In this document: positions 1 to 64,000 of the stretch, piece after piece
How positions within the stretch are numbered: the first letter of the stretch is position 1
How the letters are laid out: every line of letters begins with the position of its first letter
DNA from: a virus
Lineage: Duplodnaviria; Caudoviricetes
Direction: 5' to 3' (one strand)
Length of the DNA stretch: 64,000 nt
IMG/VR virus record: IMGVR_UViG_3300044655_001017
The notes under the pieces: model-generated
The model's input: the letters and a program-made list of their open reading frames with translations, nothing else
Told to the model about the DNA's origin: nothing
Databases searched by the model: none
Translations under genes and position numbers: made by a program

Positions 1-2
1 CC

Positions 3-176
3 GGCGGAGAATTCCAGATTATTCCTGACGGAAATCCTAATAATGTAAATAGTACAAAGCCTAAAAAGGGAGATGTAATAGCATTTCCGTCGTTTGTTCC
101 CCATCAAGTTACAAAAGTTGAATCCGGAAAACGGAAAAGTTTAGTTTGTTGGGTACTTGGGCCAAAATTTAAATAA
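3..176 (+). CDS. 2OG-Fe(II) oxygenase, C-terminal part (5' truncated by window)
   Basis: Own translation: GGEFQII...KGDVIAFPSFVPHQVTKVESGKRKSLVCW; distal His and RxS of the PKHD/P4H-type fold. Confidence 0.8.
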   Translation, partial: GGEFQIIPDGNPNNVNSTKPKKGDVIAFPSFVPHQVTKVESGKRKSLVCWVLGPKFK

Positions 177-186
177 AAGAGGGTAA

Positions 187-906
187 ATGTCGCTTATATC
201 AATTTTTAAAGATCCACTAATAGAGTTTTTAACTTCCGAACAACATTCTACAGTATTAATCCCGCCTGGACCTGCTAATAAATTTATACCGGAATGGTAT
301 AAATCTATTCCTGCAGTTAGTAAATCTTTTAGAGACGTGAAAGGTGCACACGGAATGACTGCTAAGAAGTGTTTACCGATGTTAGATGCAATGACACACG
401 GCTACATTATTCCACTAGCAGGCGACATACATGTAAGGACAAATGAAGACGCAACTATAATTGATATTACTGAAAATCCGTATGTTCGATTAACAGACGA
501 ACACGACCCAACTCAAGTAGGACCAAATTTTCCGTATCCTGGAAAACATTTAATTAAATTTTTAAATCATTTTGTTATTAAAACTCCTCCAGGATATTCG
601 TGTTTATTTACTGCACCGGTTAATCATTTAGAATCTAGATTCTTAACATTAGGTGCAGTGGTCGAAACCGATATGTATGATAGAGAAATTAATTTTCCAA
701 CTGTGTGGCTAGCTAATAATTTTGATGACATTTTACCTGCAGGAACTCCGTTAATACAATGTATTCCGTTTAAACGCAATACTAATATTGATAAGTACAC
801 TGTTAGACCATTTACTTCTAAAGAATTTAATCAAAGAGAAATAACAAGAATGAAACAAGATAATCAGTGCAGTTATTATGTTAATAATATTAGAGTAAAA
901 AAATAA
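187..906 (+). CDS. Conserved phage hypothetical protein (KKC-P...PGYS...GTPLxQxIPFKR family)
   Basis: 239 aa ORF; paralogue of next gene. Confidence 0.6.
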   Translation: MSLISIFKDPLIEFLTSEQHSTVLIPPGPANKFIPEWYKSIPAVSKSFRDVKGAHGMTAKKCLPMLDAMTHGYIIPLAGDIHVRTNEDATIIDITENPYVRLTDEHDPTQVGPNFPYPGKHLIKFLNHFVIKTPPGYSCLFTAPVNHLESRFLTLGAVVETDMYDREINFPTVWLANNFDDILPAGTPLIQCIPFKRNTNIDKYTVRPFTSKEFNQREITRMKQDNQCSYYVNNIRVKK

Positions 907-1658
907 TGTCTATAATATCAACTATTAAATCGTTATTATTTGAAGCATTTGATACAACTCCTATGATTTCTTTCAAGTGTGAAGTTCCAGGATATGAAGT
1001 AGGGCAACCTGTAAAACGCGCAGTAGATATTAAACCAGACTGGATGATTGATCAGCAAAAAGAAGCGACCCATCATGGAACTCATAAATTCTCTGCGTGT
1101 CCGGGTATGCACGATTTGTATAAAACAGGATACATCATTCCTGCATGGGAAGATTTTGAAATTATTGTTACGGAATCTACTTTTAAAATTCAAATCGGTA
1201 GAGGCACTACATTTCCATGTTTACCTCATCAACCATTATCGTACCACGTAGTAAAAGACATAATTGCGCTCGATGAAGGTATGACAGGACATGCTATAAA
1301 ATTTCCATCTCCATGGAAGGCGTTTACTAAGCCAGGGTATTCTGCGCTTGTTATGCCGGCAATGTACCATTCTCCGTTTCTTCGTGATTTATTTGTATAT
1401 CCGGGTATTAATGATTACGACACATTTCATCATTTAAATTTAATGGTTACTCCAGTAAAACCGATGCACATTAAAATATATGCAGGTACTCCGTTATTGC
1501 AAGTAATTCCGTATAAACGAGAAATCATTACTGCCGAAGTTGGTTTAGCTAGTGCTAAAGATATTGCGTTGGCTAATTTTACATACCGAACTAGTGCTCC
1601 GGGATTTTATAGAAAATGGTTATACAAGAAAAAAACAACAGACATTAAATATATTTAA
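906..1658 (+). CDS. Conserved phage hypothetical protein, paralogue of 187..906
   Basis: Shares CP, GYIIP-W, PGYS and GTPLLQVIPYKR motifs; coupled TAATG overlap. Confidence 0.6.
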   Translation: MSIISTIKSLLFEAFDTTPMISFKCEVPGYEVGQPVKRAVDIKPDWMIDQQKEATHHGTHKFSACPGMHDLYKTGYIIPAWEDFEIIVTESTFKIQIGRGTTFPCLPHQPLSYHVVKDIIALDEGMTGHAIKFPSPWKAFTKPGYSALVMPAMYHSPFLRDLFVYPGINDYDTFHHLNLMVTPVKPMHIKIYAGTPLLQVIPYKREIITAEVGLASAKDIALANFTYRTSAPGFYRKWLYKKKTTDIKYI

Positions 1659-1670
1659 AGGATTTTAAAC

Positions 1671-2087
1671 ATGAATACAATTTTTAAAGTAAGAATTAAT
1701 CAAGACGGTTCGATTAATTTATTAAAACAAATAGTTGCAATAAACAGTGATGATACTAATTGGAGACCTGCGGTTGAAATAGAACCAGAACCGACAGTAA
1801 CATCATTAGAGAGAGTTATTCCTCAATACGATTTAACTACTGATCCAATCGGTATTACTTATGTTGTAATTAACATGACTCTTGCTGAAAGACAACAACA
1901 TGAAATTCAAAAAATTAAACAAAAGCTAATATCGTCAGTTACTACAATGGTACATTCTAATTTTGAAGTAGATCCGTCGGCGTTCGATACCGATGTACTT
2001 ACACAATCAAAATTAGAAGTAGACTCTAAAATTGCAGCTATTACTGCAGCAACTACTCACGAAGAGTTAACTGAAATTGTTAGATAA
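1671..2087 (+). CDS. Hypothetical protein, possibly tail-fibre assembly-like
   Basis: 138 aa ORF with AAGGA RBS; function is a guess from size and C-terminal helix. Confidence 0.4.
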   Translation: MNTIFKVRINQDGSINLLKQIVAINSDDTNWRPAVEIEPEPTVTSLERVIPQYDLTTDPIGITYVVINMTLAERQQHEIQKIKQKLISSVTTMVHSNFEVDPSAFDTDVLTQSKLEVDSKIAAITAATTHEELTEIVR

Positions 2088-2099
2088 AACGTATCTTAA

Positions 2100-2549
2100 T
2101 TATAAACTATCAATAATATCAATAACAGTTTGAATCTTAGTTTGTATAATTTTATTACGCAAGCTAAGATTTAACCCGCGATGAATAGGTTTTGGAAGTG
2201 CAACTAAACTAAACCAACCCCATGCAATGTGTTCATTACTTAAGGTTGGAACAAATTCATTTTCCACTAAACAAAAATATGTATGAAAATTGAAAACACT
2301 ATCATTAGATACAAACTTTTCTAATGGTAGTGTTTTTTTAATGACTGGGAGAAATCCAATTTCTTCCTCTATTTCTCTAGTAAGACCTTGCCACGGATTT
2401 TCATCAGCGAGATTAGTCCCTCCGACTAATCCCCAGGTTCCTTGATGTTTACCTGAGGATTTTTGGATCAACAGAAATCTATGTGTAGCTTGAGAATATA
2501 TAAGTGCGCCGCTACATATTACCTGTTCGGTTACATTTCTAGTCGCCAT
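2100..2549 (-). CDS. NUDIX hydrolase
   Basis: Nudix box GG-x5-E-x7-REIEEEIG (GGTNLADENPWQGLTREIEEEIG). Confidence 0.9.
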   Translation of the reverse strand: MATRNVTEQVICSGALIYSQATHRFLLIQKSSGKHQGTWGLVGGTNLADENPWQGLTREIEEEIGFLPVIKKTLPLEKFVSNDSVFNFHTYFCLVENEFVPTLSNEHIAWGWFSLVALPKPIHRGLNLSLRNKIIQTKIQTVIDIIDSL

Positions 2550-4003
2550 TTACCCACCTTGTAAATTCCTTCAAAACTTTTAAGCCATGATATCCCATTC
2601 CACACATATTGTATACTAGTAAAAATATTTGTTTGCCAAATCATATAATCAAACGCATTCACTGAATCAAAAATTACAATCCACTGATTACCATCCCATT
2701 CAATAATATCGTTAGCATGCGCAACTAGCGGTTGTCCGTTGGCTCCTTTCCAACCATCTGGATTATCTTCGTTATGTTCATTACCAGTATCTTCAATTAA
2801 TAGATATCGGCATCCTGAATATATAGGATGATCAGTTGGATCAAATGTAAGAGGATTAATAATTGCATCAACGGTTCCGGGAGATTGCATGTATCCCGGA
2901 ACATCTCTATAGTTTGGACCTGCGTCGTAATTTAAATCAAAATCAAACAATCCTACACTGTTAATGCCAGTGTTTGGATTTTTAGTATCTTGATCCCAAA
3001 CAACGTCTAATATTGTTTCTTCATATTGATGTCTAGAAACAGTACCATTAACTTCTGTGCCGTCGGGCTGCATTAAAAATATCCTAGTTACTCCTGATAT
3101 AAATTTATCTGGGAACATCTCTAACAACTCGTCCCATTTAACTTCTGCATTATAATGTTCTGGCATGTCTAGTGACAAATCATTAGTTAACGAAGAATTT
3201 TTTGAGTTTAATAATGTAATCTGATTGTTTACTACTTCAATTGCATAATCTTCAGTCACTGAAATAATCTGAGTCATTAATGTAGACGTAGTTAAGTCTG
3301 GTATAAACGCATCATTACCAAAACCTGAAATGTACGGTGCATTTGCATCATGTAATCCGGTAATAATCTTTGTAATAATCCCATGTTGTTTAAGTTTAAC
3401 TGGCGGACTAATCCATATAGGCGCACTTACGGTTAATGTTCCAATGTCAATTGGTGTATCATTGCCAACTGGTACTGCTTTGCTTGACCATGCAATTGAA
3501 TCTAAATTTAATACTGAAATACTTGTCCAATCAAAATAGTTATCAGTTGTTTGTAATTCCAAACTTGGATTAAACAACATTAAAATTTGTTCTAAAATTT
3601 GTAATTTTTGATCAGTATTTGCAGTCCAAATGTCAACTTTCATAGTTAACTTAAACGGTGTTGGCATTAATCGTTCTATTGTATAATTTCTACCAACGTT
3701 ACTCGTATATTGCCCGTCTACTATTTCACGTTCTCTAACATGCTTTTTACTAACAAATGTTGAATCTTGAAGACGTTCTCTTTCTAAATCTAATCCGTAT
3801 ATATACACACTGATTCTTGGTATAGAATTTAGTGTATTTTCTGAATTCTGCCTTATTACAGTAGCAGCTTGTCTATCCGAATCACCATACGCAACTGGAA
3901 TACGATGTAACGATCCGTCGCTGTATCGTACAGTAAACTCACTAAAAACTCTAATTGTTTGTGTAACGTACCGTCTTATGGCACCGTCATAAAAATGTTG
4001 CAT
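2531..4003 (-). CDS. gp15: Tail sheath stabiliser/terminator, T4 gp15-like, with C-terminal extension
   Basis: N-terminus FYDGAIRRY...IPVAYG resembles gp15; ATAAATA late promoter upstream (~4020). Confidence 0.65.
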   Translation of the reverse strand: MQHFYDGAIRRYVTQTIRVFSEFTVRYSDGSLHRIPVAYGDSDRQAATVIRQNSENTLNSIPRISVYIYGLDLERERLQDSTFVSKKHVREREIVDGQYTSNVGRNYTIERLMPTPFKLTMKVDIWTANTDQKLQILEQILMLFNPSLELQTTDNYFDWTSISVLNLDSIAWSSKAVPVGNDTPIDIGTLTVSAPIWISPPVKLKQHGIITKIITGLHDANAPYISGFGNDAFIPDLTTSTLMTQIISVTEDYAIEVVNNQITLLNSKNSSLTNDLSLDMPEHYNAEVKWDELLEMFPDKFISGVTRIFLMQPDGTEVNGTVSRHQYEETILDVVWDQDTKNPNTGINSVGLFDFDLNYDAGPNYRDVPGYMQSPGTVDAIINPLTFDPTDHPIYSGCRYLLIEDTGNEHNEDNPDGWKGANGQPLVAHANDIIEWDGNQWIVIFDSVNAFDYMIWQTNIFTSIQYVWNGISWLKSFEGIYKVGKWRLEM

Positions 4004-4039
4004 ACATTCTCCTATTCCGTTATTTATTGCAGCAAAAAT

Positions 4040-5473
4040 TTACAAATCTGCTTTTGGTTTAAGTACCTTTGATAAACTTTGACGTTCAGCTTCTCTATTA
4101 TTAAACAGCATTACACGCCATGCACCATCGTACGGAATAGTAATTTGGGATTCGTCTACTATTGGTAACGTTACTTTGATTTTGTTAACGCCATTAGAAA
4201 TGTAAGGCGTGATTAACGTTGGATTATCTGCAATTACAAATTCTAAACGGGTAGCTGATAGTTTAATTACAAGATATAAACCTTGTATTGAATAGTTAAT
4301 ATCAGTGTTAAATTCATAATCACCAACTTCTAGTCTTACATAATCTACAGCAACTTCGTCGTTGTACATAAATTTAGAGTTATTAATAAATCCAGTTTTA
4401 AGTGTTTGTCTAGTATCAGTATTTGTCATAGTCATACGCACGTTATCTTCTACTTTTAGCCATCGTTGCCCGTTAAATGTAAACAATCTATTTGGTAAAA
4501 AGTCAAGTCTTAAATAATAATCATTTAATGCAGGTGCTTGCGGAAACGCAATTCCAGTTCCAAATACATACCCATTAGGTGGATATCCGTCACCAAATAA
4601 GTATCCGCTATAACCTGTTCTTAACGGTACTGCGTTAACACTGCTAACATTAATATTTGATAATCCGTTAATTGTTTGACTGCTATAACTAGCATCAATT
4701 GCATCGGAATCAACAGTAGTTAACAACGCGGCACCGGTTACTGGATCAGTTGCTAATGTATAATATTGTCTAACTTGGAATCCACTCATTGGTGAATCAA
4801 GTTCTGCTTGTTTTATAATTGCATCGTTAATTTCAAGTTCTTTAGTACGAGTGCTTAACAATTCACGTAGTGCATAATTTGAATCTTCCCCTGCAGGCTG
4901 ATCAAGAATATCGGAATATTGCTGACTATCTGTAAGTTTTTTCAGTTTTAATCTATACAAATGCGGATACCATGTAGCACTGTACCCCTCACTTGGACGA
5001 TCTACTTCCTCAACTACAAAAAATCTAGGCATGCTTAAATCTAAGTCGTTTAATGCAAAATCATCTTTTAAATGCGGCAACTCCATAACATCACCTGCAA
5101 TTAATTTGCGACCAATTGTAGTAATAATGTCGTTAATATGCACTGTCATAAACACTGTATCGTTATCAATAAACAAACCAAACTGGCTTAAATTGAAATT
5201 AAGATTTTGAAGTTGATAATGACCACGAATACGATAAATTTCTTGTTCATACTTGCGATCACGGTTTTCTAAGAATAATAAATCTTGAATATTTGTTTCT
5301 TTTATTACATCATATATTGGTTGATCAGCAGTTCCTTCTAACGGATTTTTAGGTCCTAAATATTTATGAACGTGGCAATCTGTGCAACCAACTTGAAACA
5401 TCAATGATATTTGACGATCGATAAATCTGTAGTTATTGCCTTTCTCGGGTTTATAAAGACTAAGCCTCGGCAT
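4040..5473 (-). CDS. Neck/head-closure protein, T4 gp14-like
   Basis: 477 aa; LSQFGLFI motif and position beside gp13/gp15-like genes. Confidence 0.5.
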   Translation of the reverse strand: MPRLSLYKPEKGNNYRFIDRQISLMFQVGCTDCHVHKYLGPKNPLEGTADQPIYDVIKETNIQDLLFLENRDRKYEQEIYRIRGHYQLQNLNFNLSQFGLFIDNDTVFMTVHINDIITTIGRKLIAGDVMELPHLKDDFALNDLDLSMPRFFVVEEVDRPSEGYSATWYPHLYRLKLKKLTDSQQYSDILDQPAGEDSNYALRELLSTRTKELEINDAIIKQAELDSPMSGFQVRQYYTLATDPVTGAALLTTVDSDAIDASYSSQTINGLSNINVSSVNAVPLRTGYSGYLFGDGYPPNGYVFGTGIAFPQAPALNDYYLRLDFLPNRLFTFNGQRWLKVEDNVRMTMTNTDTRQTLKTGFINNSKFMYNDEVAVDYVRLEVGDYEFNTDINYSIQGLYLVIKLSATRLEFVIADNPTLITPYISNGVNKIKVTLPIVDESQITIPYDGAWRVMLFNNREAERQSLSKVLKPKADL

Positions 5474-5497
5474 ATTACTTCTCCTTGAGTGTTATCA

Positions 5498-5517
5498 TAT
5501 TTATCGTAAGATAAATA
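5498..5517. promoter_or_regulatory. Divergent T4-type late promoters (ATAAATA on both strands); same motif also at ~6993, 11130, 13510, 16033, 17899, 21770, 30758, 30802(-), 34004
   Basis: (T)ATAAATA shortly upstream of many structural genes, matching the gp55-type late consensus. Confidence 0.7.
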
Positions 5518-5533
5518 TAGTAGGAGAACTATT

Positions 5534-6304
5534 ATGTCTGACGAAACCACATCATTGATAGAAAGAAATAAAGTATTTGAATATGTAAGCACTATGTTAG
5601 GTGCGGGAATGATTGATTTGGACCTCGACCCAATTCATTACGAAACTGCATTAGATAGAGCGTTAACTCGCTTTAGACAACGCAGTCCAAATGCAGTAGA
5701 AGAAAGTTATAGCTTTTTAGAACTAGTACAAGATCAAAACGATTACAGATTACCTGACGAAATTATAGAAGTACAGAGTGTATTTAGACGTGCTATTGGT
5801 TCACGTTCCGGTATGGGTGCAGGTGGAACATTGTTTGAACCATTTAATTTGGCGTATACTAATACATACATGATGAGTGGTAGTATGATGGGCGGACTTG
5901 CAACTTATGAATTGTTTGCAGGTTACCAAAAACTAGTTGGTAAAATGTTTGGTAGTTATATTGAGTTTAAATGGAAACCTACTAGTCATGTGTTGACAAT
6001 CTTACAACGTCCATTTGCACAAGGTGAACAGATTTTAATTAAGTCACATAATTATCGACCTGACTTTGTATTATTAACTGACATCTATGCTAAACAATGG
6101 TTGCGTGACTATACACTTGCAACTTGTAAAATTATGTTAGGAGAAGCACGTAGTTTATTTTCAACTATTGCAGGACCGGGTGGCGGAATTACACTAAACG
6201 GTAATGATATGAAATCTGCAGGTAAAGAAGAACTTGTTGCACTTGATAAAGAACTTGAAACACAAATATCTGGCGGTCAAGGCTATCATTTTATAATTGG
6301 TTAA
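5534..6304 (+). CDS. gp13: Neck protein, T4 gp13-like
   Basis: YVSTMLGAGMIDLDL...ALDRALTRFRQ and KQWLRDYTLA...LGEARS pattern. Confidence 0.7.
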   Translation: MSDETTSLIERNKVFEYVSTMLGAGMIDLDLDPIHYETALDRALTRFRQRSPNAVEESYSFLELVQDQNDYRLPDEIIEVQSVFRRAIGSRSGMGAGGTLFEPFNLAYTNTYMMSGSMMGGLATYELFAGYQKLVGKMFGSYIEFKWKPTSHVLTILQRPFAQGEQILIKSHNYRPDFVLLTDIYAKQWLRDYTLATCKIMLGEARSLFSTIAGPGGGITLNGNDMKSAGKEELVALDKELETQISGGQGYHFIIG

Positions 6305-6305
6305 C

Positions 6306-6334
6306 TTGACATTTTCCTAAGATGAGCGTATAAT
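6306..6334 (+). promoter_or_regulatory. sigma70 consensus promoter
   Basis: TTGACA-N17-TATAAT upstream of dNMP kinase. Confidence 0.85.
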
Positions 6335-6353
6335 GCGTTTTTAGGAGAATAAA

Positions 6354-6971
6354 ATGATAATTGGAATCGTAGGAAACATAGGTGAAGGCAAAGACACTAT
6401 TGCTGATTACTTAGTAAGTAACTATAACTTTAAACGTGAAAGTTTTGCAGGTACTTTAAAAGATGCAGTGTCTGCAGTGTTTGGATGGGACAGAGAATTA
6501 CTTGAAGGTAGAACTAAAGAGTCTCGAGAATGGCGTGAACAAGTTGACACATGGTGGGAAGATAGATTAGGTATGGTTGGATTAACTCCTAGATTAATTT
6601 TACAGCTGTGGGGTACTGAAGTATGTAGACGTGGCTTTCATGACGATATTTGGGTTGCTAGTTTAGAAAACAAATTACGTAATGTAGGTACTGATGTAGT
6701 TATAAGCGATTGTAGATTTCCTAACGAGTTTGATACTATTAAGAACTTAGGTGGTATTATTGTTCGAGTAAAAAGAAGTCTAGATCCGGAATGGCATTTA
6801 CATGCTAAGGGTGCATCAGCCGGTAACATAGAAGATATTTTAATGTTAAAAGAGTTCGGAATCCACGAAAGTGAATGGGCATGGTATGGTTTAGAAGTAG
6901 ATCATATAATTGATAATACCGGCACATTAGACGAGTTGTACGCAAAAGTAACCAAAATAGTTAAGATATAA
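6354..6971 (+). CDS. Deoxynucleoside monophosphate kinase (T4 gp1-like)
   Basis: MIIGIVGNIGEGKDT P-loop, PRLILQLWGTEV, ISDCRFPNE, IDNTGTLDEL. Confidence 0.9.
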   Translation: MIIGIVGNIGEGKDTIADYLVSNYNFKRESFAGTLKDAVSAVFGWDRELLEGRTKESREWREQVDTWWEDRLGMVGLTPRLILQLWGTEVCRRGFHDDIWVASLENKLRNVGTDVVISDCRFPNEFDTIKNLGGIIVRVKRSLDPEWHLHAKGASAGNIEDILMLKEFGIHESEWAWYGLEVDHIIDNTGTLDELYAKVTKIVKI

Positions 6972-7033
6972 CGCCATAAAATTACAATTTACTATAAATA
7001 CAGTTAGAACTTGTATATATGGAGATTATAATT

Positions 7034-10000
7034 ATGGCTCAACTTAGTTCACCAGGCGTTAGCGTATCTGTTATTGATGAAAGTTTTTACACAGTATCCA
7101 ACGCCGGTACAATACCTTTAATTTTTGTCGCTTCTGCTTCAAATAAATTAACAGGGTCTGGAACAGGCTTTGCTCCAGGCACTCTAGCAAAAAATGACGG
7201 TAAGGTATATTTACTTACAAGTCAAAAAGATTTAGTGGACACATTCGGCACTCCAATTTTTAAAACCGATACAAACAACAATCCAATTCACGCTGGCGAG
7301 CAAAACGAATACGGTTTGCAAGCTGCGTATAGTTTCTTAGGTGTAAGTAATCGTGCATATGTTGCGCGTGCAAGTGTTGATTTATCTCAACTTAATGCTA
7401 CGGCAGTAATGCCATCTAGTGATCCAGTTGACGGCGCAGTTTGGTTAAACACAGCTTCTACACGTTGGGGCGTATTTGAATGGAATGGCTATGATGCAAC
7501 GTATGTTGACGGGCAAACATTTAAAAATGTAGTACCATTAGTTATTACTGAGTTAACACAAGTTGAAACACTTGGAAATGGAAGCATTGCTCCTAAATCA
7601 AGTGTTGGGTTAACTGGTTCATACGCAATTGTTGCAGTATCAAGTCTTAATAAATTGTGGTACAAAAAATACGCAACGAACACAGCTGCTGGTAATTGGG
7701 TAGAAGTTGGTTCATCTGAGTGGAAAGCAAGCCGCCCAACTGTTATCGGTTCAGGTTCTGCTGTTGAATTAGATATTCTTTTAGATGGATTTATTCTAAA
7801 TGGAGTTGAAATTGCACTTGATACCGTAGGTAGTACAATTACTACTTTTGCAGGATTAGTTGCTGCAATTAATGCTAACACTGCTCTTGCATCTGACGGC
7901 GTTACCGCTGCATTGATTAACAACAAACTTGAAATTTATTCAACAGGTGTAGATATTACTTTTGCTGATACTCAAACACTTACTGCTAGTAAACTCGGTG
8001 TTACTATTGCTAAACCGTATGTAGCACCTGCATTACAAATTTCAGCACACACAGCTGTTCCGTTGTTCAAAATAAAAGATAATACCGATACAGTTAGCAA
8101 CAGACCGTCGGGATCTATTTGGATTAAAACAACTGCAATTAATAATGGCGCTGATTTTATCATTAATACATACAAAACGGCTTCAAAATCGTGGATTCCT
8201 TCAACAGTTTCTGTATACCCAACAGGTGCTGCTGCGTTAGCAGGGTTAGATCCAACAGGTGGTGGTTTGCACATTGCAGGTAGCACTTATTATGTTAAAT
8301 CTAACGAAACACAAGACTCACCAAATCCGCTTGCAACATTTACAGTATATCGTCGTAGCGGCGTAGGTGCTACTAGAATTGAATCTGAAGACATTAGTGT
8401 TACTAATTTTCCAGGTGGTAGTGGTACTGCAGGTGACTATTCGTTTAACTTGTATGAAAGCGTAGTAGGTTCTTCAACATTAAAAAGCAGAGTAGTTTCA
8501 TTCCATATTAATGCAGATACATCAACTTCTGCTATTATTGATATTATCTTAAGTGCAATTAACACACCGTCAACTACTTCAAACGTGTCTGCAGTACATG
8601 TAGGTACTTCAAAAATTGCTATTATTCATGCAACTGGTGGTGACATTGAATTCCAAGACTTAACAAATAGTCCAATTAGTGCGTTGTTTTCTACAACAAC
8701 TACACCAAACTTCTATGAACATTCAAATGGATTATGGTTTATTGCTAGCTTATGGACAAAATTTACATCTAATAAAACATCATCATTTATTACTCCAAAA
8801 TCTACACAGCCAACTGCTGGACCATCTAATGGCCAATTGTGGTATGATTCAAAAATTGAAGAAGTTGATATTATGGCACACAATGGTACTACTTGGGTAG
8901 CTTATCGTAACTATAACCCAGGTGACGGATTATCATCTACAGATGCATCTGGACCAATTGTAAGTCCAACTCGTCCTCTTTATCAAAAAAATGGAGATGA
9001 TTTAGTTAATGGTGATTTGTGGATTGATTCTTCAGATACTGACAACTACCCAACGATTTATAAATTTAACTCGTATACTATGGTATGGGATTTAGTTGAT
9101 AAAACTGATCAATCTACAGAAAATGGTATTTTGTTTGCTGATGCAAGATGGGATACATCTGGTACTACAGACACTCCTGCAACAATCACTGCGTTGTTAG
9201 GCGGACTTAACCTACCAGTAGACGAAAGAAACGCAGCTAACTTCTTAGACTTCGATGCACCAAATCCTGCATTATATCCAAAAGGTATGTTGTTATGGAA
9301 TTTGCGTAGAAGCGGATTTAATGTTAAAAGATTACACACAAACTATGTTAACAGATTAACCCGTAACACTAGATATAATAACGAAAGTATGGGATTGTAT
9401 TATACATCTCGTTGGGTATCTGAAGCAGCTAATAACGAAGATGGGTCAGGTGCATTTGGTCGTATTGCACAACGTAAAGTTGTAGTACAGTCATTGCAAG
9501 CGTTAGTTAATGCAAATCAACAAATTCGTGAAGAAGAAAGAGTTCTTAATTTAATTGCAGCACCTGGTTATCCAGAGTTAGTAGGCGAATTAAAAATCTT
9601 AAATTATGATCGTGGTATTACTGCGTTTGTACTTGCTGACGCACCTGCTCGTTTAACTGCTGATGCTACTTCTTTAAGTAACTGGGGTAACAACACAAAT
9701 GTTGCAGTTGAAGATAATGATCATGGTTTAGTATCGGCTGATCCGTATATGGCGTTCTTTTATCCATGGGGTTATTCAAGTGACAATATTGGAAACAACA
9801 TTGTTGTTCCACCAACTTATATGATGTTACGTACAATTGCGTTAAGTGATAATATTAGTTATCCTTGGTTTGCGCCAGCTGGAACATCTAGAGGTGTTAT
9901 TAACAATGCAACAGCGGTTGGATATGTAGACAGCGAAGGTGAATTTAAAACAGTTGCATTAAACGGCGGCCAACGTGATACATTAGCTAGCATCAAAGTT

Positions 10001-10399
10001 AACGCGCTTACATCTATTGCAGGTTCTGGTGTAGTTAATATGGGACAATACACTCGTGCTTCGGCAGCAAGTGCATTAGACCGCATTAACGTTGCACGTT
10101 TAGTAGTTCATTTACGTAGAAAATTTGCATTATTAGCTAGACCATATTTATTTGAACCAAATGATGATGCAACTCGTAAACAAATTAAACATGCTGCAGA
10201 ATCTATGTTAATTGAATTAATGGGCCAACGTGCAATTTACGATTATATTGTAGTGTGTGATAGTTCTAATAATACACCGGATAGAGTCGATCGTAGCGAA
10301 CTATGGCTTGATGTTGCAATCGAACCAACAAAAGCTGTGGAATTTATTTACATTCCATTGCGTTTGAAAAATACTGGCGAACTTAAAGGTCTAGGATAA
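7034..10399 (+). CDS. gp18: Contractile tail sheath protein
   Basis: LSSPGVSVSVIDES N-terminus; WFAPAG, RINVARL, LFEPND C-terminal sheath motifs. Confidence 0.93.
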   Translation: MAQLSSPGVSVSVIDESFYTVSNAGTIPLIFVASASNKLTGSGTGFAPGTLAKNDGKVYLLTSQKDLVDTFGTPIFKTDTNNNPIHAGEQNEYGLQAAYSFLGVSNRAYVARASVDLSQLNATAVMPSSDPVDGAVWLNTASTRWGVFEWNGYDATYVDGQTFKNVVPLVITELTQVETLGNGSIAPKSSVGLTGSYAIVAVSSLNKLWYKKYATNTAAGNWVEVGSSEWKASRPTVIGSGSAVELDILLDGFILNGVEIALDTVGSTITTFAGLVAAINANTALASDGVTAALINNKLEIYSTGVDITFADTQTLTASKLGVTIAKPYVAPALQISAHTAVPLFKIKDNTDTVSNRPSGSIWIKTTAINNGADFIINTYKTASKSWIPSTVSVYPTGAAALAGLDPTGGGLHIAGSTYYVKSNETQDSPNPLATFTVYRRSGVGATRIESEDISVTNFPGGSGTAGDYSFNLYESVVGSSTLKSRVVSFHINADTSTSAIIDIILSAINTPSTTSNVSAVHVGTSKIAIIHATGGDIEFQDLTNSPISALFSTTTTPNFYEHSNGLWFIASLWTKFTSNKTSSFITPKSTQPTAGPSNGQLWYDSKIEEVDIMAHNGTTWVAYRNYNPGDGLSSTDASGPIVSPTRPLYQKNGDDLVNGDLWIDSSDTDNYPTIYKFNSYTMVWDLVDKTDQSTENGILFADARWDTSGTTDTPATITALLGGLNLPVDERNAANFLDFDAPNPALYPKGMLLWNLRRSGFNVKRLHTNYVNRLTRNTRYNNESMGLYYTSRWVSEAANNEDGSGAFGRIAQRKVVVQSLQALVNANQQIREEERVLNLIAAPGYPELVGELKILNYDRGITAFVLADAPARLTADATSLSNWGNNTNVAVEDNDHGLVSADPYMAFFYPWGYSSDNIGNNIVVPPTYMMLRTIALSDNISYPWFAPAGTSRGVINNATAVGYVDSEGEFKTVALNGGQRDTLASIKVNALTSIAGSGVVNMGQYTRASAASALDRINVARLVVHLRRKFALLARPYLFEPNDDATRKQIKHAAESMLIELMGQRAIYDYIVVCDSSNNTPDRVDRSELWLDVAIEPTKAVEFIYIPLRLKNTGELKGLG

Positions 10400-10411
10400 G
10401 GAGAGAGAAAT

Positions 10412-11047
10412 ATGTCAATTGCATCATTATCACACTTTTCAGTCCCTATAAACGGGGGTGATAACACAGGCATGTTAATGCCTAAATTAAAATATCGATT
10501 TAAAGTAACATTTGATGGCTTAGGTATATCAGCTGATACTACTGAGTTAACAAAACAAATAGTCGAAGCGGCTAGACCGACAGCTACGTTTCCTGATCAA
10601 AAAATTGATGTATACAATAGTGTCATCCATTATGCAGGTAAACCAAACTGGGGCACAGTTGCTGTTAAACTACGTGACGATTCGACTGGCGTAGTTAACA
10701 AAATTGTTGGCGAACAAAACCAAAAACAATTTGATTTCTTTGAACAAAGTTCAGCTGCAGCAGCAGGTGATTATAAATTTAAAATGACAATTCAAATGCT
10801 AGATGGTGGTAACGCTGGTAACTTCTCAGAAGCAAACGTATTAGAAACATGGGAATGCTATGGTTGTTATATTACTACAACTACATTTGGTGCGTTAGCG
10901 TATGCTGATGCAGGTACAGGTATGACGATTGATTTAGTAATCCAACCTGATAACTGTGTTCAAATCGTTGGCGGCGGCATTGGCGCAACTGATACTGCAA
11001 GAAACCCCGGCACTAGTGCTGTGGGCGGAACTGGTACTGCTGTGTAA
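10412..11047 (+). CDS. gp19: Tail tube protein
   Basis: Follows sheath; PKLKYRFKV, YAGKPNW, ETWECYGC. Confidence 0.8.
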   Translation: MSIASLSHFSVPINGGDNTGMLMPKLKYRFKVTFDGLGISADTTELTKQIVEAARPTATFPDQKIDVYNSVIHYAGKPNWGTVAVKLRDDSTGVVNKIVGEQNQKQFDFFEQSSAAAAGDYKFKMTIQMLDGGNAGNFSEANVLETWECYGCYITTTTFGALAYADAGTGMTIDLVIQPDNCVQIVGGGIGATDTARNPGTSAVGGTGTAV

Positions 11048-11066
11048 TACAGCTCTACATAATAAT

Positions 11067-11093
11067 AAAAAGCCCGTGTATGCGGGCTTTTTT
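11067..11093 (+). terminator. Rho-independent terminator
   Basis: aaaagcccg-tgtatg-cgggctttttt. Confidence 0.85.
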
Positions 11094-11141
11094 ATGACTA
11101 AAATATAAACTATACACTTTATGAAATAGATAAATATATGT

Positions 11142-12197
11142 ATGGCATACGCAGATAATAACCTTATAAAAACAGATCCATTTCAACAAATAAGATGTCA
11201 ACAACACGCGTCTAGGACGTTTGTTGACGACAGTTTTAGATTACTTCCAAAAAACAAGTTCTTATTCCACGTTGCATTTAATATCAACTGGCCGGCATTT
11301 AAGGGTAAAAATCTTAATTTTAGTTTACTAGAAACTCTTAAAGACGAAATTAACTTATTAGTTAAGTCAGTTGATTTACCTGCATATACGGTTACCCACG
11401 AAACATTAAATCAATACAATAGAAAGAAAGTAGTTCAGTGTCAGCACAAGTACGGCGAGTCATCAATTTCATTTCATGATGACAACATGGGATTAATAAA
11501 TCAATTATGGCAAGCATACTACAAATATCATTATTCTGACCCAACAGTTGCAACTGCAAAGGGTGCATACAATAAAACTGCAACTAAACCGTCATCGTAT
11601 ATTAAAAATCCATACGGTTATAACGGCCGAATTGCACCATTTTTTAATTACATTACTATATACCAAATGGCTAGACATGAATATGTTAGTTATACATTAG
11701 TTAACCCAATTATTACATCGTGGACTGGTGGAAAGGTTGCTTATTCGGAAACTTCTTCATCGCACGGATTTGAAATGAAACTTGCATATGAAGCAGTATC
11801 GTACGATACTGGATATGTAGACTCTGGAAGAATGGAAGGGTTTGGATCGTCTCATTACGATTGGACTCCGTCACCATTAACAACTGATCAGTCGTTAGAT
11901 ATTAACACATCAACATCACCATCATTTGCTAGAACAGGCGGGTTTGGCTCATCTGACTCTACATCAGCAACTAACACTAATAATACTACTGCTGCTCAGA
12001 AATCTGCAGCTGCTAGTAAAAGTGCTGCATTTAATAACGCAGCATCGGGACTTACAACCGGCAGTTTACAAGGAGTCTCTCTTCCGCAATCGTCAGCATT
12101 ATCAAGAACCCAAGCAGCGCAAGTTAATTTGTTGCAGACAGTAGTACCAAGAACAACAACTAACACTATTGCTCCAGAATATACCGTAGGACAATAA
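11142..12197 (+). CDS. Tube-like baseplate/tail tube initiator protein (gp48/gp54-like)
   Basis: LLVKSVDLPAYTV..ETLNQYNRK and F.YITIYQ...YTLVNPII tube-fold motifs. Confidence 0.55.
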   Translation: MAYADNNLIKTDPFQQIRCQQHASRTFVDDSFRLLPKNKFLFHVAFNINWPAFKGKNLNFSLLETLKDEINLLVKSVDLPAYTVTHETLNQYNRKKVVQCQHKYGESSISFHDDNMGLINQLWQAYYKYHYSDPTVATAKGAYNKTATKPSSYIKNPYGYNGRIAPFFNYITIYQMARHEYVSYTLVNPIITSWTGGKVAYSETSSSHGFEMKLAYEAVSYDTGYVDSGRMEGFGSSHYDWTPSPLTTDQSLDINTSTSPSFARTGGFGSSDSTSATNTNNTTAAQKSAAASKSAAFNNAASGLTTGSLQGVSLPQSSALSRTQAAQVNLLQTVVPRTTTNTIAPEYTVGQ

Positions 12198-12199
12198 CA

Positions 12200-12568
12200 A
12201 TGATTACTAATTTACCAACTCCGGCCCAAGCAGCTAGCGAAACTGAAATTAAACAATTCTTTGATAAATTTTATACAACTGAAGTATCATTTCCTGCTGC
12301 AGAAATTGATGCAGTAATTGGTTTTTTTCAACGTCGTGAATTTGATATTACGAGTGCTAGATCTATTGCAATCGTACTTTTAAATCAAGCTAGATCTGAT
12401 GACGTAAATGTGTTTACGTTATTAGAAACTCTTAAATCTATACCAACTATGCAACTGTCGTCAGTAGTTGCTCAAATTTTAAATTCATATCGAGAAAAAA
12501 CAAGTTTAGTTGGCTATCGCACTAGTATAAGTGATAACTCGTACGAAACGAGAAATATCTTAGTATGA
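12200..12568 (+). CDS. Hypothetical (probable virion) protein
   Basis: 122 aa ORF in structural operon. Confidence 0.5.
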   Translation: MITNLPTPAQAASETEIKQFFDKFYTTEVSFPAAEIDAVIGFFQRREFDITSARSIAIVLLNQARSDDVNVFTLLETLKSIPTMQLSSVVAQILNSYREKTSLVGYRTSISDNSYETRNILV

Positions 12569-13005
12569 GCAGTCGTAAATTTGCTAAAGGTAAATACACA
12601 CCTAAAAATCCAGGAAAGTATGTAGGAACGAAAACTCCATATTACAGAAGCTCATGGGAAATGAGTTTTATGAATATGTGCGATACTAATCCTGCTATAC
12701 AAAAGTGGGCAAGCGAAGCAATAACTATACCATATAGAGATCCATTAACTAATCGTAATACAATTTATCTTCCAGATTTTTTTATACAATACATAGATAA
12801 AAATCATATTATTCACAACGAAGTAATTGAAATAAAACCCGCAAGTCAACACATATTAGAACGTGTTGGTAAAAACAAATACAACCAAGCACAGTATATT
12901 AAAAATCAAGCTAAATGGGCAGCAGCAATGTCCTACTGTAAACAGAATGGGTTAGTATTTAGAGTCATAAATGAAAATGATATTTTTCATAACGGTTCTA
13001 AATAA
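12565..13005 (+). CDS. gp4: Head completion nuclease, T4 gp4-like
   Basis: YRSSWE..FM..CD, KWASE, IPY..P, YLPDF, EIKP. Confidence 0.85.
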   Translation: MSSRKFAKGKYTPKNPGKYVGTKTPYYRSSWEMSFMNMCDTNPAIQKWASEAITIPYRDPLTNRNTIYLPDFFIQYIDKNHIIHNEVIEIKPASQHILERVGKNKYNQAQYIKNQAKWAAAMSYCKQNGLVFRVINENDIFHNGSK

Positions 13006-13036
13006 CTTAAATAGTTATACTATATGAGGATAATTC

Positions 13037-13513
13037 ATGACCCGCAAATTGGAAGAGCTCCTAAACTTACCAGAAAGTAAAACAATTATAAAAGACGATA
13101 CACCTGCCCCACCACCTGCTACTGTTCCTCTATTTAGAAATATGGATGAATTTGACAAAATATCTGCGGCATTACCTCAAGTAAAAGGCCTAGGCGATAT
13201 TAGTGATTCTGAGTTTGATGCGCTAGCACAGCGTGCAACTGATGCATATGACGACTTAATGGATTTAGGAATGAATGTTGAAGCACGGTATAGCGGCCGC
13301 GTATTTGAAGTAGCAGCAAGTATGCTTAAAAATGCAATTGATGCAAAATCTGCTAAAATAGATAAAAAACTTAAAATGATTGATCTTCAACTTAAAAAAC
13401 AAAAGTTAGACAGTGATACACATCCTGAAGATACTGGCGTTAACATTCAAGGTGACGGCTATATTGTTACAGATAGGAATAGTCTTATCGAAAAATTAAA
13501 GAATATGAAATAA
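13037..13513 (+). CDS. Probable terminase small subunit
   Basis: Helical 158 aa protein near terL ending in RNSLIEKLK; inference only. Confidence 0.4.
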   Translation: MTRKLEELLNLPESKTIIKDDTPAPPPATVPLFRNMDEFDKISAALPQVKGLGDISDSEFDALAQRATDAYDDLMDLGMNVEARYSGRVFEVAASMLKNAIDAKSAKIDKKLKMIDLQLKKQKLDSDTHPEDTGVNIQGDGYIVTDRNSLIEKLKNMK

Positions 13514-13534
13514 ATATAGTATCAAGGATATATT

Positions 13535-14158
13535 ATGAAATCATTTACACAACATTTACTAGAATCAAAACAAGTTTATGAATTTAAAATTAAAATTGCA
13601 GGAGAACCTGCAGATGAACAAATTAATAAACTTAAATGTGCATTAGAAAAATTCACAGTTGAATCTTTTTCAGAAGGCACCCGCACACCTATTCAAGAGT
13701 CTCACGTTGATTTTCCAGATCACGAAAACATTAACGTATCAACTTATAATGTTACATTAACTTATCCTGCAACTAGTTTTCAAATAAGATACCTAGCTGC
13801 AGAAGCAATGAATGTATCGCAAAGTTGTGTAAGGGTGCGAAATCTTAGAGAAGACGCCGAAACTGATATCAACCATGCGCATGATATAAAAACAGGTGAA
13901 TCATTATTAGGTAAAGATTATAACAAAGAAAATAATCAAAATTTAGTAGGTGAAACCCATAAGCTAGCATTATTAAAAGAATTAAGCAAGGTTAAACATC
14001 AAGGTGAGCAATACAAAGGTGTTAACGATAAATTGTTAGCAAAAAAAGCACCTGTTGAAAAAACAACAGCTGCAAAAGTTGATAAAACACTTGGAATAAT
14101 TAGCCCAATTGGATCTAGACAAGTTACGTTGCCAACTTCTAAAACAGGAAACTACTAA
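13535..14158 (+). CDS. Hypothetical late protein with capsid-targeting-like N-terminus
   Basis: Late promoter at 13510; starts MKSFTQHLLE. Confidence 0.5.
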   Translation: MKSFTQHLLESKQVYEFKIKIAGEPADEQINKLKCALEKFTVESFSEGTRTPIQESHVDFPDHENINVSTYNVTLTYPATSFQIRYLAAEAMNVSQSCVRVRNLREDAETDINHAHDIKTGESLLGKDYNKENNQNLVGETHKLALLKELSKVKHQGEQYKGVNDKLLAKKAPVEKTTAAKVDKTLGIISPIGSRQVTLPTSKTGNY

Positions 14159-15012
14159 TGGATTTTAAAGAATTAATGCAAAAAATGCAACAAATTGATG
14201 AAGGGTTAACTATAGACCCTGCAATGGAAGAATGTGATGGAATGCCTGCAGCTATTATTCAAGGTGGACATCCACCTGAAGAATCATTAAACATGAACCT
14301 TACTATTAATAGTAAAGGTGCAGATGGCATTCGTGAATTAATAGATGTATTAAAAGGTATTGGCAGCAACAATGATCCAACTGATGACCAACATGACGAT
14401 AGTGAAATTGTCATTGGCGATAATTATGAGAATTCAGTTGACGATGATGCCGGTCCGCATACATACGGAACTGATGCAGTTATCTTTAAAGGTAACGACA
14501 TGCACAACAAAGGTAGAAAATCACTTAAGGTAAATGGTGGAGAAAATCCACAATTTCACGAATCAATAATTTCTAATCTTTCTGCGTTATACGAAGAAAT
14601 TAAAGGTCGTACTGCATTATCTGAAATGTCTCCTGAAGAAAAACAAGCTGCTCAAGATGCGTTCTTTGCTAAAGGCGGCACTGTAACACATGGAAAAAGT
14701 AAAAGAACTAAAAAAGATCGAATGATAGGTCGCCTTCCTGGAGAACACGAAAGTGGGGTTCTTCATTCTGTTGATGCAAAAGTTCCACCTAGACGTGCAT
14801 CTAGACACGACCATGTTAATGTTGCTAGTAAAAAAGGAGAGATTACACCGGATTGGGAAGACAGATTAAATAGATTAGCAGCAGTTGGTGATGAAGATCG
14901 AGCACGCAAGGCAGCTGAACGTGATGCAAAAGATCGTGAAGATAAAGACAATGAAATGAAATCATTTAAAAAGTTACAACGCCTTAACAGATCATTAGTT
15001 AAAGACTTATAA
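14158..15012 (+). CDS. Hypothetical late protein with SutA-like motif
   Basis: 284 aa; contains QAAQDAFFAKGGTVTHG. Confidence 0.5.
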   Translation: MDFKELMQKMQQIDEGLTIDPAMEECDGMPAAIIQGGHPPEESLNMNLTINSKGADGIRELIDVLKGIGSNNDPTDDQHDDSEIVIGDNYENSVDDDAGPHTYGTDAVIFKGNDMHNKGRKSLKVNGGENPQFHESIISNLSALYEEIKGRTALSEMSPEEKQAAQDAFFAKGGTVTHGKSKRTKKDRMIGRLPGEHESGVLHSVDAKVPPRRASRHDHVNVASKKGEITPDWEDRLNRLAAVGDEDRARKAAERDAKDREDKDNEMKSFKKLQRLNRSLVKDL

Positions 15013-15033
15013 GTTAACTTAATCATAACTCAT

Positions 15034-15060
15034 AAAGCGGACATATTGTCCGCTTTTTTT
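15034..15060 (+). terminator. Rho-independent terminator
   Basis: aaagcggac-atatt-gtccgcttttttt. Confidence 0.85.
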
Positions 15061-15091
15061 TGTAAATACATAATACAAAAAAGGATTATAT

Positions 15092-16018
15092 ATGGGTAAA
15101 TCGCTAGACGGTGTCCTTACAAAAAAAGCACACAAGACTGAAAAATTTGATGAGCAACAAATTAATGACATGCTGTTGTGTTCTGATACAGCTAACGGAT
15201 TTTTACATTTTTCAAGAAAATTCTTTCATATCCAACACTCGGTAAAAGGTAAACTATTATTTCAGCCATTTGATTATCAAGTTAATCTGTTAAATTGCTA
15301 TCATGATCATCGTTTTAATATCAATATGTTACCTCGTCAAAGTGGTAAAACAACCTGTGCATCTGCGTACTTGTTATGGTTTGCAATGTTTCATCCAGAT
15401 CAAACTATTCTAATTGCAGCGCACAAATATACTGGTGCTCAAGAGATTATGCAACGTATACGATACGGATACGAACTATGTCCGGACTTCTTACGTGCAG
15501 GGGTAGTAAGTTATAATAAAGGGTCTATGGAGTTTGATAACGGTTCTCGTATTGTAAGTCAAACTACTACTGGTACTACAGGACGAGGTATGTCTATTTC
15601 GTTATTGTATTGCGATGAGTTTGCGTTCTTACAACCTAACATTGCTGAAGAATTTTGGACTTCTATATCACCCACACTAGCAACTGGTGGACGTTGTATT
15701 ATTACATCTACACCAAATAGTGACGAAGATCAATTTGCTACTATATGGAAAGAAAGTCAACAGTTTTTTGACGAGTTTGGCAATGAGAAAGCAGACAAAG
15801 TTGGCATTAACGGTTTTTCTGGATTTAGATCAGATTGGTGGGATCATCCAGATCGTGACGATGCATGGAAACAAGAAGAGCTTGGTCGTATAGGTGAGGA
15901 AAAGTTTAGACGTGAATACGGTTGTATTGTGCATGATTCAGTTGTAACTGTTAAATGGCCATCTGGAAAAATTGAAAAACTAACAATGGGCGATATTATG
16001 CGATTATTAAGTTCATAG
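15092..16018 (+). CDS. terL: Terminase large subunit N-terminal (ATPase) fragment fused to 31-aa N-intein
   Basis: PRQSGKT Walker A, LLYCDEFAF Walker B, ITSTPN; ends REYG|CIVHDSVVTVK...LLSS (intein block A from 15923). Confidence 0.93.
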   Translation: MGKSLDGVLTKKAHKTEKFDEQQINDMLLCSDTANGFLHFSRKFFHIQHSVKGKLLFQPFDYQVNLLNCYHDHRFNINMLPRQSGKTTCASAYLLWFAMFHPDQTILIAAHKYTGAQEIMQRIRYGYELCPDFLRAGVVSYNKGSMEFDNGSRIVSQTTTGTTGRGMSISLLYCDEFAFLQPNIAEEFWTSISPTLATGGRCIITSTPNSDEDQFATIWKESQQFFDEFGNEKADKVGINGFSGFRSDWWDHPDRDDAWKQEELGRIGEEKFRREYGCIVHDSVVTVKWPSGKIEKLTMGDIMRLLSS

Positions 16019-16029
16019 TATATGACGAA

Positions 16030-16824
16030 ATGATAAATACTAGCATGTATTATGTATATATTTATAAAACCCCAATTAACATCACAGTAAGTTATATGAG
16101 TATTTTAGCAAATCAACCTTTTTATATTGGGAAGGGCCACGGTAGGCGATATAAAGATCATTTATCAGAAACTGCAGAAACTACGTGTAATCATTTAAAA
16201 GTTGCGGTAATTTCTAGATTAGTCGCGCAAAATCTAACTCCAGTTATAGAAATGTATCAAACTGAGTTAACAGATGCTGCAGCAAAGGCTCTTGAAATTG
16301 ATCTGATTAACCAGTACGGCCGATTAATTGATCATGCCGGCCCGTTAACAAATAAAACACTAGGCGGAGATGGGTGTACTGGATTTAAACATACTGAAGA
16401 AACCAAACAATTAATGAGTATTCAGAGAAAAGGAACCATTCCATATAATAAAGGTATCGCTCGTCCAGGAATTGGTGGACGTACATTAGGTACTAAATGG
16501 TCTGAATCTGAAAGAGAAACTCAACTGTTAGTTAGAAGCCAACCAGGTTATTATGAGTTTAACAAATGTCCTATAAGAGCAAAAAAAATAAGTGACTCCA
16601 AAAAAGGAAAACCTGGATCAGCAAAAGACAAACAATGGTTTAATAATGGAGTTATTGAGACCTATAAAGATATATGCCCTGACGGATTTGTTAAGGGAAG
16701 ACTTCCTAGATTACAAATATCAAAGAGAGGCATGTGTTGGTATAATAATGGAGTAATTAACAAACAATTTAAAGAAGGAACAGAACTTGATGGATTTACA
16801 CGCGGAAGAATTAATAAAAAATAA
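16030..16824 (+). mobile_element. Free-standing GIY-YIG homing endonuclease (probable start ATG 16045)
   Basis: YYVYIY...FYIGKG..RRYKDH, LTNKTLGGDG, NUMOD3-like HTEETKQLMS; own ATAAATA promoter at 16033. Confidence 0.88.
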
Positions 16825-17899
16825 GTTAGGATTAACGGTGCTAACTGACACCGGCTGGAGCAAGTTTGACGGAATCTTAGTTAAAGGTGTTAAAAAGATA
16901 CTTCATGTAACTACACAACGTCATTCACTTAAAAGCACTCCTGATCATAAATATTTTCTTAATGGGTTTAAACCGATAGAAGGTAGATTATTATTGCCTA
17001 AACAAAAAATTTTAGTTAATGGCAAACTTGATAATGTCGTGTCTGTTAAGTGGCTGTTAGATGAAGAACCAGTATACGATCTGTTTAATGTTGAACAGAA
17101 TCACAGGTATTATGCAAATAACGTTCTAATCAAAAATTGCGAATTTTTAGTATACGACGAAACTCTTATTAACAGTTTAAAATTAGTAGAGTTATACGGT
17201 AAAGAACCACTAATGAAAATGGGGCAAGTGCGATGGTATAAAAAACCAACTGCAGGTAATTTATATTTAATTGCGTTAGATCCTAGTTTAGGAACAGGTG
17301 GGGACTATTCGGCAATATCAGTATTTGAATTACCATCAATGGTGCAAGTTGCAGAATGGCATCATAACATTACTCCTATACAAGGACAGGTAAAGTTATT
17401 TAGAGATATATTATTATATATACAAGATGAAATTGGATCAGATCAGTATAATTCAATATATTGGTCAGTAGAAAATAATACAGTAGGTGAGAGCGCATTA
17501 GTAGTAATTGACAATTTAGGAGAAGAAACATTTCCGGGATTATTTGTAAGTGAACCGGGCAGAAAGGGGCATGTTCGTAAGTTTCGCAAAGGATTTAACA
17601 CAACTTTTAATAATAAAATAGCTGCATGTTCAAAATTAAAATATTTTGTTGAAGAAGATAAAATGGTTATTAATAGTAAACCATTAATAACTGAATTAAA
17701 ATCTTTTATTGCACATGGCATTAGTTTTAAAGGTAAACCGGGCCAGCATGATGATTTAGTAGCAGCATTATTACTAATAGTAAGAATGATTGATATACTA
17801 GCAGAATGGGATCCGTTAGTGTTTGAAAAAATGCGGATTGAAGATCGAATTGAGGACTGGGAAGCACCTCTACCAATATTTGTTTCCTCTAATATGTGA
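16790..17899 (+). CDS. terL: 116-aa C-intein fused to terminase large subunit C-terminal (nuclease) fragment
   Basis: TPDH (block B), VYDL (F), YYANNVLIKN|CEF (G, ends 17137); then ALDPSLGTGGDYS, VENN, HDDLV; AAGGA RBS upstream. Confidence 0.9.
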   Translation: MDLHAEELIKNKLGLTVLTDTGWSKFDGILVKGVKKILHVTTQRHSLKSTPDHKYFLNGFKPIEGRLLLPKQKILVNGKLDNVVSVKWLLDEEPVYDLFNVEQNHRYYANNVLIKNCEFLVYDETLINSLKLVELYGKEPLMKMGQVRWYKKPTAGNLYLIALDPSLGTGGDYSAISVFELPSMVQVAEWHHNITPIQGQVKLFRDILLYIQDEIGSDQYNSIYWSVENNTVGESALVVIDNLGEETFPGLFVSEPGRKGHVRKFRKGFNTTFNNKIAACSKLKYFVEEDKMVINSKPLITELKSFIAHGISFKGKPGQHDDLVAALLLIVRMIDILAEWDPLVFEKMRIEDRIEDWEAPLPIFVSSNM

Positions 17900-17910
17900 T
17901 AAATATAAAC

Positions 17911-20214
17911 ATGGACAATAATTTAGATAAAATCGCTTTAGACCTTTATGGTAAAATAGAAACACGTTTCTCAGATATTAAAATGGGTGACGAAAACGCA
18001 GAAGTATTAAGTAAAAAAGTTGACATCCCAAGAGCTCGATTTTTTGAGTTTGAATATACAGAAGACGGCGAACCACTTGGAACTATTACTATTACTTTAG
18101 ATAAAGATGACGGAGTTGTGTTGCAAGTTAGTGGAGATTTAGTAGATGATGATTCAAATACTACAAACCGCAGCGCATACAAATTTATAAGATCATTTAG
18201 AAAATTTGCTAAAAATCGCTTATTAAATTTTGATGTTCAAAACATTGGAAAGAGTAATTTAGACAAACGAGACTATCAGTTTCAAGCAAAACCCAAGGAA
18301 CAAACAATGATGGAAAGTAAAATGTTTGGTACTTCTAGAATAAGTTACCAAGACTTAGGTGAGGCTCGTTTAATAGTTAAACATACTCAACCTATTAATC
18401 CGGAGTTAGCCGCAGGACGCACTATGCATATTGAGTGTATATACATTGAAAATGCAGAAGGCGAAAGATTTAAATACCCTTATAAACATTTACCCGGCGC
18501 TCGTGCATTAGCAGAACATATTAAACACGGTGGAATTCCGTACGATGACATTGGTAAACACATTACTAAACTTAGTGAAGAATTAGCAAGTTTGCGTAAA
18601 TTTAAAGGCTACGTTAGTCGTCAGTCACAGATATCAGAAGCAATGGGAGATGTTACATCTCGTGTAATTGAACGCATTGAATCAGTTAAAAAAGAAATCA
18701 TTAGCTTACAACGTCCTGCATATTATCAACAATTTGCAGAATCATTTACTGCAAAAGAAGATCGTGCAATTCCAGAAACTATAATGAATGACTGGATTGA
18801 TCGATTGACAGTGCGCACATTTAATGAAGAAATGAAAACAGTATTTCCGTTCTTGTATAATATTATAGACGAAAGCGAATTACCAGTGTGTGAATTATCG
18901 TCAGATTACTTCTTAGATGAAAAAGCACCTAAAGGTTGGGAAGGTACTGTTAAAGCAATGAAGAAACACAAGGAAATAGATAATCCTTGGGCATTAGCAC
19001 ACTCAATGAAAAACAAAGGGTATAAAAGCCATAAGACAGAAACCTTTGATCCGGAGATTGCCTTTGAATCGTTTATTAATCGCATTATGCTTGAAGATAA
19101 AGATGAATTGTTTAGTCCAAATAAAGATGCACAAAAAGTTGCTATTGACAAATTAAATAAAATTTTAGAAAAAGAATTACGTGGCGGACCAGATGGTATT
19201 AATGCTATTGATAGCTTATCTGGGTTAATTGACGATACTGAATTTTTAGATTCATTAAAAGATATTGATCCTGATTTAGATGTACGTCCGTTAATTCAAC
19301 AATACGTAACACAAGTTGATCCGAGTATTGCCATCCAATTAAAATTTGGCGACGGCGAAGTAGGCGGACAAGATTTAGCACCTGCAGCTGATGGTGCAAC
19401 TGCACCTAGCAGCGCACCTGCACCAGGCGGCGAAGCTCCTCCAGACTTAGGTGGCGGAATGGGCGGCGGAATGGGCGGCGGAATGGGCGGCGGAATGCCT
19501 CCAGACTTAGGTGGTATGCCTCCGGAAGGTGAAGTTCCTCCAGAAGGTGAAGTTCCTCCAGAAGGCGCCCCTGCTCCGGAAGGTGAAGTTCCTCCAGCGC
19601 CAGGTACAGAACCTCCTGCACCTCCAGTAGCAGAAGGTATTAATCATAAAAAATCCAAAATTAAAGCTAAGTTTATTAAAGCAAAGGCTGCTGGCGCTAC
19701 ATTAGAAACAATGTTTGCAGAAGGTATGACTATTCGCGATGCACTTAGAGAAAGTGGATTAACTCCGTGCGAAGCCGGTTTTGGCGAATGTGAAATGGAG
19801 GACGACGATGGTAGTGCACCAGACGAAGAAAATATTTCCGGTAAAGAACAGATTTTAAATTCAATTGAAGGATTTTGGAATAAAGAAGAACGTAACTTTA
19901 CTATTGGCGGACAACAGGTTAAGAATAAGATTATTAAACGATTCAAAGACGGAGAATATAGTAATGCGTCAGAAGAAGATGTTAAGGAAATTTTACAAAA
20001 AGTTGATCAGCTAGATCCAAGCGAAGATGCTAGAGAACAAAATGATGTTTTACGATTAGCAGGAGTAAGTCATCAAAATTTAGATACTGATCAAATAGAC
20101 ATGGAAGGATTTGGTGGTAGACGTTTTGATAGTATTGACAAACAAAAAATGCGTAAAACAATGAGGAATAATCATGAAACAAATTTTAAAAATCGATTCA
20201 ATAAATTCCGTTAA
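17911..20214 (+). CDS. Large conserved hypothetical protein with Pro/Gly-rich linker
   Basis: ~767 aa; late promoter at 17899. Confidence 0.55.
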   Translation: MDNNLDKIALDLYGKIETRFSDIKMGDENAEVLSKKVDIPRARFFEFEYTEDGEPLGTITITLDKDDGVVLQVSGDLVDDDSNTTNRSAYKFIRSFRKFAKNRLLNFDVQNIGKSNLDKRDYQFQAKPKEQTMMESKMFGTSRISYQDLGEARLIVKHTQPINPELAAGRTMHIECIYIENAEGERFKYPYKHLPGARALAEHIKHGGIPYDDIGKHITKLSEELASLRKFKGYVSRQSQISEAMGDVTSRVIERIESVKKEIISLQRPAYYQQFAESFTAKEDRAIPETIMNDWIDRLTVRTFNEEMKTVFPFLYNIIDESELPVCELSSDYFLDEKAPKGWEGTVKAMKKHKEIDNPWALAHSMKNKGYKSHKTETFDPEIAFESFINRIMLEDKDELFSPNKDAQKVAIDKLNKILEKELRGGPDGINAIDSLSGLIDDTEFLDSLKDIDPDLDVRPLIQQYVTQVDPSIAIQLKFGDGEVGGQDLAPAADGATAPSSAPAPGGEAPPDLGGGMGGGMGGGMGGGMPPDLGGMPPEGEVPPEGEVPPEGAPAPEGEVPPAPGTEPPAPPVAEGINHKKSKIKAKFIKAKAAGATLETMFAEGMTIRDALRESGLTPCEAGFGECEMEDDDGSAPDEENISGKEQILNSIEGFWNKEERNFTIGGQQVKNKIIKRFKDGEYSNASEEDVKEILQKVDQLDPSEDAREQNDVLRLAGVSHQNLDTDQIDMEGFGGRRFDSIDKQKMRKTMRNNHETNFKNRFNKFR
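19441..19620 (+). repeat. Coding tandem repeats (GGGM x4; EGEVPP x3)
   Basis: ggcggaatg-based and gaaggtgaagttcctcca repeats. Confidence 0.85.
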
Positions 20215-20587
20215 ATCTTTAAGAGAGATGATGGATGGCGTTGATGCACCTCCACATCCTGCAGGTCAACCTGCTTCAGCTAACGTTAAATTTGACCCTG
20301 CTGTTCAAAAACAACAATATGAATTGAGAGCAAAAGGCTATCCAGTTAAAACTAACGGTATTTTAGATGATGAAACTACTCAAGCACTTGATTGGGAACG
20401 TCAAAGTGCTGAAAGAGATGATCGTATTACTGGATATGACGAATTGAAAGCAGACATGGATCAATCTATTGCTCTGCCAGAACCTTTTGATAATCCGCAA
20501 GGTGATTTTGATCGTATGCCAGAATTAAATGAATCAACCGAACCAACCGAACTACATAGAATATTGCAAATTGCGCAATGGAGATAA
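20174..20587 (+). CDS. Protein with peptidoglycan-binding-like domain
   Basis: VQKQQYELRAKGY...NGILDDETTQAL fits the PG_binding_1 pattern. Confidence 0.55.
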   Translation: MKQILKIDSINSVKSLREMMDGVDAPPHPAGQPASANVKFDPAVQKQQYELRAKGYPVKTNGILDDETTQALDWERQSAERDDRITGYDELKADMDQSIALPEPFDNPQGDFDRMPELNESTEPTELHRILQIAQWR

Positions 20588-20588
20588 A

Positions 20589-21734
20589 ATGAAAAAAATT
20601 ACAGAAAACGCACTGTTATACAGAGTTAACCAATTAAGAGAAAAGATGGCATTTTATGAAGCTGTAGGTGATGGTAGCCAAACTCCAGTCGGCGGGTTAC
20701 CTAGTCAAACACCTAATAGACAAACACCGGGAAATCCTGGATACAACGTTAAACCTGCACCAGCAGAAAAAGCACCTGCAGCACCGGCAGGATCAGATGC
20801 AGTTACACCGCAGTTTCAATCACAAGCACCTGTAGCACAAGGGCAAACTACGCCGTCTAACTTATCTACCCAAGTAGCAGCTGCAGTACCTAATACATCA
20901 CCGGCGCATCAGCAAGTGCAACAGCAACAACAACAAGCTGATCAAACTGCAAGAGATTCTAAACAACCTGAAGGACATTTTTACGACCCTGCAGTAAACT
21001 TTGCAAAACGTGTAGGTGACAATCTTAGTTATGCTGTAGATCACGCAAGTGAACTTGGCCAAGGCGTAGGTCAAACTGCAGCAAACATGGCAAAAACTGT
21101 CGGTAATGCAGCCGGAGTTGCAGGCAATTTTATCGGCGGAGCAGTTAAAGGTGCTATGGGCGGCGGTGATACACAAGGTCAACAAAAAGTCGGAGCTAAC
21201 CAAGGTACACAAACTGGCGGAAAATGGCCAACTACTGATCCAGAAATTAGAGCATTCCAGAAAGCAAATGGGTTAAAAGCTGATGGTATGATCGGTGCTA
21301 ACACTATGGCTGCATTACAAAAGCAAGGTGTTCAACCACCTGCAGGATTTAAACCAGTTGCTAATAGACAACATACTGCACAACAAGGAACAGCAGCTAA
21401 ACCAGTAGCAGGTGCAGCACCAGTTGCTGGACAAGTAATGCCAAATGGGTCTGTTTCATCTGGTGACGCTGATCGTGATGAAAGACTCGCACAAGCTAAC
21501 CAAGTTATGAATATGACCTCTGATCAACGCCATGCCTTTGATATGGCTGCTGGACAAAAAGATTATGCAGCAACACATCCGGCCGCATCTGCAGCAAACA
21601 AAGCGCCAGTTGGTGGTCAAATGCAAAGCACAGGTGATCCAGTAAAAGATAGCGAATTATCAAAACAAGGTAATACTATTGTTTATAAAGAAGATCAAGA
21701 TTTAGCTAGAATTGTTCAATTAGTTAACTGGTAA
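20589..21734 (+). CDS. Low-complexity Gln/Ala-rich protein with peptidoglycan-binding domain
   Basis: IRAFQKANGLKADGMIGANTMAAL. Confidence 0.7.
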   Translation: MKKITENALLYRVNQLREKMAFYEAVGDGSQTPVGGLPSQTPNRQTPGNPGYNVKPAPAEKAPAAPAGSDAVTPQFQSQAPVAQGQTTPSNLSTQVAAAVPNTSPAHQQVQQQQQQADQTARDSKQPEGHFYDPAVNFAKRVGDNLSYAVDHASELGQGVGQTAANMAKTVGNAAGVAGNFIGGAVKGAMGGGDTQGQQKVGANQGTQTGGKWPTTDPEIRAFQKANGLKADGMIGANTMAALQKQGVQPPAGFKPVANRQHTAQQGTAAKPVAGAAPVAGQVMPNGSVSSGDADRDERLAQANQVMNMTSDQRHAFDMAAGQKDYAATHPAASAANKAPVGGQMQSTGDPVKDSELSKQGNTIVYKEDQDLARIVQLVNW

Positions 21735-21762
21735 AATAATTTGAAAAAGTGAAAGATTTCAC

Positions 21763-21791
21763 TTGCTCATATAAATAATAGAGTATATAAT
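21763..21791 (+). promoter_or_regulatory. Nested early and late promoter for gp32
   Basis: TTGCTC-N17-TATAAT with TATAAATA (21770-21777) inside the spacer. Confidence 0.7.
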
Positions 21792-21912
21792 AAGCACATA
21801 CTTTAATAGTAATGCATTATATATTAACGTATAAAACATTAAAAAACACAATAGGCTTATAACACACAGATTTATTTCTGTGTGTTAACTCAAAACACAA
21901 TAGGAAATTACA

Positions 21913-22911
21913 ATGGCAACACTAGCAGAAATCAGAGCAAAATTAAAAGCGGCAGAAACACGTAGCACAGATAGCAACACAGGTGGTGATAAATCAATTT
22001 ATCCTTTCTGGACTATTAAAAATGGCGGTGAAGCAGTTTTTAGATTCTTACCAGACGGCAACCCAAACAATACTTTTTTCTGGGCTGAACGTTCTGTAAT
22101 CAAATTACCTTTTGCAGGTATCAAAGGTCGCACAGATAGCAAACCAGTAGTAGTAAATGTTCCATGCGTTGAAATGTACAACGACGGTGCAGTATGTCCA
22201 ATTCTTTCAGAAGTGCGTCCTTGGTTTAAAGATCCTTCATTAGAAGAAATGGGCCGTAAATACTGGAAAAAGAAGTCATATATCTTCCACGGCTTTGTTC
22301 CTGAAGATGGCTTAGACGAAAAAGAAAAACCAGAAAATCCAATTCGCAGATTTGTTATTGGACCACAAATTTATAAATTAATCCATGCAGCATTGCTTGA
22401 TGATGAATTTACAGAATTACCTACAGACTATGTAAACGGTTTTGATTTCCGTTTAAAAGTTGGTTCTAAAGGTGGTTATGCAGATTACTCTACTTCTACT
22501 TGGAGCAGACGTACACGTCCGCTTGGTGAAGAAGAACGTGCAGCAATTGATAAATTCGGGTTACCTGACTTATCAGAATACTTACCTAAAAAACCAAACG
22601 AAGTTGAACTTAAAGTTATGATGGAAATGTTTGAAGCATCAGTAAATGGTGAAGCATATGACGTTGAACGTTGGGGCAAATACTTTAGACCATATGGTAT
22701 TTCAGCAGACGAATCTACATCATCTGCAACTGCTACAGTAGCTCCGGTTATTGCACCAGTAGCACCTGTAGTACATACACCCGAAGAAGCTATGCCTTGG
22801 GATGAACCTGCTACTACCTATACTCCACAGCCTGCAGTAGCTGAATCAGCACCTGCAAGTGATTCAAGAGCAGCTGATATCTTAGCAAAAATTAGAAATC
22901 GCGGCGCTTAA
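21913..22911 (+). CDS. gp32: Single-stranded DNA-binding protein
   Basis: ATLAEIRAKL, FRFLP, CPI, GRKYWKK, DFRLK, YADYSTS. Confidence 0.88.
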   Translation: MATLAEIRAKLKAAETRSTDSNTGGDKSIYPFWTIKNGGEAVFRFLPDGNPNNTFFWAERSVIKLPFAGIKGRTDSKPVVVNVPCVEMYNDGAVCPILSEVRPWFKDPSLEEMGRKYWKKKSYIFHGFVPEDGLDEKEKPENPIRRFVIGPQIYKLIHAALLDDEFTELPTDYVNGFDFRLKVGSKGGYADYSTSTWSRRTRPLGEEERAAIDKFGLPDLSEYLPKKPNEVELKVMMEMFEASVNGEAYDVERWGKYFRPYGISADESTSSATATVAPVIAPVAPVVHTPEEAMPWDEPATTYTPQPAVAESAPASDSRAADILAKIRNRGA

Positions 22912-22970
22912 CACAACAGTGATTAACGTAGCAAGGGGTCTTGCTACGTTACATTATTAGGAGTATAACC

Positions 22971-24059
22971 ATGGCAACAAAACCCTTTGATTTAACAAAA
23001 TTTCGAAAAACTCTAACAAAAAGTATTGACGGCCTAGGCGTAGGCTTTAATGATCCTACTGATTGGGTCGGTACAGGTAATTATGCACTTAATTACCTTA
23101 TTAGTTCAGACTTCCACAAAGGCATTCCACTAGGTAAAGTAACTGTGTTTGCAGGCGAGTCAGGTGCAGGCAAAAGTTATATTTGTTCAGGTAACATTGT
23201 TAAAAATGCACAAGAACAAGGAATATACGTAGTACTAATTGATTCAGAAAACGCACTTGACGAATCATGGCTACACGCATTAGGTGTAGATACTACTGAA
23301 GAAAAACTTCTTAAACTTAATATGGCTATGATTGATGATGTAGCTAAAACTATTAGTGAGTTTATGAAAGAATATAAAGCAATGGAAGACAAACCAAAAG
23401 TATTGTTTGTAGTAGATTCGTTAGGTATGTTACTAACTCCAACTGATATTAATCAATTTGAAGCGGGCGATTTAAAAGGTGACATGGGTCGTAAACCTAA
23501 AGCACTTACTGCACTTGTTCGTAATTGTGTTAATATGTTTGGTAGTCACAACGTTGGATTAGTGTGTACTAACCACACGTATGCAAGTCAAGATATGTTT
23601 GATCCGGATGATAAAATATCAGGTGGTCAAGGATTTGTTTATGCATCAAGCATTGTAGTAGCAATGAAAAAACTTAAACTAAAAGAAGACGAAGACGGTA
23701 ACAAAGTTAGTGAAGTTAACGGCATTCGCGCCTCTTGTAAGATTATGAAAACACGTTATGCTAAACCATTTGAGACTTTGCAAATTAAAATCCCATATAC
23801 AACCGGTATGAATCCTTTTAGTGGTTTAGTTGACTTATTTGAAAAAAAGAACATTTTGAAAAAAGATGGTAATAGACTTAAATACGTGGCTACCGACGGT
23901 ACTGAAATTAAACAATATCGTAAGGAGTGGGAAAGTAATGCTAACGGTGCTCTTGAAAGAGCAATGGCTGAATTTACCGACGAACCTGTGTTATTAGATG
24001 TACTTGATGATGCAGATGATATCAACGACTACGTTACGGAGGACGAAAATGTTGAATGA
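22971..24059 (+). CDS. uvsX: RecA-like recombinase
   Basis: GESGAGKS Walker A, IDSENA, VDSLG, NHTY, SGG.GF.YASS. Confidence 0.93.
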   Translation: MATKPFDLTKFRKTLTKSIDGLGVGFNDPTDWVGTGNYALNYLISSDFHKGIPLGKVTVFAGESGAGKSYICSGNIVKNAQEQGIYVVLIDSENALDESWLHALGVDTTEEKLLKLNMAMIDDVAKTISEFMKEYKAMEDKPKVLFVVDSLGMLLTPTDINQFEAGDLKGDMGRKPKALTALVRNCVNMFGSHNVGLVCTNHTYASQDMFDPDDKISGGQGFVYASSIVVAMKKLKLKEDEDGNKVSEVNGIRASCKIMKTRYAKPFETLQIKIPYTTGMNPFSGLVDLFEKKNILKKDGNRLKYVATDGTEIKQYRKEWESNANGALERAMAEFTDEPVLLDVLDDADDINDYVTEDENVE

Positions 24060-24282
24060 AACACAAATTGCTGATGTATGGTTAATGTTTGCAGATTATA
24101 TTGATAAGAAACAAGCAGAGATTGCTGCTGAAAGATTTATTGAATTACTTGCAGATTTTGGAGCTACAGATCGTACATTTTTAGGTGCAACTGGAATTGA
24201 CCCAACGTTAGATCAAGCAATTAATTATTATTTAGAAGATAATGAAGACGAAGACGACGGCTATAACGACTTGGAGTTCTAA
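24049..24282 (+). CDS. Small acidic hypothetical protein
   Basis: 77 aa from ATG 24049 with GGAGG RBS. Confidence 0.6.
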   Translation: MLNETQIADVWLMFADYIDKKQAEIAAERFIELLADFGATDRTFLGATGIDPTLDQAINYYLEDNEDEDDGYNDLEF

Positions 24283-24737
24283 TGAGTTGGTATTCTACAA
24301 TTACTAGGGATATTACACGATTACCAGATGGTATTTTGCACTTTGAATCAGAATTGACAGATGCCAAAAAAGAATGTAAAATAGCAGGAAACGTAGAAAA
24401 GGCATCTGCAGCAATGCCAGGCATTGTAGAACACAGATATGGACAGCTTCAAGAAATTGAAGCTATCCTAGAGTTCCTTAACATTGAACTTAAACGATTA
24501 AAGAGTTATCACTTTAGAAAGTATTTAGAAACATACGCAAGGGCATTAAGCAGTCGTGATTGTGAAAAATATGTAGAAGGCGAAGATGAAGTAATTGAGT
24601 ATGAAAAAATTATAAATGAATTTGCGTTAATAAGAAATCAATGGTTGGGTATTACAAAAGCCTTAGATCAAAAATCGTATGCATTAAGTAATATTATACG
24701 ATTAAGATGTGCAGGCATGGAAGACGCAACCCTTTAA
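24282..24737 (+). CDS. uvsY: Recombination mediator UvsY-like
   Basis: Helical 151 aa with FRKYLETYARALSSRD..KYVEGE; between uvsX and uvsW. Confidence 0.7.
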   Translation: MSWYSTITRDITRLPDGILHFESELTDAKKECKIAGNVEKASAAMPGIVEHRYGQLQEIEAILEFLNIELKRLKSYHFRKYLETYARALSSRDCEKYVEGEDEVIEYEKIINEFALIRNQWLGITKALDQKSYALSNIIRLRCAGMEDATL

Positions 24738-24785
24738 ATTAATATGACGGGCTTAGTGCCCGTCACTACTTTAGGTGTATAACAC

Positions 24786-26000
24786 ATGAACACAATTGAC
24801 AATCTGCTTCATTTTGTATTTCTTGAAGCTATGACAACCCCTCTGCCGTTCTCATCAAGAGATAACCGTACATTGCAAAGTTTACATACTGCAATGCAAA
24901 CTGATACATACATTACCGAAAAACAAGGTAATTTATTACTTCAAATAATAAGCAATGAAATTTACGCGCCATTTATGCTGTTAGCTAATGAACACTATGC
25001 AGATTATATCAATAACCCAGTATGGAAGAAATCATTTCGTATATTACCAGAGGTAAAACGAATATATCATATTCCTGCAGGATCTGACCAAATTAACATT
25101 AACTTGTTAAAAGAAAACTATACTGGTGTAATTGCAATTGATTTTACGTTTTCAAGTACGATTCGTAATGAATTAAAACCGCTGTCTGATGTGTTATGGC
25201 AAGTTAAATCCGGATCGTTATACTATGCAGATTTTACTGAATCTAATCTTGTAACTATTATACAATTATTAGATCCTTATAAGTTTGAAGTTGAACCAGA
25301 GTTACGAGATTACTACAACACAATTAGACTATGGGATAAACAAGATTTTAAAGATATGTATGATGTACACAAATTAGAACATACTAGATTTCAAACCCTT
25401 ATTTCAAAAGATTTAGAATCTAATGATTCCACCATCATAGTTGATAGACGACTAAGATATCAATATTCAACAACTGTTGAATGCCAGACTACTAATGAAT
25501 TAACTAAACAAATTGCAACCCGTGAAAAATCTAAAGTTTGGATTGATAGTAATACATATTCAATATCCAATGTAGTTGCATCATTAGTAGAGCTACAACG
25601 ATTTCCGTTATTAGTAGTATTTGAACAATCAACTGATTTTACAACCATAACACAGTTTAACGAGTTATCTCAGGCGCTAACTGATCACGGCATCACTGAT
25701 AACATTGGATTCCATTTTAGATTAGACAATACACCTGATGGAAAAATGTTTAATGACGGGATTGGAAAAAGACAGTATAATAGTGTACTAAACAATGATA
25801 CAAAGGTTGCAGCAGTACTTGGTGGTAAATTACCAAAATTCTTCCTTAAAGAAACTTGGAGACCAATGAGTGTTCTTTGTATTAAAAATACACTAAGACA
25901 TAGCAAAACTGCAGTGTATGCGAATAGCAGTGATTTAATCATATCGTATACGCACGTAGAACCAATTATAGAAACGAGGAACAAATGGGAGTCAAACTAA
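24786..26000 (+). CDS. Conserved hypothetical protein
   Basis: 404 aa ORF coupled to uvsW. Confidence 0.55.
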   Translation: MNTIDNLLHFVFLEAMTTPLPFSSRDNRTLQSLHTAMQTDTYITEKQGNLLLQIISNEIYAPFMLLANEHYADYINNPVWKKSFRILPEVKRIYHIPAGSDQININLLKENYTGVIAIDFTFSSTIRNELKPLSDVLWQVKSGSLYYADFTESNLVTIIQLLDPYKFEVEPELRDYYNTIRLWDKQDFKDMYDVHKLEHTRFQTLISKDLESNDSTIIVDRRLRYQYSTTVECQTTNELTKQIATREKSKVWIDSNTYSISNVVASLVELQRFPLLVVFEQSTDFTTITQFNELSQALTDHGITDNIGFHFRLDNTPDGKMFNDGIGKRQYNSVLNNDTKVAAVLGGKLPKFFLKETWRPMSVLCIKNTLRHSKTAVYANSSDLIISYTHVEPIIETRNKWESN

Positions 26001-27448
26001 TTATAAAAGATGAAGTTAATATTAAGTTTGAACATTTACCATTAGATGCAAGGAAGAAGCTAGCAAGTGCATTCAAATACGAAGTGCCGTATGCTAGATA
26101 TCAACCTTCGTTTAAGTTGGGCAGATGGGATGGTACAGTTAGCTTATTTGGTATAGGCGGTACTGGTTACTTAAACAACTTAGAATCGATACTTGCAATA
26201 CTTAATAAGATGGGAGTTGCAATAGACGACATTGAAGATTTGCGTAAACCATTTAATTTAGATTTTACACCAATTACTGAAACATATTGGGCAGACTTAG
26301 GCAAAGTATGGCCAGTGGGACATAATGATGTTGGTAAGCCTATTATGTTAAGAGATTATCAAGTAGACGCTGTTAATAAGTTTTTACAACAACCCCAGGC
26401 ATTACAGGAAATCGCAACTGGCGCCGGAAAAACGATAACAACTGCTACACTAGCACATATATGCGAGTCACAAGGGCGTACAATAGTTATTGTACCAAAT
26501 AAAAGTTTAGTAGAACAAACTCATGAAGACTTCGTAAACGTTGATTTAGATGTAGGCATGTACTATGGTGATCGTAAAGATTTAAACAAAACACATACTA
26601 TTTGTACTTGGCAAAGCCTTAACATATTAGATAAGAAAAGTAAAAACTCAGAACACGATATTATAACATTAGCAGAATTTTTAGACGGTGTAGCAGCAGT
26701 AATTGTTGACGAGGTACACATGGCAAAAGCTGACGTATTAAAAAATTTACTTACTCACAACTTATGTAATGCACCAATTCGATGGGGGCTAACTGGTACA
26801 ATACCTAAAGAAAAGTTTGAATACGAACAAATATTTGCAAGTATAGGTCCTGTCATTGGCGGAATTAAGGCACACGAATTACAAGATGCAGGTGTGCTGT
26901 CAGCGTGCCATGTTAAGGTATTACAATTAATTGATTTGCCATCATTTAGATCTTATTCAGATGAAATAACATATCAAGTTACTAATAAAGATCGAATGAT
27001 GTTTATTAGCGATACTATTAAGACTATTGCAGAAACTGGCAATACGTTAGTGTTAGTTGGTAGAATTGAAAGTGGAAAATTGTTAATTGAAAATATTCCA
27101 GATGCAGTATTTGTATCAGGTAATGTAAAAACAAAAGATAGAAAAACAGAGTACGACGAAATTAAAACATCAACAAACAAAATTATCGTAGCAACATATG
27201 GGGTAGCAGCAGTAGGTATTAACATTCCAAGAATTTTTAATTTGGTGTTAATTGAATCGGGTAAAAGTTTTACACGAGTTATTCAAAGTATTGGTAGAGG
27301 AATTAGAAAGGCACATGATAAAGATTTTGTGCAAATTTATGACATTACTAGTACCTGCAAGTATGCTAAAAAACACTTAACAGAAAGAAAAAAATTCTAT
27401 AAAGATGCAAAATATGAATTTGAAATTAATAAGGTAGATTGGAAATGA
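25985..27448 (+). CDS. uvsW: SF2 DNA helicase
   Basis: LRDYQ, ATGAGKT, DEVH, TGT, QSIGRGIR. Confidence 0.92.
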   Translation: MGVKLIIKDEVNIKFEHLPLDARKKLASAFKYEVPYARYQPSFKLGRWDGTVSLFGIGGTGYLNNLESILAILNKMGVAIDDIEDLRKPFNLDFTPITETYWADLGKVWPVGHNDVGKPIMLRDYQVDAVNKFLQQPQALQEIATGAGKTITTATLAHICESQGRTIVIVPNKSLVEQTHEDFVNVDLDVGMYYGDRKDLNKTHTICTWQSLNILDKKSKNSEHDIITLAEFLDGVAAVIVDEVHMAKADVLKNLLTHNLCNAPIRWGLTGTIPKEKFEYEQIFASIGPVIGGIKAHELQDAGVLSACHVKVLQLIDLPSFRSYSDEITYQVTNKDRMMFISDTIKTIAETGNTLVLVGRIESGKLLIENIPDAVFVSGNVKTKDRKTEYDEIKTSTNKIIVATYGVAAVGINIPRIFNLVLIESGKSFTRVIQSIGRGIRKAHDKDFVQIYDITSTCKYAKKHLTERKKFYKDAKYEFEINKVDWK

Positions 27449-27951
27449 ATATTTTAACTGTAAATAACTACGCGTTTTCGTTAAACAATTTACCTGACGA
27501 AGTTGACGATAGTATGCAATTTAGTATATTAGATAACAGTAATCCGCAAGATCCGGATTTCTTTTTTATGCCATTAATTTATTTAGAATCGTTTAATGCA
27601 CCTGCGATTGTATTAAAAATTGGCAATGATGAAGTAACTATGCCAATTGATTGGTGTGTAGCAGTAGGCGACGGTAGTAGTGCTACAAATATTGAAATCA
27701 TTCCGTTAACTAGCTTAAATGATAGAGGATTTGATGCATTAGTGTTTAATCCAATATCTGATTTTAGAATTGAATTTAAAAAAATAGAAATTATAAATTT
27801 TTACAATGATGTTAAATGGTACTTTCCAAAAATGAAAGTAGGACATTTATTAACTACCCCATTACAATTAATTCATCAACCGGCGTGTTCATTTTTTGTA
27901 AAAGAAGTATCACGACATAGTGAGATGATTCATTTAGATAAGTTATTATAG
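27445..27951 (+). CDS. Conserved hypothetical protein
   Basis: 168 aa ORF overlapping uvsW stop. Confidence 0.55.
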   Translation: MNILTVNNYAFSLNNLPDEVDDSMQFSILDNSNPQDPDFFFMPLIYLESFNAPAIVLKIGNDEVTMPIDWCVAVGDGSSATNIEIIPLTSLNDRGFDALVFNPISDFRIEFKKIEIINFYNDVKWYFPKMKVGHLLTTPLQLIHQPACSFFVKEVSRHSEMIHLDKLL

Positions 27952-27960
27952 GATTATATT

Positions 27961-28608
27961 ATGGCATTTAAAGTAGCATATTTTACACCAACTATTATTG
28001 CGGCGGATCAAGTTCCGCCTGTAGAATTTAGTAAATTATTTAATTTAGTAGAAGATTTACATAACCATCCGGAACTAAATGAACACGAAAATCCGTTTAT
28101 TAGTATTCGAGGAGGCCAGCATGTTCAAATATTTCCTGCTAGAATTGAATTAGATGTTGAATGGCTTAAAATATGGATTGAGAAAGTTTCACAAAACTAT
28201 ATGGATGTAGTATCAGAACAAACTGGTAGTACTGATTTTAAATTATGTAAACCGGTGGTTACTAATATTTGGACTACCCGTCAGTACGCTGGGCATTATC
28301 ATGAGATGCATACTCATTTAGGAAGTAATATTAGCGGTAACATTTACATTAGTGCCCCGCAGTTATCGGACACAGGTAACTTATCTGATGGTAAATTTGT
28401 TTTGAAATTACCACAGACAAAAGACATCTCTAGATTTATTATGCAAGACGCGTGGCAAACAGATCCAACACCTGGTACATTTGTGGTATTTCCAAGTTGT
28501 TTATCACACACCGTTTATCCATGGCAAGGTGATGGTCATAGAACTGTAGTGTCATTTGAAGCATCACTAGTTCCTATTGAAAATAACAATGACGAAGGTG
28601 ACGAATGA
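27961..28608 (+). CDS. 2OG-Fe(II) oxygenase (TIGR02466-like)
   Basis: HEMHTH..SNISGNIYI; PGTFVVFPSCLSHTVYP; RTVVSF. Confidence 0.82.
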   Translation: MAFKVAYFTPTIIAADQVPPVEFSKLFNLVEDLHNHPELNEHENPFISIRGGQHVQIFPARIELDVEWLKIWIEKVSQNYMDVVSEQTGSTDFKLCKPVVTNIWTTRQYAGHYHEMHTHLGSNISGNIYISAPQLSDTGNLSDGKFVLKLPQTKDISRFIMQDAWQTDPTPGTFVVFPSCLSHTVYPWQGDGHRTVVSFEASLVPIENNNDEGDE

Positions 28609-29084
28609 GCAACAAAGTAGAACTAAAAGAAAAAATTAGTGCAGTTGATCTTAATATCCGTGAACTATGGGACGAGCTTGACGAAGAAAATCAAAAAGCT
28701 CTTAAAGGCGAACTATTCATTTTAAATAGGTACATTAGTAATGTTAAAACAAGTGATGGCGAAATACAATCAAAGTTTGTAATTGCAGTTAACGATTACT
28801 ATAATAAAAATTGGTTTTTATTACAGAAGCATCCTAAATTGTTATGGTTGCTATTATGTATGTGTAGTTACAATGGAGAAAAAACATTTTATCATGAATG
28901 GATTGGTAATAAGAAAAAAGACGGCAACGATAATAAAAAGATACAATTTTTAGCCGAATTAAACCCTAGTATGAAAATGTCTGAAGTTGAGATGCTAGTA
29001 AAAATAACACCTGCTAAAGACTTAAATAGGCTAGCTAAAGATTACGGATTTGAAGATAAAGACATTAAAAAGAAATTAAAATGA
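28605..29084 (+). CDS. Possible clamp-loader small subunit (gp62-like)
   Basis: FILNRYIS...KHPKLLWLLLC...HEWI..KKK pattern; weak recall-based match. Confidence 0.4.
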   Translation: MSNKVELKEKISAVDLNIRELWDELDEENQKALKGELFILNRYISNVKTSDGEIQSKFVIAVNDYYNKNWFLLQKHPKLLWLLLCMCSYNGEKTFYHEWIGNKKKDGNDNKKIQFLAELNPSMKMSEVEMLVKITPAKDLNRLAKDYGFEDKDIKKKLK

Positions 29085-29773
29085 TGAGTTTACAACCAAA
29101 GCCATTTGAATGTCAATACTGTAAGAGTAAATTTGTAAAAGAATCTACTCTTATGGTTCATGTCTGCGAATCAAAGCGCAGAGCGTTAGCACAAACAGAA
29201 AAGCACGTAGTAATTGGATATGAAACATATAACACGTTTTTTCAAAAGACACAAAATTTTTATGGTATGAAAACGTACGAAAACTTTTGCAAGAGTCCAT
29301 ATTATAATGCATTTGTTAAGTTTGGAAGTTTTGTTAGTAATGTAAAACCGTTATACCCTGATAAGTTTATTGTGTATGTAGTTACAAGCGGCACCAAGTT
29401 AGATCATTGGTGTAGAGACGACTTATACGATAGGTATGTAGTTGATCTAATTAAAACTGAATCTGTTGAAACTGCATTAGAACGTAGCATTAATCATATG
29501 ATTGAGTGGGGCGATACTAATAAAGCACAGTGGAATCATTACTTTTTGTATGTAAGTTTGAATAGGGCAATGTATGATATTAAAGACGGAAAGATAAGCC
29601 CGTGGCTGGTGTTAAATTCAAACTCGGGTAAGTTAATGATAAAAAAGTTTAATGACGAACAGTTGTCTGCAATAAGCAGTGTGTTAGATATACCATTTTG
29701 GATGCATAAATTTCATAAACTAGCAGCCGATGCAGAGCTTGTACGAACAGTGGTTAAGGAGAGTAGCATTTGA
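29081..29773 (+). CDS. Hypothetical protein with N-terminal Zn finger
   Basis: FECQYCKSKF.KE.TL..HVCE. Confidence 0.6.
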   Translation: MMSLQPKPFECQYCKSKFVKESTLMVHVCESKRRALAQTEKHVVIGYETYNTFFQKTQNFYGMKTYENFCKSPYYNAFVKFGSFVSNVKPLYPDKFIVYVVTSGTKLDHWCRDDLYDRYVVDLIKTESVETALERSINHMIEWGDTNKAQWNHYFLYVSLNRAMYDIKDGKISPWLVLNSNSGKLMIKKFNDEQLSAISSVLDIPFWMHKFHKLAADAELVRTVVKESSI

Positions 29774-29827
29774 GCATAAATATTGAGGTTGAAACATTAC
29801 ATCTTTATCAATGGAGGTTCATTACCT

Positions 29828-30388
29828 ATGCCAGATGTAGACATTGATTTTGCTAATAGAGACCTGGCATTAGCAAAGTTAAAACATGTTACGGCATCTA
29901 TTAGTACTCAAAAAAAACACAATACAGGCATTTATTGTCACAATATTCCACACAATCCGTTAACTGGTGTGAGTACAATTGGCTATAAAGAAGCCGAAGA
30001 CAGAGGTTATTTTAAAATTGATTTTCTTAATGTTATGATATATAAAGATGTTAAGAACAACGATCATCTATTACATTTAATGGGAACTGAACCAATATGG
30101 GAACTATTACTTCAAGAAGACTTTGTAAATCTATTATTTCATATAAACGGGCACATAGATATTCTGAGACAGATGCAGCCGACTTCGGTGGAACAATTAG
30201 CTGCAGTCCTAGCAATGATAAGACCGGCGAAACGTTATTTGATTGGGAAAGAATGGACTACGGTGATGACAGAAATATGGGATCACACAGACACTGACGC
30301 TGGGTACGCGTTTCGCAAATCACATGCGATCGCGTATGCAATTGCAATTGTAGTGCAAATGAATTTAATTTGTGAACAATTAAATTAG
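29828..30388 (+). CDS. Minimal DnaE (Pol III alpha)-like protein
   Basis: MPDVDIDF, KHNTG, YFKIDFL, LAMIRP, GYAFRKSHAIAY within 186 aa. Confidence 0.8.
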   Translation: MPDVDIDFANRDLALAKLKHVTASISTQKKHNTGIYCHNIPHNPLTGVSTIGYKEAEDRGYFKIDFLNVMIYKDVKNNDHLLHLMGTEPIWELLLQEDFVNLLFHINGHIDILRQMQPTSVEQLAAVLAMIRPAKRYLIGKEWTTVMTEIWDHTDTDAGYAFRKSHAIAYAIAIVVQMNLICEQLN

Positions 30389-30759
30389 TGGGGTTTTCGA
30401 ACGAGTTGAACAGATTTACGTTTGACTCGTTTAATTGTTAGGTTCATTAAGTTAACAACTGGTCCTAATATAATGCGAGTATCTTTACTATTAAATGTTT
30501 TAATAGCGTATGCAAACGGTCGTATTTCTTCTCTGCAAAAAATTGAAATTGGAAATTGTCGATTTGATTCCCACCACCAAATTTCACCTATCTCTAAAAA
30601 TGCTGCTTTATCTGTAGCAGCTAATATTGCATTTAAGTCGTAGAAGCTTGTTACGTATTGATCTTGATTGATAATTATACCAACGTATTCATCATTTCCG
30701 TAATTAAGGACACTAATAAATGGTAAATTTTGTTCTATGTTATCTCTTAAGTTTGCCAT
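30385..30759 (-). CDS. Hypothetical protein
   Basis: 124 aa from MANLRD; late promoter on minus at ~30802. Confidence 0.6.
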   Translation of the reverse strand: MANLRDNIEQNLPFISVLNYGNDEYVGIIINQDQYVTSFYDLNAILAATDKAAFLEIGEIWWWESNRQFPISIFCREEIRPFAYAIKTFNSKDTRIILGPVVNLMNLTIKRVKRKSVQLVRKPH

Positions 30760-30783
30760 AAATATATATAAAGGATATTGCCA

Positions 30784-31590
30784 ATGCAAAAAATATCAAG
30801 TTATTTATACCCAAATAGGATCGAACTTCTCATCGATCTGGCTGGATTTACAGTGGAGTTTACATCAGTGTATCAAAGAAACGTAAAAATTTATAATGGT
30901 ATTGATAATACCATTGAGTTCGATATTAAGAACGCAGATCAAAAACGAATTGACTTAACTACGTTAAGTACTATCGAATTAAACATCATGGATGTAACTG
31001 GTACTGCCCTGCCAAATAGTCCATATAAAGTTATTCCAATTACTGCAAAAAAAGGAATAGCGTATTCAACTATACCAGAAGAAGATTTAGTAGAGCTATC
31101 ATCTCAATATTTAAAATATAGCGTATCTGCTGTTAAAGACGGTATGGATGTTATGCTATATGCAGATACTCGATTTGGTGCAGTAGGTACTATTGAATTA
31201 GTAGGCGATGCGATGCCAACATTCCGTGATGAGATCGTCTATAACACGTTTACTGGTGAAATTGATTTTATGGGAAATGTTGTGCATCACACTAGTTCTA
31301 TTCCTTCTACATTTTACGAAGCAGTGCCGACTACTCAATTGTCATTTGAAATTTCAATTACTGGGTTTATTGGAAAAATATGGTTAGAAGGTACTACTGC
31401 TTCAACTATTAGCGTTAACTCTTACTTACACGCGCAAACGCTTGCATCACAATCTATACTAGTAGCAAGATCAACTCCTGTAGTGTTTAACAATATTGAT
31501 GTTGCATATTTTAAATACTTTAGAGTATTATATCAAGGTAACCACCCAATCAATCCAACCGGAACAGTTGACAAAGTGACTGTTTGGTAG
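30784..31590 (+). CDS. Hypothetical beta-rich (probable virion) protein
   Basis: 268 aa; late promoter at 30758. Confidence 0.5.
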   Translation: MQKISSYLYPNRIELLIDLAGFTVEFTSVYQRNVKIYNGIDNTIEFDIKNADQKRIDLTTLSTIELNIMDVTGTALPNSPYKVIPITAKKGIAYSTIPEEDLVELSSQYLKYSVSAVKDGMDVMLYADTRFGAVGTIELVGDAMPTFRDEIVYNTFTGEIDFMGNVVHHTSSIPSTFYEAVPTTQLSFEISITGFIGKIWLEGTTASTISVNSYLHAQTLASQSILVARSTPVVFNNIDVAYFKYFRVLYQGNHPINPTGTVDKVTVW

Positions 31591-31596
31591 TATAAT
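31568..31596 (+). promoter_or_regulatory. sigma70 consensus promoter
   Basis: TTGACA-N17-TATAAT upstream of primase. Confidence 0.85.
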
Positions 31597-31620
31597 ATAC
31601 TTTTAAATTAAAACATTCCT

Positions 31621-32598
31621 ATGAACCTTATTACAGATACATTAATGATGTACTGGCAATCTGGTAGACGAACTAAAAAAACTCCAAGTGGATGGATAAC
31701 TGGCAACGCTCCTTGTTGCCAGGATACCCGATATCGTGGCGGATTTATTGTAAACGATGGCGATGCAGTTACATTTCACTGCTTCAATTGTAGCTTTAAA
31801 GCTAGTTGGCAACCAGGTCGGCACATTAGTAAAAATATGAAAGACTTTATGCGGTACTTGCATATGAGCGATTCTGAAATCTCTAAACTTAGTTTAGAAG
31901 CATTTCGATTAGAAGCATCAGAAACTCTTAGAGAAGAGCTGATGTTACCTACATTTGAAAATCGTACATTACCTATTGATGCGGCGCTAATAAGTTCATT
32001 TTTAGATAATATTCCTAAACCATTAATGCCAGTACTAGAATACATGGCTGAACGTAACTTATGTATAGACGATTACCCGTTTCATTGGACTCCTAAAGCT
32101 GGATTTAATGATCGATTAATTATACCATACTATTACGAAAAACGTATAGTAGGATATACTGCAAGACGTATTGGATCAAATAAAAACCCAAGATACTTTT
32201 CAGAACAACAACCGAATTTTGTTTTTAACTTAGATAGACAATTGTATGAGCGTAAGTTTGTTATTGTATGCGAAGGCCCAATTGATGCAATTAGTGTTGA
32301 CGGATGTGCTATATTAGGTTCACAAATTAAAGATAAACAAGATTGGCTATTAAAAAGATTAAACAAAGAAATTATATTAGTACCAGATAGAGATCACGAA
32401 GGCCCTGCTACTGTAGAACAAGCAATAGAATATGGCTGGTCTGTTAGTATGCCAGAATGGCCTGCAGGTGTTAAAGATGTTAATGATGCTGTCATTAAAC
32501 TAGGTAGATTAGCTACCCTATGGCTAATTATCAATGCAAAACAAAACTACGCACTTAAGATTCAACTAAGAGCAAAACAATTTTTTAAAGGATATTAA
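31621..32598 (+). CDS. gp61: DNA primase (gp61-like)
   Basis: Zn finger CC...HCFNC; TOPRIM VCEGPIDA, PDRD, KDVND. Confidence 0.88.
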   Translation: MNLITDTLMMYWQSGRRTKKTPSGWITGNAPCCQDTRYRGGFIVNDGDAVTFHCFNCSFKASWQPGRHISKNMKDFMRYLHMSDSEISKLSLEAFRLEASETLREELMLPTFENRTLPIDAALISSFLDNIPKPLMPVLEYMAERNLCIDDYPFHWTPKAGFNDRLIIPYYYEKRIVGYTARRIGSNKNPRYFSEQQPNFVFNLDRQLYERKFVIVCEGPIDAISVDGCAILGSQIKDKQDWLLKRLNKEIILVPDRDHEGPATVEQAIEYGWSVSMPEWPAGVKDVNDAVIKLGRLATLWLIINAKQNYALKIQLRAKQFFKGY

Positions 32599-34002
32599 AT
32601 GGCACAAAACGTAGACTACGGATATGATATTCAAAAGCTATATTTAGAAATGATGATAAGCGATGCGGCTACATTTGTTAGGTGCCAATCTATATTTGAT
32701 CATAGATTGTTTGATCGCAAGCTACAAAAGCCAGCAGACTTTATAAACAGCTATGTTGACGAACACAACGTAATGCCAACTCTTGAAATCGTTAACGCCG
32801 CTACACAAGGTGATTTTAAACCCGTAGAAGGCCTTAAAGAAGAACATTACGATTGGCTACTTAATGACTTTGAAACGTTTATTAGACATAAAGGGCTTGA
32901 ACGTGCTATTAACGAATCAGCTGACTTACTTGAAAAAGGCGAGTATGGACCAGTAGAAGATAAGATTAAACAAGCAGTACAAATTGGCTTACAAAAAGAT
33001 TTAGGTACAGACTACTTTGCTAATCCAAGAGAGCGATTAATGAAGATTAAAGATAAGAACGGTCAGGTATCTACTGGTTGGAAGAACATGGATGATAAGC
33101 TGTTTGGTGGCATGAACAGGGGAGAGCTTAATATATTTGCAGGTGGATCAGGTGCAGGTAAAAGTTTATTCTTAGCTAACTTAGGTGTTAACTGGGCACT
33201 TGCAGGATTTAATGTAGTGTACTTAACACTAGAGCTTAGTGAAGAACTTGTATCAATGCGTATTGATAGTATGATAACAGGTATCTCAACCAGAGAAGTA
33301 TTTAAAAACATTGAAGACGTAGAACTTAAAGTTAGAATGATTGGTAAGAAATCCGGATCGTTACAAGTAAAATATATGCCATCAGGTAAGACTGCTAACG
33401 ATATTAGATCATACTTAAAAGAATATGAAATTAAAACAGATAGAAAAGTTGACGTGTTGCTTGTGGATTACTTAGACTTGTTGATGCCAATGAGTAAAAA
33501 GATTAGCCCGGCAGACTTATTCATTAAAGACAAGTATGTATCAGAAGAATTGAGAAACTTAGCAGTAGAAAAGAATTGTGTGTTTGTTACTGCGGCACAG
33601 CTTAACAGGGGTGCAGTAGAAGAAGTAGAGTTTGATCATAGTCACATCTCAGGAGGGTTAAGTAAAATTCAAACTGCAGATAACGTGTTTGGTATCTTTA
33701 CAAGTAGAGCTATGCGTGAACGTGGCAGGTATCAAATCCAGCTTATGAAAACACGTAGCAGTTCTGGTGTTGGTATGAAGATTGATTTAGAATATGACAT
33801 CGATACATTACGTATTACTGACTTAGAAGAAGAACAAGGCTACGGCAATGCAAGTACAGTATCGGCAGGTAGCGCACTACTAAGCTCTATTAAAAACAGA
33901 AATACAGTAGAAGGCGAAGCACCTACTGCAAAAGTAACTGCAGGAATACAAAGCACTGCATTAAGAGACCTAATAAACAATTTAGACGTAGACGATTTTT
34001 AG
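32599..34002 (+). CDS. gp41: Replicative DnaB-like helicase
   Basis: GGSGAGKS, TLEL, VDYLDL, TAAQLNR, KTRSS. Confidence 0.92.
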   Translation: MAQNVDYGYDIQKLYLEMMISDAATFVRCQSIFDHRLFDRKLQKPADFINSYVDEHNVMPTLEIVNAATQGDFKPVEGLKEEHYDWLLNDFETFIRHKGLERAINESADLLEKGEYGPVEDKIKQAVQIGLQKDLGTDYFANPRERLMKIKDKNGQVSTGWKNMDDKLFGGMNRGELNIFAGGSGAGKSLFLANLGVNWALAGFNVVYLTLELSEELVSMRIDSMITGISTREVFKNIEDVELKVRMIGKKSGSLQVKYMPSGKTANDIRSYLKEYEIKTDRKVDVLLVDYLDLLMPMSKKISPADLFIKDKYVSEELRNLAVEKNCVFVTAAQLNRGAVEEVEFDHSHISGGLSKIQTADNVFGIFTSRAMRERGRYQIQLMKTRSSSGVGMKIDLEYDIDTLRITDLEEEQGYGNASTVSAGSALLSSIKNRNTVEGEAPTAKVTAGIQSTALRDLINNLDVDDF

Positions 34003-34037
34003 AATAAATACTACAAATATATTTTAAAGGATTTACA

Positions 34038-37016
34038 ATGCGGTTACGCGAATTATACGAAACAATAAATCTGTTTGAAGCATACGATACTAAAGTTGCT
34101 AAACTACATAAAGAATTTGCTCAAATGCGAGCAGGCTTTCCAGAAAAGCCTGAAACACAATGGGGGCCTGCAGTACCCGCAATTCCAGGTGACCCAAATG
34201 TACCGGATGAAACTCAATTAGCAGCATTAGTTAGTTTTGCCGAACAAGCATTTAAGTCAGGTGCAAAACCATCTGAACAAGCAATGCAATGGTACTTGTC
34301 ATTACTTGAAACTTATTATAAACAAAACGATCCTAAGTTTGCAGGTAAGTTTGCTGCAATGTGCGGTGAATATCAATTTACTGATTTTAATTCATTAAAC
34401 AATGATCTAGCACATTTCTTCACATCAGAATATGCTGATTCACAGTATATAAAGGACATAGTTAAAGCAATTAGACCAGCTACTACTCAAATTGATAATC
34501 TTATTACTAATGCAACTGCAGCTGAACAAAGAATACATGCAGAACACGAAGCAGCACGTAAATTAGCAGGTCGTCCGGATATTAAATTAATGGAAGGCGA
34601 TCAAGTAATATTACCAGTAGATAACAAATATGATTGGTGGTGGTTACCATATAGATCACACGAGTTTGAATCGGCAGCTATGGGACATTGCGGTAACTGT
34701 CAAACATCTGATGGAAATATGTTAAGTCTTCGTACTAACAAACCTATATGGCCTGAATTAACATTTGAATGGAATCCACAAGATAAAATGTTATATCAAA
34801 CAAAAGGCCCTCATAATTCAAAACCTGCTCATAGATATCGTCCGGCTATTTTAAAATTAATGCTTAGTGATTTAATAAGCGGCATTGGTAATGACTCATA
34901 TCAACCAGCTAACGACTTTTCTATATTTGACTTTGAACCAGCAGATGTAAAAACAATTGCAGATCAAAAACCAGATTTGATTACTAGCCAAATAGTAAAG
35001 TATCCGATTGACTTTTTAAGAGCTCCAGAATTTATTAGAGCTATTCCTGAATTTAGAGATATTGCAGTACAAAACGCACGCGGACTAGCAGCACTAGTTG
35101 ACAATACTGGCAAAGTTAACACATCACTAGATGCATGGGAAGATGCAATCGAAGCTGACAGAAGTATTATTATTTACGCTCCGGAAAATCTTAAAGATTA
35201 TGAAGACCGAATTATCGATGCGTTAAAACGTGATTCATCATTGCTAGGATTTGCAAGTGCTAAGATTCGCGGTAATCACAAAATTATGTCTGAAGTAATT
35301 AGATGGAATCCTAACTCAATTGAACTAGTTCCTCTTAGAGCACCTGCATATGAAGAACTAGCACTACAAGCAGTTACAAAAAGAGGTGAGCTATTAAAGG
35401 CTATTCCTGTAGAAAAAAGAACATATGAAATGTGTCTTACAGCTGCAAAAAATCGCCAGCTATGGGATGAAACTCCATTGAGAGAGTTTTACGAATTGTT
35501 TAATACACTACCCTTTACTAAAGACCAACATAGTGAATTAGCTTCATTGGTATTACAATACGATACAGAAAATAAATTATTAGATTTACTACCGGCTAAA
35601 ATTAGAACATTCCTATCATCAATGGCTCGTCTTAAACGCAGTGAACGTGACTATTATGGTGACGACCGCGCAGTACACGTAAAAGAAATAGTTGATTCAG
35701 TTACTCCTGGTTCAGTATCTGATGAAGAATATATGAAAATCTGTTTAAAGGCAGGTGAATTATCATTCCACCGCGCAGTACCAACAGAATTCCAAACATA
35801 TGAATATTTTAAAAAATATATACTTACTATAGAACCAACTGCAAACCGTATTATTACACCGGTCTTTACTCCCGCGTTTAAACAATTACCGCCTGAACAA
35901 CGAGAAGAGTTAGTATCAATTGCTGTAAAGTTATGTCCTGAATCGTATTTTGAATTACCATACGAGTATAAACTTAACTTATCTAGAACACTGAAGATGA
36001 TACAAAAAACTGATAGACCGTTAACTCATGGCATCGTTGCCGATATTACACTAGCGGCAAGTGAAAATGGTGTAACTGACGAAGACTATGATAAGTTAAT
36101 TGCGTATTACAAACACTCGCTTAAAGAAAGTGATGGTTCAGCTATATCCTATTTAAAAAACTATGCATTGACGCAAGCTAAAAAATATAATAACGATGAT
36201 TGGTTTGACGTGTTAGCATATGGCGCTAAACTTAACTTAACAGAATTTATAAATATTTTAACTCCTGATTTTGTTGATAATAACTTCGAATGGGTTGTTG
36301 ATACTATATGTAAAGAATTTAGTCAGTCTAGCTCAAATTTGCACTTTAGTGTATTAACCAACCGATATCCTGAAATTGTTGTTGAATTATTCAAACGCCT
36401 ACCAACTAGTGAGCTAGGTAAACTACAATACCCGCATTATATAGAACAAATGTATGAACTTGATCCTCGCAAGTTTAAACGAGTATTAGAGATTATGGTA
36501 GATCGAGAACCGCATTTAATTGCAGAAATACAAAATTTAGTACCAGACTATATTCCAGAAACAGAACAACCTTGGTTAGATAGATTAAACCATAAAGGAT
36601 TTACTAATGGTGGAATTGCGGCATTAAAATATAACTTCCCAATAGAGCTACTAACTCCTGAACTATTAAATACTGCAATCCTTGGTGCAAATAGAATGGA
36701 TGCTAATATTGAAAGAAAAATAGAGGAGTTATACAAATACTATAAAGATAAACCGGAATACGACGCCGTATTAGAAAATATGTTAGATCTTGTACCTAAC
36801 ATAATTACAATGTTATCTCCTCAAGAGATTGAGCTGTTTCATGTAAAACGCTTTATAACGTATTTAGAAAACAAAAAACATCCACCAGAAAGTATACTGC
36901 TACATTTTAGAAGAGAACCATTTCCGTCAGCTGCATCCCTAAAACCAAACATCGCAGAATATCTAAACAAATATAAAGCAGAGAAAGCACCTAACCTTAG
37001 CACTATCTCTTTTTAA
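34038..37016 (+). CDS. Large protein: PcfJ-like domain plus DUF4116-like helical repeats
   Basis: ESAAMGHCG..LSLR..LTFE..LYQTKGPHNSKP; RTYEMCLTAAK repeats; late promoter at 34004. Confidence 0.55.
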   Translation: MRLRELYETINLFEAYDTKVAKLHKEFAQMRAGFPEKPETQWGPAVPAIPGDPNVPDETQLAALVSFAEQAFKSGAKPSEQAMQWYLSLLETYYKQNDPKFAGKFAAMCGEYQFTDFNSLNNDLAHFFTSEYADSQYIKDIVKAIRPATTQIDNLITNATAAEQRIHAEHEAARKLAGRPDIKLMEGDQVILPVDNKYDWWWLPYRSHEFESAAMGHCGNCQTSDGNMLSLRTNKPIWPELTFEWNPQDKMLYQTKGPHNSKPAHRYRPAILKLMLSDLISGIGNDSYQPANDFSIFDFEPADVKTIADQKPDLITSQIVKYPIDFLRAPEFIRAIPEFRDIAVQNARGLAALVDNTGKVNTSLDAWEDAIEADRSIIIYAPENLKDYEDRIIDALKRDSSLLGFASAKIRGNHKIMSEVIRWNPNSIELVPLRAPAYEELALQAVTKRGELLKAIPVEKRTYEMCLTAAKNRQLWDETPLREFYELFNTLPFTKDQHSELASLVLQYDTENKLLDLLPAKIRTFLSSMARLKRSERDYYGDDRAVHVKEIVDSVTPGSVSDEEYMKICLKAGELSFHRAVPTEFQTYEYFKKYILTIEPTANRIITPVFTPAFKQLPPEQREELVSIAVKLCPESYFELPYEYKLNLSRTLKMIQKTDRPLTHGIVADITLAASENGVTDEDYDKLIAYYKHSLKESDGSAISYLKNYALTQAKKYNNDDWFDVLAYGAKLNLTEFINILTPDFVDNNFEWVVDTICKEFSQSSSNLHFSVLTNRYPEIVVELFKRLPTSELGKLQYPHYIEQMYELDPRKFKRVLEIMVDREPHLIAEIQNLVPDYIPETEQPWLDRLNHKGFTNGGIAALKYNFPIELLTPELLNTAILGANRMDANIERKIEELYKYYKDKPEYDAVLENMLDLVPNIITMLSPQEIELFHVKRFITYLENKKHPPESILLHFRREPFPSAASLKPNIAEYLNKYKAEKAPNLSTISF

Positions 37017-37025
37017 GGAAAAATA

Positions 37026-39758
37026 ATGAGACTAAGAGAATTATACGAAACAATACAACTAGATGAAAACTATAATGGTAAGGTAAACAAACTTAAAAAC
37101 TCACCTTTGTTTGCACAAAACCCTGATCTACTACAAGACTTTGATGCACGACTTGGATGGGCTAAACAAGTGTTCAGTGATAAGAATCAACCTATGCTTT
37201 GGTATATCACACTATACGAAGCTTGGCTATTACAAGAACAAGACCCTAATGCAAAAACAAAATACGAAACAATGTTAGGCGGCCATCCACCTTTTGACTT
37301 TGCTGAATTTGAACAAACATTAAATCACTGGCTGTCTAGTGCATACGCAGAAAGAAATCAAATTAAAGACGTAGTTAAAAAGATCAACGCCCAAACTACA
37401 ACTGTTGATGCATTAATTAAAAACTTAGAAGCAGCTGAAGCAGTTATTAAAAAAGAAGATGAAGCTAAAGCTAAGAACGCAACTCCGATTGAAATACTTG
37501 AAGGCGACCATATTATATTGCCGCTTGGTAATCAAGGAGATTGGTGGTTACTACCTACTAGTTCTCATAAGGCAGAATCTAAGATTATGGGACATTGCGG
37601 TACAGCAGGAAACAACAAAAACGTACTATTGAGCTTACGTGATAAAACTCCAATACCTTGGGTTACTATGGAATACAGTGCTGACAACAAAGAACTACAT
37701 CAAATGAAAGGAAGATCTAATTCTAAACCTGCAAATAAATTCCATCATGCAATACTTGCATTATTAAAAAGCGATTTAGTTGACGGAATGTTTACTGGTC
37801 AAACATATCAACCAGCAAGTGACTTTTCTATATTTGATATGAACCCTGCAATGATAGAAGATGTTGCCGCTACTAAACCAAATCTTATAATGACTCAAAT
37901 TAAAAAGTATCCAATTGACTTTTTAAGAGCACCTCAAACGTTACGTGCAACTCCCGACTATAGAAACTTTGCTATATCATGCTTACCGGGTATTGCTGTA
38001 ATCTTAGACGAAGATGGCGTTACTTCAACAGATAACGACACTTGGGAAGAAGCAATTAACCAAGATCCTGGTATGATTATCTATTCACCCACTACATTAA
38101 AAGATTGGGAAAACCGTGTTACTAAATATTTGGTAAAAAATCATAGAAACTTAGGCTATTGCGGTAATCATATCCGTAGTAATTATAATATAATGAAAGA
38201 AGTAATTACACACGGAGATGCAGCTGCAATTGAATTAGTACCATACAGAGCACCTCAGTATAAAGAACTAGCATTACTTGCTATTGGACAATCGCCAATA
38301 TTGATTAAATCAGTAAACACAGAAGGCTGGTCTAAAGAGGAAATGAGAAAAGCATGGATGAATGCAGCTCATACATATTTAGATACAGAAGATTGGCCAG
38401 ATGAGTTATTTACACCTGAAGATGACAAAGAAATTTGGCGTACACAGGTTAAAAATAATAGATATTCAATTTCAAAAATTCCACCTGGATTGTTTGATGA
38501 ACAAGAATTAATTGAGGTATGGGGTGATGCAACTAAAGCACATCCTGGATTAATAAAGTCATCAGGGTTTATCAACTTAAATATCCCAAACGAAGCAAAA
38601 GATCAAATGAGAATTGCTGCAGTATTTGAACACCCAGAATATATTGCTGAATTTAGACCTGACTTAATTGAAGATGAAAATGATAGAATTGAACTTTGGA
38701 CTAAGGCATGTGATAGCTATCCTAACTTAATTACTGTACTTAAGAAAGCAGCAATACCTGATGAAGTTAAAATAGAATTAACTGTTAAGACAGTACGTGA
38801 TAATCCTACATATATTACAAATATTGATCAACGCTTAATACCTGATGAAAACGAAAGAATTGAACTTTGGATTAAAGCATGCAAAGTTCAACCAAAATAT
38901 AAAAATGATCCGCAATTTCCAACAGACGCATTCGATAGAAATCCTGCAAAACTAAAAGAATTATGGATTAGTATGTTTGAAACCACCTTACCTCATGATT
39001 GCCCTCGGTTGAATGAAATTCCAACAGAACTATTTACCCCAGAAGAATTAACTACATTAGCACGTAAAGTAATTGATAAAGACCCAAGCCAACTAATGTA
39101 CGCGCCGCCCTCTATAACAACTGCTGAAGAAAAATTAACTACTATTAAAGATCTTATGAATAGTGACCCGTGGAAGGTGATGAGCTCGCCACATAATCCA
39201 ACTCCGCCTGATCTGTATACTAGAGAACAAATTAAAGAAGTTTGGGATTATGCGCTTAGTAACGTTACTGACCCAGAATCAGATAGCAACGATGGCTATA
39301 TCGTAACGTCCGATTGGTTGCCATATCATATCGTTGATCAAGACTTGTTAAAGAGTGCTATACAACACGCTGCAATATACGACTATTATGAGAACGATTC
39401 TATATTAGCTAGAATAAATTATAATTTGCTCGAACGACTATTTACTCCAGCAGAAATAAGAAAGTTACATAAAGATGTGATATTAAATGCCAATTGCTAT
39501 ATGGAAGCCGGCGGACCGTTTGCTGCTATACCTCTAAATTATAGAACTTATGAGTTATGTAGATTTGCACTTGATCATGACCCGTCTAATATAAACATAG
39601 TGGTAGCATCAAAAGAAAACTTTACTGAACGTGAATTTGAAGAATTGCGGGCAATGTCCAATGACCCAATTGATGAAGAGTTTGTTAGAGATATACAACA
39701 ACATACCGCACATAACTCATTCCAAAATTACCGCCCATTACCATTTGAAGGACAATAA
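37026..39758 (+). CDS. Paralogue of 34038..37016
   Basis: Same MRLRELYETI start; ESKIMGHCG..LSLR..VTME..HQMKGRSNSKP; KYPIDFLRAP shared. Confidence 0.6.
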   Translation: MRLRELYETIQLDENYNGKVNKLKNSPLFAQNPDLLQDFDARLGWAKQVFSDKNQPMLWYITLYEAWLLQEQDPNAKTKYETMLGGHPPFDFAEFEQTLNHWLSSAYAERNQIKDVVKKINAQTTTVDALIKNLEAAEAVIKKEDEAKAKNATPIEILEGDHIILPLGNQGDWWLLPTSSHKAESKIMGHCGTAGNNKNVLLSLRDKTPIPWVTMEYSADNKELHQMKGRSNSKPANKFHHAILALLKSDLVDGMFTGQTYQPASDFSIFDMNPAMIEDVAATKPNLIMTQIKKYPIDFLRAPQTLRATPDYRNFAISCLPGIAVILDEDGVTSTDNDTWEEAINQDPGMIIYSPTTLKDWENRVTKYLVKNHRNLGYCGNHIRSNYNIMKEVITHGDAAAIELVPYRAPQYKELALLAIGQSPILIKSVNTEGWSKEEMRKAWMNAAHTYLDTEDWPDELFTPEDDKEIWRTQVKNNRYSISKIPPGLFDEQELIEVWGDATKAHPGLIKSSGFINLNIPNEAKDQMRIAAVFEHPEYIAEFRPDLIEDENDRIELWTKACDSYPNLITVLKKAAIPDEVKIELTVKTVRDNPTYITNIDQRLIPDENERIELWIKACKVQPKYKNDPQFPTDAFDRNPAKLKELWISMFETTLPHDCPRLNEIPTELFTPEELTTLARKVIDKDPSQLMYAPPSITTAEEKLTTIKDLMNSDPWKVMSSPHNPTPPDLYTREQIKEVWDYALSNVTDPESDSNDGYIVTSDWLPYHIVDQDLLKSAIQHAAIYDYYENDSILARINYNLLERLFTPAEIRKLHKDVILNANCYMEAGGPFAAIPLNYRTYELCRFALDHDPSNINIVVASKENFTEREFEELRAMSNDPIDEEFVRDIQQHTAHNSFQNYRPLPFEGQ

Positions 39759-39829
39759 AAAAGATGACAACATACTGACCCTGCGAAGCAGGCGGTAAAA
39801 CAATTTTTCAGCTTTTAGATACTAACCTT

Positions 39830-39861
39830 AAAATAAAACCAGCAACAGCTGGTTTTATTTT
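39830..39861. terminator. Bidirectional terminator
   Basis: aaaataaaaccagc-aaca-gctggttttatttt between convergent blocks. Confidence 0.85.
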
Positions 39862-40009
39862 GGCCCCAGGCCCTACATAATAAAATCCGGCCCCTACATG
39901 GTTACGATATCGTGAAATCCACTGTTTATTCACTGTGCTTATGGATTAGGGGCATAACAGTATATTCACCATTTTAACAAGTTTTCTAGACCATCCAAAC
40001 ACCGTAGAA

Positions 40010-40228
40010 CTATTCACTACGGTTGCGTATGGTAGACTTAACTTCACTTATGGTAGATTCCAGCCTTGAGATTTGACGCGCTTGACGTTCTACCGTTTCC
40101 ATTAGACGGTTGACTAGCGTATATAGATGGCTAGAGTCACTGTGCATAAACTTACTGCTACCATTTTCAAACTCTACTCGGCCCGGGACTATGCTTTTCG
40201 GGACCGGCTCTTGATTATATTGTTCCAT
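40010..40228 (-). CDS. Small coiled-coil hypothetical protein
   Basis: 72 aa with GGAG RBS. Confidence 0.55.
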   Translation of the reverse strand: MEQYNQEPVPKSIVPGRVEFENGSSKFMHSDSSHLYTLVNRLMETVERQARQISRLESTISEVKSTIRNRSE

Positions 40229-40732
40229 ACTAACTCCACTGTGTGTATACTGTATATATCACTGTGACGCCACTGTAGAGGTAGGGTGCGGGCCGAAAGG
40301 GTCCTAGGGGTCTAAAAAATTTCCCGCGCAAAAAATTAGAGAGAAGTACTTACAGATTCTCCCTGGTGATTTAGTACCTATGGGGTTAAATTTAGAGGAG
40401 TTTTTAGAGTTTTTAGAGTTTAGGGAAAAAAGGTTGCGTTGTTGTAAAAAAACAACAAATTGTTGTATTATATGTCCCCCCACCCCTCGGGGCATTGTAT
40501 TGCGTTACACTATTATAGCACACTACACACTACATTGCAAGCTTTTTTTACGCAAAAAACTAAAAAAATAAAAAAATAATTTAACATTTTTTTAAAAAAA
40601 CGCTTGCTATTTTTTTAAATTACTGTATAATATGCTGTAAGTTAAGTAGTTAAGCAGTTTACTTAACTAGCGCACTAAATGTGTGCATACACGTTTAGTG
40701 CTACATTATACGCACTAAAAAAGGGCATAACT

Positions 40733-41113
40733 ATGTTAGACAATATTACAGTACAAAGCATTGCAAGTAAAAGCAACAAAACCGTGCAATGTGTAGGGGT
40801 TAGCACGCACGAAAAAGCGACAATAGGCACTAAGATACGTTTTAGCGGTAAGCCCGATAGTAGTGCGCGTGTTAGCACGCTAATTGCAACAAAATTGCAC
40901 AGCGACATAATTATGTGCGATTTAAGTGCGCAGGTTAGCGAATTGCAAGGCGCGGTTATAGTGCGCGATACGTTAGCAGATACAGACTACTTGCAAGCGC
41001 ACCAATTAAGTGCAATAGATAGCTACATTGCTAAATACAGTACGCACGAAATTAGTGCAGCACGGGAAAACATTAGCAATAACAATATTAAAATTGTTAA
41101 AATACTAATGTAA
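40733..41113 (+). CDS. Early protein, K(I/V)RF...H(S/T)DI family, copy 1
   Basis: Own promoter and terminator; paralogue of 43310..43693 and 48826..49179. Confidence 0.7.
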   Translation: MLDNITVQSIASKSNKTVQCVGVSTHEKATIGTKIRFSGKPDSSARVSTLIATKLHSDIIMCDLSAQVSELQGAVIVRDTLADTDYLQAHQLSAIDSYIAKYSTHEISAARENISNNNIKIVKILM

Positions 41114-41125
41114 CACAGTAACACA

Positions 41126-41158
41126 GCAACTACACTGCAAAGTGTAGTTGCTTTTTTA
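41126..41158 (+). terminator. Rho-independent terminator
   Basis: agcaactacact-gcaa-agtgtagttgct-ttttt. Confidence 0.85.
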
Positions 41159-41327
41159 CTTGCTTTTTTAGTTTGTTTATGCTATAATAACGCATAGTAA
41201 AAAGTTAAAATAAAAAGCTATAGCGGGGCCGTCGGTGGCCAAGACAGACTGGATTTGAAAAGGCCGGAACCGAAACCACTATCCGATAGCTCTCCAAGTA
41301 TCTACCATAGCTCTCCACCTAGACCTC

Positions 41328-41366
41328 ACTGTATCCTTACTGTATCCTTACTGTATCCTTACTGTA
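41328..41366. repeat. 11-bp tandem repeat (ACTGTATCCTT x3.5)
   Basis: Directly visible; reads AAGGATACAGT on minus. Confidence 0.9.
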
Positions 41367-41407
41367 CCGGCAACAGGTGCTATATTAGTATAGCACCTTT
41401 CCCCACC

Positions 41408-41557
41408 TTAGTCAACTAAGTCTTTAAACCGTTTTATCTTACTAGTAAAGCGTGCCGCGTGTTCCTTACGTGTAAGGCTAAGCACGGTAACAAACGCTCC
41501 GCTTAATGCGTATGCGTTTCGTTTATATATGTAACCATAATAGTTGTTTGTTTGCAT
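41408..41557 (-). CDS. Small early protein (49 aa)
   Basis: ATG after promoter and ACAGCGTG leader. Confidence 0.55.
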   Translation of the reverse strand: MQTNNYYGYIYKRNAYALSGAFVTVLSLTRKEHAARFTSKIKRFKDLVD

Positions 41558-42153
41558 AGTATGTTGCACGCTGTAGTTGTTTAGTAAGTGCATATTATAG
41601 CACGCTACACAAAAAATGCAAGCATTATTTTTACAAACAATAACCACACACAACCACCTATCCATAACCCCAATTTTCAAATATCTCACAGCGGGGCCTT
41701 TATAAAAGTGGTCACTTATGGCAAATGGATACAAGCGGTAAGCACTAACGCAAATTTGCGTTTTAAGCGTTGTTTGTTGTGTACTGCTATAGTTGCATTG
41801 CTTAGTATATAAACGCGTATTGTGTACACGTTAACGCGCAAGTTTTAGCAATGTAAATTATAAATGCTAAGTGTATTTTACACGCGCACGACAAATATTA
41901 AAAGTTTACAGCGGGGTATTGATATACCGGTTGCTCATTATGCTATACTATAGTATAATATTGGTATATTGAAACGTTGGTAAGATGGTAAAGAGGTTGA
42001 GGGCAGAGATAAGGGAAAGCCCGGTCCATTGCATACTGGATTCCGGGCTTTGGGCATACTATGTAAGTATGTTGTATGGTTGGTGAACAAATGCTACTAC
42101 CCATCTGCCCACCTGAGGTCTTTAGTCTTTACAGCGGGGCCTTTCTATAGGTC

Positions 42154-42231
42154 CTACTTTGTTTTGCGTCTAATTACTCGACGGCATGCGATTGTACTTT
42201 TTTTGGTTGCGCGATCGGATCTTCTTGCCAT
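42154..42231 (-). CDS. 25-aa basic peptide MARRSDRATKKSTIACRRVIRRKTK
   Basis: Promoter at 42278-42305, GGAGA RBS; absent from ORF track. Confidence 0.45.
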   Translation of the reverse strand: MARRSDRATKKSTIACRRVIRRKTK

Positions 42232-42338
42232 GTTGTTCTCCAGTGTTGTTGTAAAAAAGTATTTAACGTTTTAACTATTATACTATAGTGTTAAAGTAAA
42301 TGCAAGCACTTTTTACAGTGCTTGCATTGTGTTATTGT

Positions 42339-42698
42339 TTAATTAACAGTGCTATTTTGCACTTGTTTAACATACTTATTAAATGTTTTTTTAGTAACAC
42401 ATTTTATGTAAGCGTTGTTAATTTGCATTTGCGTTAAATTAGCGTTATTTGCTAGCGTTACTGTATAGCTAACACTGTAATTGCTAGCAAAGTTAATGTT
42501 AGCAACAAAAGCACTGCTAACATAGCATAACACATAATTTTTAGCTGCTTTGTATATTGTACGCTTTGCGTGTTTTTGCTTTGTTGCTATTACTTTGTTA
42601 TTAGCTACATAAGCGTTAAGCACTTGTAACATAGCTTGTTGCGTTGCTTTGTTACTGTTTTTTTGCGCTTGTTTGCGCGTTGCTGTAATTGTTTGCAT
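42339..42698 (-). CDS. Early protein (119 aa) with no Asp, Glu, Gly, Pro or Trp
   Basis: Own promoter (42765-42792) and terminator (42299-42328). Confidence 0.6.
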   Translation of the reverse strand: MQTITATRKQAQKNSNKATQQAMLQVLNAYVANNKVIATKQKHAKRTIYKAAKNYVLCYVSSAFVANINFASNYSVSYTVTLANNANLTQMQINNAYIKCVTKKTFNKYVKQVQNSTVN

Positions 42699-42805
42699 AA
42701 TATACACACTATAGTTAAATTGTTAAAAAGCGTATGTTAAACGTAATTGCTTAACACAGTGCATATTATACACGTTTGTGTACAATATGCAAGCGTTATT
42801 TTTAA

Positions 42806-42982
42806 TTATTTTAGCAGTGCATCAAACGCTCCGCAAAACCCTGCAAACGCTATTGTTATCGGAGTAGCAACCAGCATCCACGTTACCGCGTCCACCATGA
42901 AGTTCATAACTCCATATTGCGTGTTACGCGCGTTTGCTTGTTTGTTTAAAAAATTTTGTACTGTTTGTTGTTTAGTTTGCAT
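42806..42982 (-). CDS. Small early membrane protein (58 aa)
   Basis: Promoter 43019-43046; hydrophobic C-half. Confidence 0.55.
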   Translation of the reverse strand: MQTKQQTVQNFLNKQANARNTQYGVMNFMVDAVTWMLVATPITIAFAGFCGAFDALLK

Positions 42983-43309
42983 AGTAGTAAGCACGCTGTT
43001 GTTGTTTAGTAAGTGCATAGTATAGCACGTTTAAAAATAATTGCAAGCTTTATTTGTATATTGTTTTCCGGTTGCCCAACACCTGCGAAGCCGGGGGGGG
43101 GGGGTGGTTGGTCGGTCTGTCCGATTGCCTAGCGGTCTAGTCCGGCTCTGTGGTGTGCATAGTATAGCACGTTTGTGTTGTAATTGCAAGCACTTTTTTA
43201 TTTAATTTTAGCATAGTAGTTTGCACGCTGTAGTTGTTTAAGTAGTGCATAGTATAGCATAGTTAAAACAAAAACGCAAGCACTTTTTACAGTGCTTGCG
43301 CTTGCTATG

Positions 43310-43693
43310 TTATTTAAGCACTGCTATTATTTGCACGTTATTAGTGCTTAATTCGTCTTGTGCATTGCTTTGCTCTTGTGCATTAAACTTATTTACAAAA
43401 GCTTGCATTGCACTATTTTGTTGCTCGTTATGATGTTCGCCTTGTTGTAGTGCAACAAGTGTTGCAGCTAATTCCGTGCATTGCACGTTTAAAGTGTAAA
43501 ATACTATATCGCTATGCTCTTTTGTTGCTAAAAGCGTGCTTACGCGTGCTTGCGCTGTTTTATCTGTAAAGCGTACTTTATAACCTATTGTCGCTTTAAC
43601 GTGCAAGCTTGCGCCTACTGCTATTACTTTTTTAGTGCTTGCGTTAATGCTGTTAACTACAATGTTTTGCACGCTAATGTTGCTGTTTGTCAT
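43310..43693 (-). CDS. Early protein, KVRF...HSDI family, copy 2
   Basis: GGAGCG RBS, tandem promoters, terminator 43274-43300. Confidence 0.7.
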   Translation of the reverse strand: MTNSNISVQNIVVNSINASTKKVIAVGASLHVKATIGYKVRFTDKTAQARVSTLLATKEHSDIVFYTLNVQCTELAATLVALQQGEHHNEQQNSAMQAFVNKFNAQEQSNAQDELSTNNVQIIAVLK

Positions 43694-43975
43694 TTTCTCG
43701 CTCCGAGTGTTGCACTAAAATAGTGCTATTAGTTAATACTGCTGTTTGTTACTACAAGTGCTATTATACGCTGTTTATTTGCACTTGTAAAGCGTTTTTT
43801 TAAAATACTTTTAAAACGCTTTTTTGTTGCACTGCTTTACTACAAAAACTATTATACGCTTTTTTGCGTAAATGTAAAGCGTTTTTTTATTTTATTTTTT
43901 GCTTGCATTTACTGTTTTATTGTGTTATAATAGCGCAAGCGTAAAGCCCGCGCTACCGGTTCTCTCTATACCGCC

Positions 43976-44173
43976 TTACCTCATATCGCTGTCCGCCGCT
44001 TTATCACAGCGTGTCGCATATCCGGTGAGCACCGACTCATTCAACTTATCGAGGAGTTGAACTTCCATTGCCCGGTGTTGTTGGCACTCAGCTAGTGTTG
44101 GATATATGAATGTGTTATCAATTTCCTGCGCCCCAATAAACATCATCACTTTCAATATATATAATGCTTCCAT
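43976..44173 (-). CDS. Small early protein (65 aa)
   Basis: Promoter 44221-44249, GGAGCA RBS. Confidence 0.6.
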   Translation of the reverse strand: MEALYILKVMMFIGAQEIDNTFIYPTLAECQQHRAMEVQLLDKLNESVLTGYATRCDKAADSDMR

Positions 44174-44264
44174 TGTTCTTGCTCCGCTTGTTACGTTAGC
44201 TTTATTGCTAACTTGCATATAGTATAGCAAACTATTAAACTATATGCAAGTGTTTTGTTTTCGA

Positions 44265-44438
44265 CTAGTCCACTAATGCACTTGCTCTAAGATCCACAAA
44301 GTTCGCATACTTCATTGTGTCTTTTGTTTCTCTGCGCTCACGTAGTAGTGCAGTCCGGGCACGCTCGACTTCTCTGCGGGTCTGTACACCAATTAGTCTT
44401 GCGCTCAACACTGCCGTATATTCTTGTACCGGTTTCAT
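44265..44438 (-). CDS. Small basic early protein (57 aa, MKPVQEYTAV...)
   Basis: AGGAG RBS; absent from ORF track. Confidence 0.55.
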   Translation of the reverse strand: MKPVQEYTAVLSARLIGVQTRREVERARTALLRERRETKDTMKYANFVDLRASALVD

Positions 44439-44501
44439 TCTATGCTCCTAATGGTTTCAAAAGTTCGTTGTTGTCAGCACGTCCATGTGCCCTGTGTTAG
44501 T

Positions 44502-44801
44502 TTATAGTCCGTACATTTCAGCTACGCTGTTTGCCACACGTCCGTCGTTACCCCATTGTACTTTAATGCAACCCGGATGTTCATTGCCCAGTGCTGCCAA
44601 CTTAGCAAGTGCCAATTCCCAGTTGTTTAGTTTGTCTACTGGTTTCGGAGCGTCAGCACTTGTAAAGTAGTTAGCTGGTGGTACCTTACGTTCCGGAACA
44701 TTGCTTTTACTTGTTTTCACTTTGCCGCCTGCTTCCAAAAACGCTTGTACTGCATTGTTTGTTGCTGTGTTTTTTGCTTGTTTGTTTGTATTAGTAAACA
44801 T
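44502..44801 (-). CDS. Early protein with SutA-like RNAP-binding motif
   Basis: NAVQAFLEAGGKVKTS. Confidence 0.55.
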   Translation of the reverse strand: MFTNTNKQAKNTATNNAVQAFLEAGGKVKTSKSNVPERKVPPANYFTSADAPKPVDKLNNWELALAKLAALGNEHPGCIKVQWGNDGRVANSVAEMYGL

Positions 44802-44976
44802 AATTTGCACGCTGTAGTAGTGTTAACAGTTAAACGTTATTGCTTAACTTGCATATAGTATAGCAAAGCAAAACTGGTATGTAAAGCGTTTTTTTTAAGT
44901 GTTGTTTCCATTGTGCCCACGCGTGTACACATAAACAGCGGGGCCTTTTCGGCACTTCCCTGTGCCGTTGTATCCG

Positions 44977-45318
44977 TTATAGTCCCGATCCGCATAAGCA
45001 GTTATACACAAACTCAGCATCCTGTAATGCCACATTGTTTATGTAATCCACTAAGTCCTTGTGCTCCTCTACTTCCTCTACAAACGCTTGTACCGCAGCA
45101 TCATCGTTCCACAAGTCATCATGTGCTTCGTAATGTCTGTTGTATATTGTTACCATTTGCGCAATTATATGCACCGGATGTTCAGTAGTGCCCCACTCCT
45201 CCGCATAGTTCTCGTCCGCCAACATAAACACTGTACTTGTTACGCTGGGAGTTAGCGGGTACTTGCTTGTGTTTGCGTTTGCTGTGTTAATTTTTGTTGC
45301 TGTAGTAGTATTTTGCAT
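44977..45318 (-). CDS. Early acidic protein, tandem duplicate A
   Basis: YNRHYEAHDDLWNDDAA shared with 45487..45834. Confidence 0.7.
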   Translation of the reverse strand: MQNTTTATKINTANANTSKYPLTPSVTSTVFMLADENYAEEWGTTEHPVHIIAQMVTIYNRHYEAHDDLWNDDAAVQAFVEEVEEHKDLVDYINNVALQDAEFVYNCLCGSGL

Positions 45319-45486
45319 AGTTAGCACGCTGTAGTTATAAGTTAGCTTAATTGCTAACTTGTACATATTATAGCACGTTTAAACATTTTGTAAAGCGTTT
45401 TTTTAAGTTTTGTTTTCGCTGTTACCATACGCGTGTACACATAGCAGCGGGGCCTTTCCGAGCACGTCCATGTGCTCTGTGTTATC

Positions 45487-45834
45487 TTACAAGCCCGAGC
45501 AACATAAGCAATCATACACAAACACTGTGTTCTGTAATGCCACATTGTTTATGTAATCCACTAACTTCGCATTGTCCTCAACTTCCTCTATACACGCTTG
45601 CATCGCAGCATCATCGTTCCACAAGTCATCATGTGCTTCGTAATGTCTGTTGTATATCTCTGCTATCTTTAATACTATGTGTGTCGGATGTGTCGTTGTG
45701 CTCCACTCCTCCGCAAAGCTCGCATCCGCCAACAGTGCCAGCACACTTGTTTTGCTCGGATAGTACCCGGGCAATTTGCTTGTGTTTACGTTTTGTGTGT
45801 TAATTTTTGTTGCTGTAGTAGTATTAGTTTGCAT
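45487..45834 (-). CDS. Early acidic protein, tandem duplicate B
   Basis: Paralogue of 44977..45318 including promoter and 3' elements. Confidence 0.7.
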   Translation of the reverse strand: MQTNTTTATKINTQNVNTSKLPGYYPSKTSVLALLADASFAEEWSTTTHPTHIVLKIAEIYNRHYEAHDDLWNDDAAMQACIEEVEDNAKLVDYINNVALQNTVFVYDCLCCSGL

Positions 45835-46013
45835 AATAAGCACGCTGTAGTAGTGTTAACAGTTAAGCGTTATTGCTTAACTTGTACATAGTATAACACG
45901 TTTAAACATTTTGTAAAGCGGTATTTTAGAGTATTGTTTCCGACATAACCGGGGGGGGGGTGGTCGGTCGGTCTGTCAGATTGCTTGGCACTTCCCTGTG
46001 CTCGATATATCAG

Positions 46014-46385
46014 TTATGCCATTATGCTCGCTACTTCAGTGTATCGTTGTTTCAATCTTTCGATCATATGGAGTAAGTCGACATTAAAGACTAAGTCATA
46101 TACATCGCTTTCCGTTGTACTCACTATACCAATTGCACTCGTGTAATGGAGTTGTTCGACTATAGTCGTTACAGTCGTTACATCTATTTTCAATTGTTTC
46201 GATACTTCGGCTAGTAACACTTTCGAAACTGTCTTGCGATCTCTGTCCGCTAGTCTATGAAACCCTTTTGCCAACATCCTTGCAACATCGGTATTTTGGC
46301 GTATCGTTGCACCAATGCTATCGTTATGCTCGTGTAACTCGTTTAAAAACTTAATATGGTTTCTCAATACTGTTTGGATAATCAT
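46014..46385 (-). CDS. Hypothetical early protein
   Basis: 123 aa, GGAGCG RBS. Confidence 0.65.
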   Translation of the reverse strand: MIIQTVLRNHIKFLNELHEHNDSIGATIRQNTDVARMLAKGFHRLADRDRKTVSKVLLAEVSKQLKIDVTTVTTIVEQLHYTSAIGIVSTTESDVYDLVFNVDLLHMIERLKQRYTEVASIMA

Positions 46386-46450
46386 TATGCGCTCCAGTTA
46401 ATCAGTTAAGTACGCGCATACTCGATATATGCGCGTGTAAACAGCGGGGT

Positions 46451-46717
46451 CTATTGGCGTGCTTTGATTGCCGATTGCACCTGCTTGTTCAACAGCCCAA
46501 TTGCCGCTAGCTCCTCTTTAGCTTGTTCCCATGTGTATCGTTGTTTCTCTACTACAACTACGCGGGGAGTATGGACTTGTGATACTGTAGTGCGTCCTCT
46601 GCGTCCTGTTTTAGTTGTTTTAATTGCTCCTCCGGTTGCTAAGAACATTGCCACGCGAGCCGCTAACTCCGCTGCTTGTTGTTGTTTAACTTCGTTGTTC
46701 ATAATACCTGTTGCCAT
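46451..46717 (-). CDS. Early protein with SutA-like RNAP-binding motif
   Basis: LAARVAMFLATGGAIKTT; GGAGCG RBS. Confidence 0.55.
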   Translation of the reverse strand: MATGIMNNEVKQQQAAELAARVAMFLATGGAIKTTKTGRRGRTTVSQVHTPRVVVVEKQRYTWEQAKEELAAIGLLNKQVQSAIKARQ

Positions 46718-46878
46718 TATACACGCTCCGCTTTATCGTTAATGTCAGTTTCTTCAGTTTGCTCACAATCCCAACATGGTTCAAGCTCATCTGTTTCCAT
46801 GTTGTATAGTACAGTCAAGTCCCCACACGTAGTGCAATACGCGCGTAGTGGGTAAGTGTTTTTGTATTGTACTTGCAT
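46717..46878 (-). CDS. Small Zn-ribbon-like protein (53 aa)
   Basis: CTTC...CWDC; promoter 46912-46940. Confidence 0.55.
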   Translation of the reverse strand: MQVQYKNTYPLRAYCTTCGDLTVLYNMETDELEPCWDCEQTEETDINDKAERV

Positions 46879-46983
46879 AATTTTTACACGCTGTTTTGTT
46901 AATGTGTGCATATTATAGCATTGTAACACGCGCATTGCAAGTAGTTTGTTAACCGCAATGCGCGTGTACATAAGCAGCGGGGC

Positions 46984-47400
46984 CTATACGGTAGTTACGA
47001 GCAACAAGTTGTCCAACACATCCGCTTTAGCTCTGTATACCATGTTGCCGTGTCTCGTATGCTCAATTACAATCCCATTTGCCTCACACCACAAGTCCAA
47101 ACGCGCTGCTCTTAAGCTCACTTTATCTTTAAACTGTGGTTTGTTGACTTTAACGGCAATAAACTTTTTTCTGTAGTTCATAAACACGTTGCTCTGTATA
47201 TACACATCCTCAATGTGTGCTAACAACGCTTCCCCTGCGCTCAATTGCACTAAGCTATACAAACTCTCATTCTCAGCGTCTCTGCGTTTAATATCCTCTA
47301 AGCACACGTAAGCTGGAAGTTTGACGTCATCCGATGTGTGTGATACAGCGTGTACAATAGCAGTAGCTGTGTTTTTGAGTAATTTAGTAGTTGTTGACAT
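46984..47400 (-). CDS. Hypothetical early protein
   Basis: 138 aa, GGAGCG RBS, own promoter. Confidence 0.65.
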   Translation of the reverse strand: MSTTTKLLKNTATAIVHAVSHTSDDVKLPAYVCLEDIKRRDAENESLYSLVQLSAGEALLAHIEDVYIQSNVFMNYRKKFIAVKVNKPQFKDKVSLRAARLDLWCEANGIVIEHTRHGNMVYRAKADVLDNLLLVTTV

Positions 47401-47505
47401 ATGATACGCTCCGAAAGTTATGTTAAGTTTTAAACAGTTAGCTGTTTTGCTAACTTGTACATATTATAGCAAACTAAGTACAAGTTAGCAAGTGATATTT
47501 TTGAA

Positions 47506-47694
47506 CTATAGTTCCACTAGCTCGCCGCGTGCTACTGCGTCCGCAGCTTCTAGTTCCTCTTTATAGAACTTGTTGATAGCATTGTTTGTTTCGAGATACG
47601 ATTTGGAGTTTTTGGCTTGTGTACGCAATTGGCGTGTGAGCATGTTAATGTATTTGATACGCGCGGCGCTTGTGATGTAAAGTATTTTTTGCAT
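47506..47694 (-). CDS. Small early protein, NSKxYLE family
   Basis: NSKSYLETNNAINKFY; paralogous to 48161..48418. Confidence 0.6.
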   Translation of the reverse strand: MQKILYITSAARIKYINMLTRQLRTQAKNSKSYLETNNAINKFYKEELEAADAVARGELVEL

Positions 47695-47793
47695 AATATA
47701 CACGCTATAGTTATAAGTTAGCTTAATTGCTAACTTGTACATATTATAGCAAACTATATACAAGTTAGCAAATGGTATTTTAGAACTTTGTTT

Positions 47794-48066
47794 TCACCCT
47801 TCCGGATAGCAACCAGCTTCCATCATTGCATAGATAACTCGTTCTCTTGGTAGAGTATCTTGATATACCAGCGAGTTGATTAACTGATCGTAGTCGCCGC
47901 TTTTCATATAACTGATTAAACACTTTTGGTTGTACTTGCCATCTTCAATTGCCAAGTCCATAAAGTCCCACTCATCTGCTTCGGCATACTCTTTTGCTTG
48001 AGCATTGAAGTCGGTAACACATTGTTTGAGGGTAGCGATTACAACAGGATTAGTAGTGTTTGGCAT
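47794..48066 (-). CDS. Hypothetical early protein
   Basis: 90 aa, own promoter. Confidence 0.65.
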   Translation of the reverse strand: MPNTTNPVVIATLKQCVTDFNAQAKEYAEADEWDFMDLAIEDGKYNQKCLISYMKSGDYDQLINSLVYQDTLPRERVIYAMMEAGCYPEG

Positions 48067-48160
48067 AGTAGTTTACACGCTGTAGTAGTTAAGTAAGTGT
48101 ATATTATAAAGCATTGCAGGCGGTTTGTAAAGAACTTTGTTAACCGCCTGCCGGTATATA

Positions 48161-48418
48161 CTACGCGGCTTCTAATTGCGCCAATGCAAACGCTTCATCA
48201 AGTGCCATCTCCGCAATGTATATACGGTTTAACTGAGTGTTGGCTTCCAGGTAAGCTTTGGAGTTAACACGCGCGGCACTGATTTGAGAGCGGAGCGAAC
48301 GGATTTGGCGGGCGGTCGCTTCCGATACAAGGCGCTTTGGCTTTTGGGCAGCTGCCTCCGCTTCGGCTTGCTTGTGTGCTTTAAGTTTGGCTGCTAACGA
48401 TACATTGTATTTTGACAT
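48161..48418 (-). CDS. Small early protein, NSKxYLE family
   Basis: NSKAYLEANTQLNRIY. Confidence 0.6.
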   Translation of the reverse strand: MSKYNVSLAAKLKAHKQAEAEAAAQKPKRLVSEATARQIRSLRSQISAARVNSKAYLEANTQLNRIYIAEMALDEAFALAQLEAA

Positions 48419-48587
48419 AGTAGTTTACACGCTTGTTGTTAAGTAAGTGCATATTATACTATAGTATGCACTGGTTGTCAAGAACTTTATATTCACCCGC
48501 GCTCGCACACGCGTAAACAGCGGGGTCTATCCGGGGGGGGGGAGGTCGGTCGGATTGGCCGGTTATTCGCTGCCCCCAATCTATCGG

Positions 48588-48761
48588 TTACTCATCGTCC
48601 CATATGTCGTCCCAGTCTATTGGTGTGTAGGCATCATCTATATCGTCTCCCCAGTCTTCGTCCATTCCTGCAAAGAACTCTTTTCGCTCTTGCATTAAGG
48701 TCGCACCGCGTGTTTGAAGTATTGCTAACTGCTCTCTTAAGTTTTGCTCTATAGCTTCCAT
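48588..48761 (-). CDS. 57-aa protein with highly acidic Asp/Trp tail
   Basis: ...DEDWGDDIDDAYTPIDWDDIWDDE; GGAGC RBS; absent from ORF track. Confidence 0.6.
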   Translation of the reverse strand: MEAIEQNLREQLAILQTRGATLMQERKEFFAGMDEDWGDDIDDAYTPIDWDDIWDDE

Positions 48762-48825
48762 AACAGCTCCGACTAATTAGTTAAGTCGCCCCGCCATACA
48801 CACATATGCAGCGGGGCCTATTACT

Positions 48826-49179
48826 CTATGCTACTGCTAACTCAGCTTCCAGTGCATCTGCTGCTGCCGCGTAGTCCACTTCCTCAACTACTACACTTTG
48901 TGGAGCAACCACTGTGTACTTGCTAAAGAAGTCATCGAATGCTTGTTGTGCATCTAAGTCCTCTAACTCTGTGTAGTTCTTAATTGCCATTGCTGCATCA
49001 TACTTGGTCATTGCACCGTCTAGCGCAAACAATCTAATGTCTGTGTGTCCATTGCGTTGTAACACTTTCACACGATCCGCTTTGTTAGCAAATCGTACTT
49101 TGTACACACCATTTAAGTTGCTGATGCCAGCGAAAGTAAATGTTTTTTCAACTGCAGTAACTGTGATTAAGTTTGACAT
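48826..49179 (-). CDS. Early protein, KVRF...HTDI family, copy 3
   Basis: KVRFANKADRVKVLQRNGHTDIRL; GGAGCG RBS. Confidence 0.7.
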   Translation of the reverse strand: MSNLITVTAVEKTFTFAGISNLNGVYKVRFANKADRVKVLQRNGHTDIRLFALDGAMTKYDAAMAIKNYTELEDLDAQQAFDDFFSKYTVVAPQSVVVEEVDYAAAADALEAELAVA

Positions 49180-49273
49180 ATTGTACGCTCCAAAAAATAG
49201 AAAAGTTAAGTTGTTTTACTGCTAGTTAGCTAACGCGCTTGTTAGCTAACTTGTTACATATTATACAGCATTT

Positions 49274-49507
49274 TTAAAACATTGCAAGCATTTTGTTTTC
49301 TCTTGCTTCAAGTATTGCATCAATACGCGCCTCAACACTCTCTGCGCTCTCAAGTGTTGTCCAGCCGCCGTTGTTGTGGCGTCCATCTTGTACTGAAGTT
49401 TCCATAATTCCTGTGTTTCTATTTTTATACTCCGACACTGTGATAGTAGTGTTAAAGTAGATAGTAACGATGTTGTTGCTTGTTGTAGTAATTTTTAATT
49501 TATACAT
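49274..49507 (-). CDS. Hypothetical early protein (77 aa)
   Basis: Own promoter, GGAGCG RBS; 3' end carries next -35 box. Confidence 0.6.
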   Translation of the reverse strand: MYKLKITTTSNNIVTIYFNTTITVSEYKNRNTGIMETSVQDGRHNNGGWTTLESAESVEARIDAILEARENKMLAMF

Positions 49508-49577
49508 AATACGCGCTCCGCATTGTTGTTTAACTTGTACATAGTATAGCAAACTTATTTTGGTTTGTAAAGAAGTT

Positions 49578-49667
49578 TTAAATCACTAGCTCATACCAGT
49601 TCAATACAGCGATTGCGCTCAATAATACGATAGTAGTGAATACTGCGAATGTGTGTATAAACGACAT
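49578..49667 (-). CDS. 29-aa hydrophobic peptide
   Basis: TTGACA promoter and AGGAGC RBS; single TM-like stretch. Confidence 0.45.
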   Translation of the reverse strand: MSFIHTFAVFTTIVLLSAIAVLNWYELVI

Positions 49668-49737
49668 TTTGTTTGCTCCTCATATATATAGTACACGCAT
49701 AGTATAGCAAACTACATACAGGTTGTCAACTGGTTTG

Positions 49738-50304
49738 TTACTCGGTGTATGCCGCCATTACCAATCCCACATAGTTCTGAGTCTCCGGATATGGTGGAAC
49801 CTTATTCTTATGCCGCATCACCGCATGCTCGCCCGCATTGTAACCGGCTACTGCTAGTTTGGTATCTTTGAATGTATCGAGCAAGAACCTTAGGAACCGA
49901 ACTCCACCTTCAATGTTCTGTCTTTCATCCATCCGATCACTCACTCCAAATCGCTCTGCCGTTGCCGGCATCAGCTGCATCAATCCAGCCGCACCTTTCT
50001 TACTTACAGCCGATTTGCGATATGTACTTTCCGTTTTAATGACTGCATGTACCAACTTCTCATCCACTCCATACTTCTTTGCAGCGATATGAACATAGTG
50101 ATTGACTTCCCATCGGGTTAATGGTTTGGTCTCCGGTTTCGCTACTATAGTAGTATGAACAACTGGTTTGGCTGCAGTATTGATCTCAACCGGATGATCT
50201 GTTAACCAAACTCGCCCATCCGCTCCCGTATATCTATATACATCCGCATTCACCGGCATTACTACTATAGTAGCGAGAATGGCAGCGCGGATCATTTGGC
50301 GCAC
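49738..50304 (-). CDS. Lytic transglycosylase (SLT) with signal peptide and DUF4124-like N-domain
   Basis: AVIKTES catalytic Glu, GAAGLMQLMP, AGYNAGE, PPYPETQNYV; DVYRYTGADGRVWLTD. Confidence 0.92.
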   Translation of the reverse strand: MRQMIRAAILATIVVMPVNADVYRYTGADGRVWLTDHPVEINTAAKPVVHTTIVAKPETKPLTRWEVNHYVHIAAKKYGVDEKLVHAVIKTESTYRKSAVSKKGAAGLMQLMPATAERFGVSDRMDERQNIEGGVRFLRFLLDTFKDTKLAVAGYNAGEHAVMRHKNKVPPYPETQNYVGLVMAAYTE

Positions 50305-50588
50305 TCTGCTGCGAACTTAACCATTGCTGCATACTCTGGATTGGCTACAGCGGTGACTACATGAGTAAGTAAATGAGCAATCATTGTAATCCCACCGATC
50401 CATGCTACGATCATTACACATGCATAGGTAAACGCATCCGATCCATTGAACTCATCTTTTAATAACTTAAACAGATAGTATGATCCAGCTAATACTCCAG
50501 ATATTACTACTATAGCGGCAATGTCTGGAATGGTGTCTATAATAGCTTGCTTTGCCAATAACTCTTGTGGTACATTGCATAACTTCAT
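50292..50588 (-). CDS. Two-TM membrane protein
   Basis: 98 aa, own promoter, GGAGCG RBS. Confidence 0.6.
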   Translation of the reverse strand: MKLCNVPQELLAKQAIIDTIPDIAAIVVISGVLAGSYYLFKLLKDEFNGSDAFTYACVMIVAWIGGITMIAHLLTHVVTAVANPEYAAMVKFAAECAK

Positions 50589-50989
50589 AACGCGCTCCGC
50601 AGTTGTTGTTTAACTTGTACATATTATAGCATACACAGCGGGGTCTGTAAAGAACTTTGTTACTCGTATACGCCCACTTGTATGTGCGCGTGTAGCGTGT
50701 TATATTATAAGCGCATAGCATACTATAGTATAAGTATGCTCACGCACTATAGCGCATTTATACGCGATATACGCTATGATACACTATAGTATAATAATAA
50801 GCGCATATACACATATGAGTAACTATGCACAGCGGGGCCTTTTATAGGTCCAGGACTCGATAATAACTCGTCATCTTCGGTTTTTGGCCCGCGTCGTTAG
50901 CGGTCTGCAACACCATGATTTTGCCGTTTTTCACGTTTATAGACCGACCTAGTACCAGAGTACAGGGTCCGGTTAAAAAGAATAAGAAA

Positions 50990-51104
50990 AAGCTCACTTT
51001 AGGGAGCGAATCTAAAGTGAGCTTATAGAGTTACTATAGTATAGGGAGCGAATCTATACTATAGTATATAGAGTATAGTTGGGAGCGAATCAACTATACT
51101 CTAT
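50990..51104. ncRNA. Three tandem hairpins with identical 11-nt loop (candidate regulatory RNA element)
   Basis: Perfect 12-13 bp stems of different sequence around GGGAGCGAATC at 51002, 51044, 51081. Confidence 0.6.
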
Positions 51105-51121
51105 TCATATGCGCGTTATTA

Positions 51122-52000
51122 TTATCTATGTGGGCGCATACAAGTTACAGAAGCTACTGCTTCCCAGTTAGTTGGCATTGCTTTACGCAAATCTGCTACT
51201 TTAAGAACCATACGCAAACTCAATTCACGCATTTTCTTTCTGTGTGTATCGATGTAGTTGAGGATCTCTTCAGCTTCATCTTCTTGGAATTCATACTTGT
51301 CTAGCATACCGTCGCTTACGATTTGCTTAATACGCAACATCTTTTCGCGTTCTGTGTCTATAGTAAGATCTAAGTAGTGGCAACGCGACTCTAATGCTTC
51401 TAAATGATCTTGCAATTTCTTGCTACGAACATGATCAAACTTAACATTTGTAATGAATATACAGCCGCCTTCAAAGTCAAAACTATTTGGAATACCTGCG
51501 TCCTTTAGTATGCGTGACTCTGTGTGCCAACTGATAGTACGCTTACGCCCAGTATCCAATGCTGCTTTGAGCAAGTTGAGCGCAATATCATCAAACAATA
51601 CACTATCGCAGTCGTCAAACACTACGATACACTTCTTGTCCTTATAGTCCCACAGCATTTGATATAAACATAATGCACTGATGTTACCTTTTGCTATAGT
51701 GTACTTCTTTAAGGTTTCATCTTGTGCTACATTGGCGAACACATCATAACGCGATAACACTGTTTCTACACCGTGTGATTTGCCTACTCCAGGTGGTCCA
51801 CTTACGATCATAGCGCGAACATCACCTTTCTTTACTGCACGAGTCATATCATCTAGTATGGCAAACCGTGTGCGCAACCGTTCTACAATCTCTTCGTCCG
51901 TTTCGTGTGATACATGTTCAGCCGGTCTTTGCGCTATAGTACGGTTGGTCTTGATTGTGTCTACGGTGATCATTTGTGGTCTTGCTACTGTTTGTTGCAT
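51122..52000 (-). CDS. AAA+ ATPase
   Basis: SGPPGVGKS, VFDDCD, IFITN, ALESRC; TTGACA promoter at 52033-52061. Confidence 0.85.
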   Translation of the reverse strand: MQQTVARPQMITVDTIKTNRTIAQRPAEHVSHETDEEIVERLRTRFAILDDMTRAVKKGDVRAMIVSGPPGVGKSHGVETVLSRYDVFANVAQDETLKKYTIAKGNISALCLYQMLWDYKDKKCIVVFDDCDSVLFDDIALNLLKAALDTGRKRTISWHTESRILKDAGIPNSFDFEGGCIFITNVKFDHVRSKKLQDHLEALESRCHYLDLTIDTEREKMLRIKQIVSDGMLDKYEFQEDEAEEILNYIDTHRKKMRELSLRMVLKVADLRKAMPTNWEAVASVTCMRPHR

Positions 52001-52065
52001 ACTTGCTCCGCATTGTGTGTTAGTAAGTGTTTATTATACTATAGTATAGTATGACTGTCAACTGG

Positions 52066-52251
52066 TTATCTAATCATTAGCGATATACATACACCAGTTA
52101 TCAATGGCACTAGATATATAGGTTCATGTGTTTCAATGTAGCCAGCTGCTCCTACACTGACTAATACAGTGACTAATCCAATCCAAAATACTGCTAATAT
52201 TGCTCCAATTACTACTATAAAAAAAGCTAATGAGAATATCGAACCTATCAT
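52066..52251 (-). CDS. Small membrane protein (61 aa)
   Basis: Hydrophobic; own promoter and GGAGCG RBS. Confidence 0.55.
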   Translation of the reverse strand: MIGSIFSLAFFIVVIGAILAVFWIGLVTVLVSVGAAGYIETHEPIYLVPLITGVCISLMIR

Positions 52252-52500
52252 TGTTGCGCTCCTACGTTGTTTAACTGTTATGCACATTATAACACACTGC
52301 TTTGAACATTGCAAGCACTTTTTTGGCACAATTTTACCACTGTAATACAACTGTAATGATATAGTAGGAATGGGTGGTTGGGCGGCATAGCTACAATAAA
52401 TACCCCATTGTTTTCCACAAAACCCCTCATATCCCCTGTAACCACCATAGGCCTCCTCTATTGTTTACCAAATAGTGCCACGTGTGCCGCAGGCCTAGCT

Positions 52501-52735
52501 TTCATCTCTATACTATAGTGTTTACTATAGTCAGGGTTCTCGTATACGCTACTATAGAGAATCTCTATAATTCTTATACTATAGCGTGTATCATTAGTGT
52601 TATCACTATAGTCTATATTACTGTGTGTATAGCGTGGATATGTGTTACTGTTTGTTATTATACTATAGTTGTTTATGATATGTAAAGGATTATTATTGGG
52701 TTTATTATCACTATAGTCTATACTACTATAGTATG
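52501..52735. repeat. AT-rich non-coding region with 8 ACTATAG repeats
   Basis: Copies at 52512, 52524, 52551, 52578, 52605, 52662, 52710, 52725. Confidence 0.8.
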
Positions 52736-52791
52736 CAATGGATAAGTTGCTTTCTTTTTGTTTTGCTACAAATATGTTGCTTTTTTATGGA

Positions 52792-53055
52792 TTATACATA
52801 ACGTCCGGGACTTCTAGTTGGAAAAGGATAATCTCTCACCGGAACAGCTGTGTATGTCAAATCAATCAAGTGAATAAGTTTAGCAGATACATTATCAGAT
52901 CTCCATGGATCTAGATTCTCAAACTTACCACTATATATGATTTCAAACATAGTAGGGAATCGCCAGTCGTATTTGTCTTTGTGTGTGCAAGTAATAATGA
53001 ATAAGAACGCATCGTCTTGTGTCGTTTGGTATAAGTGGGGAGCAAGTTCAATCAT
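52792..53055 (-). CDS. Mini Lcl/DUF1566-like protein 23
   Basis: TCTHKDKYDWRFPT...PVRD. Confidence 0.7.
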   Translation of the reverse strand: MIELAPHLYQTTQDDAFLFIITCTHKDKYDWRFPTMFEIIYSGKFENLDPWRSDNVSAKLIHLIDLTYTAVPVRDYPFPTRSPGRYV

Positions 53056-53267
53056 AAGGTTCTCACTGGGATTACATAGAGTACATAATATTCTTGTAGA
53101 ACTTGAAATCTACCTTCATGCCAAGCTGATGTAAACTGAAAACTTTTATATTCGTTAGCTGTTGGTAGTCGCCAGTCCTTATGGCCATTGTAGTCAAGTG
53201 TAATACAGTATAGCCAAGCTTCGTCATAAGTTATTTCTTGTTGTGTTTGTAGGGCTAGTTCAATCAT
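53052..53267 (-). CDS. Mini Lcl/DUF1566-like protein 22
   Basis: YDEAWLYC..DWRLPT...PVRT. Confidence 0.7.
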   Translation of the reverse strand: MIELALQTQQEITYDEAWLYCITLDYNGHKDWRLPTANEYKSFQFTSAWHEGRFQVLQEYYVLYVIPVRTL

Positions 53268-53428
53268 TTGCTTACTCTTGTGGGTACTGCTATAAAAAGG
53301 GTGTGACGACCTGAGACGTCTAAGCAGTGTATCCAATCATAGTGTCCATCGTGTGTACAGGTATAACAATAAAGCATCGCTTCGTCATATAACAAGGGTT
53401 CGCTCCGTGGGGCGTATTCAAGCGTCAT
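53264..53428 (-). CDS. Mini Lcl/DUF1566-like protein 21 (degenerate, lacks RLPT)
   Basis: YDEAMLYCYTCTHDGHYDW then diverges. Confidence 0.55.
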   Translation of the reverse strand: MTLEYAPRSEPLLYDEAMLYCYTCTHDGHYDWIHCLDVSGRHTLFIAVPTRVSK

Positions 53429-53643
53429 AAGTCTCTTATAAGTCGTATTATCTTCCAATCTTGGTTTGTACTATTTCTCGATAAGTAGGGTATATCGACA
53501 AATCCATTAGTGTCGGTTAGTTCGCGAATAGATGCTGGCCTCCAGTCGTATTTGCCATTATGGGTACATGTAGCCGAGTATAGCCAAATCGAGTCTTGGT
53601 TCCAGTCATATAAATCGCTAATAGGGGATAGTTCGTGTTTCAT
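53425..53643 (-). CDS. Mini Lcl/DUF1566-like protein 20
   Basis: TCTHNGKYDWRP...LIRD. Confidence 0.7.
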   Translation of the reverse strand: MKHELSPISDLYDWNQDSIWLYSATCTHNGKYDWRPASIRELTDTNGFVDIPYLSRNSTNQDWKIIRLIRDL

Positions 53644-53855
53644 ACGTCTCTCACTGGGGTTACATATGTTTGGTGATCGAAATAGTCTCGCTCATACCAC
53701 TGTCCGAGTATCAGAGGTTGATACTTTCTTCCAAAGTGTTCTAGCATCGTAGGCATGCGCCAATCATATTTCTTTTTATGGGTGCAAGTGGCTACATATA
53801 GCCAAGCTTCGTCATATGAGAAGTCACGTCGTTTAGTAGTAGCTTGTTCAATCAT
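53640..53855 (-). CDS. Mini Lcl/DUF1566-like protein 19
   Basis: YDEAWLY..TCTH..YDWRMPT...PVRD. Confidence 0.7.
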   Translation of the reverse strand: MIEQATTKRRDFSYDEAWLYVATCTHKKKYDWRMPTMLEHFGRKYQPLILGQWYERDYFDHQTYVTPVRDV

Positions 53856-54045
53856 CTCTTGATCCTCTTACTGGGCAGAATTGTATGTTGCGACGTTGCT
53901 CTGTTGTTCTTAGTTTAACATTGCTGGAGAAGTCGCCAGCAGTTGGCATTCGCCAGTCATACTTGTTGTTGTGTGTACAAGTTATCGCATATAAGAATGC
54001 TTCGTCATATGGCATTAAATGTGACATAGGGGCTGCTTCAATCAT
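53848..54045 (-). CDS. Mini Lcl/DUF1566-like protein 18
   Basis: YDEAFLY..TCTHNNKYDWRMPT...PVR. Confidence 0.7.
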   Translation of the reverse strand: MIEAAPMSHLMPYDEAFLYAITCTHNNKYDWRMPTAGDFSSNVKLRTTEQRRNIQFCPVRGSRDD

Positions 54046-54262
54046 CTTTAGTTCTCACAGGGGATACCTTCCACATATATGGTACCATTGTCTTACGATT
54101 AAAATCACTAGCATTCCAACTACCGGTTATAATCAAGTCTGCACATTCTTTTATAGTAGGCATTCGCCAGTCGTATTTGTTTTCGTGTGTGCAAGTGTAT
54201 ATGTATAGTTCGGCGTTATAGGCATCTAGTTTGGCGGTAGTCTTAGGGGCTTGTTCAATCAT
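54038..54262 (-). CDS. Mini Lcl/DUF1566-like protein 17
   Basis: TCTHENKYDWRMPT...PVRT. Confidence 0.7.
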   Translation of the reverse strand: MIEQAPKTTAKLDAYNAELYIYTCTHENKYDWRMPTIKECADLIITGSWNASDFNRKTMVPYMWKVSPVRTKDD

Positions 54263-54456
54263 ATAGTTCTCACTGGGGTTACATAGAACCATTCGGATGG
54301 TTGTGAAAAACTATACTTGAGAATATTAGGGTACACTGATACATCTCCAATAGTAGGATATCGCCAGTCATACTTGTTGTTGTGAGTACAAGTAACGCAG
54401 TATAGCCAAGCTTCGTTATAAGAGAGTACCTGGAATTCAATAGCAAACTCAAGCAT
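54259..54456 (-). CDS. Mini Lcl/DUF1566-like protein 16
   Basis: YNEAWLYC.TCTHNNKYDWRYPT...PVRT. Confidence 0.7.
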   Translation of the reverse strand: MLEFAIEFQVLSYNEAWLYCVTCTHNNKYDWRYPTIGDVSVYPNILKYSFSQPSEWFYVTPVRTI

Positions 54457-54673
54457 CTGTATCCCTCACTGCTATTAAAATAAAGCGGTCGAGTGGCTCT
54501 ATATATGGACTTTTGATTAGTGAATCACACCATATTGGACCATCTGTAAGTTTTACGCATTCATCGCGTGTTGGGAAACGCCAATCGTACTTGTTTTCGT
54601 GTGTTAGTGTCCAAATGTAAAGTTCAGCTTCTTCACACGATTTTGAGTGTGATAAAATTTTAGCTTCAATCAT
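54449..54673 (-). CDS. Mini Lcl/DUF1566-like protein 15
   Basis: THENKYDWRFPT..E...AVRD. Confidence 0.7.
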   Translation of the reverse strand: MIEAKILSHSKSCEEAELYIWTLTHENKYDWRFPTRDECVKLTDGPIWCDSLIKSPYIEPLDRFILIAVRDTDA

Positions 54674-54890
54674 CTTTATCTCTCACTGGGTGTATGTACC
54701 ATGCAACACCTGCGTAACGATAAGTCTCATAAGGCAGATGGAACCAATGCGAATCCATATTATATATTGAGCATTCAGTAAACGTAGGTATTCGCCAATC
54801 ATACTTGTTGTTATATGTTAAGGTAGCACAGTATAGCCAGGCTATATCATACGAACACTTTGTCTTATGCTTTGTTGCTTGTTCAATCAT
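54666..54890 (-). CDS. Mini Lcl/DUF1566-like protein 14
   Basis: YNNKYDWRIPT..E...PVRD. Confidence 0.7.
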   Translation of the reverse strand: MIEQATKHKTKCSYDIAWLYCATLTYNNKYDWRIPTFTECSIYNMDSHWFHLPYETYRYAGVAWYIHPVRDKDD

Positions 54891-55110
54891 CTTTATCTCT
54901 CACTGGGTAAACTGCTCTTTCTAAATCCTTATTGTTATAGTCATACCAGGTGCTATGCCAGGTCAGAGGAGGCATCTCATCAGTGTCATCATATTCTGCT
55001 GATGTCGGAAACCGCCAGTCATATTTGTTGTTGTGGGTTAGGGTATAGATGTATAACATTGCTTCGTCTATTGTTACAAAGCAGTCGTCATGTGGTCCTA
55101 ATTCAATCAT
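54883..55110 (-). CDS. Mini Lcl/DUF1566-like protein 13
   Basis: THNNKYDWRFPT..E...PVRD. Confidence 0.7.
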   Translation of the reverse strand: MIELGPHDDCFVTIDEAMLYIYTLTHNNKYDWRFPTSAEYDDTDEMPPLTWHSTWYDYNNKDLERAVYPVRDKDD

Positions 55111-55334
55111 ATAGTTCTCACTGGGATCAATGCGCATTTCATATCATCCAACTGACCCATAAGATCATGCTGATGCCAACATACTGGGCGTTTGGGTAGA
55201 GCAGGCGTAGCGTGCCGTAGTTCCATTATAGTAGGGAGCCTCCAATCGTAGTGATTGTTATAGGTTAGCGTCATCGTGTATAGTTCAGCTTCATCTATAG
55301 TAACAAACTTGATCATAGGTGCTTGTTCAAACAT
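55107..55334 (-). CDS. Mini Lcl/DUF1566-like protein 12
   Basis: YNNHYDWRLPTIMEL...PVRT. Confidence 0.7.
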   Translation of the reverse strand: MFEQAPMIKFVTIDEAELYTMTLTYNNHYDWRLPTIMELRHATPALPKRPVCWHQHDLMGQLDDMKCALIPVRTI

Positions 55335-55545
55335 CTTTATCTCTCACTGGAATTACATAAAGTTCCATCCATAGGACCATATCGGGTATTCTATCAATAT
55401 GCCAAGTAGTAGCTGGGAAGTGGTTGTGTTCTTTTGATGTAGGCATACGCCAGTCATATTTTCGTCTATCGGTACAGGTATAACAATACAGCAATGCTTC
55501 GTCATACTCTAATTGTTGTGCTGATTGGTATCCTGTTTCAATCAT
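55327..55545 (-). CDS. Mini Lcl/DUF1566-like protein 11
   Basis: YDEALLYCYTCT..KYDWRMPT...PVRD. Confidence 0.7.
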   Translation of the reverse strand: MIETGYQSAQQLEYDEALLYCYTCTDRRKYDWRMPTSKEHNHFPATTWHIDRIPDMVLWMELYVIPVRDKDV

Positions 55546-55760
55546 ATATCTCTCACTGGGTAAACAAGCATTTGGCTAAGACTAGAACTAAGATAGTACG
55601 GGTTCGTCCAGCCGCTATAGTTTCGCATTTGATGGCTATTCATTTCCTTCCAAGTAGGCAATCTCCAATCTCTATATCCGTTATGTTCTAGTGTAATACA
55701 GTATAGCCAGGCTTCATCTAATATTAGTGTATGAGATGAGCATGGGCCTATTTCTAACAT
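55542..55760 (-). CDS. Mini Lcl/DUF1566-like protein 10
   Basis: DEAWLYC..LEHNGYRDWRLPT..E...PVRD. Confidence 0.72.
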   Translation of the reverse strand: MLEIGPCSSHTLILDEAWLYCITLEHNGYRDWRLPTWKEMNSHQMRNYSGWTNPYYLSSSLSQMLVYPVRDI

Positions 55761-55969
55761 TTATCTCTTACCAATATCAGATGCATTAGGTCAATGTCTG
55801 GATCTTGGAATGCTGGAGAATCAGTCCATGACCATCCAATGCCTATGTTATAGGTCTCTTGATAAGTAGGAAACCTCCAGTCGTTATGTCCGTTGTGTGT
55901 ACAAGTTAGCATATAAAGAAAAGCTTGGTTATATGTTAGGTTACATTCTATAGGTGTTCCTTCAATCAT
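55754..55969 (-). CDS. Mini Lcl/DUF1566-like protein 9
   Basis: TCTHNGHNDWRFPT..E...LVRD. Confidence 0.7.
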   Translation of the reverse strand: MIEGTPIECNLTYNQAFLYMLTCTHNGHNDWRFPTYQETYNIGIGWSWTDSPAFQDPDIDLMHLILVRDKC

Positions 55970-56180
55970 TCTTATCCCTCACTGGTACTACATACCATGC
56001 TCTGCGCCAGTCTGGCTTAGTTTCATACCACACTCCACTAACTAGAGCTAAATCAAAATACTCAGCTCTAGTTGGTAATCGCCAATCATAATATCCCTTA
56101 TGGTCACATGTTAAACAGGTTAAGAATGCATCGTCGTATTCGATAATGCCTCTTTCTAATTTTGGTCCAAACTCTAACAT
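55962..56180 (-). CDS. Mini Lcl/DUF1566-like protein 8
   Basis: CDHKGYYDWRLPTRAE...PVRD. Confidence 0.72.
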   Translation of the reverse strand: MLEFGPKLERGIIEYDDAFLTCLTCDHKGYYDWRLPTRAEYFDLALVSGVWYETKPDWRRAWYVVPVRDKND

Positions 56181-56434
56181 ACATCTCTCACTGGAATAAC
56201 TTTAGCTTTAAAGGGAACCACTGACCTGTTATCTAAATCAAACATTTCAAACAATGGGTCACGTACTGTGGTTTCAGTCCACACTAATATTACTTCTCGG
56301 TTTAGTATTTGTCTCATTTGAGGTAGTTCTTCAAATGTAGGCAAGCGATAACCCTTTTGGAAGAATATGTGCATCAATGCTTCGTTTTGTGTAGAATGTT
56401 CAAGCCATAGTTCTTTAGGTGCTAGTTCTATCAT
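56174..56434 (-). CDS. Mini Lcl/DUF1566-like protein 7
   Basis: KGYRLPTFEEL...PVRD. Confidence 0.65.
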   Translation of the reverse strand: MIELAPKELWLEHSTQNEALMHIFFQKGYRLPTFEELPQMRQILNREVILVWTETTVRDPLFEMFDLDNRSVVPFKAKVIPVRDVC

Positions 56435-56712
56435 CTGTATCTCTTATTAAACAGTATGTCTTTATTATAACACGTTATGCTGGGTATGTAAACAAATTTG
56501 ACATCTCTCACAGGGGTTAAGTACCAGTTAGTAAACTCATCTACTTTTTCGCGATGCCACGACTTCTCTATAGCTCGGGCAGGACCGTAGTAGTATTCGT
56601 ATTCGGTAGGCATGCGCCAGTCTTTCTTTCCATTATGTACAAACATGAATAAGTTTAATATGGCTTCGTCGTATGTCATACGTTGTGCGAATCTTGGGGC
56701 TATTTCAATCAT
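56431..56712 (-). CDS. Mini Lcl/DUF1566-like protein 6
   Basis: HNGKKDWRMPTEYE...PVRD plus tail. Confidence 0.7.
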   Translation of the reverse strand: MIEIAPRFAQRMTYDEAILNLFMFVHNGKKDWRMPTEYEYYYGPARAIEKSWHREKVDEFTNWYLTPVRDVKFVYIPSITCYNKDILFNKRYR

Positions 56713-56936
56713 AAGTCTCTCACTGGGGTAATTGTCCAATAGATTGGGTCGTATGATATCTCATGTGCAAATACATATAAGTCATATTCGTTCCAGCCAG
56801 TAAGATTATGTTTGCTCGATTCATGTAGGGCAGGCAGACGCCAGTCATACTTGTTGTTGTGTGTACAAGTCCAAACATATAGGAATGCTTCATCTCTGTG
56901 TAGTTGAATGGATGGAGGAGCTAGTTCAAGTTTCAT
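56709..56936 (-). CDS. Mini Lcl/DUF1566-like protein 5
   Basis: TCTHNNKYDWRLP...PVRD. Confidence 0.7.
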   Translation of the reverse strand: MKLELAPPSIQLHRDEAFLYVWTCTHNNKYDWRLPALHESSKHNLTGWNEYDLYVFAHEISYDPIYWTITPVRDL

Positions 56937-57190
56937 AAGTCTCTTACTGGGGTTACATAACGAACTATATCACTACTATGTTCTCCGTGATCATCCCACC
57001 CTATCAATGGTGGATTATGGCTTAGCCATTCTTGTAACGTAGGCAACCTCCAATCTCTATGTCCATTGTGTTCATAGAACATGATATACATCTTAGCATG
57101 GTCGTACGTCATCATTTCATTAGACGTTGGAGCTACTTCAATCAAATGGTGAAACCTTATATTATTAGCATAGTAACTGACCTGGGTCAT
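56933..57190 (-). CDS. Mini Lcl/DUF1566-like protein 4
   Basis: EHNGHRDWRLPTLQE...PVRD. Confidence 0.72.
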   Translation of the reverse strand: MTQVSYYANNIRFHHLIEVAPTSNEMMTYDHAKMYIMFYEHNGHRDWRLPTLQEWLSHNPPLIGWDDHGEHSSDIVRYVTPVRDL

Positions 57191-57426
57191 AGCGATCGTA
57201 CAGGCACTACTCGCATTTTAGCAGGTTGTTGATGTATTTTCTCTGCAAGCTGATCTCTGTCTTCATACCATTTAGGTATTACGTTACCTGGGTAGCGTAG
57301 CATTGTCTGAAAGTATTCCTGTTCAGTTGGAAGCCGCCAAGTGCCTACTGGCTCATGCCAAAAGCAATACATAAATGCCGCATCATAGTTTAAGTCTTGT
57401 TCTGATTTCTTTCCATATTCTATCAT
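57187..57426 (-). CDS. Mini Lcl/DUF1566-like protein 3
   Basis: YDAAFMYC..WRLPTEQE...PVRS. Confidence 0.7.
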   Translation of the reverse strand: MIEYGKKSEQDLNYDAAFMYCFWHEPVGTWRLPTEQEYFQTMLRYPGNVIPKWYEDRDQLAEKIHQQPAKMRVVPVRSL

Positions 57427-57665
57427 GTTATATCTCTCAGTGGTATAGCTGTTCCGGTTTCGTCGTCTGGTATAGCGTCGCTATCTATTGCATCTAGTGT
57501 CCATGCGTCCCACATTTCATAATCAACTTCTCGTATAGCGTCGATTAATGATTGCATCTCTCCTAATGTACCCATTCTATAGCCTTTAAGCATGAATATG
57601 TACAGCCTAGCTTCATGTTTGTTTACGTCATACTTCCATAGCTCATGTGGCGCTAGTTCAATCAC
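57423..57665 (-). CDS. Mini Lcl/DUF1566-like protein 2
   Basis: EARLYIFMLKGYRMGT...PLRD; closest to protein 7. Confidence 0.6.
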   Translation of the reverse strand: MIELAPHELWKYDVNKHEARLYIFMLKGYRMGTLGEMQSLIDAIREVDYEMWDAWTLDAIDSDAIPDDETGTAIPLRDIT

Positions 57666-58030
57666 TTTTTATCTCTCACTGGTTGTGCATACCAGTCTTT
57701 ATCCGTTACTACGTTGTCCTTTTCAACTAGCCATACAGGTGTCTCCCAACCGTTGATAGTTTCCCATTCTTCACGCGTTGGAAGTCGCCAATTCTTATGC
57801 CCGAGATGTCTACAAAAGAGAATATACATTTGAGCTTCATCAAATGACATTTTGTTTTGTGACCTAGGGGCTATTTCTAAGTTTAACATTGTTCTGCCTG
57901 CCCATCTAAGCACCGGCTTAATAACTTGTTCGCTAAGTCCTGTCCTTAACTCTTGCATATTGCTGTTACTGATTACAGGACGTGAAAAGTATGATCCGGT
58001 TGGTGGCGGGTTAGTTGGTATTACTCCCAT
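57662..58030 (-). CDS. Mini Lcl/DUF1566-like protein 1 with N-terminal extension
   Basis: FDEAQMY..GHKNWRLPTREE...PVRD. Confidence 0.68.
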   Translation of the reverse strand: MGVIPTNPPPTGSYFSRPVISNSNMQELRTGLSEQVIKPVLRWAGRTMLNLEIAPRSQNKMSFDEAQMYILFCRHLGHKNWRLPTREEWETINGWETPVWLVEKDNVVTDKDWYAQPVRDKK

Positions 58031-58218
58031 GTTGTACCTGCTTCACGTATTCTATCGTGGATGTCTCTTTTTGATTCAACAATATTAAACTGATGGCTTC
58101 CTACTACAATCAGACCATCGTGAAATGCTACAATGTCTTTTACTCTAATGTCTATTTCGTATGTGTCTACTTGTACTGTTGACTTATGGACTACTCTGTT
58201 TAATGTTATAAAGCTCAT
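58021..58218 (-). CDS. Hypothetical protein
   Basis: 65 aa, AAGGA RBS. Confidence 0.55.
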   Translation of the reverse strand: MSFITLNRVVHKSTVQVDTYEIDIRVKDIVAFHDGLIVVGSHQFNIVESKRDIHDRIREAGTTWE

Positions 58219-58236
58219 AATGTTTCCTTAAAGAGG

Positions 58237-58271
58237 ATTGGCGTAGTAGGTATAATCACTACTACGCCAAT
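58237..58271. terminator. 13-bp hairpin (terminator or processing stem) upstream of the Lcl array
   Basis: attggcgtagtag-gtataatca-ctactacgccaat; weak U-tract. Confidence 0.55.
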
Positions 58272-58275
58272 AATG

Positions 58276-58518
58276 TTATTCGGATTTGCTAATCTGTTGG
58301 CCAAAGCTAATTAAGTAATTACCAAAACATCCGCGCTGTATCATTAGTTTAGTATCAGCGTCTGGTGCTAAGGTCCTAGCAGTTTCCATACATTGATGAA
58401 ATTGTTCACCCTCTGGTGAATCATCTGGGATTGAATACGCCCATATACCAAATATCAATACAGTTGCAGTAATGATATACGAGAAGATGTTGATAGCGGT
58501 AATTACGTGTTGTTTCAT
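58276..58518 (-). CDS. Small membrane-anchored protein
   Basis: N-terminal TM helix, two Cys. Confidence 0.55.
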   Translation of the reverse strand: MKQHVITAINIFSYIITATVLIFGIWAYSIPDDSPEGEQFHQCMETARTLAPDADTKLMIQRGCFGNYLISFGQQISKSE

Positions 58519-58531
58519 GTGTTCCTTTTAG

Positions 58532-58807
58532 TTATTGAATTCGGTAGCTAAAGCGATAGTCCGCATTAGGATCAATTTTGCGCATTTGCGCTCTAGTGTC
58601 AGTTCTTGGAAGATGAATCTGTTTGGGGGCTTGTGCTTGTACACAACAGGTCACTTCTAATTTAGTTGGGCATACTTCGTATAGGCTTTCACCTGAACAA
58701 CGAACGTGTGCATAAAACCCAGTAGGGTCTTTATAAGCTGGAATAGTAACTAATGGATCAGCCATTACGTTGGATGTTAGAGCTAATGCTAGTAATACAC
58801 GTTTCAT
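58532..58807 (-). CDS. Small secreted Cys-rich protein
   Basis: Signal-like MKRVLLALALTSNVMA; four Cys. Confidence 0.55.
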   Translation of the reverse strand: MKRVLLALALTSNVMADPLVTIPAYKDPTGFYAHVRCSGESLYEVCPTKLEVTCCVQAQAPKQIHLPRTDTRAQMRKIDPNADYRFSYRIQ

Positions 58808-58810
58808 ATC

Positions 58811-58972
58811 TTACTCCCAAGTGTGTTCTACCGTTTGCTCAGTGTCAATGACATCTTGCATTTCGTCTAACATATCTGTTAGTTCTTTATCTGAATACAA
58901 GCCTGGGTTCTCAATATAAGACATTGCACGATCTAATAATTGGATTAACTCGTTACGTGTGTAGTTTGGCAT
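58811..58972 (-). CDS. Small acidic protein (53 aa)
   Basis: AAGGAG RBS; absent from ORF track. Confidence 0.55.
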   Translation of the reverse strand: MPNYTRNELIQLLDRAMSYIENPGLYSDKELTDMLDEMQDVIDTEQTVEHTWE

Positions 58973-58982
58973 AGTAGTCTCC

Positions 58983-59183
58983 TTAAAGTGATTGGATTGC
59001 TTGTTCTAAGTATGCAAAGGTAACTGTTTTTTTAGTACCCTTAGGTAATCCTAACAACTGGCAAGCTAAGGTGTTAGCTGATTTGCCGCGGCCCTTTAAT
59101 CCCTTAATCTCTAAGCCTAGTGCAGACTTTAAGGTTAGCAGTTTGTACTTGTTAATCTGTTCCGGGGTAGTTAAGGCGTACAT
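58983..59183 (-). CDS. Small basic early protein
   Basis: Promoter 59218-59246, GGAGCA RBS. Confidence 0.6.
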   Translation of the reverse strand: MYALTTPEQINKYKLLTLKSALGLEIKGLKGRGKSANTLACQLLGLPKGTKKTVTFAYLEQAIQSL

Positions 59184-59253
59184 TGTTGTGCTCCGCATTG
59201 TGTGTTAGTAAGTGCATAGTATAACATACTATGCACTGGTATGCAAGTGGTAA

Positions 59254-59451
59254 TTAAGCCGTACACTCTCTAAGTACAGTGAGGTTAGCAAGGCAATGGT
59301 TACACAAAGTTTCTAAATTTGACATTGCAGTATTACGAGGATTACCATCTTTAAACCATAAGATTAATTCAGGTTTACTAGCATTACACACATAGCCTAA
59401 ATTACTATCACAATGGTCTTTTCTTAATGATCTAAATTTTACAGCAGTCAT
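59254..59451 (-). CDS. Degenerate HNH-like Zn-binding protein
   Basis: LWFKDGNPRNTAMSNLETLCNHC resembles DHIDGNxxNNxxxNLxxLCxxC without the His. Confidence 0.5.
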   Translation of the reverse strand: MTAVKFRSLRKDHCDSNLGYVCNASKPELILWFKDGNPRNTAMSNLETLCNHCLANLTVLRECTA

Positions 59452-59459
59452 GTTACCTC

Positions 59460-59900
59460 CTATAGTAGAGTTAAAATTGGGTCTGGCTTACATGGTTGAT
59501 CAATGCGCTCTAACGGCCTAAAGTAATTGCTAACAACCAACTTAAGATGGTTAGGCTTCTTAATTACAGAAGCTATAGTCGCAGAGGTACTGCCCATACG
59601 GCGCCCATATATCTCATCTATTGGAAAGTCTTCAGAGTCAACCCCAGAGTCCTGTAACTGCTCAATGAAGTCTTCTAATCGTTGTGCAGTGTCATCAGTG
59701 AACGTCTGTAGCCATGCTTTTTGTTTACAAATCATATCCCACACAATAACAGCTTCGTTGTGCCACATCTCATTAATTAAGACTTCAAGCCACTTAGCTT
59801 CGTGTGTGTTATGTTCTGCAAGCCATTGCCGATCCTTAAACAACGTGTTCCAATCAGCAAAGTCAGTTTTGATATTTACGTTAACTGTGTTTTTACTCAA
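59460..59900 (-). CDS. Hypothetical early protein (TTG start)
   Basis: Promoter 59933-59961, GGAGCA RBS. Confidence 0.6.
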   Translation of the reverse strand: MSKNTVNVNIKTDFADWNTLFKDRQWLAEHNTHEAKWLEVLINEMWHNEAVIVWDMICKQKAWLQTFTDDTAQRLEDFIEQLQDSGVDSEDFPIDEIYGRRMGSTSATIASVIKKPNHLKLVVSNYFRPLERIDQPCKPDPILTLL

Positions 59901-60146
59901 AGTATGCTCCTTTTTGTTGTTAGTAAGTACATAGTATAACAAAATTGCTATTGGATAGCAATTGGTCCATATTCATTGCGTGTTGCGCGTTTTTTAAAAG
60001 CAATGCTACGCTATAACTTTATAATTTAAGCGTTGGACACCAGCGTTTAAAACGCGCATTTTTTAGTGGAAGTTGTTACAGTTTACACGTTAAAACGTGT
60101 AAAAATTATCTAAAAGTCGGACTATTTTGTGTAACCATTGTAGCCA

Positions 60147-60422
60147 TTAAGCTTCTGCCTCTTCCCAATGATAACTTATACTCGCATAGCCATTAGCCGC
60201 AGTGTTGTTTACAGCATTGTTTAAGTTAGTGATAAGAGACGCGATGCTCTTAGGTTTTTGATTGATCTTTTTGTTACCCGTTTCGTGTTGCCAGCTTGCG
60301 CCGCATTCCAATGTGTAAGCGTGTGCGTGGATTAGCACATCTAATTCTGCTGTTATCGCAGACGTAGTGCCGCTACGGTGACGAGTTGATACTACTCTAA
60401 ACATTTTTTTTGCTCTAGCCAT
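60147..60422 (-). CDS. Conserved phage hypothetical early protein
   Basis: YTLECGASW...GNKKIN..PKSI.SL..NLN; own promoter. Confidence 0.65.
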   Translation of the reverse strand: MARAKKMFRVVSTRHRSGTTSAITAELDVLIHAHAYTLECGASWQHETGNKKINQKPKSIASLITNLNNAVNNTAANGYASISYHWEEAEA

Positions 60423-60491
60423 AAGTTACTCCGCAGTTGTTGTTAGTAAGCGCATAGTATAACAAACTATGCGCTGGTATGCAAATAGTAT

Positions 60492-60815
60492 TTAGATCAC
60501 TTGCCTAACTAACTTTGATAGTTCAAATGAATCATAATCAAACTTAAAAGAATCATCATCTTCATATGGCTTTATCAGTTCTGAATAATACTCATCAGAA
60601 ATATCGTCATAGTCAAGAAACTCTAATCTAATACCGTCATTGTGAGTTTTAAATACCGCAATTGTATGAATAGGAAGCCAACCTTGTATAAAACAGTTAT
60701 GTAGCAATTCAAAGTTGTTACTATCTACATAGTATCTGATAAATCCTTCTTCCTGTTTTGGATAATAAAGAACGTTACGTTCAACTAAGGTTGTTACAAA
60801 CTCTGATAGTTCCAT
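60492..60815 (-). CDS. Hypothetical protein
   Basis: 107 aa, coupled operon. Confidence 0.6.
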   Translation of the reverse strand: MELSEFVTTLVERNVLYYPKQEEGFIRYYVDSNNFELLHNCFIQGWLPIHTIAVFKTHNDGIRLEFLDYDDISDEYYSELIKPYEDDDSFKFDYDSFELSKLVRQVI

Positions 60816-61108
60816 TATAAATAATCTCCCCAGCGGTTGGATAACAAGTTGTTACTGCCCATCATCATAATATCATAATTAAAGCTCTTAAAACTAGAGC
60901 CATCTAAGTGCCACGTATAGCCATAATCAACTGATGTAAAGTGTACTGATTCAGTATCGTCTTCAAGGTCTTCGTACAGCTTAACACTTACAATGGTGTT
61001 GTTGCGTAACTGAACTAATACACTACCTTGTTCTCTACACTTATCGGCTAACTTAGAAGTGAATACATTGTACTCGTCTTGTTTCACAGCCATTGCAGTG
61101 TTTATCAT
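60815..61108 (-). CDS. Hypothetical protein
   Basis: 97 aa, coupled operon. Confidence 0.6.
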   Translation of the reverse strand: MINTAMAVKQDEYNVFTSKLADKCREQGSVLVQLRNNTIVSVKLYEDLEDDTESVHFTSVDYGYTWHLDGSSFKSFNYDIMMMGSNNLLSNRWGDYL

Positions 61109-61443
61109 TATGCACCTATATCGTCATTAAGTCTAGGATCAACAAATACGTGTCCGCAATTCTCACACGCTTTTCCGTTTACTACATCAGTTGGAATCTC
61201 TTCTCCGCAATCTGGACATACACTGCCTTCATACGACTCGCGTATTACACGCGATTGGACTTCTTTGTGTATTAACCATAACGCGCTTGCTACAGACTCA
61301 GTTGCTTCATCAATTGAAGTAATAAGCTCGTCATTAGTGCCACTAACTAGTGTATCATATACAGTGTCAAGTATCTCTAATACATCGTGTAGTTTGCTTG
61401 CAATGTCGTCATTGCTCATAGGACTAGTATTCGTAGACATCAT
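61108..61443 (-). CDS. Protein with C-terminal Zn ribbon
   Basis: CPDCG...CENCGH. Confidence 0.65.
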   Translation of the reverse strand: MMSTNTSPMSNDDIASKLHDVLEILDTVYDTLVSGTNDELITSIDEATESVASALWLIHKEVQSRVIRESYEGSVCPDCGEEIPTDVVNGKACENCGHVFVDPRLNDDIGA

Positions 61444-61624
61444 ATCTCACTCTCTCAAAGTCATCATCAGCTTCGCGTGTGTCAAGTTCAATTGCAATCA
61501 TTTCCAGTTTAAGTTCATCGCCAACTGATCTTGATTGCATTTCACTGTACTGTTCAAACATGGCTTCAAGTTGTTCCCAACTCATAGCGGCTAGTTTGTT
61601 TTTGAATTGTTTGTAATAGTGCAT
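61424..61624 (-). CDS. Small acidic early protein
   Basis: Promoter 61657-61685, AGGAGC RBS. Confidence 0.6.
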   Translation of the reverse strand: MHYYKQFKNKLAAMSWEQLEAMFEQYSEMQSRSVGDELKLEMIAIELDTREADDDFERVRYDVYEY

Positions 61625-61691
61625 AACTGCTCCTGTTGTGTTAAACTAAAAACATATTATAGCAAAAAGTTATTTGATTTGCAAATGGTAT

Positions 61692-61832
61692 TTAAATCGT
61701 ATATAACAACACGCCGTTGCCCATATCAACTACGCCTGGTGCTGGAATAAGTTCATACTCATAAGAAGTGGTAGCATACATAAAGATTGCTAACAACACT
61801 AGGATTTCAATTAGGGTACGTTTAGTGAACAT
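61692..61832 (-). CDS. Small membrane/secreted peptide (46 aa)
   Basis: MFTKRTLIEILVLLAIF; absent from ORF track. Confidence 0.4.
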   Translation of the reverse strand: MFTKRTLIEILVLLAIFMYATTSYEYELIPAPGVVDMGNGVLLYTI

Positions 61833-61840
61833 ATGGTATA

Positions 61841-62065
61841 TTAATATGCCTTTGTGTAGTTGTGTCTGCTTAATGATGCAAAACGATTTACGCCATTAAT
61901 CCAAAATGGATCTGTTACTAGGCCATCGTTGTGTACTCGGTTAGCAAGTTTTTGAATTTGATCTGATTTTGGGGTAGGGGCGGCCCAAGAGGTGTCAAAC
62001 TCTAGGTCCATTACATATTTTTGATATATAGGCATTGAAGCCTTAATTGCTGAAATGTTTTGCAT
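61841..62065 (-). CDS. Hypothetical protein
   Basis: 74 aa, AAGGA RBS. Confidence 0.55.
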   Translation of the reverse strand: MQNISAIKASMPIYQKYVMDLEFDTSWAAPTPKSDQIQKLANRVHNDGLVTDPFWINGVNRFASLSRHNYTKAY

Positions 62066-62127
62066 CTTATTTTCCTTTTGTGTATTTACCGCGCATAGCT
62101 TTCACTATGCGCTGGCATACAAGACTG

Positions 62128-62541
62128 CTAGTCGTCTTGTTCTATTGCAAGTTGTTTACCTAGTTCCCATACCCATGTGCTGCCATCTTCACCTTCCCAC
62201 ATAATCTGACCTTTGATTAAATGAGATGCATGTTTAAAGAACAAGTCCTCCTGGCCACGCTTGCTATCGTACTCGCAAATTAGCACGTTACCCTCGTGAT
62301 CAAGTACAGTCTCAAACCCTAACTCAGTAAGTACGTCTTCAACTGATGTAACTGTTAGATCATAATTTGACGGCATCCATGAATACCACCATACCTTCTG
62401 TTCACCCTTGCTCCAACTTCCGCCACGCTTAAGATGATTGTTCTCTGGCTTGTTAAGATCTTTCCAAATCTGCAACACCTCGTCACGATTCTCGTTTAGA
62501 ATAACTGCTGTTGAGTGTTTAATTTTTACACAATACCCCAT
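62128..62541 (-). CDS. Conserved phage hypothetical protein
   Basis: 137 aa, MGY N-terminus, WEGEDG..W. Confidence 0.6.
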   Translation of the reverse strand: MGYCVKIKHSTAVILNENRDEVLQIWKDLNKPENNHLKRGGSWSKGEQKVWWYSWMPSNYDLTVTSVEDVLTELGFETVLDHEGNVLICEYDSKRGQEDLFFKHASHLIKGQIMWEGEDGSTWVWELGKQLAIEQDD

Positions 62542-62550
62542 GATGCTCTC

Positions 62551-62880
62551 CTAAGCGTAAATTAGTTCAATGCCGTATTTTGCACGGGCTTCGTTAATGT
62601 ATTCGTCAATGCCACTTAATGCAAAGATGTGTTGGTTCTCAACTACTTTAGCAGTAACCCTTGGATACTTGTGACTGTCAAGTTGGCGGCTATAGTCTTC
62701 ATACATTCTGTGTGTATAGAAGTTGCCCTCGCGTTTAGCAACGGATGCTGAAGTAACTACTGAACCCGATGCGCGTTTCATTGTTGTTAAAGTGAAGCAT
62801 AAGGTATCATCAAGCATTACACTTGATTCTGCTTTCCATACGCCGTGCATAGTTTTGCTAATTCTTGTTTCATGTAACAT
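62551..62880 (-). CDS. Conserved phage hypothetical protein
   Basis: 109 aa, GGAGCG RBS. Confidence 0.6.
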   Translation of the reverse strand: MLHETRISKTMHGVWKAESSVMLDDTLCFTLTTMKRASGSVVTSASVAKREGNFYTHRMYEDYSRQLDSHKYPRVTAKVVENQHIFALSGIDEYINEARAKYGIELIYA

Positions 62881-63066
62881 AACGCGCTCCTAAATTACTA
62901 TTAAAGTGATTACTAATACTACTAAAATTGCATCCACAATAGCAAACCCTAATGTGTAGTCGCCTGATGGAAATAACTTGTTGCGTAACGATTGCATATT
63001 GTGCTCCTAATTGTTTGTTAGTAAGCGCATAGTATAACAAACTATGCGCTGGTATGCAAGTGGTAA

Positions 63067-63225
63067 TTACTTCTTGCCTTCGAGCTGTAGCTCGTCGTAA
63101 CGTCCTAAGTTAAATGTCCATGTAGCATTACGATCATGTAACCAGTTAGCATACTTTGAAGGCATGAACATCATTAATGGGTGAACGATTACATTGTGAA
63201 CGAATTCTTTAAACCATTGTTTCAT
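63067..63225 (-). CDS. Small hypothetical protein (52 aa)
   Basis: MKQWFKEFVHNVIVHPL; absent from ORF track. Confidence 0.5.
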   Translation of the reverse strand: MKQWFKEFVHNVIVHPLMMFMPSKYANWLHDRNATWTFNLGRYDELQLEGKK

Positions 63226-63237
63226 ATTGTATTCCTC

Positions 63238-63519
63238 TTATTTGCTACGGGCCGCAACCCATACAGTAAATTCAGTTAGTGACATCTTATCATCTAACAC
63301 CATGTTATACACTTCTTCAACTGACAAGCCAGTGTTAACTTTGCTTGTTACTACTGGTACTAATGTAGTTAGGCCCACAATCATTGTTTTACCATTGTTA
63401 AACTCAATAGCTACATTCTTGCCGCCGGCTGGATGAAGCTCTCTAATTACTTGCAGGACTCCAGTTTCAACAATAACTGCATCACCTTTACGCAAATCGT
63501 TTACAAACTTATTAGCCAT
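63238..63519 (-). CDS. Hypothetical beta-rich protein
   Basis: 93 aa, coupled. Confidence 0.55.
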   Translation of the reverse strand: MANKFVNDLRKGDAVIVETGVLQVIRELHPAGGKNVAIEFNNGKTMIVGLTTLVPVVTSKVNTGLSVEEVYNMVLDDKMSLTEFTVWVAARSK

Positions 63520-63659
63520 TACACATCACCTTCTACAAGGAACCCTACTAATAGGTGTTCAGGAATAGCTGTTAACAGTTCTTCAATAGCTGTGTAGTCT
63601 TGGAACCTAACATCACTTACAATCTGTGCTAACGCTTTATCAACTAGTTCTTGATTCAT
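63519..63659 (-). CDS. Small hypothetical protein (46 aa)
   Basis: MNQELVDKALAQI; coupled to both neighbours. Confidence 0.5.
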   Translation of the reverse strand: MNQELVDKALAQIVSDVRFQDYTAIEELLTAIPEHLLVGFLVEGDV

Positions 63660-63940
63660 TCTGCATCCTCTTCTTCGTCTTCGTCTTCTTTAACTGGAGC
63701 AAGTTCTTCTGCTACTAACTTGTTCCATTCGCCTGAGTAGTCATTAGCTTTGATCCATTCAATCATTGCTTCAATGCAACCACTGTTGTCAGCTAGGAAG
63801 TTTTCTAATACGCCACCGTAGCCGCTATAGCCAATTGTTGTAATAATGTTCTTTAAATTGCGAACACCTCGCTCGCCTTCAAAGTGCCAAATGTCTTCTT
63901 GTTCAATGTACTGATCAAGTGTGTTACTAAATTTTGACAT
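63656..63940 (-). CDS. Acidic early protein
   Basis: 94 aa, promoter -10 at 63974, GGAGCA RBS. Confidence 0.6.
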   Translation of the reverse strand: MSKFSNTLDQYIEQEDIWHFEGERGVRNLKNIITTIGYSGYGGVLENFLADNSGCIEAMIEWIKANDYSGEWNKLVAEELAPVKEDEDEEEDAE

Positions 63941-64000
63941 AGTGTGCTCCAGTTATTGTGTAAGTAAAAACATATTATAGCAAACTGCTATTGATAACGC

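Follow-up and report, generated by a model that had tools for sequence, protein, structure and literature searches.

The early regions of phages T5 and T7 are free of restriction sites and viral RNA is CpG-depleted against ZAP; the logic, which the locus described here shares, is that genes needed before countermeasures are hidden from a sequence-specific reader. Here, however, four of the 16 dinucleotides are banned rather than a 4-6-bp site, and the ban holds only in promoters, leaders and small genes, the DNA between them being dense in these dinucleotides. Phage DpdA systems, whose published motifs are GA (Pseudomonas phage iggy, PMC10484667) and GA plus GGC (CAjan, PMC7544227), have GA and GG as motif cores in common with this locus. 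Its lineage also shares with them a DpdA-like gene of the TGT fold next to the polymerase, together with FolE and QueE, but the lineage protein (543 aa) matches neither Pfam TGT nor Pfam DpdA, QueC was not found, and a glycosyltransferase and a PRTase are added. Motif-free promoter tracts have, to our knowledge, never been described for the DpdA-modified phages CAjan and iggy, and the CAjan genome, unlike the present one, showed no GA/GGC-free tracts and no avoidance. The Rho primary site binds YC, single YC mutations lower termination (PMC5314796), and the purine bias of pyrimidine-poor coding strands guards against Rho (Nat Microbiol 2026, PMC13323073). Our locus, too, has selected genes whose message strand has lost YC, and its unstructured, C-rich, SD-less leaders would otherwise be ideal Rho-loading sites; it differs in that the loss is total rather than statistical, is limited to one cassette, rewrites proteins, and in this clade is joined by a ban on GA and GG on the message strand and in promoter DNA. 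Two anti-phage enzymes also find GA or TC in a single-stranded target, CmdT modifying the A within GA of mRNA (PMC11618068) and DarT2 acting on TNTC in ssDNA (table in PMC12945103). Neither enzyme's target takes in all four dinucleotides, the host is not known to carry such a system, and a partly purged ORF would leave translation unprotected from CmdT.

The locus is a conserved cassette, made up of small early genes, in a ~355-kb freshwater (lake) jumbo myovirus, at 40.4-48 kb of the window (the whole 64,000-nucleotide stretch analysed; Table 1). The sequence-only reading had claimed eight tracts here with zero GA, GG, TC and CC (GR on one strand, YC on the other). Their coordinates and zero counts are exact, and we found six more of at least 99 nt. 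As also claimed, the tracts span promoters (sigma70-type), 5' leaders and first codons; they further take in terminators and one whole gene for a 119-aa protein. GA, GG, TC and CC make up 15.6% of dinucleotide steps across the window, so the longest free run expected is ~54. The longest observed is 582 bp, in which ~87 banned dinucleotides are expected (70-90 had been estimated) and none is seen (P ~1e-43, from (1-0.156)^582). In shuffles retaining each tract's own base composition, 12-87 banned dinucleotides were expected per tract (31.7 for 40492-40723), and zero was never reached in 20,000 trials. When all one- and two-class strand-symmetric dinucleotide sets were compared, {GA/TC, GG/CC} was an extreme outlier, its longest run being 10.7x expected against 2.0x for the next unrelated set. 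Only two free runs of at least 60 nt lie outside 40-52 kb in the window, and the proposed sliding-window check, run per kb, gave observed/expected ratios of 0.37-0.70 at 40-50 kb versus 0.8-1.0 elsewhere. G+C in the tracts is 0.28-0.33, with GC enriched ~2-fold. Every few hundred bases the tracts alternate with GC-rich elements dense in GR, some of them immediately downstream of cassette promoters.

Table 1. Features of the cassette and of the contrasting promoter class, in window coordinates. Set 1, tracts of the sequence-only reading; set 2, additional tracts of at least 99 nt; P(+) and P(-), promoters on the plus and minus strand.
Feature	Position	Strand	Content
Candidate small RNA	40445-40505	-	From P(-)40540, read from the sequence: CCCCGAGGGGUGGGGGG, then intrinsic terminator
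GR/YC-free tract, 232 bp (set 1)	40492-40723		Divergent promoter region: P(-) 40512-40540, P(+) 40604-40631
Early gene, 126 aa	40733-41113	+	Coding strand 0 TC, 4 CC; inverted paralogue of 43310-43693
GR/YC-free tract, 159 bp (set 2)	41067-41225		Terminator hairpin, P(+) 41160-41188
GR/YC-free tract, 109 bp (set 2)	41536-41644		P(-) 41594-41621, SD-less leader, first codons of gene 41408-41557
GR/YC-free tract, 153 bp (set 2)	41738-41890		Hairpin inside
GR/YC-free tract, 582 bp (set 1)	42241-42822		P(-) 42765-42792, whole gene 42339-42698 and its GR-free terminator hairpin, P(-) 42277-42305
Very basic 119-aa protein gene	42339-42698	-	Entirely inside the reduced dinucleotide alphabet
GR/YC-free tract, 155 bp (set 1)	42913-43067		P(-) 43019-43046, SD-less leader, first 23 codons of gene 42806-42982
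C-run element, three copies	43095-43133, 45951-45989, 48533-48571	- (43095-43133)	Repeat family D18: C10-12 plus ACCGACCAACC in early-transcript sense; 43095-43133, immediately upstream of a promoter, is a possible rut site, roadblock or terminator
GR/YC-free tract, 201 bp (set 1)	43153-43353		P(-) 43161-43189, second P(-) with -35 at 43279, terminator hairpin and 3' end of gene 43310-43693
Early gene, 127 aa, SD retained	43310-43693	-	mRNA: one YC in all 384 nt; GA, GG present
GR/YC-free tract, 242 bp (set 1)	43706-43947		Tandem P(-) 43763-43791 and 43851-43878 with A-tract UP elements, divergent P(+) 43903-43931
GR/YC-free tract, 141 bp (set 1)	44736-44876		Most of P(-) 44857-44885, leader hairpin, SD-less start and 21 codons of gene 44502-44801
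GR/YC-free tract, 158 bp (set 1)	45259-45416		P(-) 45367-45394, leader hairpin, SD-less start and 20 codons of gene 44977-45318
GR/YC-free tract, 150 bp (set 1)	45771-45920		P(-) 45890-45917, leader hairpin, SD-less start and 21 codons of gene 45487-45834 (paralogue of 44977-45318)
GR/YC-free tract, 102 bp (set 2)	46852-46953		P(-) 46912-46940, SD-less leader, first codons of gene 46717-46878
GR/YC-free tract, 81 bp	47414-47494		P(-) 47463-47491, leader hairpin; gene 46984-47400 retains its SD
GR/YC-free tract, 100 bp (set 2)	47675-47774		P(-) 47743-47771, leader hairpin, SD-less start and first codons of gene 47506-47694
GR/YC-free tract (set 2)	49201-49299		
Class A promoters (contrast)	49500-63100	-	Cassette-like -10, TTGCAT-type -35

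The cassette promoters are strong and of host type (sigma70-like), each with a UP element, a -35 box and an extended -10. Among the 22 minus-strand early promoters matched by the extended -10 pattern, this element is TGC or TGT in every case and the -35 box lacks GA in 20, which bears out the claim that these boxes avoid TTGACA. TTGACA/TGTCAA occurs once in 40.4-48.4 kb, against 19 times in the first 40.4 kb and 14 times in the last 15.6 kb; the TTGACA positions given earlier (48476, 49724, 52056, 6306 and 31568) are all correct. The 125 bp between the divergent transcription starts (40506-40630) also obey the rule on both strands, with no banned dinucleotide where 12.9 are expected. The purged DNA between starts, the TGC/TGT extended -10, the mostly GA-less -35 boxes and the single TTGACA speak for a DNA-level component of the rule. 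Class A promoters, by contrast, are not GR/YC-free, which we give as a correction: they have a conserved CC in the spacer and at ~-40 (GG on the template strand), and their units have the SD sequence GGAG and ordinary gene bodies.

Within transcription units, the template strand is almost devoid of 5'-GR-3' and the mRNA of YC, whereas both strands are free of GR in promoters and 5' leaders, over the first ~20 codons, in terminator hairpins and throughout one gene. The YC-poor strand tracks gene orientation, being plus for 40733-41113 and minus for the others. In gene bodies YC is depleted at all codon positions (TC is at 0.11 of reference at positions 1-2 and at 0.21 at the 3-1 junction) while GA and GG return, and avoidable GA/GG at codon junctions showed no depletion relative to reference genes. 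The both-strand purge reaches ~+100 to +113 from the transcription start. In four units it ends at ATG+60 to +69 despite leaders of 36 to 55 nt; its end varies slightly less when measured from the start codon than from the transcription start. The proposal of a single duplex rule is partly supported: the rule is real and symmetric in the tracts, but YC avoidance on the coding strand extends far past them.

The rule survives sequence divergence. The 119-aa protein lacks D, E, G, P and W altogether, as do homologues 81% and 68% identical to it, and its gene occurs in RNA-library contigs. In the copy from relative L199, 96 of 357 nt differ and GR/YC is still 0; tract 40492-40723 differs from its homologue in L001 by 60 substitutions and 30 indel columns, again with none of the banned dinucleotides. 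Since homologous tracts 26-27% diverged remain free of GA, GG, TC and CC, the rule is maintained in the cassette by purifying selection. A complete 372-kb relative, G002, carries the same cassette, where the same dinucleotide set ranks top and is limited to the homologous cassette; the candidate small-RNA element marks where the early region ends, and the G002 cassette has the same element at its corresponding end. In the more distant relatives G003 and G005 no tracts occur, although the modification cluster is present. The distant relative G007 has a single 922-nt island in which one strand is purged, giving mRNA without YC, with normal GGAG SD sequences; its ~40 canonical TTGACA promoters include those in the island. 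From this one-strand relative and the coding-strand YC ban past the tracts, we therefore see the message-strand YC ban as older and the double-strand ban as specific to this clade.

Something in the infected cell must read precisely the GA/GG/TC/CC steps, and the likeliest readers are modification of guanine by the phage itself and a host factor, Rho for instance. A search for dpdA/folE/que genes, as had been suggested, verified a cluster in the close relatives G001, G002 and L013, in the order polB, DpdA-like 543-aa protein, glycosyltransferase, PRTase, FolE and QueE. By ESM Atlas features and structure, the 543-aa protein adopts a TGT/DpdA fold, and FolE matches PF01227 at 2e-60. In the mechanism that we consider the likeliest, GR would be where the phage's DpdA-type system hypermodifies its DNA with 7-deazaguanine, and packaged DNA would be modified at each GA and GG, ~43% of all G. 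The cassette could not be modified, and unaided host RNAP could therefore recognise the promoters in it, with both strands taking part in the major-groove G contacts at -33 and -14, and could read its template strand ahead of any phage protein. Elsewhere modification would hinder host RNAP: initiation by the E. coli and B. subtilis enzymes is all but lost with 7-deazaguanines that bear bulky 7-substituents, and 7-vinyl-, 7-ethynyl- and 7-phenyl-7-deazaG templates almost prevent it, through the -35 G (PMC4838386). Two cassette products have a weak RNAP-binding-like motif, and the products might adapt the host machinery to the remaining modified genome, which would make this a bootstrapping module. 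The asymmetry suits a template-versus-non-template logic, coding-strand YC staying low through gene bodies while GA/GG return.

That GR-specific deazaguanine modification explains the cassette is a serious possibility that we hold tentatively. The symmetric rule, the GA-avoiding promoters and the cluster in relatives support this part of the sequence-only reading, but CAjan, modified at GA and GGC, and the cluster-bearing G003 and G005 lack such tracts. G007, which encodes the DpdA-like protein, glycosyltransferase, PRTase, FolE and QueE, uses TTGACA and has its island purged on one strand only; were its GR modified, tolerance of a modified -35 G would be required. Class A promoters tolerate a conserved CC, GR-dense elements directly follow some cassette promoters, and the both-strand purge to ~+100/+113 far exceeds any RNAP promoter footprint. 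A pure 'unmodified promoter' model does not predict the coding-strand YC ban past the symmetric tracts, and the template-strand half of the model is without precedent because no elongation block by modified G was seen in vitro (PMC4838386).

That YC strand bias speaks for an RNA-level account, in which 'no YC in early message' would be primary and would hide nascent transcripts from the termination factor Rho, with a second factor behind the rest of the rule; we regard it as a possibility only slightly less likely than the modification model. Each of the six primary-site clefts of Rho binds one YC dinucleotide, and an RNase or RNA-modifying enzyme acting at YC is a variant of the same idea. 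Besides the published specificities of Rho and CmdT and the protection given by pyrimidine-poor strands, it accommodates the switch of the YC-poor strand with gene orientation, low YC through gene bodies without GA/GG depletion at codon junctions, and the G007 island, which has no mRNA YC yet normal SD sequences and TTGACA promoters. The steadier tract end relative to the start codon and the C-run elements between units, which resemble rut sites, also fit. In stems of YC-free RNA, complementarity of the arms would by itself exclude GR; for leaders and first codons, candidate causes of the GA/GG ban are loss of SD-like sequences for SD-independent translation and escape from a CmdT-type GA-directed mRNA ADP-ribosyltransferase. 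Such an account nevertheless requires two independent readers with exactly complementary targets. It leaves unexplained the GR avoidance in promoter DNA, -35 boxes and extended -10, as well as the 125 bp between divergent starts unless read-through transcripts cover them. Genes 43310-43693 and 40733-41113, which bear an SD and are presumably well translated, are purged too. Strict zeros over hundreds of bases would also be hard to select via Rho, because it requires several YCs across 60-90 nt.

A lesion at each site would account for such zeros, as expected of a host or phage enzyme that reads single-stranded DNA and attacks C after a pyrimidine (or T in TNTC, as DarT2 does) on the non-template strand displaced when early units are transcribed very heavily, both strands being hit where strong promoters keep DNA melted or negatively supercoiled. 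APOBEC-like deaminases, DarT2-like ADP-ribosyltransferases and T4 DenB-like dC-specific endonucleases are candidates. This predicts the observed strand asymmetry and the clustering of both-strand loss at promoters. We nonetheless consider it unlikely: no such enzyme was identified here. The template strand in the transcribed +1 to +110 would stay unexposed, YC-rich later genes would be equally exposed in transcription and replication, and the G+C content and GC enrichment of the tracts are unlike a deamination bias.

Avoidance of restriction sites or CRISPR PAMs in first-entering DNA, by analogy with T5 first-step transfer and the T7 early region, is disfavoured and highly improbable. The ban does remove GATC, GANTC, GGCC, CCGG and CCWGG sites and CC and TTC PAMs, but with GR-dense elements interleaved the region is not protected in its entirety, and four-base palindromes genome-wide show no pattern separating GR-containing from GR-free. 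The G002 cassette, moreover, is not at the genome end but 47-55 kb from the terminal repeat, behind ~20 other early promoters, and one-strand islands in relatives give no protection from duplex readers. Chance, repeated promoter modules, low complexity or misassembly are refuted, with a negligible probability, for although promoter and leader modules are repeats and IMG/VR contigs break within the cassette, composition-matched shuffles never produce zero, a conserved ORF lies in the 582-bp tract, which is unique sequence, 24 lake metagenomes from 24 studies contain the region, and diverged copies retain the rule. Should the guanine-modification model be true, the cassette would be what lets host RNAP start a hypermodified genome.

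The ban on GA, GG, TC and CC is real, local, conserved and selected. Together these four dinucleotides (GR, and its complement YC) make up 15.6% of dinucleotide steps in the 64-kb window, which is 37% G+C. The sequence-only reading had listed eight tracts as free of all four; each contains zero occurrences, at precisely the coordinates claimed, and the stretch from 41.0 to 49.3 kb has six more free tracts of 99–159 nt. The longest free run is 582 nt, against ~54 nt expected, and the earlier estimate that 70–90 such dinucleotides should occur in this tract agrees with a computed value of 87. Composition-preserving shuffles of each tract yielded 12–87 occurrences and never reached zero in 20,000 trials. 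When every strand-symmetric set made up of one or two dinucleotide classes is compared, {GA/TC, GG/CC} stands out with 10.7 times the expected longest run; no unrelated set exceeds 2.0 times.

Relatives keep the rule while their sequences diverge. G001, a 176-kb IMG/VR contig whose flanking genes are ~94–96% identical to the window, carries a copy of tract 40492–40723 with 60 differing positions and 30 indel columns, yet this copy remains free over 229 nt, an outcome that random substitutions in simulation never gave. Homologues of the 119-aa protein encoded in the 582-bp tract are 81% and 68% identical, and D, E, G, P and W are absent from all. In the more distant copy, on contig L199, 96 of 357 nt are changed with zero GR or YC, and the free stretch around the gene is at least 561 nt long. 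The complete genome G002 (372 kb, terminal repeats) encodes homologous cassette proteins with 30–58% identity; {GA/TC, GG/CC} is again its most anomalous dinucleotide set, and 16 of its 21 free tracts of at least 60 nt fall at 47.4–54.7 kb, the homologous cassette. Outside its cassette, G001 has only two free tracts of at least 60 nt in 169 kb. Since G001 is without the 582-bp unit, cassette content turns over fast between close relatives. A near-identity DNA search with the window against the phage collection and an exact 41-mer search of IMG/VR returned no match; more distant relatives were found via alignment of one cassette protein.

The window region is present in 24 lake-water metagenomes. 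One cassette protein is located on a 355,155-bp contig, so that the phage genome is probably ~355 kb. Large plus-strand ORFs occupy 1–40 kb, including virion proteins, SSB, helicases and a 1,126-aa tail sheath that shares ~40% identity with its counterparts in the jumbo phages Atu_ph07, Phosso and PA5oct. From 40.4 kb on the genes are small, mainly on the minus strand and each behind a strong sigma70-type promoter; the cassette is the part of this region up to 48 kb. The promoter architecture suggests that its genes are early. Three lake metatranscriptomes contain contigs that span parts of the cassette, the 119-aa gene among them, as well as late genes, which speaks to presence only and not to starts, strands or timing. 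Two independent IMG/VR contigs that end near window 47.7 kb both break inside the cassette, probably due to its repeated promoter and leader modules. Scans of the 64-kb window for tRNAs and Rfam families gave no matches.

Matches to a sigma70-type consensus (UP, −35, TGn, −10) predict promoters at 22 minus-strand and 3–5 plus-strand sites. In those from 40.4 kb on, a UP element with an A-tract precedes the −35 box, a 16–17 bp spacer, TGC or TGT, and TATAAT or TATACT; the −35 boxes are TTGCAA, TTGCAT, TTGCTA or TTTACA, all lacking GA as the sequence-only reading had noted. It had also placed the tracts over promoters, leaders and first codons, and indeed cassette units are without GR and YC from about −38 (some from −200) to between +60 and +125. 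Leaders open with a perfect hairpin, eight genes have AGCGTG(C/T)-N6-9-ATGCAA in place of the Shine–Dalgarno sequence (SD), and the first 20–23 codons are limited to residues such as T, N, Q, K, A and I. Terminator hairpins within the tracts are likewise composed of allowed steps. GC-rich stretches packed with GG and CC separate the units, so the ban applies to particular functional parts rather than to the region.

Other promoters in the window are built differently. Those at 49.5–63 kb contain a conserved CC in the spacer (TTGCATACCAG) and a second CC at about −40; their leaders end in GCGGAGC-N5-7-ATG, which includes an SD, and precede ordinary gene bodies. The conserved cassette motif that replaces the GCGGAGC of these sister promoters may be an SD-independent translation start signal. 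Canonical TTGACA-N17-TATAAT promoters stand at 6306 and 31568, inside the modules for structure and replication. Their spacers contain GR, so host-type promoters outside the cassette disobey the rule; all TTGACA boxes reported earlier were correctly placed. Across promoter cores (−30 to −1) of this clade, message-strand GR is avoided, which is not so in the distant relative G007, the metaplot being otherwise too heterogeneous to use. Antisense promoters were rejected as the cause of the both-strand purge, good plus-strand promoters being confined to 40.6–43.9 kb with none in the 44–48 kb array.

Coordinates of cassette features in the window and of corresponding features in relatives
Feature	Position	Strand	Description
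119-aa gene	42339–42698	−	Full unit (promoter, gene, terminator) inside the 582-bp tract; protein without D, E, G, P, W
SD-less leaders	41621–47771 (eight genes); G002 51,927 and 54,638		(A/T)AGCGTG(C/T), 6–9 nt, ATGCAA(A), CA-rich codons
Inverted paralogous early gene pair	40733–41113 / 43310–43693	+ / −	Brackets 2-kb cassette segment
Equivalent pair in G002	52,033–52,419 / 54,197–54,517	+ / −	Again brackets 2 kb of cassette
Genes of the two motif proteins	44502–44801; 46451–46717	−	Shared motif (A/M)FLxxGGx(I/V)K(T)
Motif-protein homologue in G002	52,586–52,840		Variant AFVNNGGTIKR
CAGCGGGGYC sites	41689, 42132, 44936, 45445, 46442, 46975, 48518, 48809, 50636, 50830	+	
C-run element, three copies	43095–43133, 45951–45989, 48533–48571		G10–12 on plus strand; early-transcript sense C-rich ACCGACCAACCACCCCCCCCCC
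Predicted short transcript	40445–40505	−	Strong promoter, CCCCGAGGGGUGGGGGG, then clean intrinsic terminator
Tandem repeat	41328–41366		CACTGTATCCTTA three times, within GC-rich predicted transcript from plus-strand promoter at 41160
Terminator-like hairpin	~41378–41400		Downstream of the tandem copies
Deazaguanine cluster	L013 4468–11960; G002 183.7–196.1 kb; G007 139–154 kb		Contig and genomes of relatives

Several short elements recur between the units. CAGCGGGGYC has 10 copies, all on one strand, against 0.03 expected. In early-transcript sense it reads GRCCCCGCUG and lies directly after stop codons or within ~30 nt of them, upstream of the following promoter; it may serve in processing, termination or protein binding. 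Each C-run copy lies immediately upstream of an early promoter and looks like a strong Rho-loading site or roadblock. The element of the predicted short transcript is also found at the matching cassette boundary of G002 (54,700–54,790), where cassette proteins are so diverged, and its retention there makes it a candidate phage small RNA. The AlphaFold2 model of the 119-aa protein has a pLDDT of 43, and Pfam searches with ten cassette proteins gave sub-threshold matches only. The two motif proteins match the SutA RNAP-binding domain below threshold (PF20661; E = 0.027 and 0.038) and are candidate host-polymerase binders.

Beyond the double-strand tracts, one-strand free runs of 150–640 nt extend over much of 40.5–47.3 kb. 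The minus-strand member of the inverted gene pair has one YC in its 384-nt mRNA, but 11 GA and 4 GG; its plus-strand paralogue has no TC and 4 CC on the plus strand. The YC-poor strand flips with gene orientation, tying the one-strand component to transcription, whether through RNA, the displaced strand or the template strand. Message-strand TC and CC are depleted at all codon positions (TC to 0.11–0.45 of reference genes). Where GA and GG could be avoided at codon junctions, they are not depleted relative to reference genes. Several distant relatives have the one-strand form only, as runs of ~590–920 nt without coding-strand TC or CC. In G007 (353 kb, 98% complete) a 922-nt one-strand island retains a GGAG SD and canonical TTGACA −35 boxes, and the genome has ~40 TTGACA-N17-TATAAT promoters. 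We read the message-strand YC ban as the older, wider form, and the double-strand ban, GA-less −35 boxes and SD-less leaders as special to the clade of the window, G001, L150, G002 and L199. An apparent GA/GG-free run in another relative, G005, is a different phenomenon, stemming from tandem repeats in the coding sequence of a fibre-like gene.

The most likely explanation is that the cassette serves bootstrapping: it would hold the genes needed before the phage alters the cell, made invisible to a reader that acts per site on GR in template DNA or on YC in RNA. The sequence-only reading had inferred that virion DNA is hypermodified at G in GR (or C in YC) and that first-transcribed promoters are kept unmodified for host RNA polymerase. 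Its observation is confirmed and its interpretation partly supported. Of the dpdA, folE and queCDE genes it proposed to look for, no modification gene lies within the 64-kb window. Relatives have a clear FolE (PF01227, 2e-60), a QueE with weak but specific N-terminal and radical-SAM matches, and a DpdA-like ORF; neither QueD nor QueC gave a profile match in these relatives (75–96% identity). The cluster runs polB, two small ORFs, a 543-aa ORF, three small ORFs, a glycosyltransferase-like ORF, a PRTase (PF00156), FolE and QueE. Sequence searches with the 543-aa ORF (in L013 and G002) against Pfam, NCBIfam, PHROG and PDB gave no match; its likeness to TGT/DpdA clusters of the ESM Atlas shows in features (0.93 and 0.88) and in structure (TM 0.81 by matched row). 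Pfam TGT has no match in G001, a contig that starts just past the DpdA-like gene. The PRTase recalls the conversion of preQ0 to a nucleotide in toyocamycin biosynthesis. The base could be a novel derivative, or it could be provided in nucleotide form.

Phage DpdA enzymes modify GA in iggy (PMC10484667) and GA and GGC in CAjan (PMC7544227), so the banned pair GA/GG comprises the cores of known DpdA motifs. Moreover, bulky 7-substituted 7-deazaguanine in the template nearly blocks initiation by E. coli and B. subtilis RNA polymerases, an effect attributed to the −35 G, whereas elongation is not blocked (PMC4838386). An initiation block fits the GA-less −35 boxes, the invariable extended −10 TGY and the purged inter-start DNA. 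Other comparisons count against the modification model. CAjan, taken as a positive control for motif avoidance, has no motif-free tracts. Two relatives, G003 and G005, have the deazaguanine cluster without tracts or cassette proteins, and G007 has it complete with glycosyltransferase and PRTase, yet uses TTGACA everywhere. The association of cluster and island carries no weight because the cluster is present in all four assessable island-bearing large contigs (G001 in part) and in island-less relatives alike. Observed/expected counts of four-base palindromes were uninformative as a test of GR-site protection. We regard the phage's own GR-directed deazaguanine modification as a possible, tentatively held identity for the GR reader.

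We think it doubtful, though conceivable, that such modification acts as a transcriptional lock. The packaged genome of the clade would be modified at each G before a purine, which would bar unaided host RNA polymerase and leave only the unmodifiable cassette readable on arrival. Cassette products would then unlock the remaining genome, making hypermodification a timing switch of infection beyond a restriction shield.

A somewhat unlikely alternative is an RNA-level YC reader such as Rho, with a second factor for GR. Rho takes up one YC in each cleft of its primary binding site, and single-YC mutations reduce termination (PMC5314796). Message-strand YC depletion is seen in both members of the inverted gene pair and in the G007 island. 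Cassette leaders, being unstructured, C-rich and G-poor, would be ideal loading sites were every C not preceded by a purine, and the C-run elements (C10–12) are located between units. A reader of RNA accounts for the one-strand ban, and for a symmetric ban in RNA stems too, which follows from a YC ban because the arms are complementary. It leaves GR-free promoter DNA, the loss of the SD and the strict zeros unexplained. Pyrimidine-poor coding strands shield against Rho (PMC13323073), but the tracts do not evade it with purine-rich message, GA and GG being absent there too; the early-sense strand of tract 45259–45416 has 17 G against 31 C. RegB (PF10715) gave no match in G001, G002 or G007, a weak negative since control genomes gave none either.

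An enzyme acting on single-stranded DNA is improbable as the reader, and some other reader takes the remaining odds. The anti-phage enzymes CmdT, which acts at GA in mRNA (PMC11618068), and DarT2, which acts at TNTC in single-stranded DNA (PMC12945103), have targets that do not cover all four dinucleotides. The cassette also differs from the T5 FST and T7 early regions, unbroken site-free stretches at the first-entering genome end: the window tracts are broken by GR-dense elements, the G002 cassette lies 47–55 kb from the terminal repeat, and the palindrome signal is absent. Avoidance of UV or oxidative-damage hot spots was set aside by reasoning, TT being plentiful in the tracts and damage per site too rare for strict zeros.

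We found no published precedent for a complete ban on 4 of the 16 dinucleotides. This one spans promoters, leaders, coding sequence and terminators and strips five amino acids from a conserved protein, and is direct evolutionary evidence for a reader at every GR/YC step in the first minutes of infection. If that reader is the phage's own 7-deazaguanine modification, the DpdA motif of an uncultured phage would be readable from sequence, and DNA hypermodification would gain a gene-timing role. If it is instead Rho, or some other factor binding or cutting at YC, cassettes would mark the genes needed before that factor is disarmed, and these genes would be the first place to look for new anti-termination or anti-defence proteins. 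Under either reading, the cassette supplies natural 'reader-proof' promoters, leaders (one of them SD-less) and terminators.

Follow-up and report, generated by a model that had tools for sequence, protein, structure and literature searches.

A strand-polar 12-base element behind early genes of an uncultured lake jumbo phage and its relatives, possibly a transcriptional pause and factor-recruitment site

The element and its array in the window

The genome of an uncultured jumbo phage from a lake, represented here by a 64-kb stretch (the window), contains a short polar element that recurs in many uncultured relatives. Between 41.2 and 50.8 kb, among early genes read from the minus strand, the heptamer AGCGGGG occurs on the plus strand at 41222, 41690, 41910, 42133, 44937, 45446, 46443, 46976, 48519, 48810, 50637 and 50831. 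All 12 matches in the window lie on this strand and no other copy exists outside the array, as the first-pass annotation had reported with coordinates 1–2 nt too low. The count is well above background, as the 12 copies (12/12 on one strand) stand against a chance expectation of 1.42 in shuffled sequences, where the maximum was 6 and none of 100 shuffles reached 12. The heptamer is preceded by C in 11 of the 12 copies and, one base further out, by A or G in every copy, in agreement with the (A/G)C described before, and is followed by Y-C-T-W-T.

In the minus-strand, gene-wise reading, the element is A-W-A-G-R-CCCCGCTG-Y, and the conserved signal AGRCCCCGCTGY covers 12–15 bases with the same orientation in all copies within a stretch. 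The 12-mer AGRCCCCGCTGY has 10 exact minus-strand matches, plus one copy with one mismatch (41908-41919) and one with two (41220-41231). Further matches with one or two mismatches stay at background level, and the element is sharply defined with hardly any degenerate copies. Its two variable positions, R and Y, differ by transitions only, and an AT-rich stretch (T-A-W) lies 3′ of the GC-rich core. The conserved part of the window copies is AAGGCCCCGCTG, followed by a variable 3′ tail (GTAAAC, GCTTAT, GTGAG). A longer extension, 'cgcgtgta..', seen earlier at several copies, is present in only about five and does not belong to the conserved element of relatives. The window's 40 kb of late genes have no copy of the motif, nor does the first 42 kb of G001 contain one.

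In the direction of the genes, and with all copies on the minus strand, the array begins with AGGCCCCGCTGT at 50829..50840, 4 nt after a TAA and downstream of a region of three RNA hairpins (50990-51104); about 190 nt of promoter-like non-coding DNA follow. The next copy, AGACCCCGCTGT at 50635..50646, sits inside the spacer of a TTTACA-17-TATAAT promoter (50651-50623), which bears out the earlier observation of a copy (50637) in a promoter spacer; it is kept in L001 and L002, where it holds the corresponding place, and again within a similar promoter at L026:7885. At 48808..48819, AGGCCCCGCTGC lies 9 nt after the stop of a 117-aa ORF (48826-49179), with a ribosome-binding site (GGAGC) and an ATG at 48761 on its 3′ side, and is the sole copy with a downstream complementary arm (CGGGGCG). 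The copy AGACCCCGCTGT at 48517..48528 directly follows CCGACCGACC and a poly-C module (a G-run on the plus strand, 48533-48542), 36 nt upstream of a TTGACA-17-TATAAT promoter (48481-48453), and the module of about 90 nt that bears it is missing entirely from the orthologous place in L064.

Two copies include a stop codon in their 5′ flank: AGGCCCCGCTGC at 46974..46985 (TAG of a 138-aa ORF, 46984-47400), followed by a 13-bp hairpin and a TTGCAA-17-TATAAT promoter (46940-46912), and AGACCCCGCTGT at 46441..46452 (TAG of an 88-aa ORF, 46451-46717), with no promoter after it and a ribosome-binding site, GGAGCG, before an ATG at 46385, 56 nt downstream. The stop codons at 46451, 46984 and 48826 each overlap or abut the motif, as first noticed. 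Somewhat looser is the placement of AGGCCCCGCTGC at 45444..45455, 34 nt after the stop of a 118-aa ORF (45487-45843), between a small hairpin (GAGCAC-AUGGAC-GUGCUC) and a TTTACA-16-TATAAT promoter (45394-45367), and of AGGCCCCGCTGT at 44935..44946, 33 nt after the stop of a 129-aa ORF (44977-45366), between the hairpin CGGCAC-AGGGAA-GUGCCG and a TTTACA-17-TATACT promoter (44885-44857); the 129-aa ORF is a 68% identical paralogue of the 118-aa one.

The last four copies occupy a largely non-coding end of the array. The first, AGGCCCCGCTGT at 42131..42142, follows a basic ORF of 25 codons (ATG ~42231, TAG ~42154). The variant ATACCCCGCTGT at 41908..41919, with one mismatch, lies 223 nt further on in non-coding DNA, just downstream of the palindromic, promoter-like site TATACTATAGTATA. 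Downstream of AGGCCCCGCTGT at 41688..41699 come a G/T-rich tract, a promoter recognised by eye (TTGCAT-17-TATAAT) and an ORF of 49 codons (ATG ~41556), and the motif and tract together resemble the last control-region copy of distant relatives (L027:6975). The array closes with the off-consensus copy CGGCCCCGCTAT at 41220..41231, which has two mismatches, is kept in L002 (19437) and stands about 70 nt before a bidirectional terminator hairpin (41125-41152), with no gene downstream on its own strand.

Conservation and placement in relatives

Over 61 low-GC stretches of uncultured phages with at least two copies, the strand count is 191:0, and counts over whole records are 14:0, 10:0, 3:0, 5:0, 4:0, 5:0, 4:0, 8:0 and 4:0; the reverse complement is never present in the relatives' records. 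An identical element occurs in uncultured phage contigs of 37–49% GC from many different metagenome sample numbers. The genome-wide count suggested in the first-pass annotation revealed this complete strand skew together with clustering in relatives, not a genome-wide spread. Most large relatives have three to five copies in one non-coding region: a 356-kb relative, 96% complete, has three only, all within 330 nt, and a 280-kb relative has five within a few hundred bases. Many share the non-coding layout copy, 135–360 nt, copy, 36–57 nt, copy, and the tandem spacing is most often 43–44 nt, about four helical turns. Iteron-like repeats lie near some copies (CTCACTATA repeats in L046; GAGCACTATA four times in L032). 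Small units, among them a 202-aa ORF in 13 contigs, also have copies on both sides as direct repeats, and in that 13-contig group one copy (copy A) stands upstream of the only sigma-70-like promoter found there.

The motif is intergenic, usually just after early genes and on their coding strand. Its median distance is 10 nt from the upstream stop versus 101 nt from the next start, and in 30 of 37 cases the stop is the closer of the two (p = 2e-4). Over the next 800 nt, coding follows the motif strand in 55 cases versus 18. Some copies mark the ends of short non-coding units, and small hairpins lie immediately 5′ of several (44937, 45446, L018:15068, L022:10295, L022:12661). Seven copies follow a –10 hexamer by 22–27 nt, including those in the 5′ leaders of the genes at L025:5713 and L025:15215, and 71 of 99 have no recognisable promoter within 150 nt upstream. 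Promoters are found 8 to 95 nt from the motif and many copies have none; where no sigma-70 promoter intervenes, the ATG follows at 17–56 nt (L026:7598, L025:15195, 46443, 48810). Aligned copies revealed no –10 element at a constant distance. A GU-rich tract is not general, being downstream of 26 of 78 copies and upstream of 20 of 78.

No conserved pairing partner that could form a hairpin arm with the motif was found among the copies compared, the predicted RNA accessibility of the motif is 0.39 versus 0.38 with shuffled flanks, and an Rfam search of the region gave no match. A NusG/RfaH-like N-terminal domain, sigma-70 region 2 and a single-subunit RNA polymerase (the last searched for with no positive control) were not detected in the records of five relatives, one of them 96% complete, and any protein that reads the motif is thus wholly hypothetical. 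The relatives' records also lack any reverse complement of the motif and hence cannot encode a complementary guide RNA.

A possible pause and factor-recruitment site

We tentatively regard the element, with a probability of roughly one in three, as a site at which the polymerase would pause and a factor would be recruited through the non-template strand, much as at ops, so that early transcription is punctuated. As host RNA polymerase moves along the early genes, the non-template (coding) strand in its transcription bubble would present GG-CCCCGC-TG-Y in the sense direction. A pause would be caused by the flanking GG on the upstream side and TGY on the downstream side, and the invariant central CCCCGC, exposed on this strand, would be bound by a dedicated putative factor, by a design as in the 12-nt ops site of RfaH. 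Depending on this factor, the polymerase would either be released where an early unit ends or become termination-resistant. Since copies lie at the ends of gene units and just upstream of the next promoter, we lean towards stop or attenuation as the outcome in the phage group of the window.

The consensus elemental pause is g-11 G-10 t-3 g-2 Y-1 G+1 (PMC11077087), and the G12C change of ops abolishes its pause (PMC5995543). G+1 is one of the strongest pause determinants. In one register and on the correct strand, the motif fits five of the six consensus positions (GG at –11/–10, TGY at –3 to –1), with a chance of about 0.006 by a rough, post hoc estimate. Along with this fit, what can be read directly from the DNA is the sequence itself, its strict polarity, its conservation and its placement after stops, in leaders and in one spacer; the pause, the factor and the outcome are what we infer from them. 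A sharp linear element with no partner, as accessible as with shuffled flanks, is more in keeping with a signal read from DNA, or in the course of transcription, than with a folded RNA site, and a sequence that partly addresses the polymerase, itself universally conserved, would more readily account for its identity across contigs of 37–49% GC. Against a pause, however, G+1 is not conserved: of 53 copies, 33 have A after Y and 11 have G. Copies with no recognisable promoter upstream (the 71 of 99) also count against it; some, such as copy A of the 13-contig group, may have no sense transcription; and the 43–44-nt tandem spacing would equally suit cooperative binding to double-stranded DNA.

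Such binding is part of a rather unlikely alternative, a protein site in double-stranded DNA of the operator, iteron or roadblock type, or the target of a site-specific recombinase or strand-specific nickase, whose original role would have been in one non-coding control region before it spread, in the window's group, across the early region. The single control region of most large relatives with its conserved layout, the iteron-like repeats in L046 and L032, the direct repeats around small units such as the 202-aa ORF, the motif-bearing module of about 90 nt absent in L064 and the lack of RNA-level constraint are all consistent with it. However, an asymmetric site that is only bound need not be co-oriented 191:0 or follow gene direction 3:1, and neither iterons nor a centromere would be expected to scatter over ~50 kb of early genes. 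Beside the clusters, no recombinase or Rep-like gene was seen, one relative having a GIY-YIG ORF only. Recombination sites bounding cassettes, as once proposed, are weakly supported at best: although copies flank small units, the breakpoint comparison placed gene gains, losses and swaps among the window, L002 and L034 at motif-free positions, and no empty-site junction was found for the cassette in the 13 contigs.

An RNA-level signal is unlikely, too. Here a protein with sequence specificity for the transcribed AGRCCCCGCUGY, either an RNA-binding protein or an endoribonuclease, would bind or cut it to separate early cistrons, set mRNA 3′ ends or control stability, a situation comparable to that of T4 RegB or the T7 RNase III sites. 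Among the three options of the first-pass annotation, which taken together are partly supported, an RNA 3′-end signal came nearest: the motif is on the sense strand of early genes right after stop codons and at the ends of short non-coding units, the upstream hairpins could protect a new 3′ end, and R and Y vary by transitions only. What did not bear out is selection for single-strandedness or structure, and copies in 5′ leaders or a promoter spacer fit poorly; for these reasons a signal read by the elongating polymerase is favoured over a processing site. Furthermore, Rfam gave no match, no guide RNA is encodable in relatives, for at least some copies the only promoter close by seems to lie downstream of them, and RNA-binding proteins and RNases seldom have a linear specificity of 12–15 nt.

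Sharp, oriented intergenic motifs of 12–20 nt repeated 10–30 times are usually phage promoters, and the element might be a promoter, or promoter core, of a phage-specific (middle) class, read by a phage polymerase, sigma-like factor or activator and often stacked with sigma-70-type early promoters. The motif-to-ATG distances of 17–56 nt, the T-A-W after the core, and the tandem copies and overlap with host-type promoters, common traits of phage promoters, agree with this. It is nevertheless improbable, as no –10-like element lies at a fixed distance, the motif is tied to the upstream stop and not to the downstream start, neither polymerase (searched for with no positive control) nor sigma region was detected in the records of the five relatives, the 96%-complete genome would hold just three such promoters within 330 nt, and the last window copy has no gene downstream on its strand.

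Finally, a polar signal of the Chi or KOPS kind, serving a DNA translocase such as RecBCD/AddAB, FtsK or a packaging motor and suggested by the perfect polarity within each record and by a core containing GCTG (in E. coli Chi) and AGCGG (Bacillus Chi), can practically be dismissed: the clustering (three copies within 330 nt in 356 kb, five together in 280 kb, copies set 36–360 nt apart in pairs or in a shared triplet layout) and the absence from late genes argue against it, as do 12–15 conserved positions including flanks, confinement to intergenic or 3′-terminal places, and sameness across GC contents and samples when Chi sites differ between host groups.

Comparison with known systems

Chi and KOPS/SRS, like the motif, are short, asymmetric and strongly strand-biased, but they are genome-wide, 5–8 nt long and inside genes, and Chi is host-specific, whereas the motif is clustered, intergenic and 12–15 nt long across 37–49% GC, with three to five copies in most large relatives.

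Lambda nut and rrn boxA/boxC are polar, transcribed antitermination signals placed shortly after a promoter or directly after the stop of a small gene. The motif, presumably transcribed, has similar polarity and positions, and some window copies read CGCTGTTTA, one base off the boxA consensus CGCTCTTTA, followed by a GTGGGCAC-like tract (44937; L002:16435). However, the conserved part is AAGGCCCCGCTG and not the boxA-like tail, which varies; no boxB-type hairpin is found at the motif, and the GU-rich tract is not general.

PeSL (promoter-early stem-loop) cassettes are known from T4-type phages, and their first half is a stem-loop terminator of a G-run, loop and C-run, or A3-4G3-loop-C3T3-4 (PMC2839356, PMC4122927). 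Both systems lie in variable early regions of T4-related phages and place a conserved element, repeated in gene orientation, between the end of a small gene and the strong sigma-70-type promoter of the next; indeed, the window has this gene, element, promoter layout at 41–51 kb. In contrast to PeSLs, the motif is a linear 12-mer with no partner arm, its distance to a promoter ranges from 8 to 95 nt with many copies promoterless, indels between relatives are not bounded by it, and it is kept where no promoter cassette exists, as in the control regions of distant relatives.

The operon polarity suppressor (ops), the 12-nt RfaH recruitment site, is GGCGGTAGCGTG; its flanks cause the pause, while RfaH reads the variable centre from the non-template strand (PMC5995543). 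The motif differs from ops in its central six bases (CCCGCT vs GGTAGC), which are wholly unlike, in its non-conserved G+1, in its position mostly just after stops and in tandem clusters, ops being found only in operon leaders, and in that no RfaH/NusG-like gene was found in motif-bearing relatives, its pause and binding being putative. Nevertheless, both are 12 nt long, sharply conserved and of one orientation on the non-template strand, where the motif would likewise act. Both are located in leaders or intergenic DNA that is transcribed, and neither keeps a fixed distance from promoters. Their outer bases are identical, GGC-N6-GT (GGCCCCGCTGY vs GGCGGTAGCGTG), both fit the elemental pause at –11, –10, –2 and –1, and the motif, as a single strand, could conceivably form a mini-hairpin in which two pairs (G:C and C:G) close a CCC loop, as in ops. 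That unrelated proteins may use the same principle of flanks and centre has been predicted (PMC5995543).

Sequence and distribution of the motif in the window

This window, part of the genome of an uncultured jumbo myovirus, encodes a tail sheath about 40% identical to its counterparts in Atu_ph07, Phosso and PA5oct and has no nucleotide match among deposited phages. Late structural genes occupy 1–41 kb on the plus strand, and the minus strand of 41–64 kb carries small early-type genes and many strong promoters of the TTGACA/TATAAT type. A paralogous gene pair on opposite strands, 40679–41113 (plus) and 43310–43693 (minus), with 41% identity over 124 aa, flanks the point where the late and early arrays converge, and more than 20 tandem, overlapping and mutually paralogous genes of about 70 aa each lie at 52792–58030 (minus).

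A pattern scan of both strands of the whole 64 kb found AGCGGGG 12 times, always on the plus strand and always within 41222–50837, where 1.4 copies were expected from dinucleotide-preserving shuffles of the window. This recount is identical to that of the first-pass annotation (12 copies, all plus, none noticed elsewhere), whose sites are real but whose coordinates are 1–2 nt too low. Since the early genes are on the minus strand, the motif sits on their coding strand, where it reads A-W-A-G-R-CCCCGCTG-Y. Ten copies match the 12-mer AGRCCCCGCTGY exactly, the other two differ at 1 and 2 positions, and further near-matches occur at chance level in a mismatch scan of the window; the motif is thus an unusually sharp element.

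Position relative to genes and promoters

Most window copies are directly preceded by a gene, in keeping with the earlier remark that copies follow minus-strand stop codons. In four of them the stop TAG itself forms the 5′ flank of the motif (46443 and 46976, belonging to callable ORFs, and 48519 and 48810, judged by sequence), and in others a TAA lies 3–9 nt upstream; the paralogous cassettes at 44937 and 45446 have a small hairpin between stop and motif. On the 3′ side, a sigma-70-type promoter stands at 8–95 nt, or else the motif leads straight into the ribosome-binding site of the following gene (46443, 48810). Copy 50637 is inside the spacer of a promoter, as had been noticed at first reading, and four copies (42133–41222) belong to the array end, which is largely non-coding, the final one about 70 nt before a bidirectional terminator. 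The median distance from the motif is 10 nt to the upstream stop and 101 nt to the next start, with the stop the nearer of the two in 30 of 37 cases (p = 2e-4), and for the next 800 nt the strand with the motif is the coding one in 55 cases versus 18. Tracts free of GA, GG, TC and CC were confirmed in the window, and the 100 nt after the motif hold at most 7 of these dinucleotides for 8/12 copies. Most window copies indeed stand at the gene-side border of such a tract, because the motif lies between the gene end and the promoter cassette.

Elsewhere in the early region, the post-gene slot is held by two canonical terminators and three CCGACCGACC plus poly-C modules. The second post-gene module, CAATCnGAC(A)GACCGACC followed by 10–12 C when read on the minus strand, is found between stop codon and next promoter at 43093–43117, 45951–45969 and 48533–48551, and one such module is fused to motif copy 48519. 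A 25-codon ORF (42154–42231, minus), which encodes the very basic peptide MARRSDRATKKSTIACRRVIRRKTK and has its own -10-like element and ribosome-binding site, stops 11 nt ahead of a motif copy. About 3.5 copies of the 11-nt tandem repeat ACAGTAAGGAT, followed by two UGGAGAGCUAU repeats, lie between the final small ORF and the final motif copy (41325–41375, minus).

A near-identical leader, TATAAT-atgcacttacttaacaac-TACAGCGTG-yaaactact-ATG, is common to nine early cassettes; ACAGCGTG occupies its Shine-Dalgarno position. This tag starts on the minus strand at 41574, 42999, 43231, 44815, 45332, 45848, 46894 and 48083, with the variant AAGCGTG at 48434, and outside the window it occurs in the close relatives L002 and L034 only. 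The motif (CGCUGU) and the tag ACAGCGUG have a hexamer in common in opposite orientation; pairing between them was rejected, as the tag is missing from other motif-bearing regions and phages.

The motif in related phages

Twenty-four related stretches were retrieved from IMG/VR with the 292-aa gene at 51122–52000. Counted over whole records, CCCCGCTG occurs on the gene strand and the other strand 14:0 in a 99%-identical relative, whose record continues the early array past the window edge, 10:0, 3:0, 5:0 and 4:0 in four other relatives, and 5:0, 4:0, 8:0 and 4:0 in four further records; every one of these records is strictly one-stranded. The copies are also confined: in the close relative G001, they lie only within about 44 kb of co-directional early genes, and none is seen in the 42 kb of opposite orientation; in G003, a 356-kb genome that is 96% complete, there are 3, all within 330 nt of one non-coding region; a 280-kb record has 5 within 13 kb and a 176-kb record 8 within 5 kb. 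Exact-pattern scans found the motif in many more uncultured phage contigs of low GC (37–49%), and 61 low-GC stretches with at least two copies, some of them from one and the same contig, hold 191 copies on one strand and 0 on the other. Exact matches in high-GC phages (e.g. L080) were set aside as ordinary terminators found by chance. In about 60 high-GC stretches (also L085, L086, L091, L103, L165 and L175), GGCCCCGCTG is a Gly-Pro-Ala coding repeat of unrelated phages; such collagen-like repeats, spaced by multiples of 9 or 15, gave many false positives in the tandem-pair scan, and scans need an AG-flank and reading-frame filter. In PA5oct, the nearest cultured relative, the motif was not found, and this phage was therefore set aside as a cultured relative with transcript data.

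Across diverged phages, the motif sequence is extremely constant while the flanks drift. A layout recurs in non-coding DNA: a copy, 135–360 nt, a copy, 36–57 nt (mostly 43–44) and a further copy. Often, 60–140 nt after the last copy of the cluster, there is a second block, GAGTAwyyATTnnAACTATGCCTCTC (L027:6975–7100, L028:3695–3850; also L015, L043, L046, L049, L050, L073, L078 and L032), the ATG of which could open a short ORF starting Met-Pro-Leu/Ile. A conserved ORF of 70–86 aa follows about 300 nt after the block in six of these stretches; as the gene of a factor beside an ancestral cluster it was rejected, being absent from the window and without a Pfam family. Clusters head a co-directional gene array in L050, L045, L022 and L028, and that of G001 lies about 1.4 kb into the array. 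Iteron-like tandem repeats are seen beside two clusters: CTCACTATA, which resembles the core of the T7 promoter, occurs many times at about 7150–7400 of L046, and GAGCACTATA four times at about 9390–9430 of L032 (reverse complement). Either a replication origin or a set of protein-binding sites may lie there.

In 13 contigs (L035, L037, L039, L042, L045, L049, L054, L055, L057, L058, L065, L067 and L077), two motif copies 673–732 nt apart enclose an approximately 200-aa ORF (202 aa in both L045 and L049), which has no PHROG or Pfam match and, in 3 of the 13, runs through the motif as Lys-Ala-Pro-Leu-stop. On the opposite strand of this group, the upstream copy abuts ATAAATA, a T4-late-promoter-like sequence facing a divergent gene.

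A possible checkpoint for the transcribing polymerase

Four properties of the motif are robust: perfect polarity within each stretch or record, a stop-hugging position, occasional placement in 5′ leaders and once in a promoter spacer, and sequence constancy. The consensus elemental pause of bacterial RNA polymerase is g-11 G-10 t-3 g-2 Y-1 G+1 (PMC11077087), and the motif fits it at 5/6 positions in one register, GG-CCCCGC-TG-Y on the non-template strand, with G+1 in only 11/53 copies. The ops site, GGCGGTAGCGTG, is the 12-nt recruitment site of RfaH, defined by the sequence GGCGGTAGnnTG on the non-template strand; its flanks make the polymerase pause, and RfaH reads the variable centre on the exposed non-template strand, a principle that unrelated proteins have been proposed to use as well (PMC5995543). 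From the pause-consensus fit, the ops-like flanks and this principle, it is proposed, with a probability of roughly one in three, that the motif is an ops-like chimeric checkpoint for the transcribing polymerase. The host polymerase would pause at the motif, a putative factor would read its CCCCGC centre on the non-template strand, and this factor would either release the polymerase or let transcription go on, possibly in a termination-resistant form. Some copies may lack sense transcription. A narrower version, rather doubtful, is that the motif founds a new family of ops-like, chimeric pause and recruitment sites whose invariant CCCCGC is read by a putative phage elongation factor unrelated to NusG; if true, systems of this type would be common among uncultured jumbo and T4-like phages and would gate or license the host RNA polymerase as it moves along the early region.

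In model phages, conserved oriented intergenic motifs have been a route to temporal gene programmes; to our knowledge, almost none have been defined in uncultured jumbo phages. The motif is a precise marker of early regions, polar at 191:0 and common to dozens of uncultured phage contigs, and an obvious bait for the protein reading it. No description of its sequence was found in the literature, where only unrelated primers came up, and it matches no Rfam family. An ops-like site with a new reader would bear out the predicted role of the consensus pause as a general regulator-recruiting platform (PMC5995543) and reveal a new phage control of host polymerase; even as a promoter, or as a site of RNA cleavage or nicking, the motif would form a new regulatory class for this large phage group.

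Alternative explanations

That the motif is a double-stranded DNA site, namely an operator, an iteron or a site for a recombinase or nickase, is unlikely. The tandem copies, spaced at close to four helical turns, would fit such a protein equally well. For one member of this class, the recombination site delimiting cassettes that the first-pass annotation had suggested, breakpoints across relatives are informative. Gains, losses and replacements between the window and L002/L034 (e.g. window 43.0–43.9 kb) have borders without the motif, and a search for the junction found no empty site of the 202-aa cassette; a cassette-shuffling recombination site is therefore not supported, and an integron-like cassette site was rejected on the same grounds. 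One motif-carrying module of about 90 nt, present in the window (48519), is missing at the matching place in L064. A common repeated unit (MITE or RNA gene) was rejected because inter-motif sequences are unrelated except between orthologues, and a CRISPR-like mini-array or solitary repeat on account of its overly short repeat and duplicated 'spacers' (L053, L160).

An RNA processing or binding site is quite unlikely. The predicted pairing state of the motif is 0.39, versus 0.38 with shuffled flanks, so the folding model points to no constraint on RNA around it, and selection for RNA structure or accessibility was discarded. No consistent hairpin includes or adjoins the motif, intrinsic terminators near it are rare, and Rfam and tRNA scans of the window found no family or tRNA. 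The left arm of a split terminator was rejected, as the complementary right arm GCGGGG lies downstream of only 4/124 copies, and a boxA/boxC-like antitermination site likewise, as it suits only a few of the copies in the window and the GU-rich tract is no general feature.

A phage-specific promoter, which would call for a phage-encoded polymerase or sigma factor and for transcription starting at the motif, is improbable. No -10-like element was found at a fixed distance from the motif, and neither PF00940 (single-subunit RNA polymerase; searched without a positive control) nor PF04542 (sigma-70 region 2; a search that would miss T4 gp55-type factors) was found in the records of five relatives. 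A fixed geometry with sigma-70 promoters was also rejected: a small cluster of copies stands in 5′ leaders, 22–27 nt after the -10 element, but 71/99 have no upstream promoter. Downstream, a promoter lies within about 100 nt of 7/12 window copies, by reading, and within 150 nt of 46/99 copies in all phages, at variable distance; TATA-rich DNA is enriched on both sides, at no fixed position.

Chi- or KOPS-type signals are expected to be spread along the whole genome, oriented with respect to replication or DNA ends and recognised by a translocase or exonuclease of the host, and Chi is host-specific. The earlier suggestion of such a signal can practically be dismissed, as the copies are clustered (3 within 330 nt of the 356 kb of G003) and intergenic, with 12–15 conserved positions, and identical in contigs of widely differing GC (37–49%) with many metagenome sample numbers.

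Comparison with ops and PeSL elements

The proposed checkpoint resembles ops in its outer bases, which are identical (GGC-N6-GT), but only these flanks agree, the centre being CCCGCT in the motif and GGTAGC in ops. The ops pause is located at the T before G12, and G12 is needed for it (PMC5995543), whereas the corresponding G+1 is not conserved in the motif. The ops site is found in the leaders of long operons; some motif clusters head a co-directional gene array, most window copies follow genes, and four stand at the array end. The ops reader RfaH belongs to the NusG family, and its NGN domain (PF02357) was not found in the relatives G001–G005, including the 96%-complete genome, with control genomes positive.

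The promoter-early stem-loop (PeSL) cassettes of T4-type phages carry a terminator stem-loop (PMC2839356, PMC4122927) directly 5′ of a strong sigma-70-type promoter. The motif has no such consistent hairpin, a sigma-70-type promoter follows 7/12 copies in the window and 46/99 in all phages, and the L002/L034 breakpoints do not coincide with it as PeSL breakpoints do with their element. In the window's phage group, the copies occupy the slot of the PeSL terminator stem-loop, and by this analogy we lean towards a role in stopping or attenuation there. We would class the motif, which lacks the testable defining features of ops and PeSL and the genome-wide distribution of Chi, among the regulatory punctuation elements of phage early regions, as a conserved and oriented one.

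Follow-up and report, generated by a model that had tools for sequence, protein, structure and literature searches.

An open reading frame (ORF) of 119 codons closed by TAA occupies positions 42339-42698, on the minus strand, of the window (the whole stretch of viral DNA that was analyzed, 64,000 nt in length). The source of the window is an uncultured freshwater giant phage, a myovirus of the T4 superfamily, with core genes that include a tail sheath and a DnaB-like helicase; the tail sheath shares approximately 40% identity with its counterparts in Agrobacterium phage Atu_ph07 and Pseudomonas phage PA5oct. From approximately 40.5 to 50.7 kb, an array of small genes was found, nearly all of them on the minus strand and each behind a strong sigma-70-type promoter, with a hairpin after many of them. 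This early module, to which the ORF belongs, sits between DnaB and an ATPase.

The ORF lies inside a tract of 582 nt (42241-42822) in which the dinucleotides GA, GG, TC, and CC all have a count of zero, so that the tract lacks these steps on both strands; the remaining twelve dinucleotides are represented by 16-112 copies apiece. Window-wide, the four missing dinucleotides make up 15.6% of all dinucleotide steps. The tract takes in the entire transcription unit of the gene together with the beginning of the next unit, and its 222 non-coding bases keep the rule as the coding part does. It is the longest of twenty GA/GG/TC/CC-free runs of at least 60 nt in the window, the rest measuring 62-242 nt, and all except two of these runs are within the early array (40.5-50.7 kb).

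A ban on GA, GG, TC, and CC removes all codons for Asp, Glu, Gly, Pro, and Trp, and none of these residues is present in the translated ORF (N17, A16, K14, T12, V12, Q11, Y8, S7, I6, L5, M3, F3, R2, C2, and H1). Ser is encoded by AGC and AGT only, and Arg by CGC and CGT only. A previous reading of the window from its letters alone (hereafter, the sequence-only reading) had described an ORF devoid of the five residues, with Ser coded only by AGY, and a basic product devoid of acidic residues; the composition and codon count bear out the first description, and the second agrees with a 13.4-kDa protein with a predicted pI of 10.2 and a net charge of +16 (14 Lys, 2 Arg, no acidic residue). The same five residues account for 25.9% of the residues encoded by the late genes of the window, which gives P = 3e-16 for their complete absence from 119 residues. 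When the protein was back-translated with late-gene codon usage, a mean of 17 forbidden dinucleotides and a minimum of 6 were obtained (20,000 trials). Synonymous choices and codon junctions thus obey the rule, and the absence of forbidden steps is not merely a matter of amino acid content. Because the flanks, the synonymous sites, and the codon junctions all obey it alike, the ban acts on the nucleic acid and not on the protein. The 15-letter alphabet of the protein is a by-product of this nucleic acid rule and was not selected in the protein.

A predicted sigma-70-type promoter, read from the sequence and kept in three lineages, lies on the minus strand at 42765-42792. It consists of a -35 box (TTGCAT, 42787-42792), a spacer of 16 nt, and a -10 box (TATAAT, 42765-42770), with a predicted transcription start near 42758; a consensus promoter scanner did not pick up 42765-42792, the -35 box being too weak. 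The leader opens with a hairpin (GUGUUAAGC-loop-GUUUAACAU, 42733-42758, minus strand), the pairs of which are kept in homologues, in part by one-sided or two-sided changes, and similar hairpins open other early leaders. An A/U-rich unstructured segment follows (42699-42732, minus strand), for which 36 nt are invariant in three lineages. The fold energy of the leader showed no gain over that of shuffled sequences (z = -0.13), and conservation backs the 5' hairpin only. On the other side of the gene, a terminator-like hairpin (AATGCAAGCAC-loop-GTGCTTGCATT, approximately 11 pairs, 42299-42328, minus strand) is conserved and forms a hairpin on either strand; the transcript is predicted to end near 42295. 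The promoter and terminator of its own that the sequence-only reading had assigned to the gene are therefore both in place, and both are conserved in homologues. Nothing in the early region exceeded the threshold in scans with Rfam and for tRNAs.

The leader ends in a ribosome-site-like motif free of G-purine steps, ACTATAGTGTGTATATT, which abuts the ATG, so that the start region reads ACTATAGTGTGTATATT-ATG-CAA-AC. On the minus strand, the pattern ACWAYAGYGTGY-N4-8-ATG was counted 10 times between 41.5 and 48.1 kb, always ahead of an ORF; the plus strand has a single chance match. The ORFs behind it comprise nine besides the 119-codon gene, and the majority of them start with MQ. Motifs of the ACTATAGTGTGTATATT type apparently take the place of the Shine-Dalgarno sequence, which is prohibited by the ban; other early genes, beyond the strictest tracts, have GGAGCG as a ribosome-site sequence. 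Promoter, 5' hairpin, start motif, and MQT... start together constitute a repeated early module, and the repetition indicates that the pattern is partly one of shared ancestry. The gene body of 360 nt is unique, which argues against shared ancestry alone.

Two homologues were recovered by a word-indexed search of 5.8 billion proteins (81% and 68% identity), and a third was recovered from IMG/VR (79% identity). In all three, Asp, Glu, Gly, Pro, and Trp are likewise missing and the frame is kept. Substitutions at codon positions 1, 2, and 3 numbered 15, 16, and 41 in one homologue comparison and 24, 22, and 54 in another, with an excess at the third position in both, and the sole length difference among homologues is an in-frame indel. 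The dN/dS ratio was 0.16-0.24 at a dS of 0.8-1.1 (Nei-Gojobori). When the tract was shuffled 2000 times with its dinucleotides preserved, an ATG-initiated ORF of at least 119 codons appeared once, and the frame is thus not explained by stop-poor composition. The sequence-only reading had suggested that a lack of homologues with codon-level conservation would point to a chance ORF; homologues were found, and codon-level conservation is present. A sequencing or assembly artefact was ruled out, since independent samples of JGI and ENA yielded 10 contigs with identical gene DNA. In four RNA libraries from lake water, contigs span 42330-42757 at approximately 97% identity; they come from one study and represent one strain, they run into unlike sequence at both ends, so that neither end of a transcript can be mapped with them, and they may reflect DNA carry-over. 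The variants listed inside the ORF for this strain were 6 (3 synonymous and 3 conservative), none of which breaks the rule. On these comparisons, the ORF at 42339-42698 is a real gene, the product of which appears to be under purifying selection.

The homologous loci L001, L005, L006, and L017 have tracts of 533-630 nt around the gene. A forbidden dinucleotide would result from 49% of the single-base changes that the gene could undergo, and the fixed differences that break the rule were 0 of 72 relative to L001 (P = 7e-22) and 0 of 100 relative to L003 (P = 4e-30). Replacements to Asp, Glu, Gly, Pro, or Trp were likewise absent (0 of 23, 0 of 33, and 0 of 38 amino acid changes; P = 2e-3 to 4e-5); these P values were obtained with BLOSUM62 exchange frequencies, by which such changes are expected to be common from Asn, Lys, Gln, Ala, Ser, and Thr. 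To judge from the fixed differences, the four-dinucleotide ban on the cassette is strict and actively maintained by selection.

The footprint of a hypermutation process or a deaminase was also considered and is unlikely. The differences between strains show no excess of transitions, and the ban stands at zero, which is not a mutational equilibrium.

In the usual early unit, the ban sets in slightly before the -35 box and extends across the leader as far as codon 11-35. Runs free of Asp, Glu, Gly, Pro, and Trp at the N-terminus of early proteins, which had been pointed out from the letters, were found at 45318, 44801, and 49507 (20, 22, and 25 residues, respectively). The ban is also kept, in three lineages, in the spacer between divergent promoters (40506-40637), which is expected to be untranscribed; this spacer is very A/T-rich, and its compliance is therefore modest evidence only. 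Outside the tracts, early genes carry 3-5 avoidable YC (pyrimidine-C) steps per gene on the message strand and 12-21 avoidable GR (G-purine) steps, and in late genes the ratio between the two is the opposite. Late genes contain 16-28 avoidable forbidden dinucleotides per 100 codons.

A similar strand asymmetry between YC and GR is common in G002, a relative with no tracts, and the asymmetry was hence dropped as a marker.

Two neighboring genes, at 43310 and 40733, had been called paralogues of the 119-codon gene that use GA and GG mostly where an amino acid forces them. Their dinucleotide usage is as described: 13 forbidden dinucleotides are forced by the amino acid and 3 are avoidable in 43310 (2.4 avoidable per 100 codons), and 17 are forced and 11 avoidable in 40733 (8.7 avoidable per 100 codons). 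The relationship is not, as BLASTP (E = 0.25 over 36 residues) and hhalign (probability, 0.1%) detected no paralogy with the 119-codon gene; 43310 and 40733 form a paralogous pair among themselves (E = 2e-27). The gene at 43310 represents an intermediate state, with fewer Asp, Glu, and Gly residues than its homologues at several aligned positions. For the body of the 119-codon ORF, neither paralogous DNA nor a paralogous peptide was found elsewhere in the window.

The core of a mobile cassette was delimited at 42316-42781 (minus strand). The window shares it with L001, L003, and L017, and it is replaced in two syntenic loci: in L204, 246 nt stand in place of 42316-42781, and in L200, 53 nt stand in place of 42243-42781. 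The left breakpoint of the cassette falls within the promoter spacer, and in the RNA-library strain the break is at 42757/8. Loci L200, L202, L203, and L204 have the early module in the same gene order, with many ban-compliant promoter tracts of 80-232 nt and without the 119-codon gene. In 80 relatives, for which 1.31 Mb of DNA surrounding the helicase was covered, tracts of at least 90 nt were confined to the two closest loci. In G002 (a complete genome of 364 kb with a helicase 76% identical), no tract of at least 80 nt was found and the entire early module is absent. A non-coding tract of approximately 700 nt is present in L017.

Database searches placed the gene in no family. Pfam gave no match at E ≤ 0.1 for the 119-codon gene and only sub-threshold matches for nine neighbors, except for a lytic transglycosylase (SLT) domain in 49738-50304. 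Neither a near-identity DNA search with 40-46 kb nor a tblastn search with the protein found a match among 50,697 phage records, a HMMER profile search of 1.84 billion representative proteins recovered only the gene's own cluster, and the ESM Atlas contained no usable match to the 119-residue protein. The homologues are confined to four close lineages, all of which obey the ban; homologues in phages lacking the bias, which the sequence-only reading had proposed for comparison, were thus not found. By these comparisons, the gene is an orphan in a promoter-to-terminator cassette of approximately 0.5 kb that is early and stand-alone. We infer that the gene is young and that it either originated in banned DNA or arrived as a cassette. 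The proposal of the sequence-only reading, that a constraint at the DNA level reshaped the protein alphabet, stands as far as a constraint on the nucleic acid, be it duplex DNA or transcript, is concerned: the rule operates at the nucleic acid level, as flanks, synonymous sites, codon junctions, and diverged relatives all indicate. The reshaping does not stand in the same way, because every known homologue obeys the ban and an ancestor bearing Asp, Glu, or Gly cannot be demonstrated; the gene may equally have arisen inside banned DNA.

The cassette resembles the promoter-early plus stem-loop (PeSL) cassettes of T4-type phages (Arbiol et al. 2010, PMC2839356; Comeau et al. 2014, PMC4122927). 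In those cassettes and in the present one, a small orphan early gene is flanked by an early promoter of the sigma-70 type and by a terminator hairpin. The gene lies in a variable part of a T4-like myovirus genome, and close relatives differ by its gain or loss, with breaks within a repeated regulatory motif. The corresponding features were all found in the window: a stem-loop and a promoter as flanks, presence or absence with a break in the spacer, and a T4-type genome with the variable region between core genes. The cassette differs from PeSLs, so far as these accounts could be consulted, in that no dinucleotide ban is described for them and in that the module described here adds a 5' hairpin, a start motif that is not of the Shine-Dalgarno type, and an MQT... 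start.

With regard to function, the charge of the product (+16, with no acidic residue) suggests that it may bind a polyanion, most likely DNA or RNA, at an early stage of infection. Structure prediction, which had been proposed as a check, was carried out with AlphaFold2 on a three-sequence alignment and returned an unusable model of the 119-residue protein (pLDDT 43; pTM 0.32).

The cause of the ban is a separate question. Because GR and YC are exact complements, and because a spacer that is expected to be untranscribed (40506-40637) complies, the four missing dinucleotides may be read on the DNA as a single duplex rule, by which on neither strand is a G followed by a purine. This duplex rule with a G-purine context is our preferred reading of the cause, and we hold it tentatively. 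The ban on G-purine steps and their complements covers the whole cassette (promoter, 5' hairpin, leader, ORF, and terminator), and the rule would keep the DNA of early cassettes clear of target sites for a G-directed enzyme. Target-free DNA would let the host RNA polymerase use the early cassettes on the injected genome. By analogy with characterized systems, avoidance of such an enzyme would be the most likely purpose of the rule.

The leading candidate for the enzyme would be a 7-deazaguanine transglycosylase (DpdA), because GA and GGC are the sites recognized by the characterized DpdA enzymes of phages. The known motifs are GA and GGC in phage CAjan, for which MEME gave the motif GRH (PMC7544227), and GA in phage iggy (PMC10484667). 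The likeness to the systems of iggy and CAjan lies in the motif: the banned step, G followed by a purine on either strand, is the context of these enzymes, and neither GA nor GG(C) is present on either strand of 42241-42822. The systems differ in other respects. In CAjan, which has a proven GA/GGC-specific DpdA, no GA/TC-free tract beyond chance was found (longest tract, 81 nt; approximately 77 nt expected). The DpdA3-type systems of cultured phages replace every G (PMC10516641), and sequence context then has no role. G002 encodes FolE, a QueE-like radical-SAM enzyme, and a phosphoribosyltransferase, that is, precursor genes, yet has no tract of at least 80 nt in its 364 kb. The results for CAjan and G002 both count against the DpdA reading. 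The records of six relatives gave no match to the Pfam TGT model (PF01702), for which DpdA3 is too divergent. A search for G-purine-specific protection, by way of site avoidance that depends on the flanks of the site, gave a mixed picture: RCATGY stood at 0.66 of expectation in the window and at 0.74 in G002, RCGCGY was absent from G002 (0 vs. 31 expected) and was not depleted in the window, and the median depletion of palindromic hexamers was equal with and without G-purine steps.

Two bans at the level of the transcript, complementary by coincidence, are a possible but somewhat unlikely alternative to the duplex rule. YC would be avoided against Rho loading on ribosome-free 5' message, and GR against an RNA-directed defence enzyme, for example a CmdT-like mRNA ADP-ribosyltransferase or an RNase that resembles RegB and cuts GGAG; the gene would then be a "stealth" message, and its alphabet again a by-product. 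Rho reads series of UC and CC dinucleotides on nascent RNA, and its avoidance shapes the composition of coding strands (Nat Microbiol 2026, PMC13323073). The message of the gene is free of UC and CC from start to terminator, and neighboring early messages are poor in both. CmdT ADP-ribosylates the adenine in GA of single-stranded RNA and acts weakly on other purine-purine steps (CmdTAC defence, PMC11618068), and a message without GA would offer it no target. The low number of avoidable YC and high number of avoidable GR steps on the message strand of early genes outside the tracts, with the reversal in late genes, are as this alternative would have them, as is the extent of the typical tract, since promoter, leader, and the first 11-35 codons include the part of the message exposed before ribosome cover.

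Several observations weigh against transcript-level bans. Two independent readers with exactly complementary motifs are required. The known Rho avoidance differs in that GA and GG are banned here as well and the ban is absolute, not a bias, and the ban covers promoter DNA and the likely untranscribed spacer (40506-40637), both of which obey the two bans even though they are expected to lie outside either transcript. CmdT acts on GA strongly and on GG only faintly, whereas GG, TC, and CC are banned here too, and the host would have to carry a CmdT-like enzyme. The coding asymmetry between YC and GR is also predicted by amino acid needs, as GR is forced by four common residues and YC by Pro only, and a comparable strand asymmetry is common in the tract-less G002.

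It is improbable that the early-cassette DNA is instead hidden from host defences that read short GA, TC, GG, or CC motifs, the candidates being restriction enzymes, phosphorothioate-dependent systems, CRISPR PAMs (CC, TTC, and NGG), and single-strand DNA deaminases or ADP-ribosyltransferases that prefer TC or CC. Restriction pressure on the phage DNA is indicated by several depleted sites. The least frequent of the permitted tetramers in 10 kb of pooled tracts were CATG, CTAG, and AGCT (0.16, 0.37, and 0.54 of expectation, respectively), all of them palindromes, and over the early portion of the window CATG ranks lowest among the 256 tetramers. Site avoidance at AGCGCT, GTGCAC, and GCGCGC/ACGCGT was observed both in the window's phage and in G002. 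However, the four-dinucleotide ban eliminates only 4 of the 16 four-base palindromes, and permitted palindromes such as TGCA, GCGC, and TTAA remain frequent in the tracts (145, 68, and 212 copies, respectively). Cutting anywhere kills the phage, and avoidance near promoters would need an extra assumption, such as stepwise entry or exposure coupled to transcription; the strain differences, in which transitions and transversions are mixed, show no bias of the deaminase type.

That the ORF is a chance frame in stop-poor regulatory DNA, with an RNA or DNA element as the functional unit, is highly improbable: the rule bars TGA and TCA, the protein has no known family and a low-confidence model, and L017 has its non-coding tract of approximately 700 nt, but the rarity of such ORFs in shuffles, the dN/dS ratio, the three-base periodicity of substitutions, the lone indel in frame, and a start module that is conserved and common to nine further ORFs all speak for a gene.

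As a whole, the explanation that we consider probable, by a modest degree of confidence, is that of a selected early gene under a ban at the nucleic acid level, in which the ban would be a duplex rule by which a G-directed enzyme is avoided, the gene would be young, and its product would bind a polyanion. In its most specific form, early cassettes would be islands without G followed by a purine, hidden from the phage's own base-swapping or hypermodifying system or from a defence enzyme of the host, with a rule strong enough to yield a functional 15-letter protein, possibly de novo; this form we regard as rather unlikely.

Avoidance of motifs or dinucleotides in coding sequences is familiar from restriction-site avoidance and from CpG or UpA suppression in RNA viruses. 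The gene described here resembles these cases in that codon choice gives way to a constraint on the nucleic acid, by which amino acid usage is also shifted. To our knowledge, the known cases are statistical biases; here, 4 of 16 dinucleotides are at zero throughout a functional gene, with the loss of five amino acids. Searches on phage dinucleotide avoidance and on PeSLs gave no published description of such a gene. An absolute four-dinucleotide ban with the loss of five amino acids is thus an extreme, undescribed variant of motif avoidance that shapes coding sequence.

The cassette is short, self-contained, and synthesizable with or without the banned steps, which makes these readings testable. 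If the interpretation is true, the gene would be a natural experiment in reduced-alphabet proteins, which bears on how few amino acid types suffice and on how genes emerge from non-coding DNA. A ban that survives saturating synonymous divergence would imply a reader of G-purine (or pyrimidine-C) steps with a decisive role in the opening minutes of infection. The identity of that reader would provide either a new rule for transcribable modified phage genomes or a defence or termination mechanism from which giant phages escape by recoding.

Ten early ORFs (window 41557-48066, minus strand) were preceded by the motif ACWAYAGYGTGY, with an ATG 4-8 nt further on; the plus strand held a single ACWAYAGYGTGY-N4-8-ATG match, by chance. 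The motif contained no G-purine steps and is, judging from the sequence, a Shine-Dalgarno substitute in early ORFs. The ATG after it was mostly ATGCAA, resulting in proteins beginning with MQ. Because of the position of the motif, the annotated starts of ORFs 42806-43018 and 44977-45366 were considered to be placed too far upstream, the true starts probably being 42982 and 45318, respectively. Several database homologues in the A4 family (ORFs 43310 and 40733, and homologues P0005-P0016) had a 40-residue N-terminal extension (MQTKTKKAKKTLAFTVNKVYN...) with few D, E, G, P or W residues. These extensions probably represent too-early starts assigned by gene callers within stop-poor leader DNA in which GA, GG, TC and CC are banned. 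Nearly all members of the family lacked Pro.

At window 42153-42231 (minus strand), directly 3′ of the terminator of the 119-codon gene, we observed a GGAG ribosome site followed by a 25-codon ORF encoding a very basic peptide, MARRSDRATKKSTIACRRVIRRKTK; the start of this ORF was kept in L005, the locus of a relative. The element GGCCCCGCT (message strand), rich in banned dinucleotides, was found at window 42131, in copies past other terminators, and 3′ of the 119-codon gene in two further relatives (L001 and L006). It was located just beyond terminators, bordering the tracts free of the four dinucleotides, and resembles punctuation separating cassettes. Three hairpins with an identical loop, GAUUCGCUCCC, were found on the minus strand at window 50990-51104. 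The loop was complementary to GGAGCG, a ribosome-site tag in some early genes; since the 119-codon gene lacked this tag, control by these hairpins would not reach it.

In the pooled tracts of the window, L001, L003, L017, L200 and L204 (about 10 kb), the three most depleted permitted tetramers were all palindromes: CATG (5 sites vs. approximately 32 expected), CTAG (0.37 of expectation) and AGCT (0.54). Among the 256 tetramers, CATG also ranked lowest in window 40001-64000. In L017, a non-coding region of approximately 700 nt (12230-12931) lacked the four dinucleotides apart from a single point, and included long A/T runs as well as GCATAGCAAGCGCATA-like units repeated in tandem. In the complete relative G002 (IMGVR_UViG_3300042350_002797, 364,554 bp; loci L098-L116), RCGCGY (ACGCGT, ACGCGC, GCGCGT and GCGCGC) was absent (0 vs. 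about 31 expected) and YCGCGR was 1.9-fold enriched, a pattern reflecting either a host enzyme of matching specificity or flank-dependent protection. AGCGCT and GTGCAC were almost missing from G002 and the window alike.

When window 34003-51121 was compared with G002 2952-7000, the interval from the DnaB-like helicase gene to the ATPase gene (window 51122-52000; 69% identical in G002) was approximately 17 kb in the window, containing two large DUF4116-type proteins and the entire early array, vs. about 4 kb in G002. Because of this short interval in G002, the early module appears to be an insertion of accessory character.

Follow-up and report, generated by a model that had tools for sequence, protein, structure and literature searches.

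Consecutive early genes of an uncultured jumbo myophage end in copies of one short RNA hairpin that stands at a nearly fixed distance behind the stop codon, recurs at the same kind of place in related phages, and carries a loop of the kind bound by CsrA and RsmE. CsrA is a master post-transcriptional regulator in Gammaproteobacteria, and it is encoded in almost all genomes of the two bacterial families that we consider the likely hosts. From the sequence fit and the context we tentatively favour, without calling it probable, the reading that these hairpins are docking sites through which host CsrA would regulate phage early genes.

Hairpins behind four early genes

The window (the whole stretch of DNA that was analysed, 64,000 nt) comes from a phage with genes for a helicase and a 1126-aa tail sheath, as well as UvsX/SSB-like genes. 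A near search of the GenBank phage collection found no close relative, and the nearest database relatives by distant and protein searches are PA5oct-, Atu_ph07- and Rak2-like jumbo phages, at ~40% amino-acid identity. The minus strand from ~40000 to 64000 forms the early region, with small ORFs, many of which have their own sigma-70-type promoter. In the order of transcription, the features of the cluster are as follows.

46014-46385, minus strand: gene A, 123 aa, no known family
45988-46001, minus strand: hairpin A, GCAC-AGGGAA-GUGC, 12 nt past the gene A stop
45939-45980, minus strand: poly-C module 3' of hairpin A, a stem presenting a C-rich loop that ends in a ten-C run
45890-45917, minus strand: early sigma-70-type promoter of cassette B1, TTTACA, 16 nt, TATACT
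45487-45834, minus strand: gene B1, 115 aa, no known family, paralogue of B2
45462-45475, minus strand: hairpin B1, GCAC-AUGGAC-GUGC, 11 nt past the B1 stop; 6-bp stem counting 45460-45477; -9.7 kcal/mol, z -3.4
45367-45394, minus strand: early promoter of cassette B2, TTTACA, 16 nt, TATAAT
44977-45318, minus strand: gene B2, 113 aa, tandem paralogue of B1
44952-44965, minus strand: hairpin B2, GCAC-AGGGAA-GUGC, 11 nt past the B2 stop; 6-bp stem counting 44950-44967; -10.6 kcal/mol, z -4.9
44857-44885, minus strand: early promoter of cassette C, TTTACA, 17 nt, TATACT
44502-44801, minus strand: gene C, 99 aa, no known family
44477-44490, minus strand: hairpin C, GCAC-AUGGAC-GUGC, 11 nt past the gene C stop; fifth pair G-U
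44265-44438, minus strand: gene D, 57 aa, arginine-rich, predicted to form one long helix; ribosome-binding site (RBS) GGAG at 44445-44448

The original prediction had described four CsrA-consensus hairpins here, 11-12 nt after stop codons. Both statements are borne out: the hairpins lie at the coordinates given, and the distances are 11, 11, 11 and 12 nt. No other such hairpin occurs in the 64 kb. The preceding stop codons are all TAA, and the ORFs that carry them have 106-133 open codons. There is one hairpin for each protein-coding cistron, at a spacing of ~475-525 nt. The minimum-free-energy fold of each intergenic RNA contains the hairpin with its six-base loop open, on stems of 4, 5, 6 and 6 pairs, and the isolated hairpins have energies from -4.8 to -10.6 kcal/mol. 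No U tract follows any of them, and a terminator scan of the minus strand found nothing at the hairpin sites.

What lies downstream differs between hairpin C and the other three. Hairpins A, B1 and B2 are each followed by a poly-C or GGCCCCGCUG module and then, 66-70 nt from the hairpin, by the next cassette's TTTACA...TATA(A/C)T promoter, and the leaders behind these three promoters contain no GGA, as had been predicted. From the loop GGA of hairpin C, by contrast, it is 33 nt to the GGA of the gene D RBS (AGGAGC), with the gene D start at 44438. The earlier description of the hairpins as 3'-UTR elements that do not lie over RBSs thus stands as regards their post-stop placement, and needs to be qualified for hairpin C, which is also an upstream neighbour of an RBS.

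Neither Pfam nor PHROG has a family for genes A, B, C and D, for an 88-aa gene or for the genes next to them; matches of cluster genes to SutA-RBD and to HTH domains were weak and sub-threshold, and we discounted them as evidence. Rfam searches over 40000-53000 gave nothing credible, including no family of the CsrB/RsmZ type. Elsewhere in the early region, 3' of another early promoter, there is a GGA-rich, poorly structured stretch at ~41225-41382, and a related stretch is present in one of the related phage sources (L201).

The number of hairpins is not in itself the signal. There are four exact matches to GCAC-N6-GTGC in the 64 kb against 0.59 expected, and one of 100 shuffles reaches four. 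The RsmE-type 10-mer (A/U)CANGGANG(U/A), searched on either strand, occurs in the window only at the four hairpin sites, and the same four are the only A.GGA. hexaloop hairpins with a 4-bp stem on both strands; block shuffles yield ~2.9 and ~2.1, respectively, and by count alone neither is significantly above chance. Moreover, since B1 and B2 are tandem duplicates, the four copies cannot be counted as independent events. The significance lies in an identical stem, a single strand, clustering within 1.5 kb, a fixed distance from the stop codon and conservation in relatives.

A hairpin family with a conserved loop

Related phage DNA was gathered from IMG/VR and metagenomes, using the proteins of the cluster as queries. 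Conservation in related phages, which had been proposed as a check on the motif, was found within the close clade: 31 hairpin copies over 11 phage sources, with one to five hairpins per genome, mostly three or four. In all 31 the distance to the preceding stop codon is 9-14 nt and the ORF ahead has 83 or more open codons, and the upstream genes represent at least five unrelated families.

The loops are ACGGAC (10 copies), AUGGAC (9), AGGGAA (5), AAGGAU (2), ACGGAU (2), AAGGAA (1), AAGGAC (1) and AGGGAC (1). Loop positions A1, G3, G4 and A5 are therefore invariant in 31/31; position 2 may be C, U, G or A, and all four occur even among the orthologues of the B site, while at position 6 C predominates beside A and U. 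The stem is GCAC/GUGC in 28 of the 31 copies, and the exceptions (GCGC/GCGC once, ACAC/GUGU twice) are compensatory changes. A fifth stem pair is optional, being G-C, A-U, G-U or absent; many of the stems in relatives have exactly four pairs, and two copies are set in 10-bp terminator stems. This pattern indicates that the A and GGA bases of the loop are under selection, with the N positions drifting among relatives. Because the loop is better conserved than the stem, it also points to a reader of the RNA loop, and against a plain structural stem or a DNA palindrome. Conservation also extends to the GCAC/GUGC stem and to a UAACAC flank.

Behind the gene A orthologue, the same hairpin as in the window is found in L007, L174, L176 and L201, and one with an AAGGAU loop in L177 and L199; in L199 a 43-nt unit bearing the hairpin is duplicated. 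The poly-C module of L007 has the same loop as that of the window, closed by a different stem. A hairpin lies upstream of gene D in 9/9 aligned sources. Across the family, a GGAG ribosome site follows 10-45 nt downstream in 17 of the 31 copies, mostly at 24-28 nt; within the window, only the hairpin at 44477-44490 has a GGA ribosome site in the same range, and the other three do not.

At three places the hairpin position takes the form of an intrinsic terminator, that is, a G+C-rich stem followed by a U tract, and these are the only variants that do so. In L006 the place after gene A holds GCGC-AGUGAU-GCGC on an 8-bp stem followed by seven U, and in L194 and L197 a hairpin with an ACGGAU loop sits on a 10-bp stem, likewise followed by seven U. 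A further candidate in L178, CACU-ACGGAA-AGUG, was rejected as a chance match within the coding sequence of gene A; downstream of gene B, L178 has a structure of another kind together with a poly-C run.

Only one small clade carries the motif. Relatives that share a ~63%-identical early ATPase lack it, among them a 356-kb, 96%-complete genome, and no match to GYRC-ANGGAN-GYRC was found in the accessible remainder of the same phage (G005) or in four more distant relatives. A covariance model built on the hairpin and run over 445 kb of DNA from related phages recovered only its training members, with scores falling from 26 to 14 bits.

Correspondence with CsrA sites and the likely host

Selection in vitro (SELEX) defined the CsrA consensus RUACARGGAUGU, in which ACA and GGA are invariant and GU is nearly so; in most of the selected ligands GGA occupies a six-base loop with AC/GU pairing at its base, and most stems are no longer than four pairs, as set out in a review of CsrA (PMC7652899). 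The phage hairpins correspond closely. GGA stands in a single-stranded hairpin loop in 4/4 window copies and in 31/31 family copies, and the arrangement AC-ANGGAN-GU is present in 30 of the 31, with the remaining copy being GC-AAGGAC-GC. Loop position 6 is mostly C in the phage hairpins, whereas U was preferred in SELEX. The original prediction that all four window hairpins fit the published CsrA/RsmE site is thus upheld, every sequence feature being matched.

One CsrA dimer bridges two sites that are 10-63 nt apart, and in the glgC leader a hairpin site tethers CsrA, letting it cover the Shine-Dalgarno sequence (PMC7652899). The phage hairpins resemble high-affinity CsrA/RsmE hairpins in having GGA in a six-base loop, ACA before it, GU after it and AC/GU closure; their stems, with 4, 5, 6 and 6 pairs in the window and exactly four in many relatives, agree in part with the SELEX preference for four or fewer. 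Unlike those sites, they lie 9-14 nt behind a stop codon rather than in a 5' leader behind a promoter, they conserve two extra G-C pairs, and their setting is a lytic jumbo phage. A second GGA over an RBS within 10-63 nt, as at glgC, is available to hairpin C in the window and to 17/31 copies in the family; three of the four window hairpins have no such partner site.

We found no csrA in this phage (two records, ~265 kb), among its close relatives or in the 96%-complete distant relative; any CsrA acting as reader would therefore have to be supplied by the host. The host is likely to be a gammaproteobacterial methanotroph from one of two families. Among published phages with pmoC, all that exceed 300 kb and all with a fragmented pmoC carry the gammaproteobacterial form of the gene, and the predicted hosts of such phages are Methylobacter or Methyloparacoccus (PMC7674155); pmoC itself was not present on the contigs examined for this phage. 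CsrA is encoded in 41/41 genomes of the Methylomonas family (that of Methylomonas fluvii) and in 30/31 genomes of the second gammaproteobacterial methanotroph family, and csrA is annotated in a cultured relative (PMC10466089). The CsrA of Methylomonas fluvii is identical to that of E. coli at 47/51 positions over the RNA-binding core. Among genomes of the Methylocystis family, the alphaproteobacterial alternative, CsrA is found in 0/31. The expectation that the host has CsrA therefore agrees with both candidate families, and would fail for a Methylocystis-type host.

A search for spacer-like matches between window positions 1-20000 and 346 Methylomonas-family genomes gave none, and its strongest and most repeated hits, which lay in a virion protein gene on a Gly-Met repeat of low complexity, were rejected. 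Searched with the Rfam models of CsrB and RsmZ, five Methylomonas-family genomes gave hits below threshold only; the two hits of the RsmZ model that we inspected have two GGA each, and no host Csr sRNA was identified.

All four elements represent a single conserved RNA hairpin, with an A-N-G-G-A-(C/A/U) hexaloop on a 4-6 bp stem that is almost always GCAC/GUGC, placed as near to the stop codon as a terminating ribosome would permit, and we propose that a host CsrA dimer docks on its loop. In the operon form, which the relatives have and which the window shows at 44477-44490, the hairpin would hold CsrA and let it bridge to the GGA of an RBS ~30 nt downstream and repress the next gene, as at E. 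coli glgC. The translation of some early genes, always including that of the small arginine-rich gene D, would then be set by free CsrA, and hence by host physiology. At hairpins A, B1 and B2 of the window, where promoter cassettes separate the hairpin from the next cistron, CsrA might instead be held at mRNA 3' ends, titrating it or stabilising the transcripts, or these hairpins might be inherited cassette ends.

Several observations count against CsrA as the reader. Only one of the four window copies has a GGA ribosome site in bridging range, the motif is limited to one small clade with one to five sites per genome, and an alphaproteobacterial methanotroph host would mean that there is no CsrA to bind (0/31 genomes). 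In addition, the stem and the UAACAC flank are conserved beyond the needs of CsrA, as might result from a reader of greater specificity or from gene conversion among cassettes.

Other readings of the hairpins

Extra conservation of this kind would fit a reading of the hairpin by an RNA-binding protein of the phage itself, for which arginine-rich gene D is the best candidate. The arginine-rich peptide of lambda N binds boxB, and in the order cro-nutR-tR1 a hairpin is followed by a C-rich tract. By analogy, D could bind the hairpins and either autoregulate its own translation or alter transcription so as to read through terminators at cassette ends. The likeness extends to a short hairpin with a purine-rich loop after the stop codon of an early gene, ahead of a C-rich tract and with a small arginine-rich protein adjacent. 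Moreover, the hairpin lies 24-45 nt before the D RBS in every D-carrying source examined, and in L006 this is the sole copy. The phage loop nevertheless differs from boxB in having six bases, no G in first place and no resemblance to a GNRA-like five, and no boxA-like element was identified, contrary to what a nut-type reading would lead one to expect. D has an invariant basic core and is modelled as a single long helix, but it has no Pfam, PHROG or PDB match, no homology to N was detected, and the resemblance to N is one of composition only. D and the hairpins do occur together and are both missing from more distant relatives; this co-occurrence is confounded by descent, since the whole A-B-C-D block is clade-specific. 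If D were the reader, it would also be a coincidence that the hairpins match so exactly a CsrA consensus that was defined independently, and on balance we think a D reader unlikely. We similarly doubt that the hairpin is a purely structural stem-loop of the PeSL type at the end of a cassette, serving as 3'-end protection, a processing mark or a recombination joint, with its GGA loop kept by copying among cassettes and not by any reader. The PeSL cassettes of T4-type phages also consist of small early ORFs, each with its own sigma-70-type promoter preceded by a conserved stem-loop, and they too duplicate and shuffle (PMC2839356, PMC4122927). The order of stop codon, stem-loop and early promoter is the same in three of the four window copies, cassettes have been duplicated here as well (B1/B2, and the 43-nt hairpin unit of L199), and the 8-bp stem of L006 and the 10-bp stems of L194 and L197, each with its seven U, indicate that the hairpin position can hold real terminators. 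PeSL stem-loops, however, are terminator-type structures of the form GN-loop-CN or A3-4G3-loop-C3T3-4 with no defined loop sequence (PMC4122927), whereas in the phage hairpin the conserved part is the loop, and the window copies have no T tract. Copying alone leaves unexplained why variation is limited to loop positions 2 and 6, with A and GGA fixed over 11 sources and behind unrelated upstream genes, and why the loop is retained where the stem becomes ACAC/GUGU or GCGC/GCGC. The window hairpins, being weak and lacking a U tract, would also make poor terminators or exonuclease blocks.

The original prediction had named, as one option beside 3' protection, a sponge, in which abundant early mRNAs titrate host CsrA through their 3' hairpins and so reprogramme host metabolism. 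The sites do look, by their sequence, like high-affinity CsrA sites, they are placed behind strong early promoters, three of the window copies have no partner site nearby, and the separate GGA-rich, poorly structured stretch at ~41225-41382 also lies behind an early promoter. CsrB-type sponge RNAs have many sites each. The phage hairpins share with CsrB and RsmZ the presentation of GGA in loops on short hairpins, but those RNAs are non-coding with many close sites, whereas the phage offers one site per mRNA cistron, ~475-525 nt from the next, and one to five per genome. Most of the relatives' hairpins are paired with a downstream ribosome site, 24-28 nt before a GGAG, which suggests control of phage genes. 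That 17 of the 31 copies are found 10-45 nt before such a site favours a regulatory docking site over a pure sponge, and a sponge as such thus seems highly doubtful. Least of all do we expect GCAC-N6-GTGC to be a palindromic DNA operator for a dimeric DNA-binding protein of phage or host. Its half-sites, GCAC and GTGC, are the same in 28/31 copies, and the stem changes preserve the palindrome; yet the asymmetric A.GGA. spacer is better conserved than the half-sites and persists with half-sites ACAC/GTGT, one copy extends the stem by a G-U pair that would be a mismatch in DNA, and the fixed distance from the stop codon points to the mRNA level. The sponge and operator readings are both less likely than a docking site, and an operator is extremely improbable. 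Two further ideas were set aside. Stop-codon read-through was rejected, as the median length of the open stretch that follows the stop in frame is 14 codons, compared with 12 for the other frames, and this stretch differs between orthologues; mimicry of a Shine-Dalgarno sequence is unlikely, given that most loops (ACGGAC, AUGGAC) would pair with only three bases at the 3' end of 16S rRNA.

Implications of the proposed docking of host CsrA

CsrA-type sites are textbook knowledge; for a conserved post-stop set of them across early operons, in a lytic jumbo phage where no csrA was found, the searchable literature gave us no counterpart. It did contain uses of CsrA by plasmids and hosts, and no lytic phage with a conserved family of CsrA-type sites on its mRNAs. 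The closest case is the ColE7 operon, in which CsrA represses the lysis gene cel, so that a mobile genetic element uses host CsrA on a gene within its own operon (PMC2896534). ColE7 is a plasmid and a single gene is concerned, and no repeated family of post-stop hairpins is known from that operon.

The motif is short and well defined, and the RNA-binding core of E. coli CsrA is nearly identical to that of the candidate hosts, such that the docking of CsrA could be tested even in E. coli. If CsrA does read these hairpins, infection of methane-oxidising bacteria by a large lake phage would be coupled to the carbon and growth state of the host. A more far-reaching and distinctly unlikely arrangement is that a jumbo phage without its own csrA does two things at once, the post-stop hairpins tying early translation to free CsrA and, together with the GGA-rich transcript from ~41225-41382, stripping CsrA off host mRNAs early in infection. 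If true, such dual wiring would amount to the take-over of a global post-transcriptional regulator by a phage in a way that has not been described before.

Post-stop hairpins, terminators and recurrent motifs

The conserved hairpin that follows stop codons of several early genes (the GGA hairpin, typically GCAC-ANGGAN-GUGC) is a candidate site for the host regulator CsrA. In some related phages, represented by DNA sources L006, L194 and L197, the post-stop position can be occupied by true intrinsic terminators:

L006 9698-9727: GCGC-AGUGAU-GCGC, 8-bp stem, then seven U
L194 3348-3380 and L197 3428-3460: ACAC-ACGGAU-GUGU, 10-bp stem, then seven U

The GGA hairpin and terminators are thus interchangeable or related at this position. 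In another relative (L199 2896-2952), a 43-nt unit that includes the hairpin GCAC-AAGGAU-GUGC is tandemly duplicated 3' of gene A, one of the early genes.

Two further elements recur, both on the minus strand of the window:

about 45444-45453, 44936-44945, 46441-46450, 46974-46983, 48808-48820 and others (-): motif GGCCCCGCUG
45939-45980 (-): poly-C module, its C-rich tract the loop of a predicted hairpin
near 48520-48560 and 43080-43125 (-): further poly-C modules
L007 (a relative), about 9850-9895: poly-C module

The motif GGCCCCGCUG is strand-specific, and is repeated 3' of stop codons or of GGA hairpins. In many places it supplies the 5' arm of a hairpin whose 3' arm varies, and it lacks a U tract. 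The poly-C modules share a C-rich tract (GACCGACC..., the last 10-12 nt being C) that forms the loop of a hairpin when folded, with closing stems that are not alike (UCUGACAGACCG/CGGUUAUGUCGGA in the window versus GGGCAACC/GGGUUGCCC in L007). These modules could be Rho loading sites or other displayed-loop elements.

Phage proteins

46451-46717 (-): early protein of 88 aa, containing the motif KTGRRGR
44265-44438 (-): gene D, 57 aa, arginine-rich
19450-19497 (+): Gly-Met repeat (GGGM x4) within the gene for a 772-aa virion protein

The 88-aa protein, which matches no known family, is much more strongly conserved in relatives (93% and 85% identity) than the products of adjoining genes are in those relatives (54-73%). 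The D protein is predicted to form a single unbroken helix. In lake metagenomes D is represented by about 30 sequence clusters, with a GGA hairpin adjoining in every case. DNA of the Gly-Met repeat has short, low-complexity matches in many Methylomonas-family genomes, which we do not count as host evidence.

A GGA-rich early stretch

41225-41382 (-): GGA-rich stretch downstream of a promoter (41415-41387)

This stretch carries three tandem copies of ACAGUAAGGAUAC and additional GGAG/GGA motifs, and is predicted to be less structured than its shuffled versions (z +1.5). In a relative (L201, about 6541-6680), the same type of promoter is likewise followed by a related stretch rich in GGA. We consider the stretch a candidate multi-GGA early RNA and, as such, relevant to the reading of GGA hairpins as docking sites for host CsrA.
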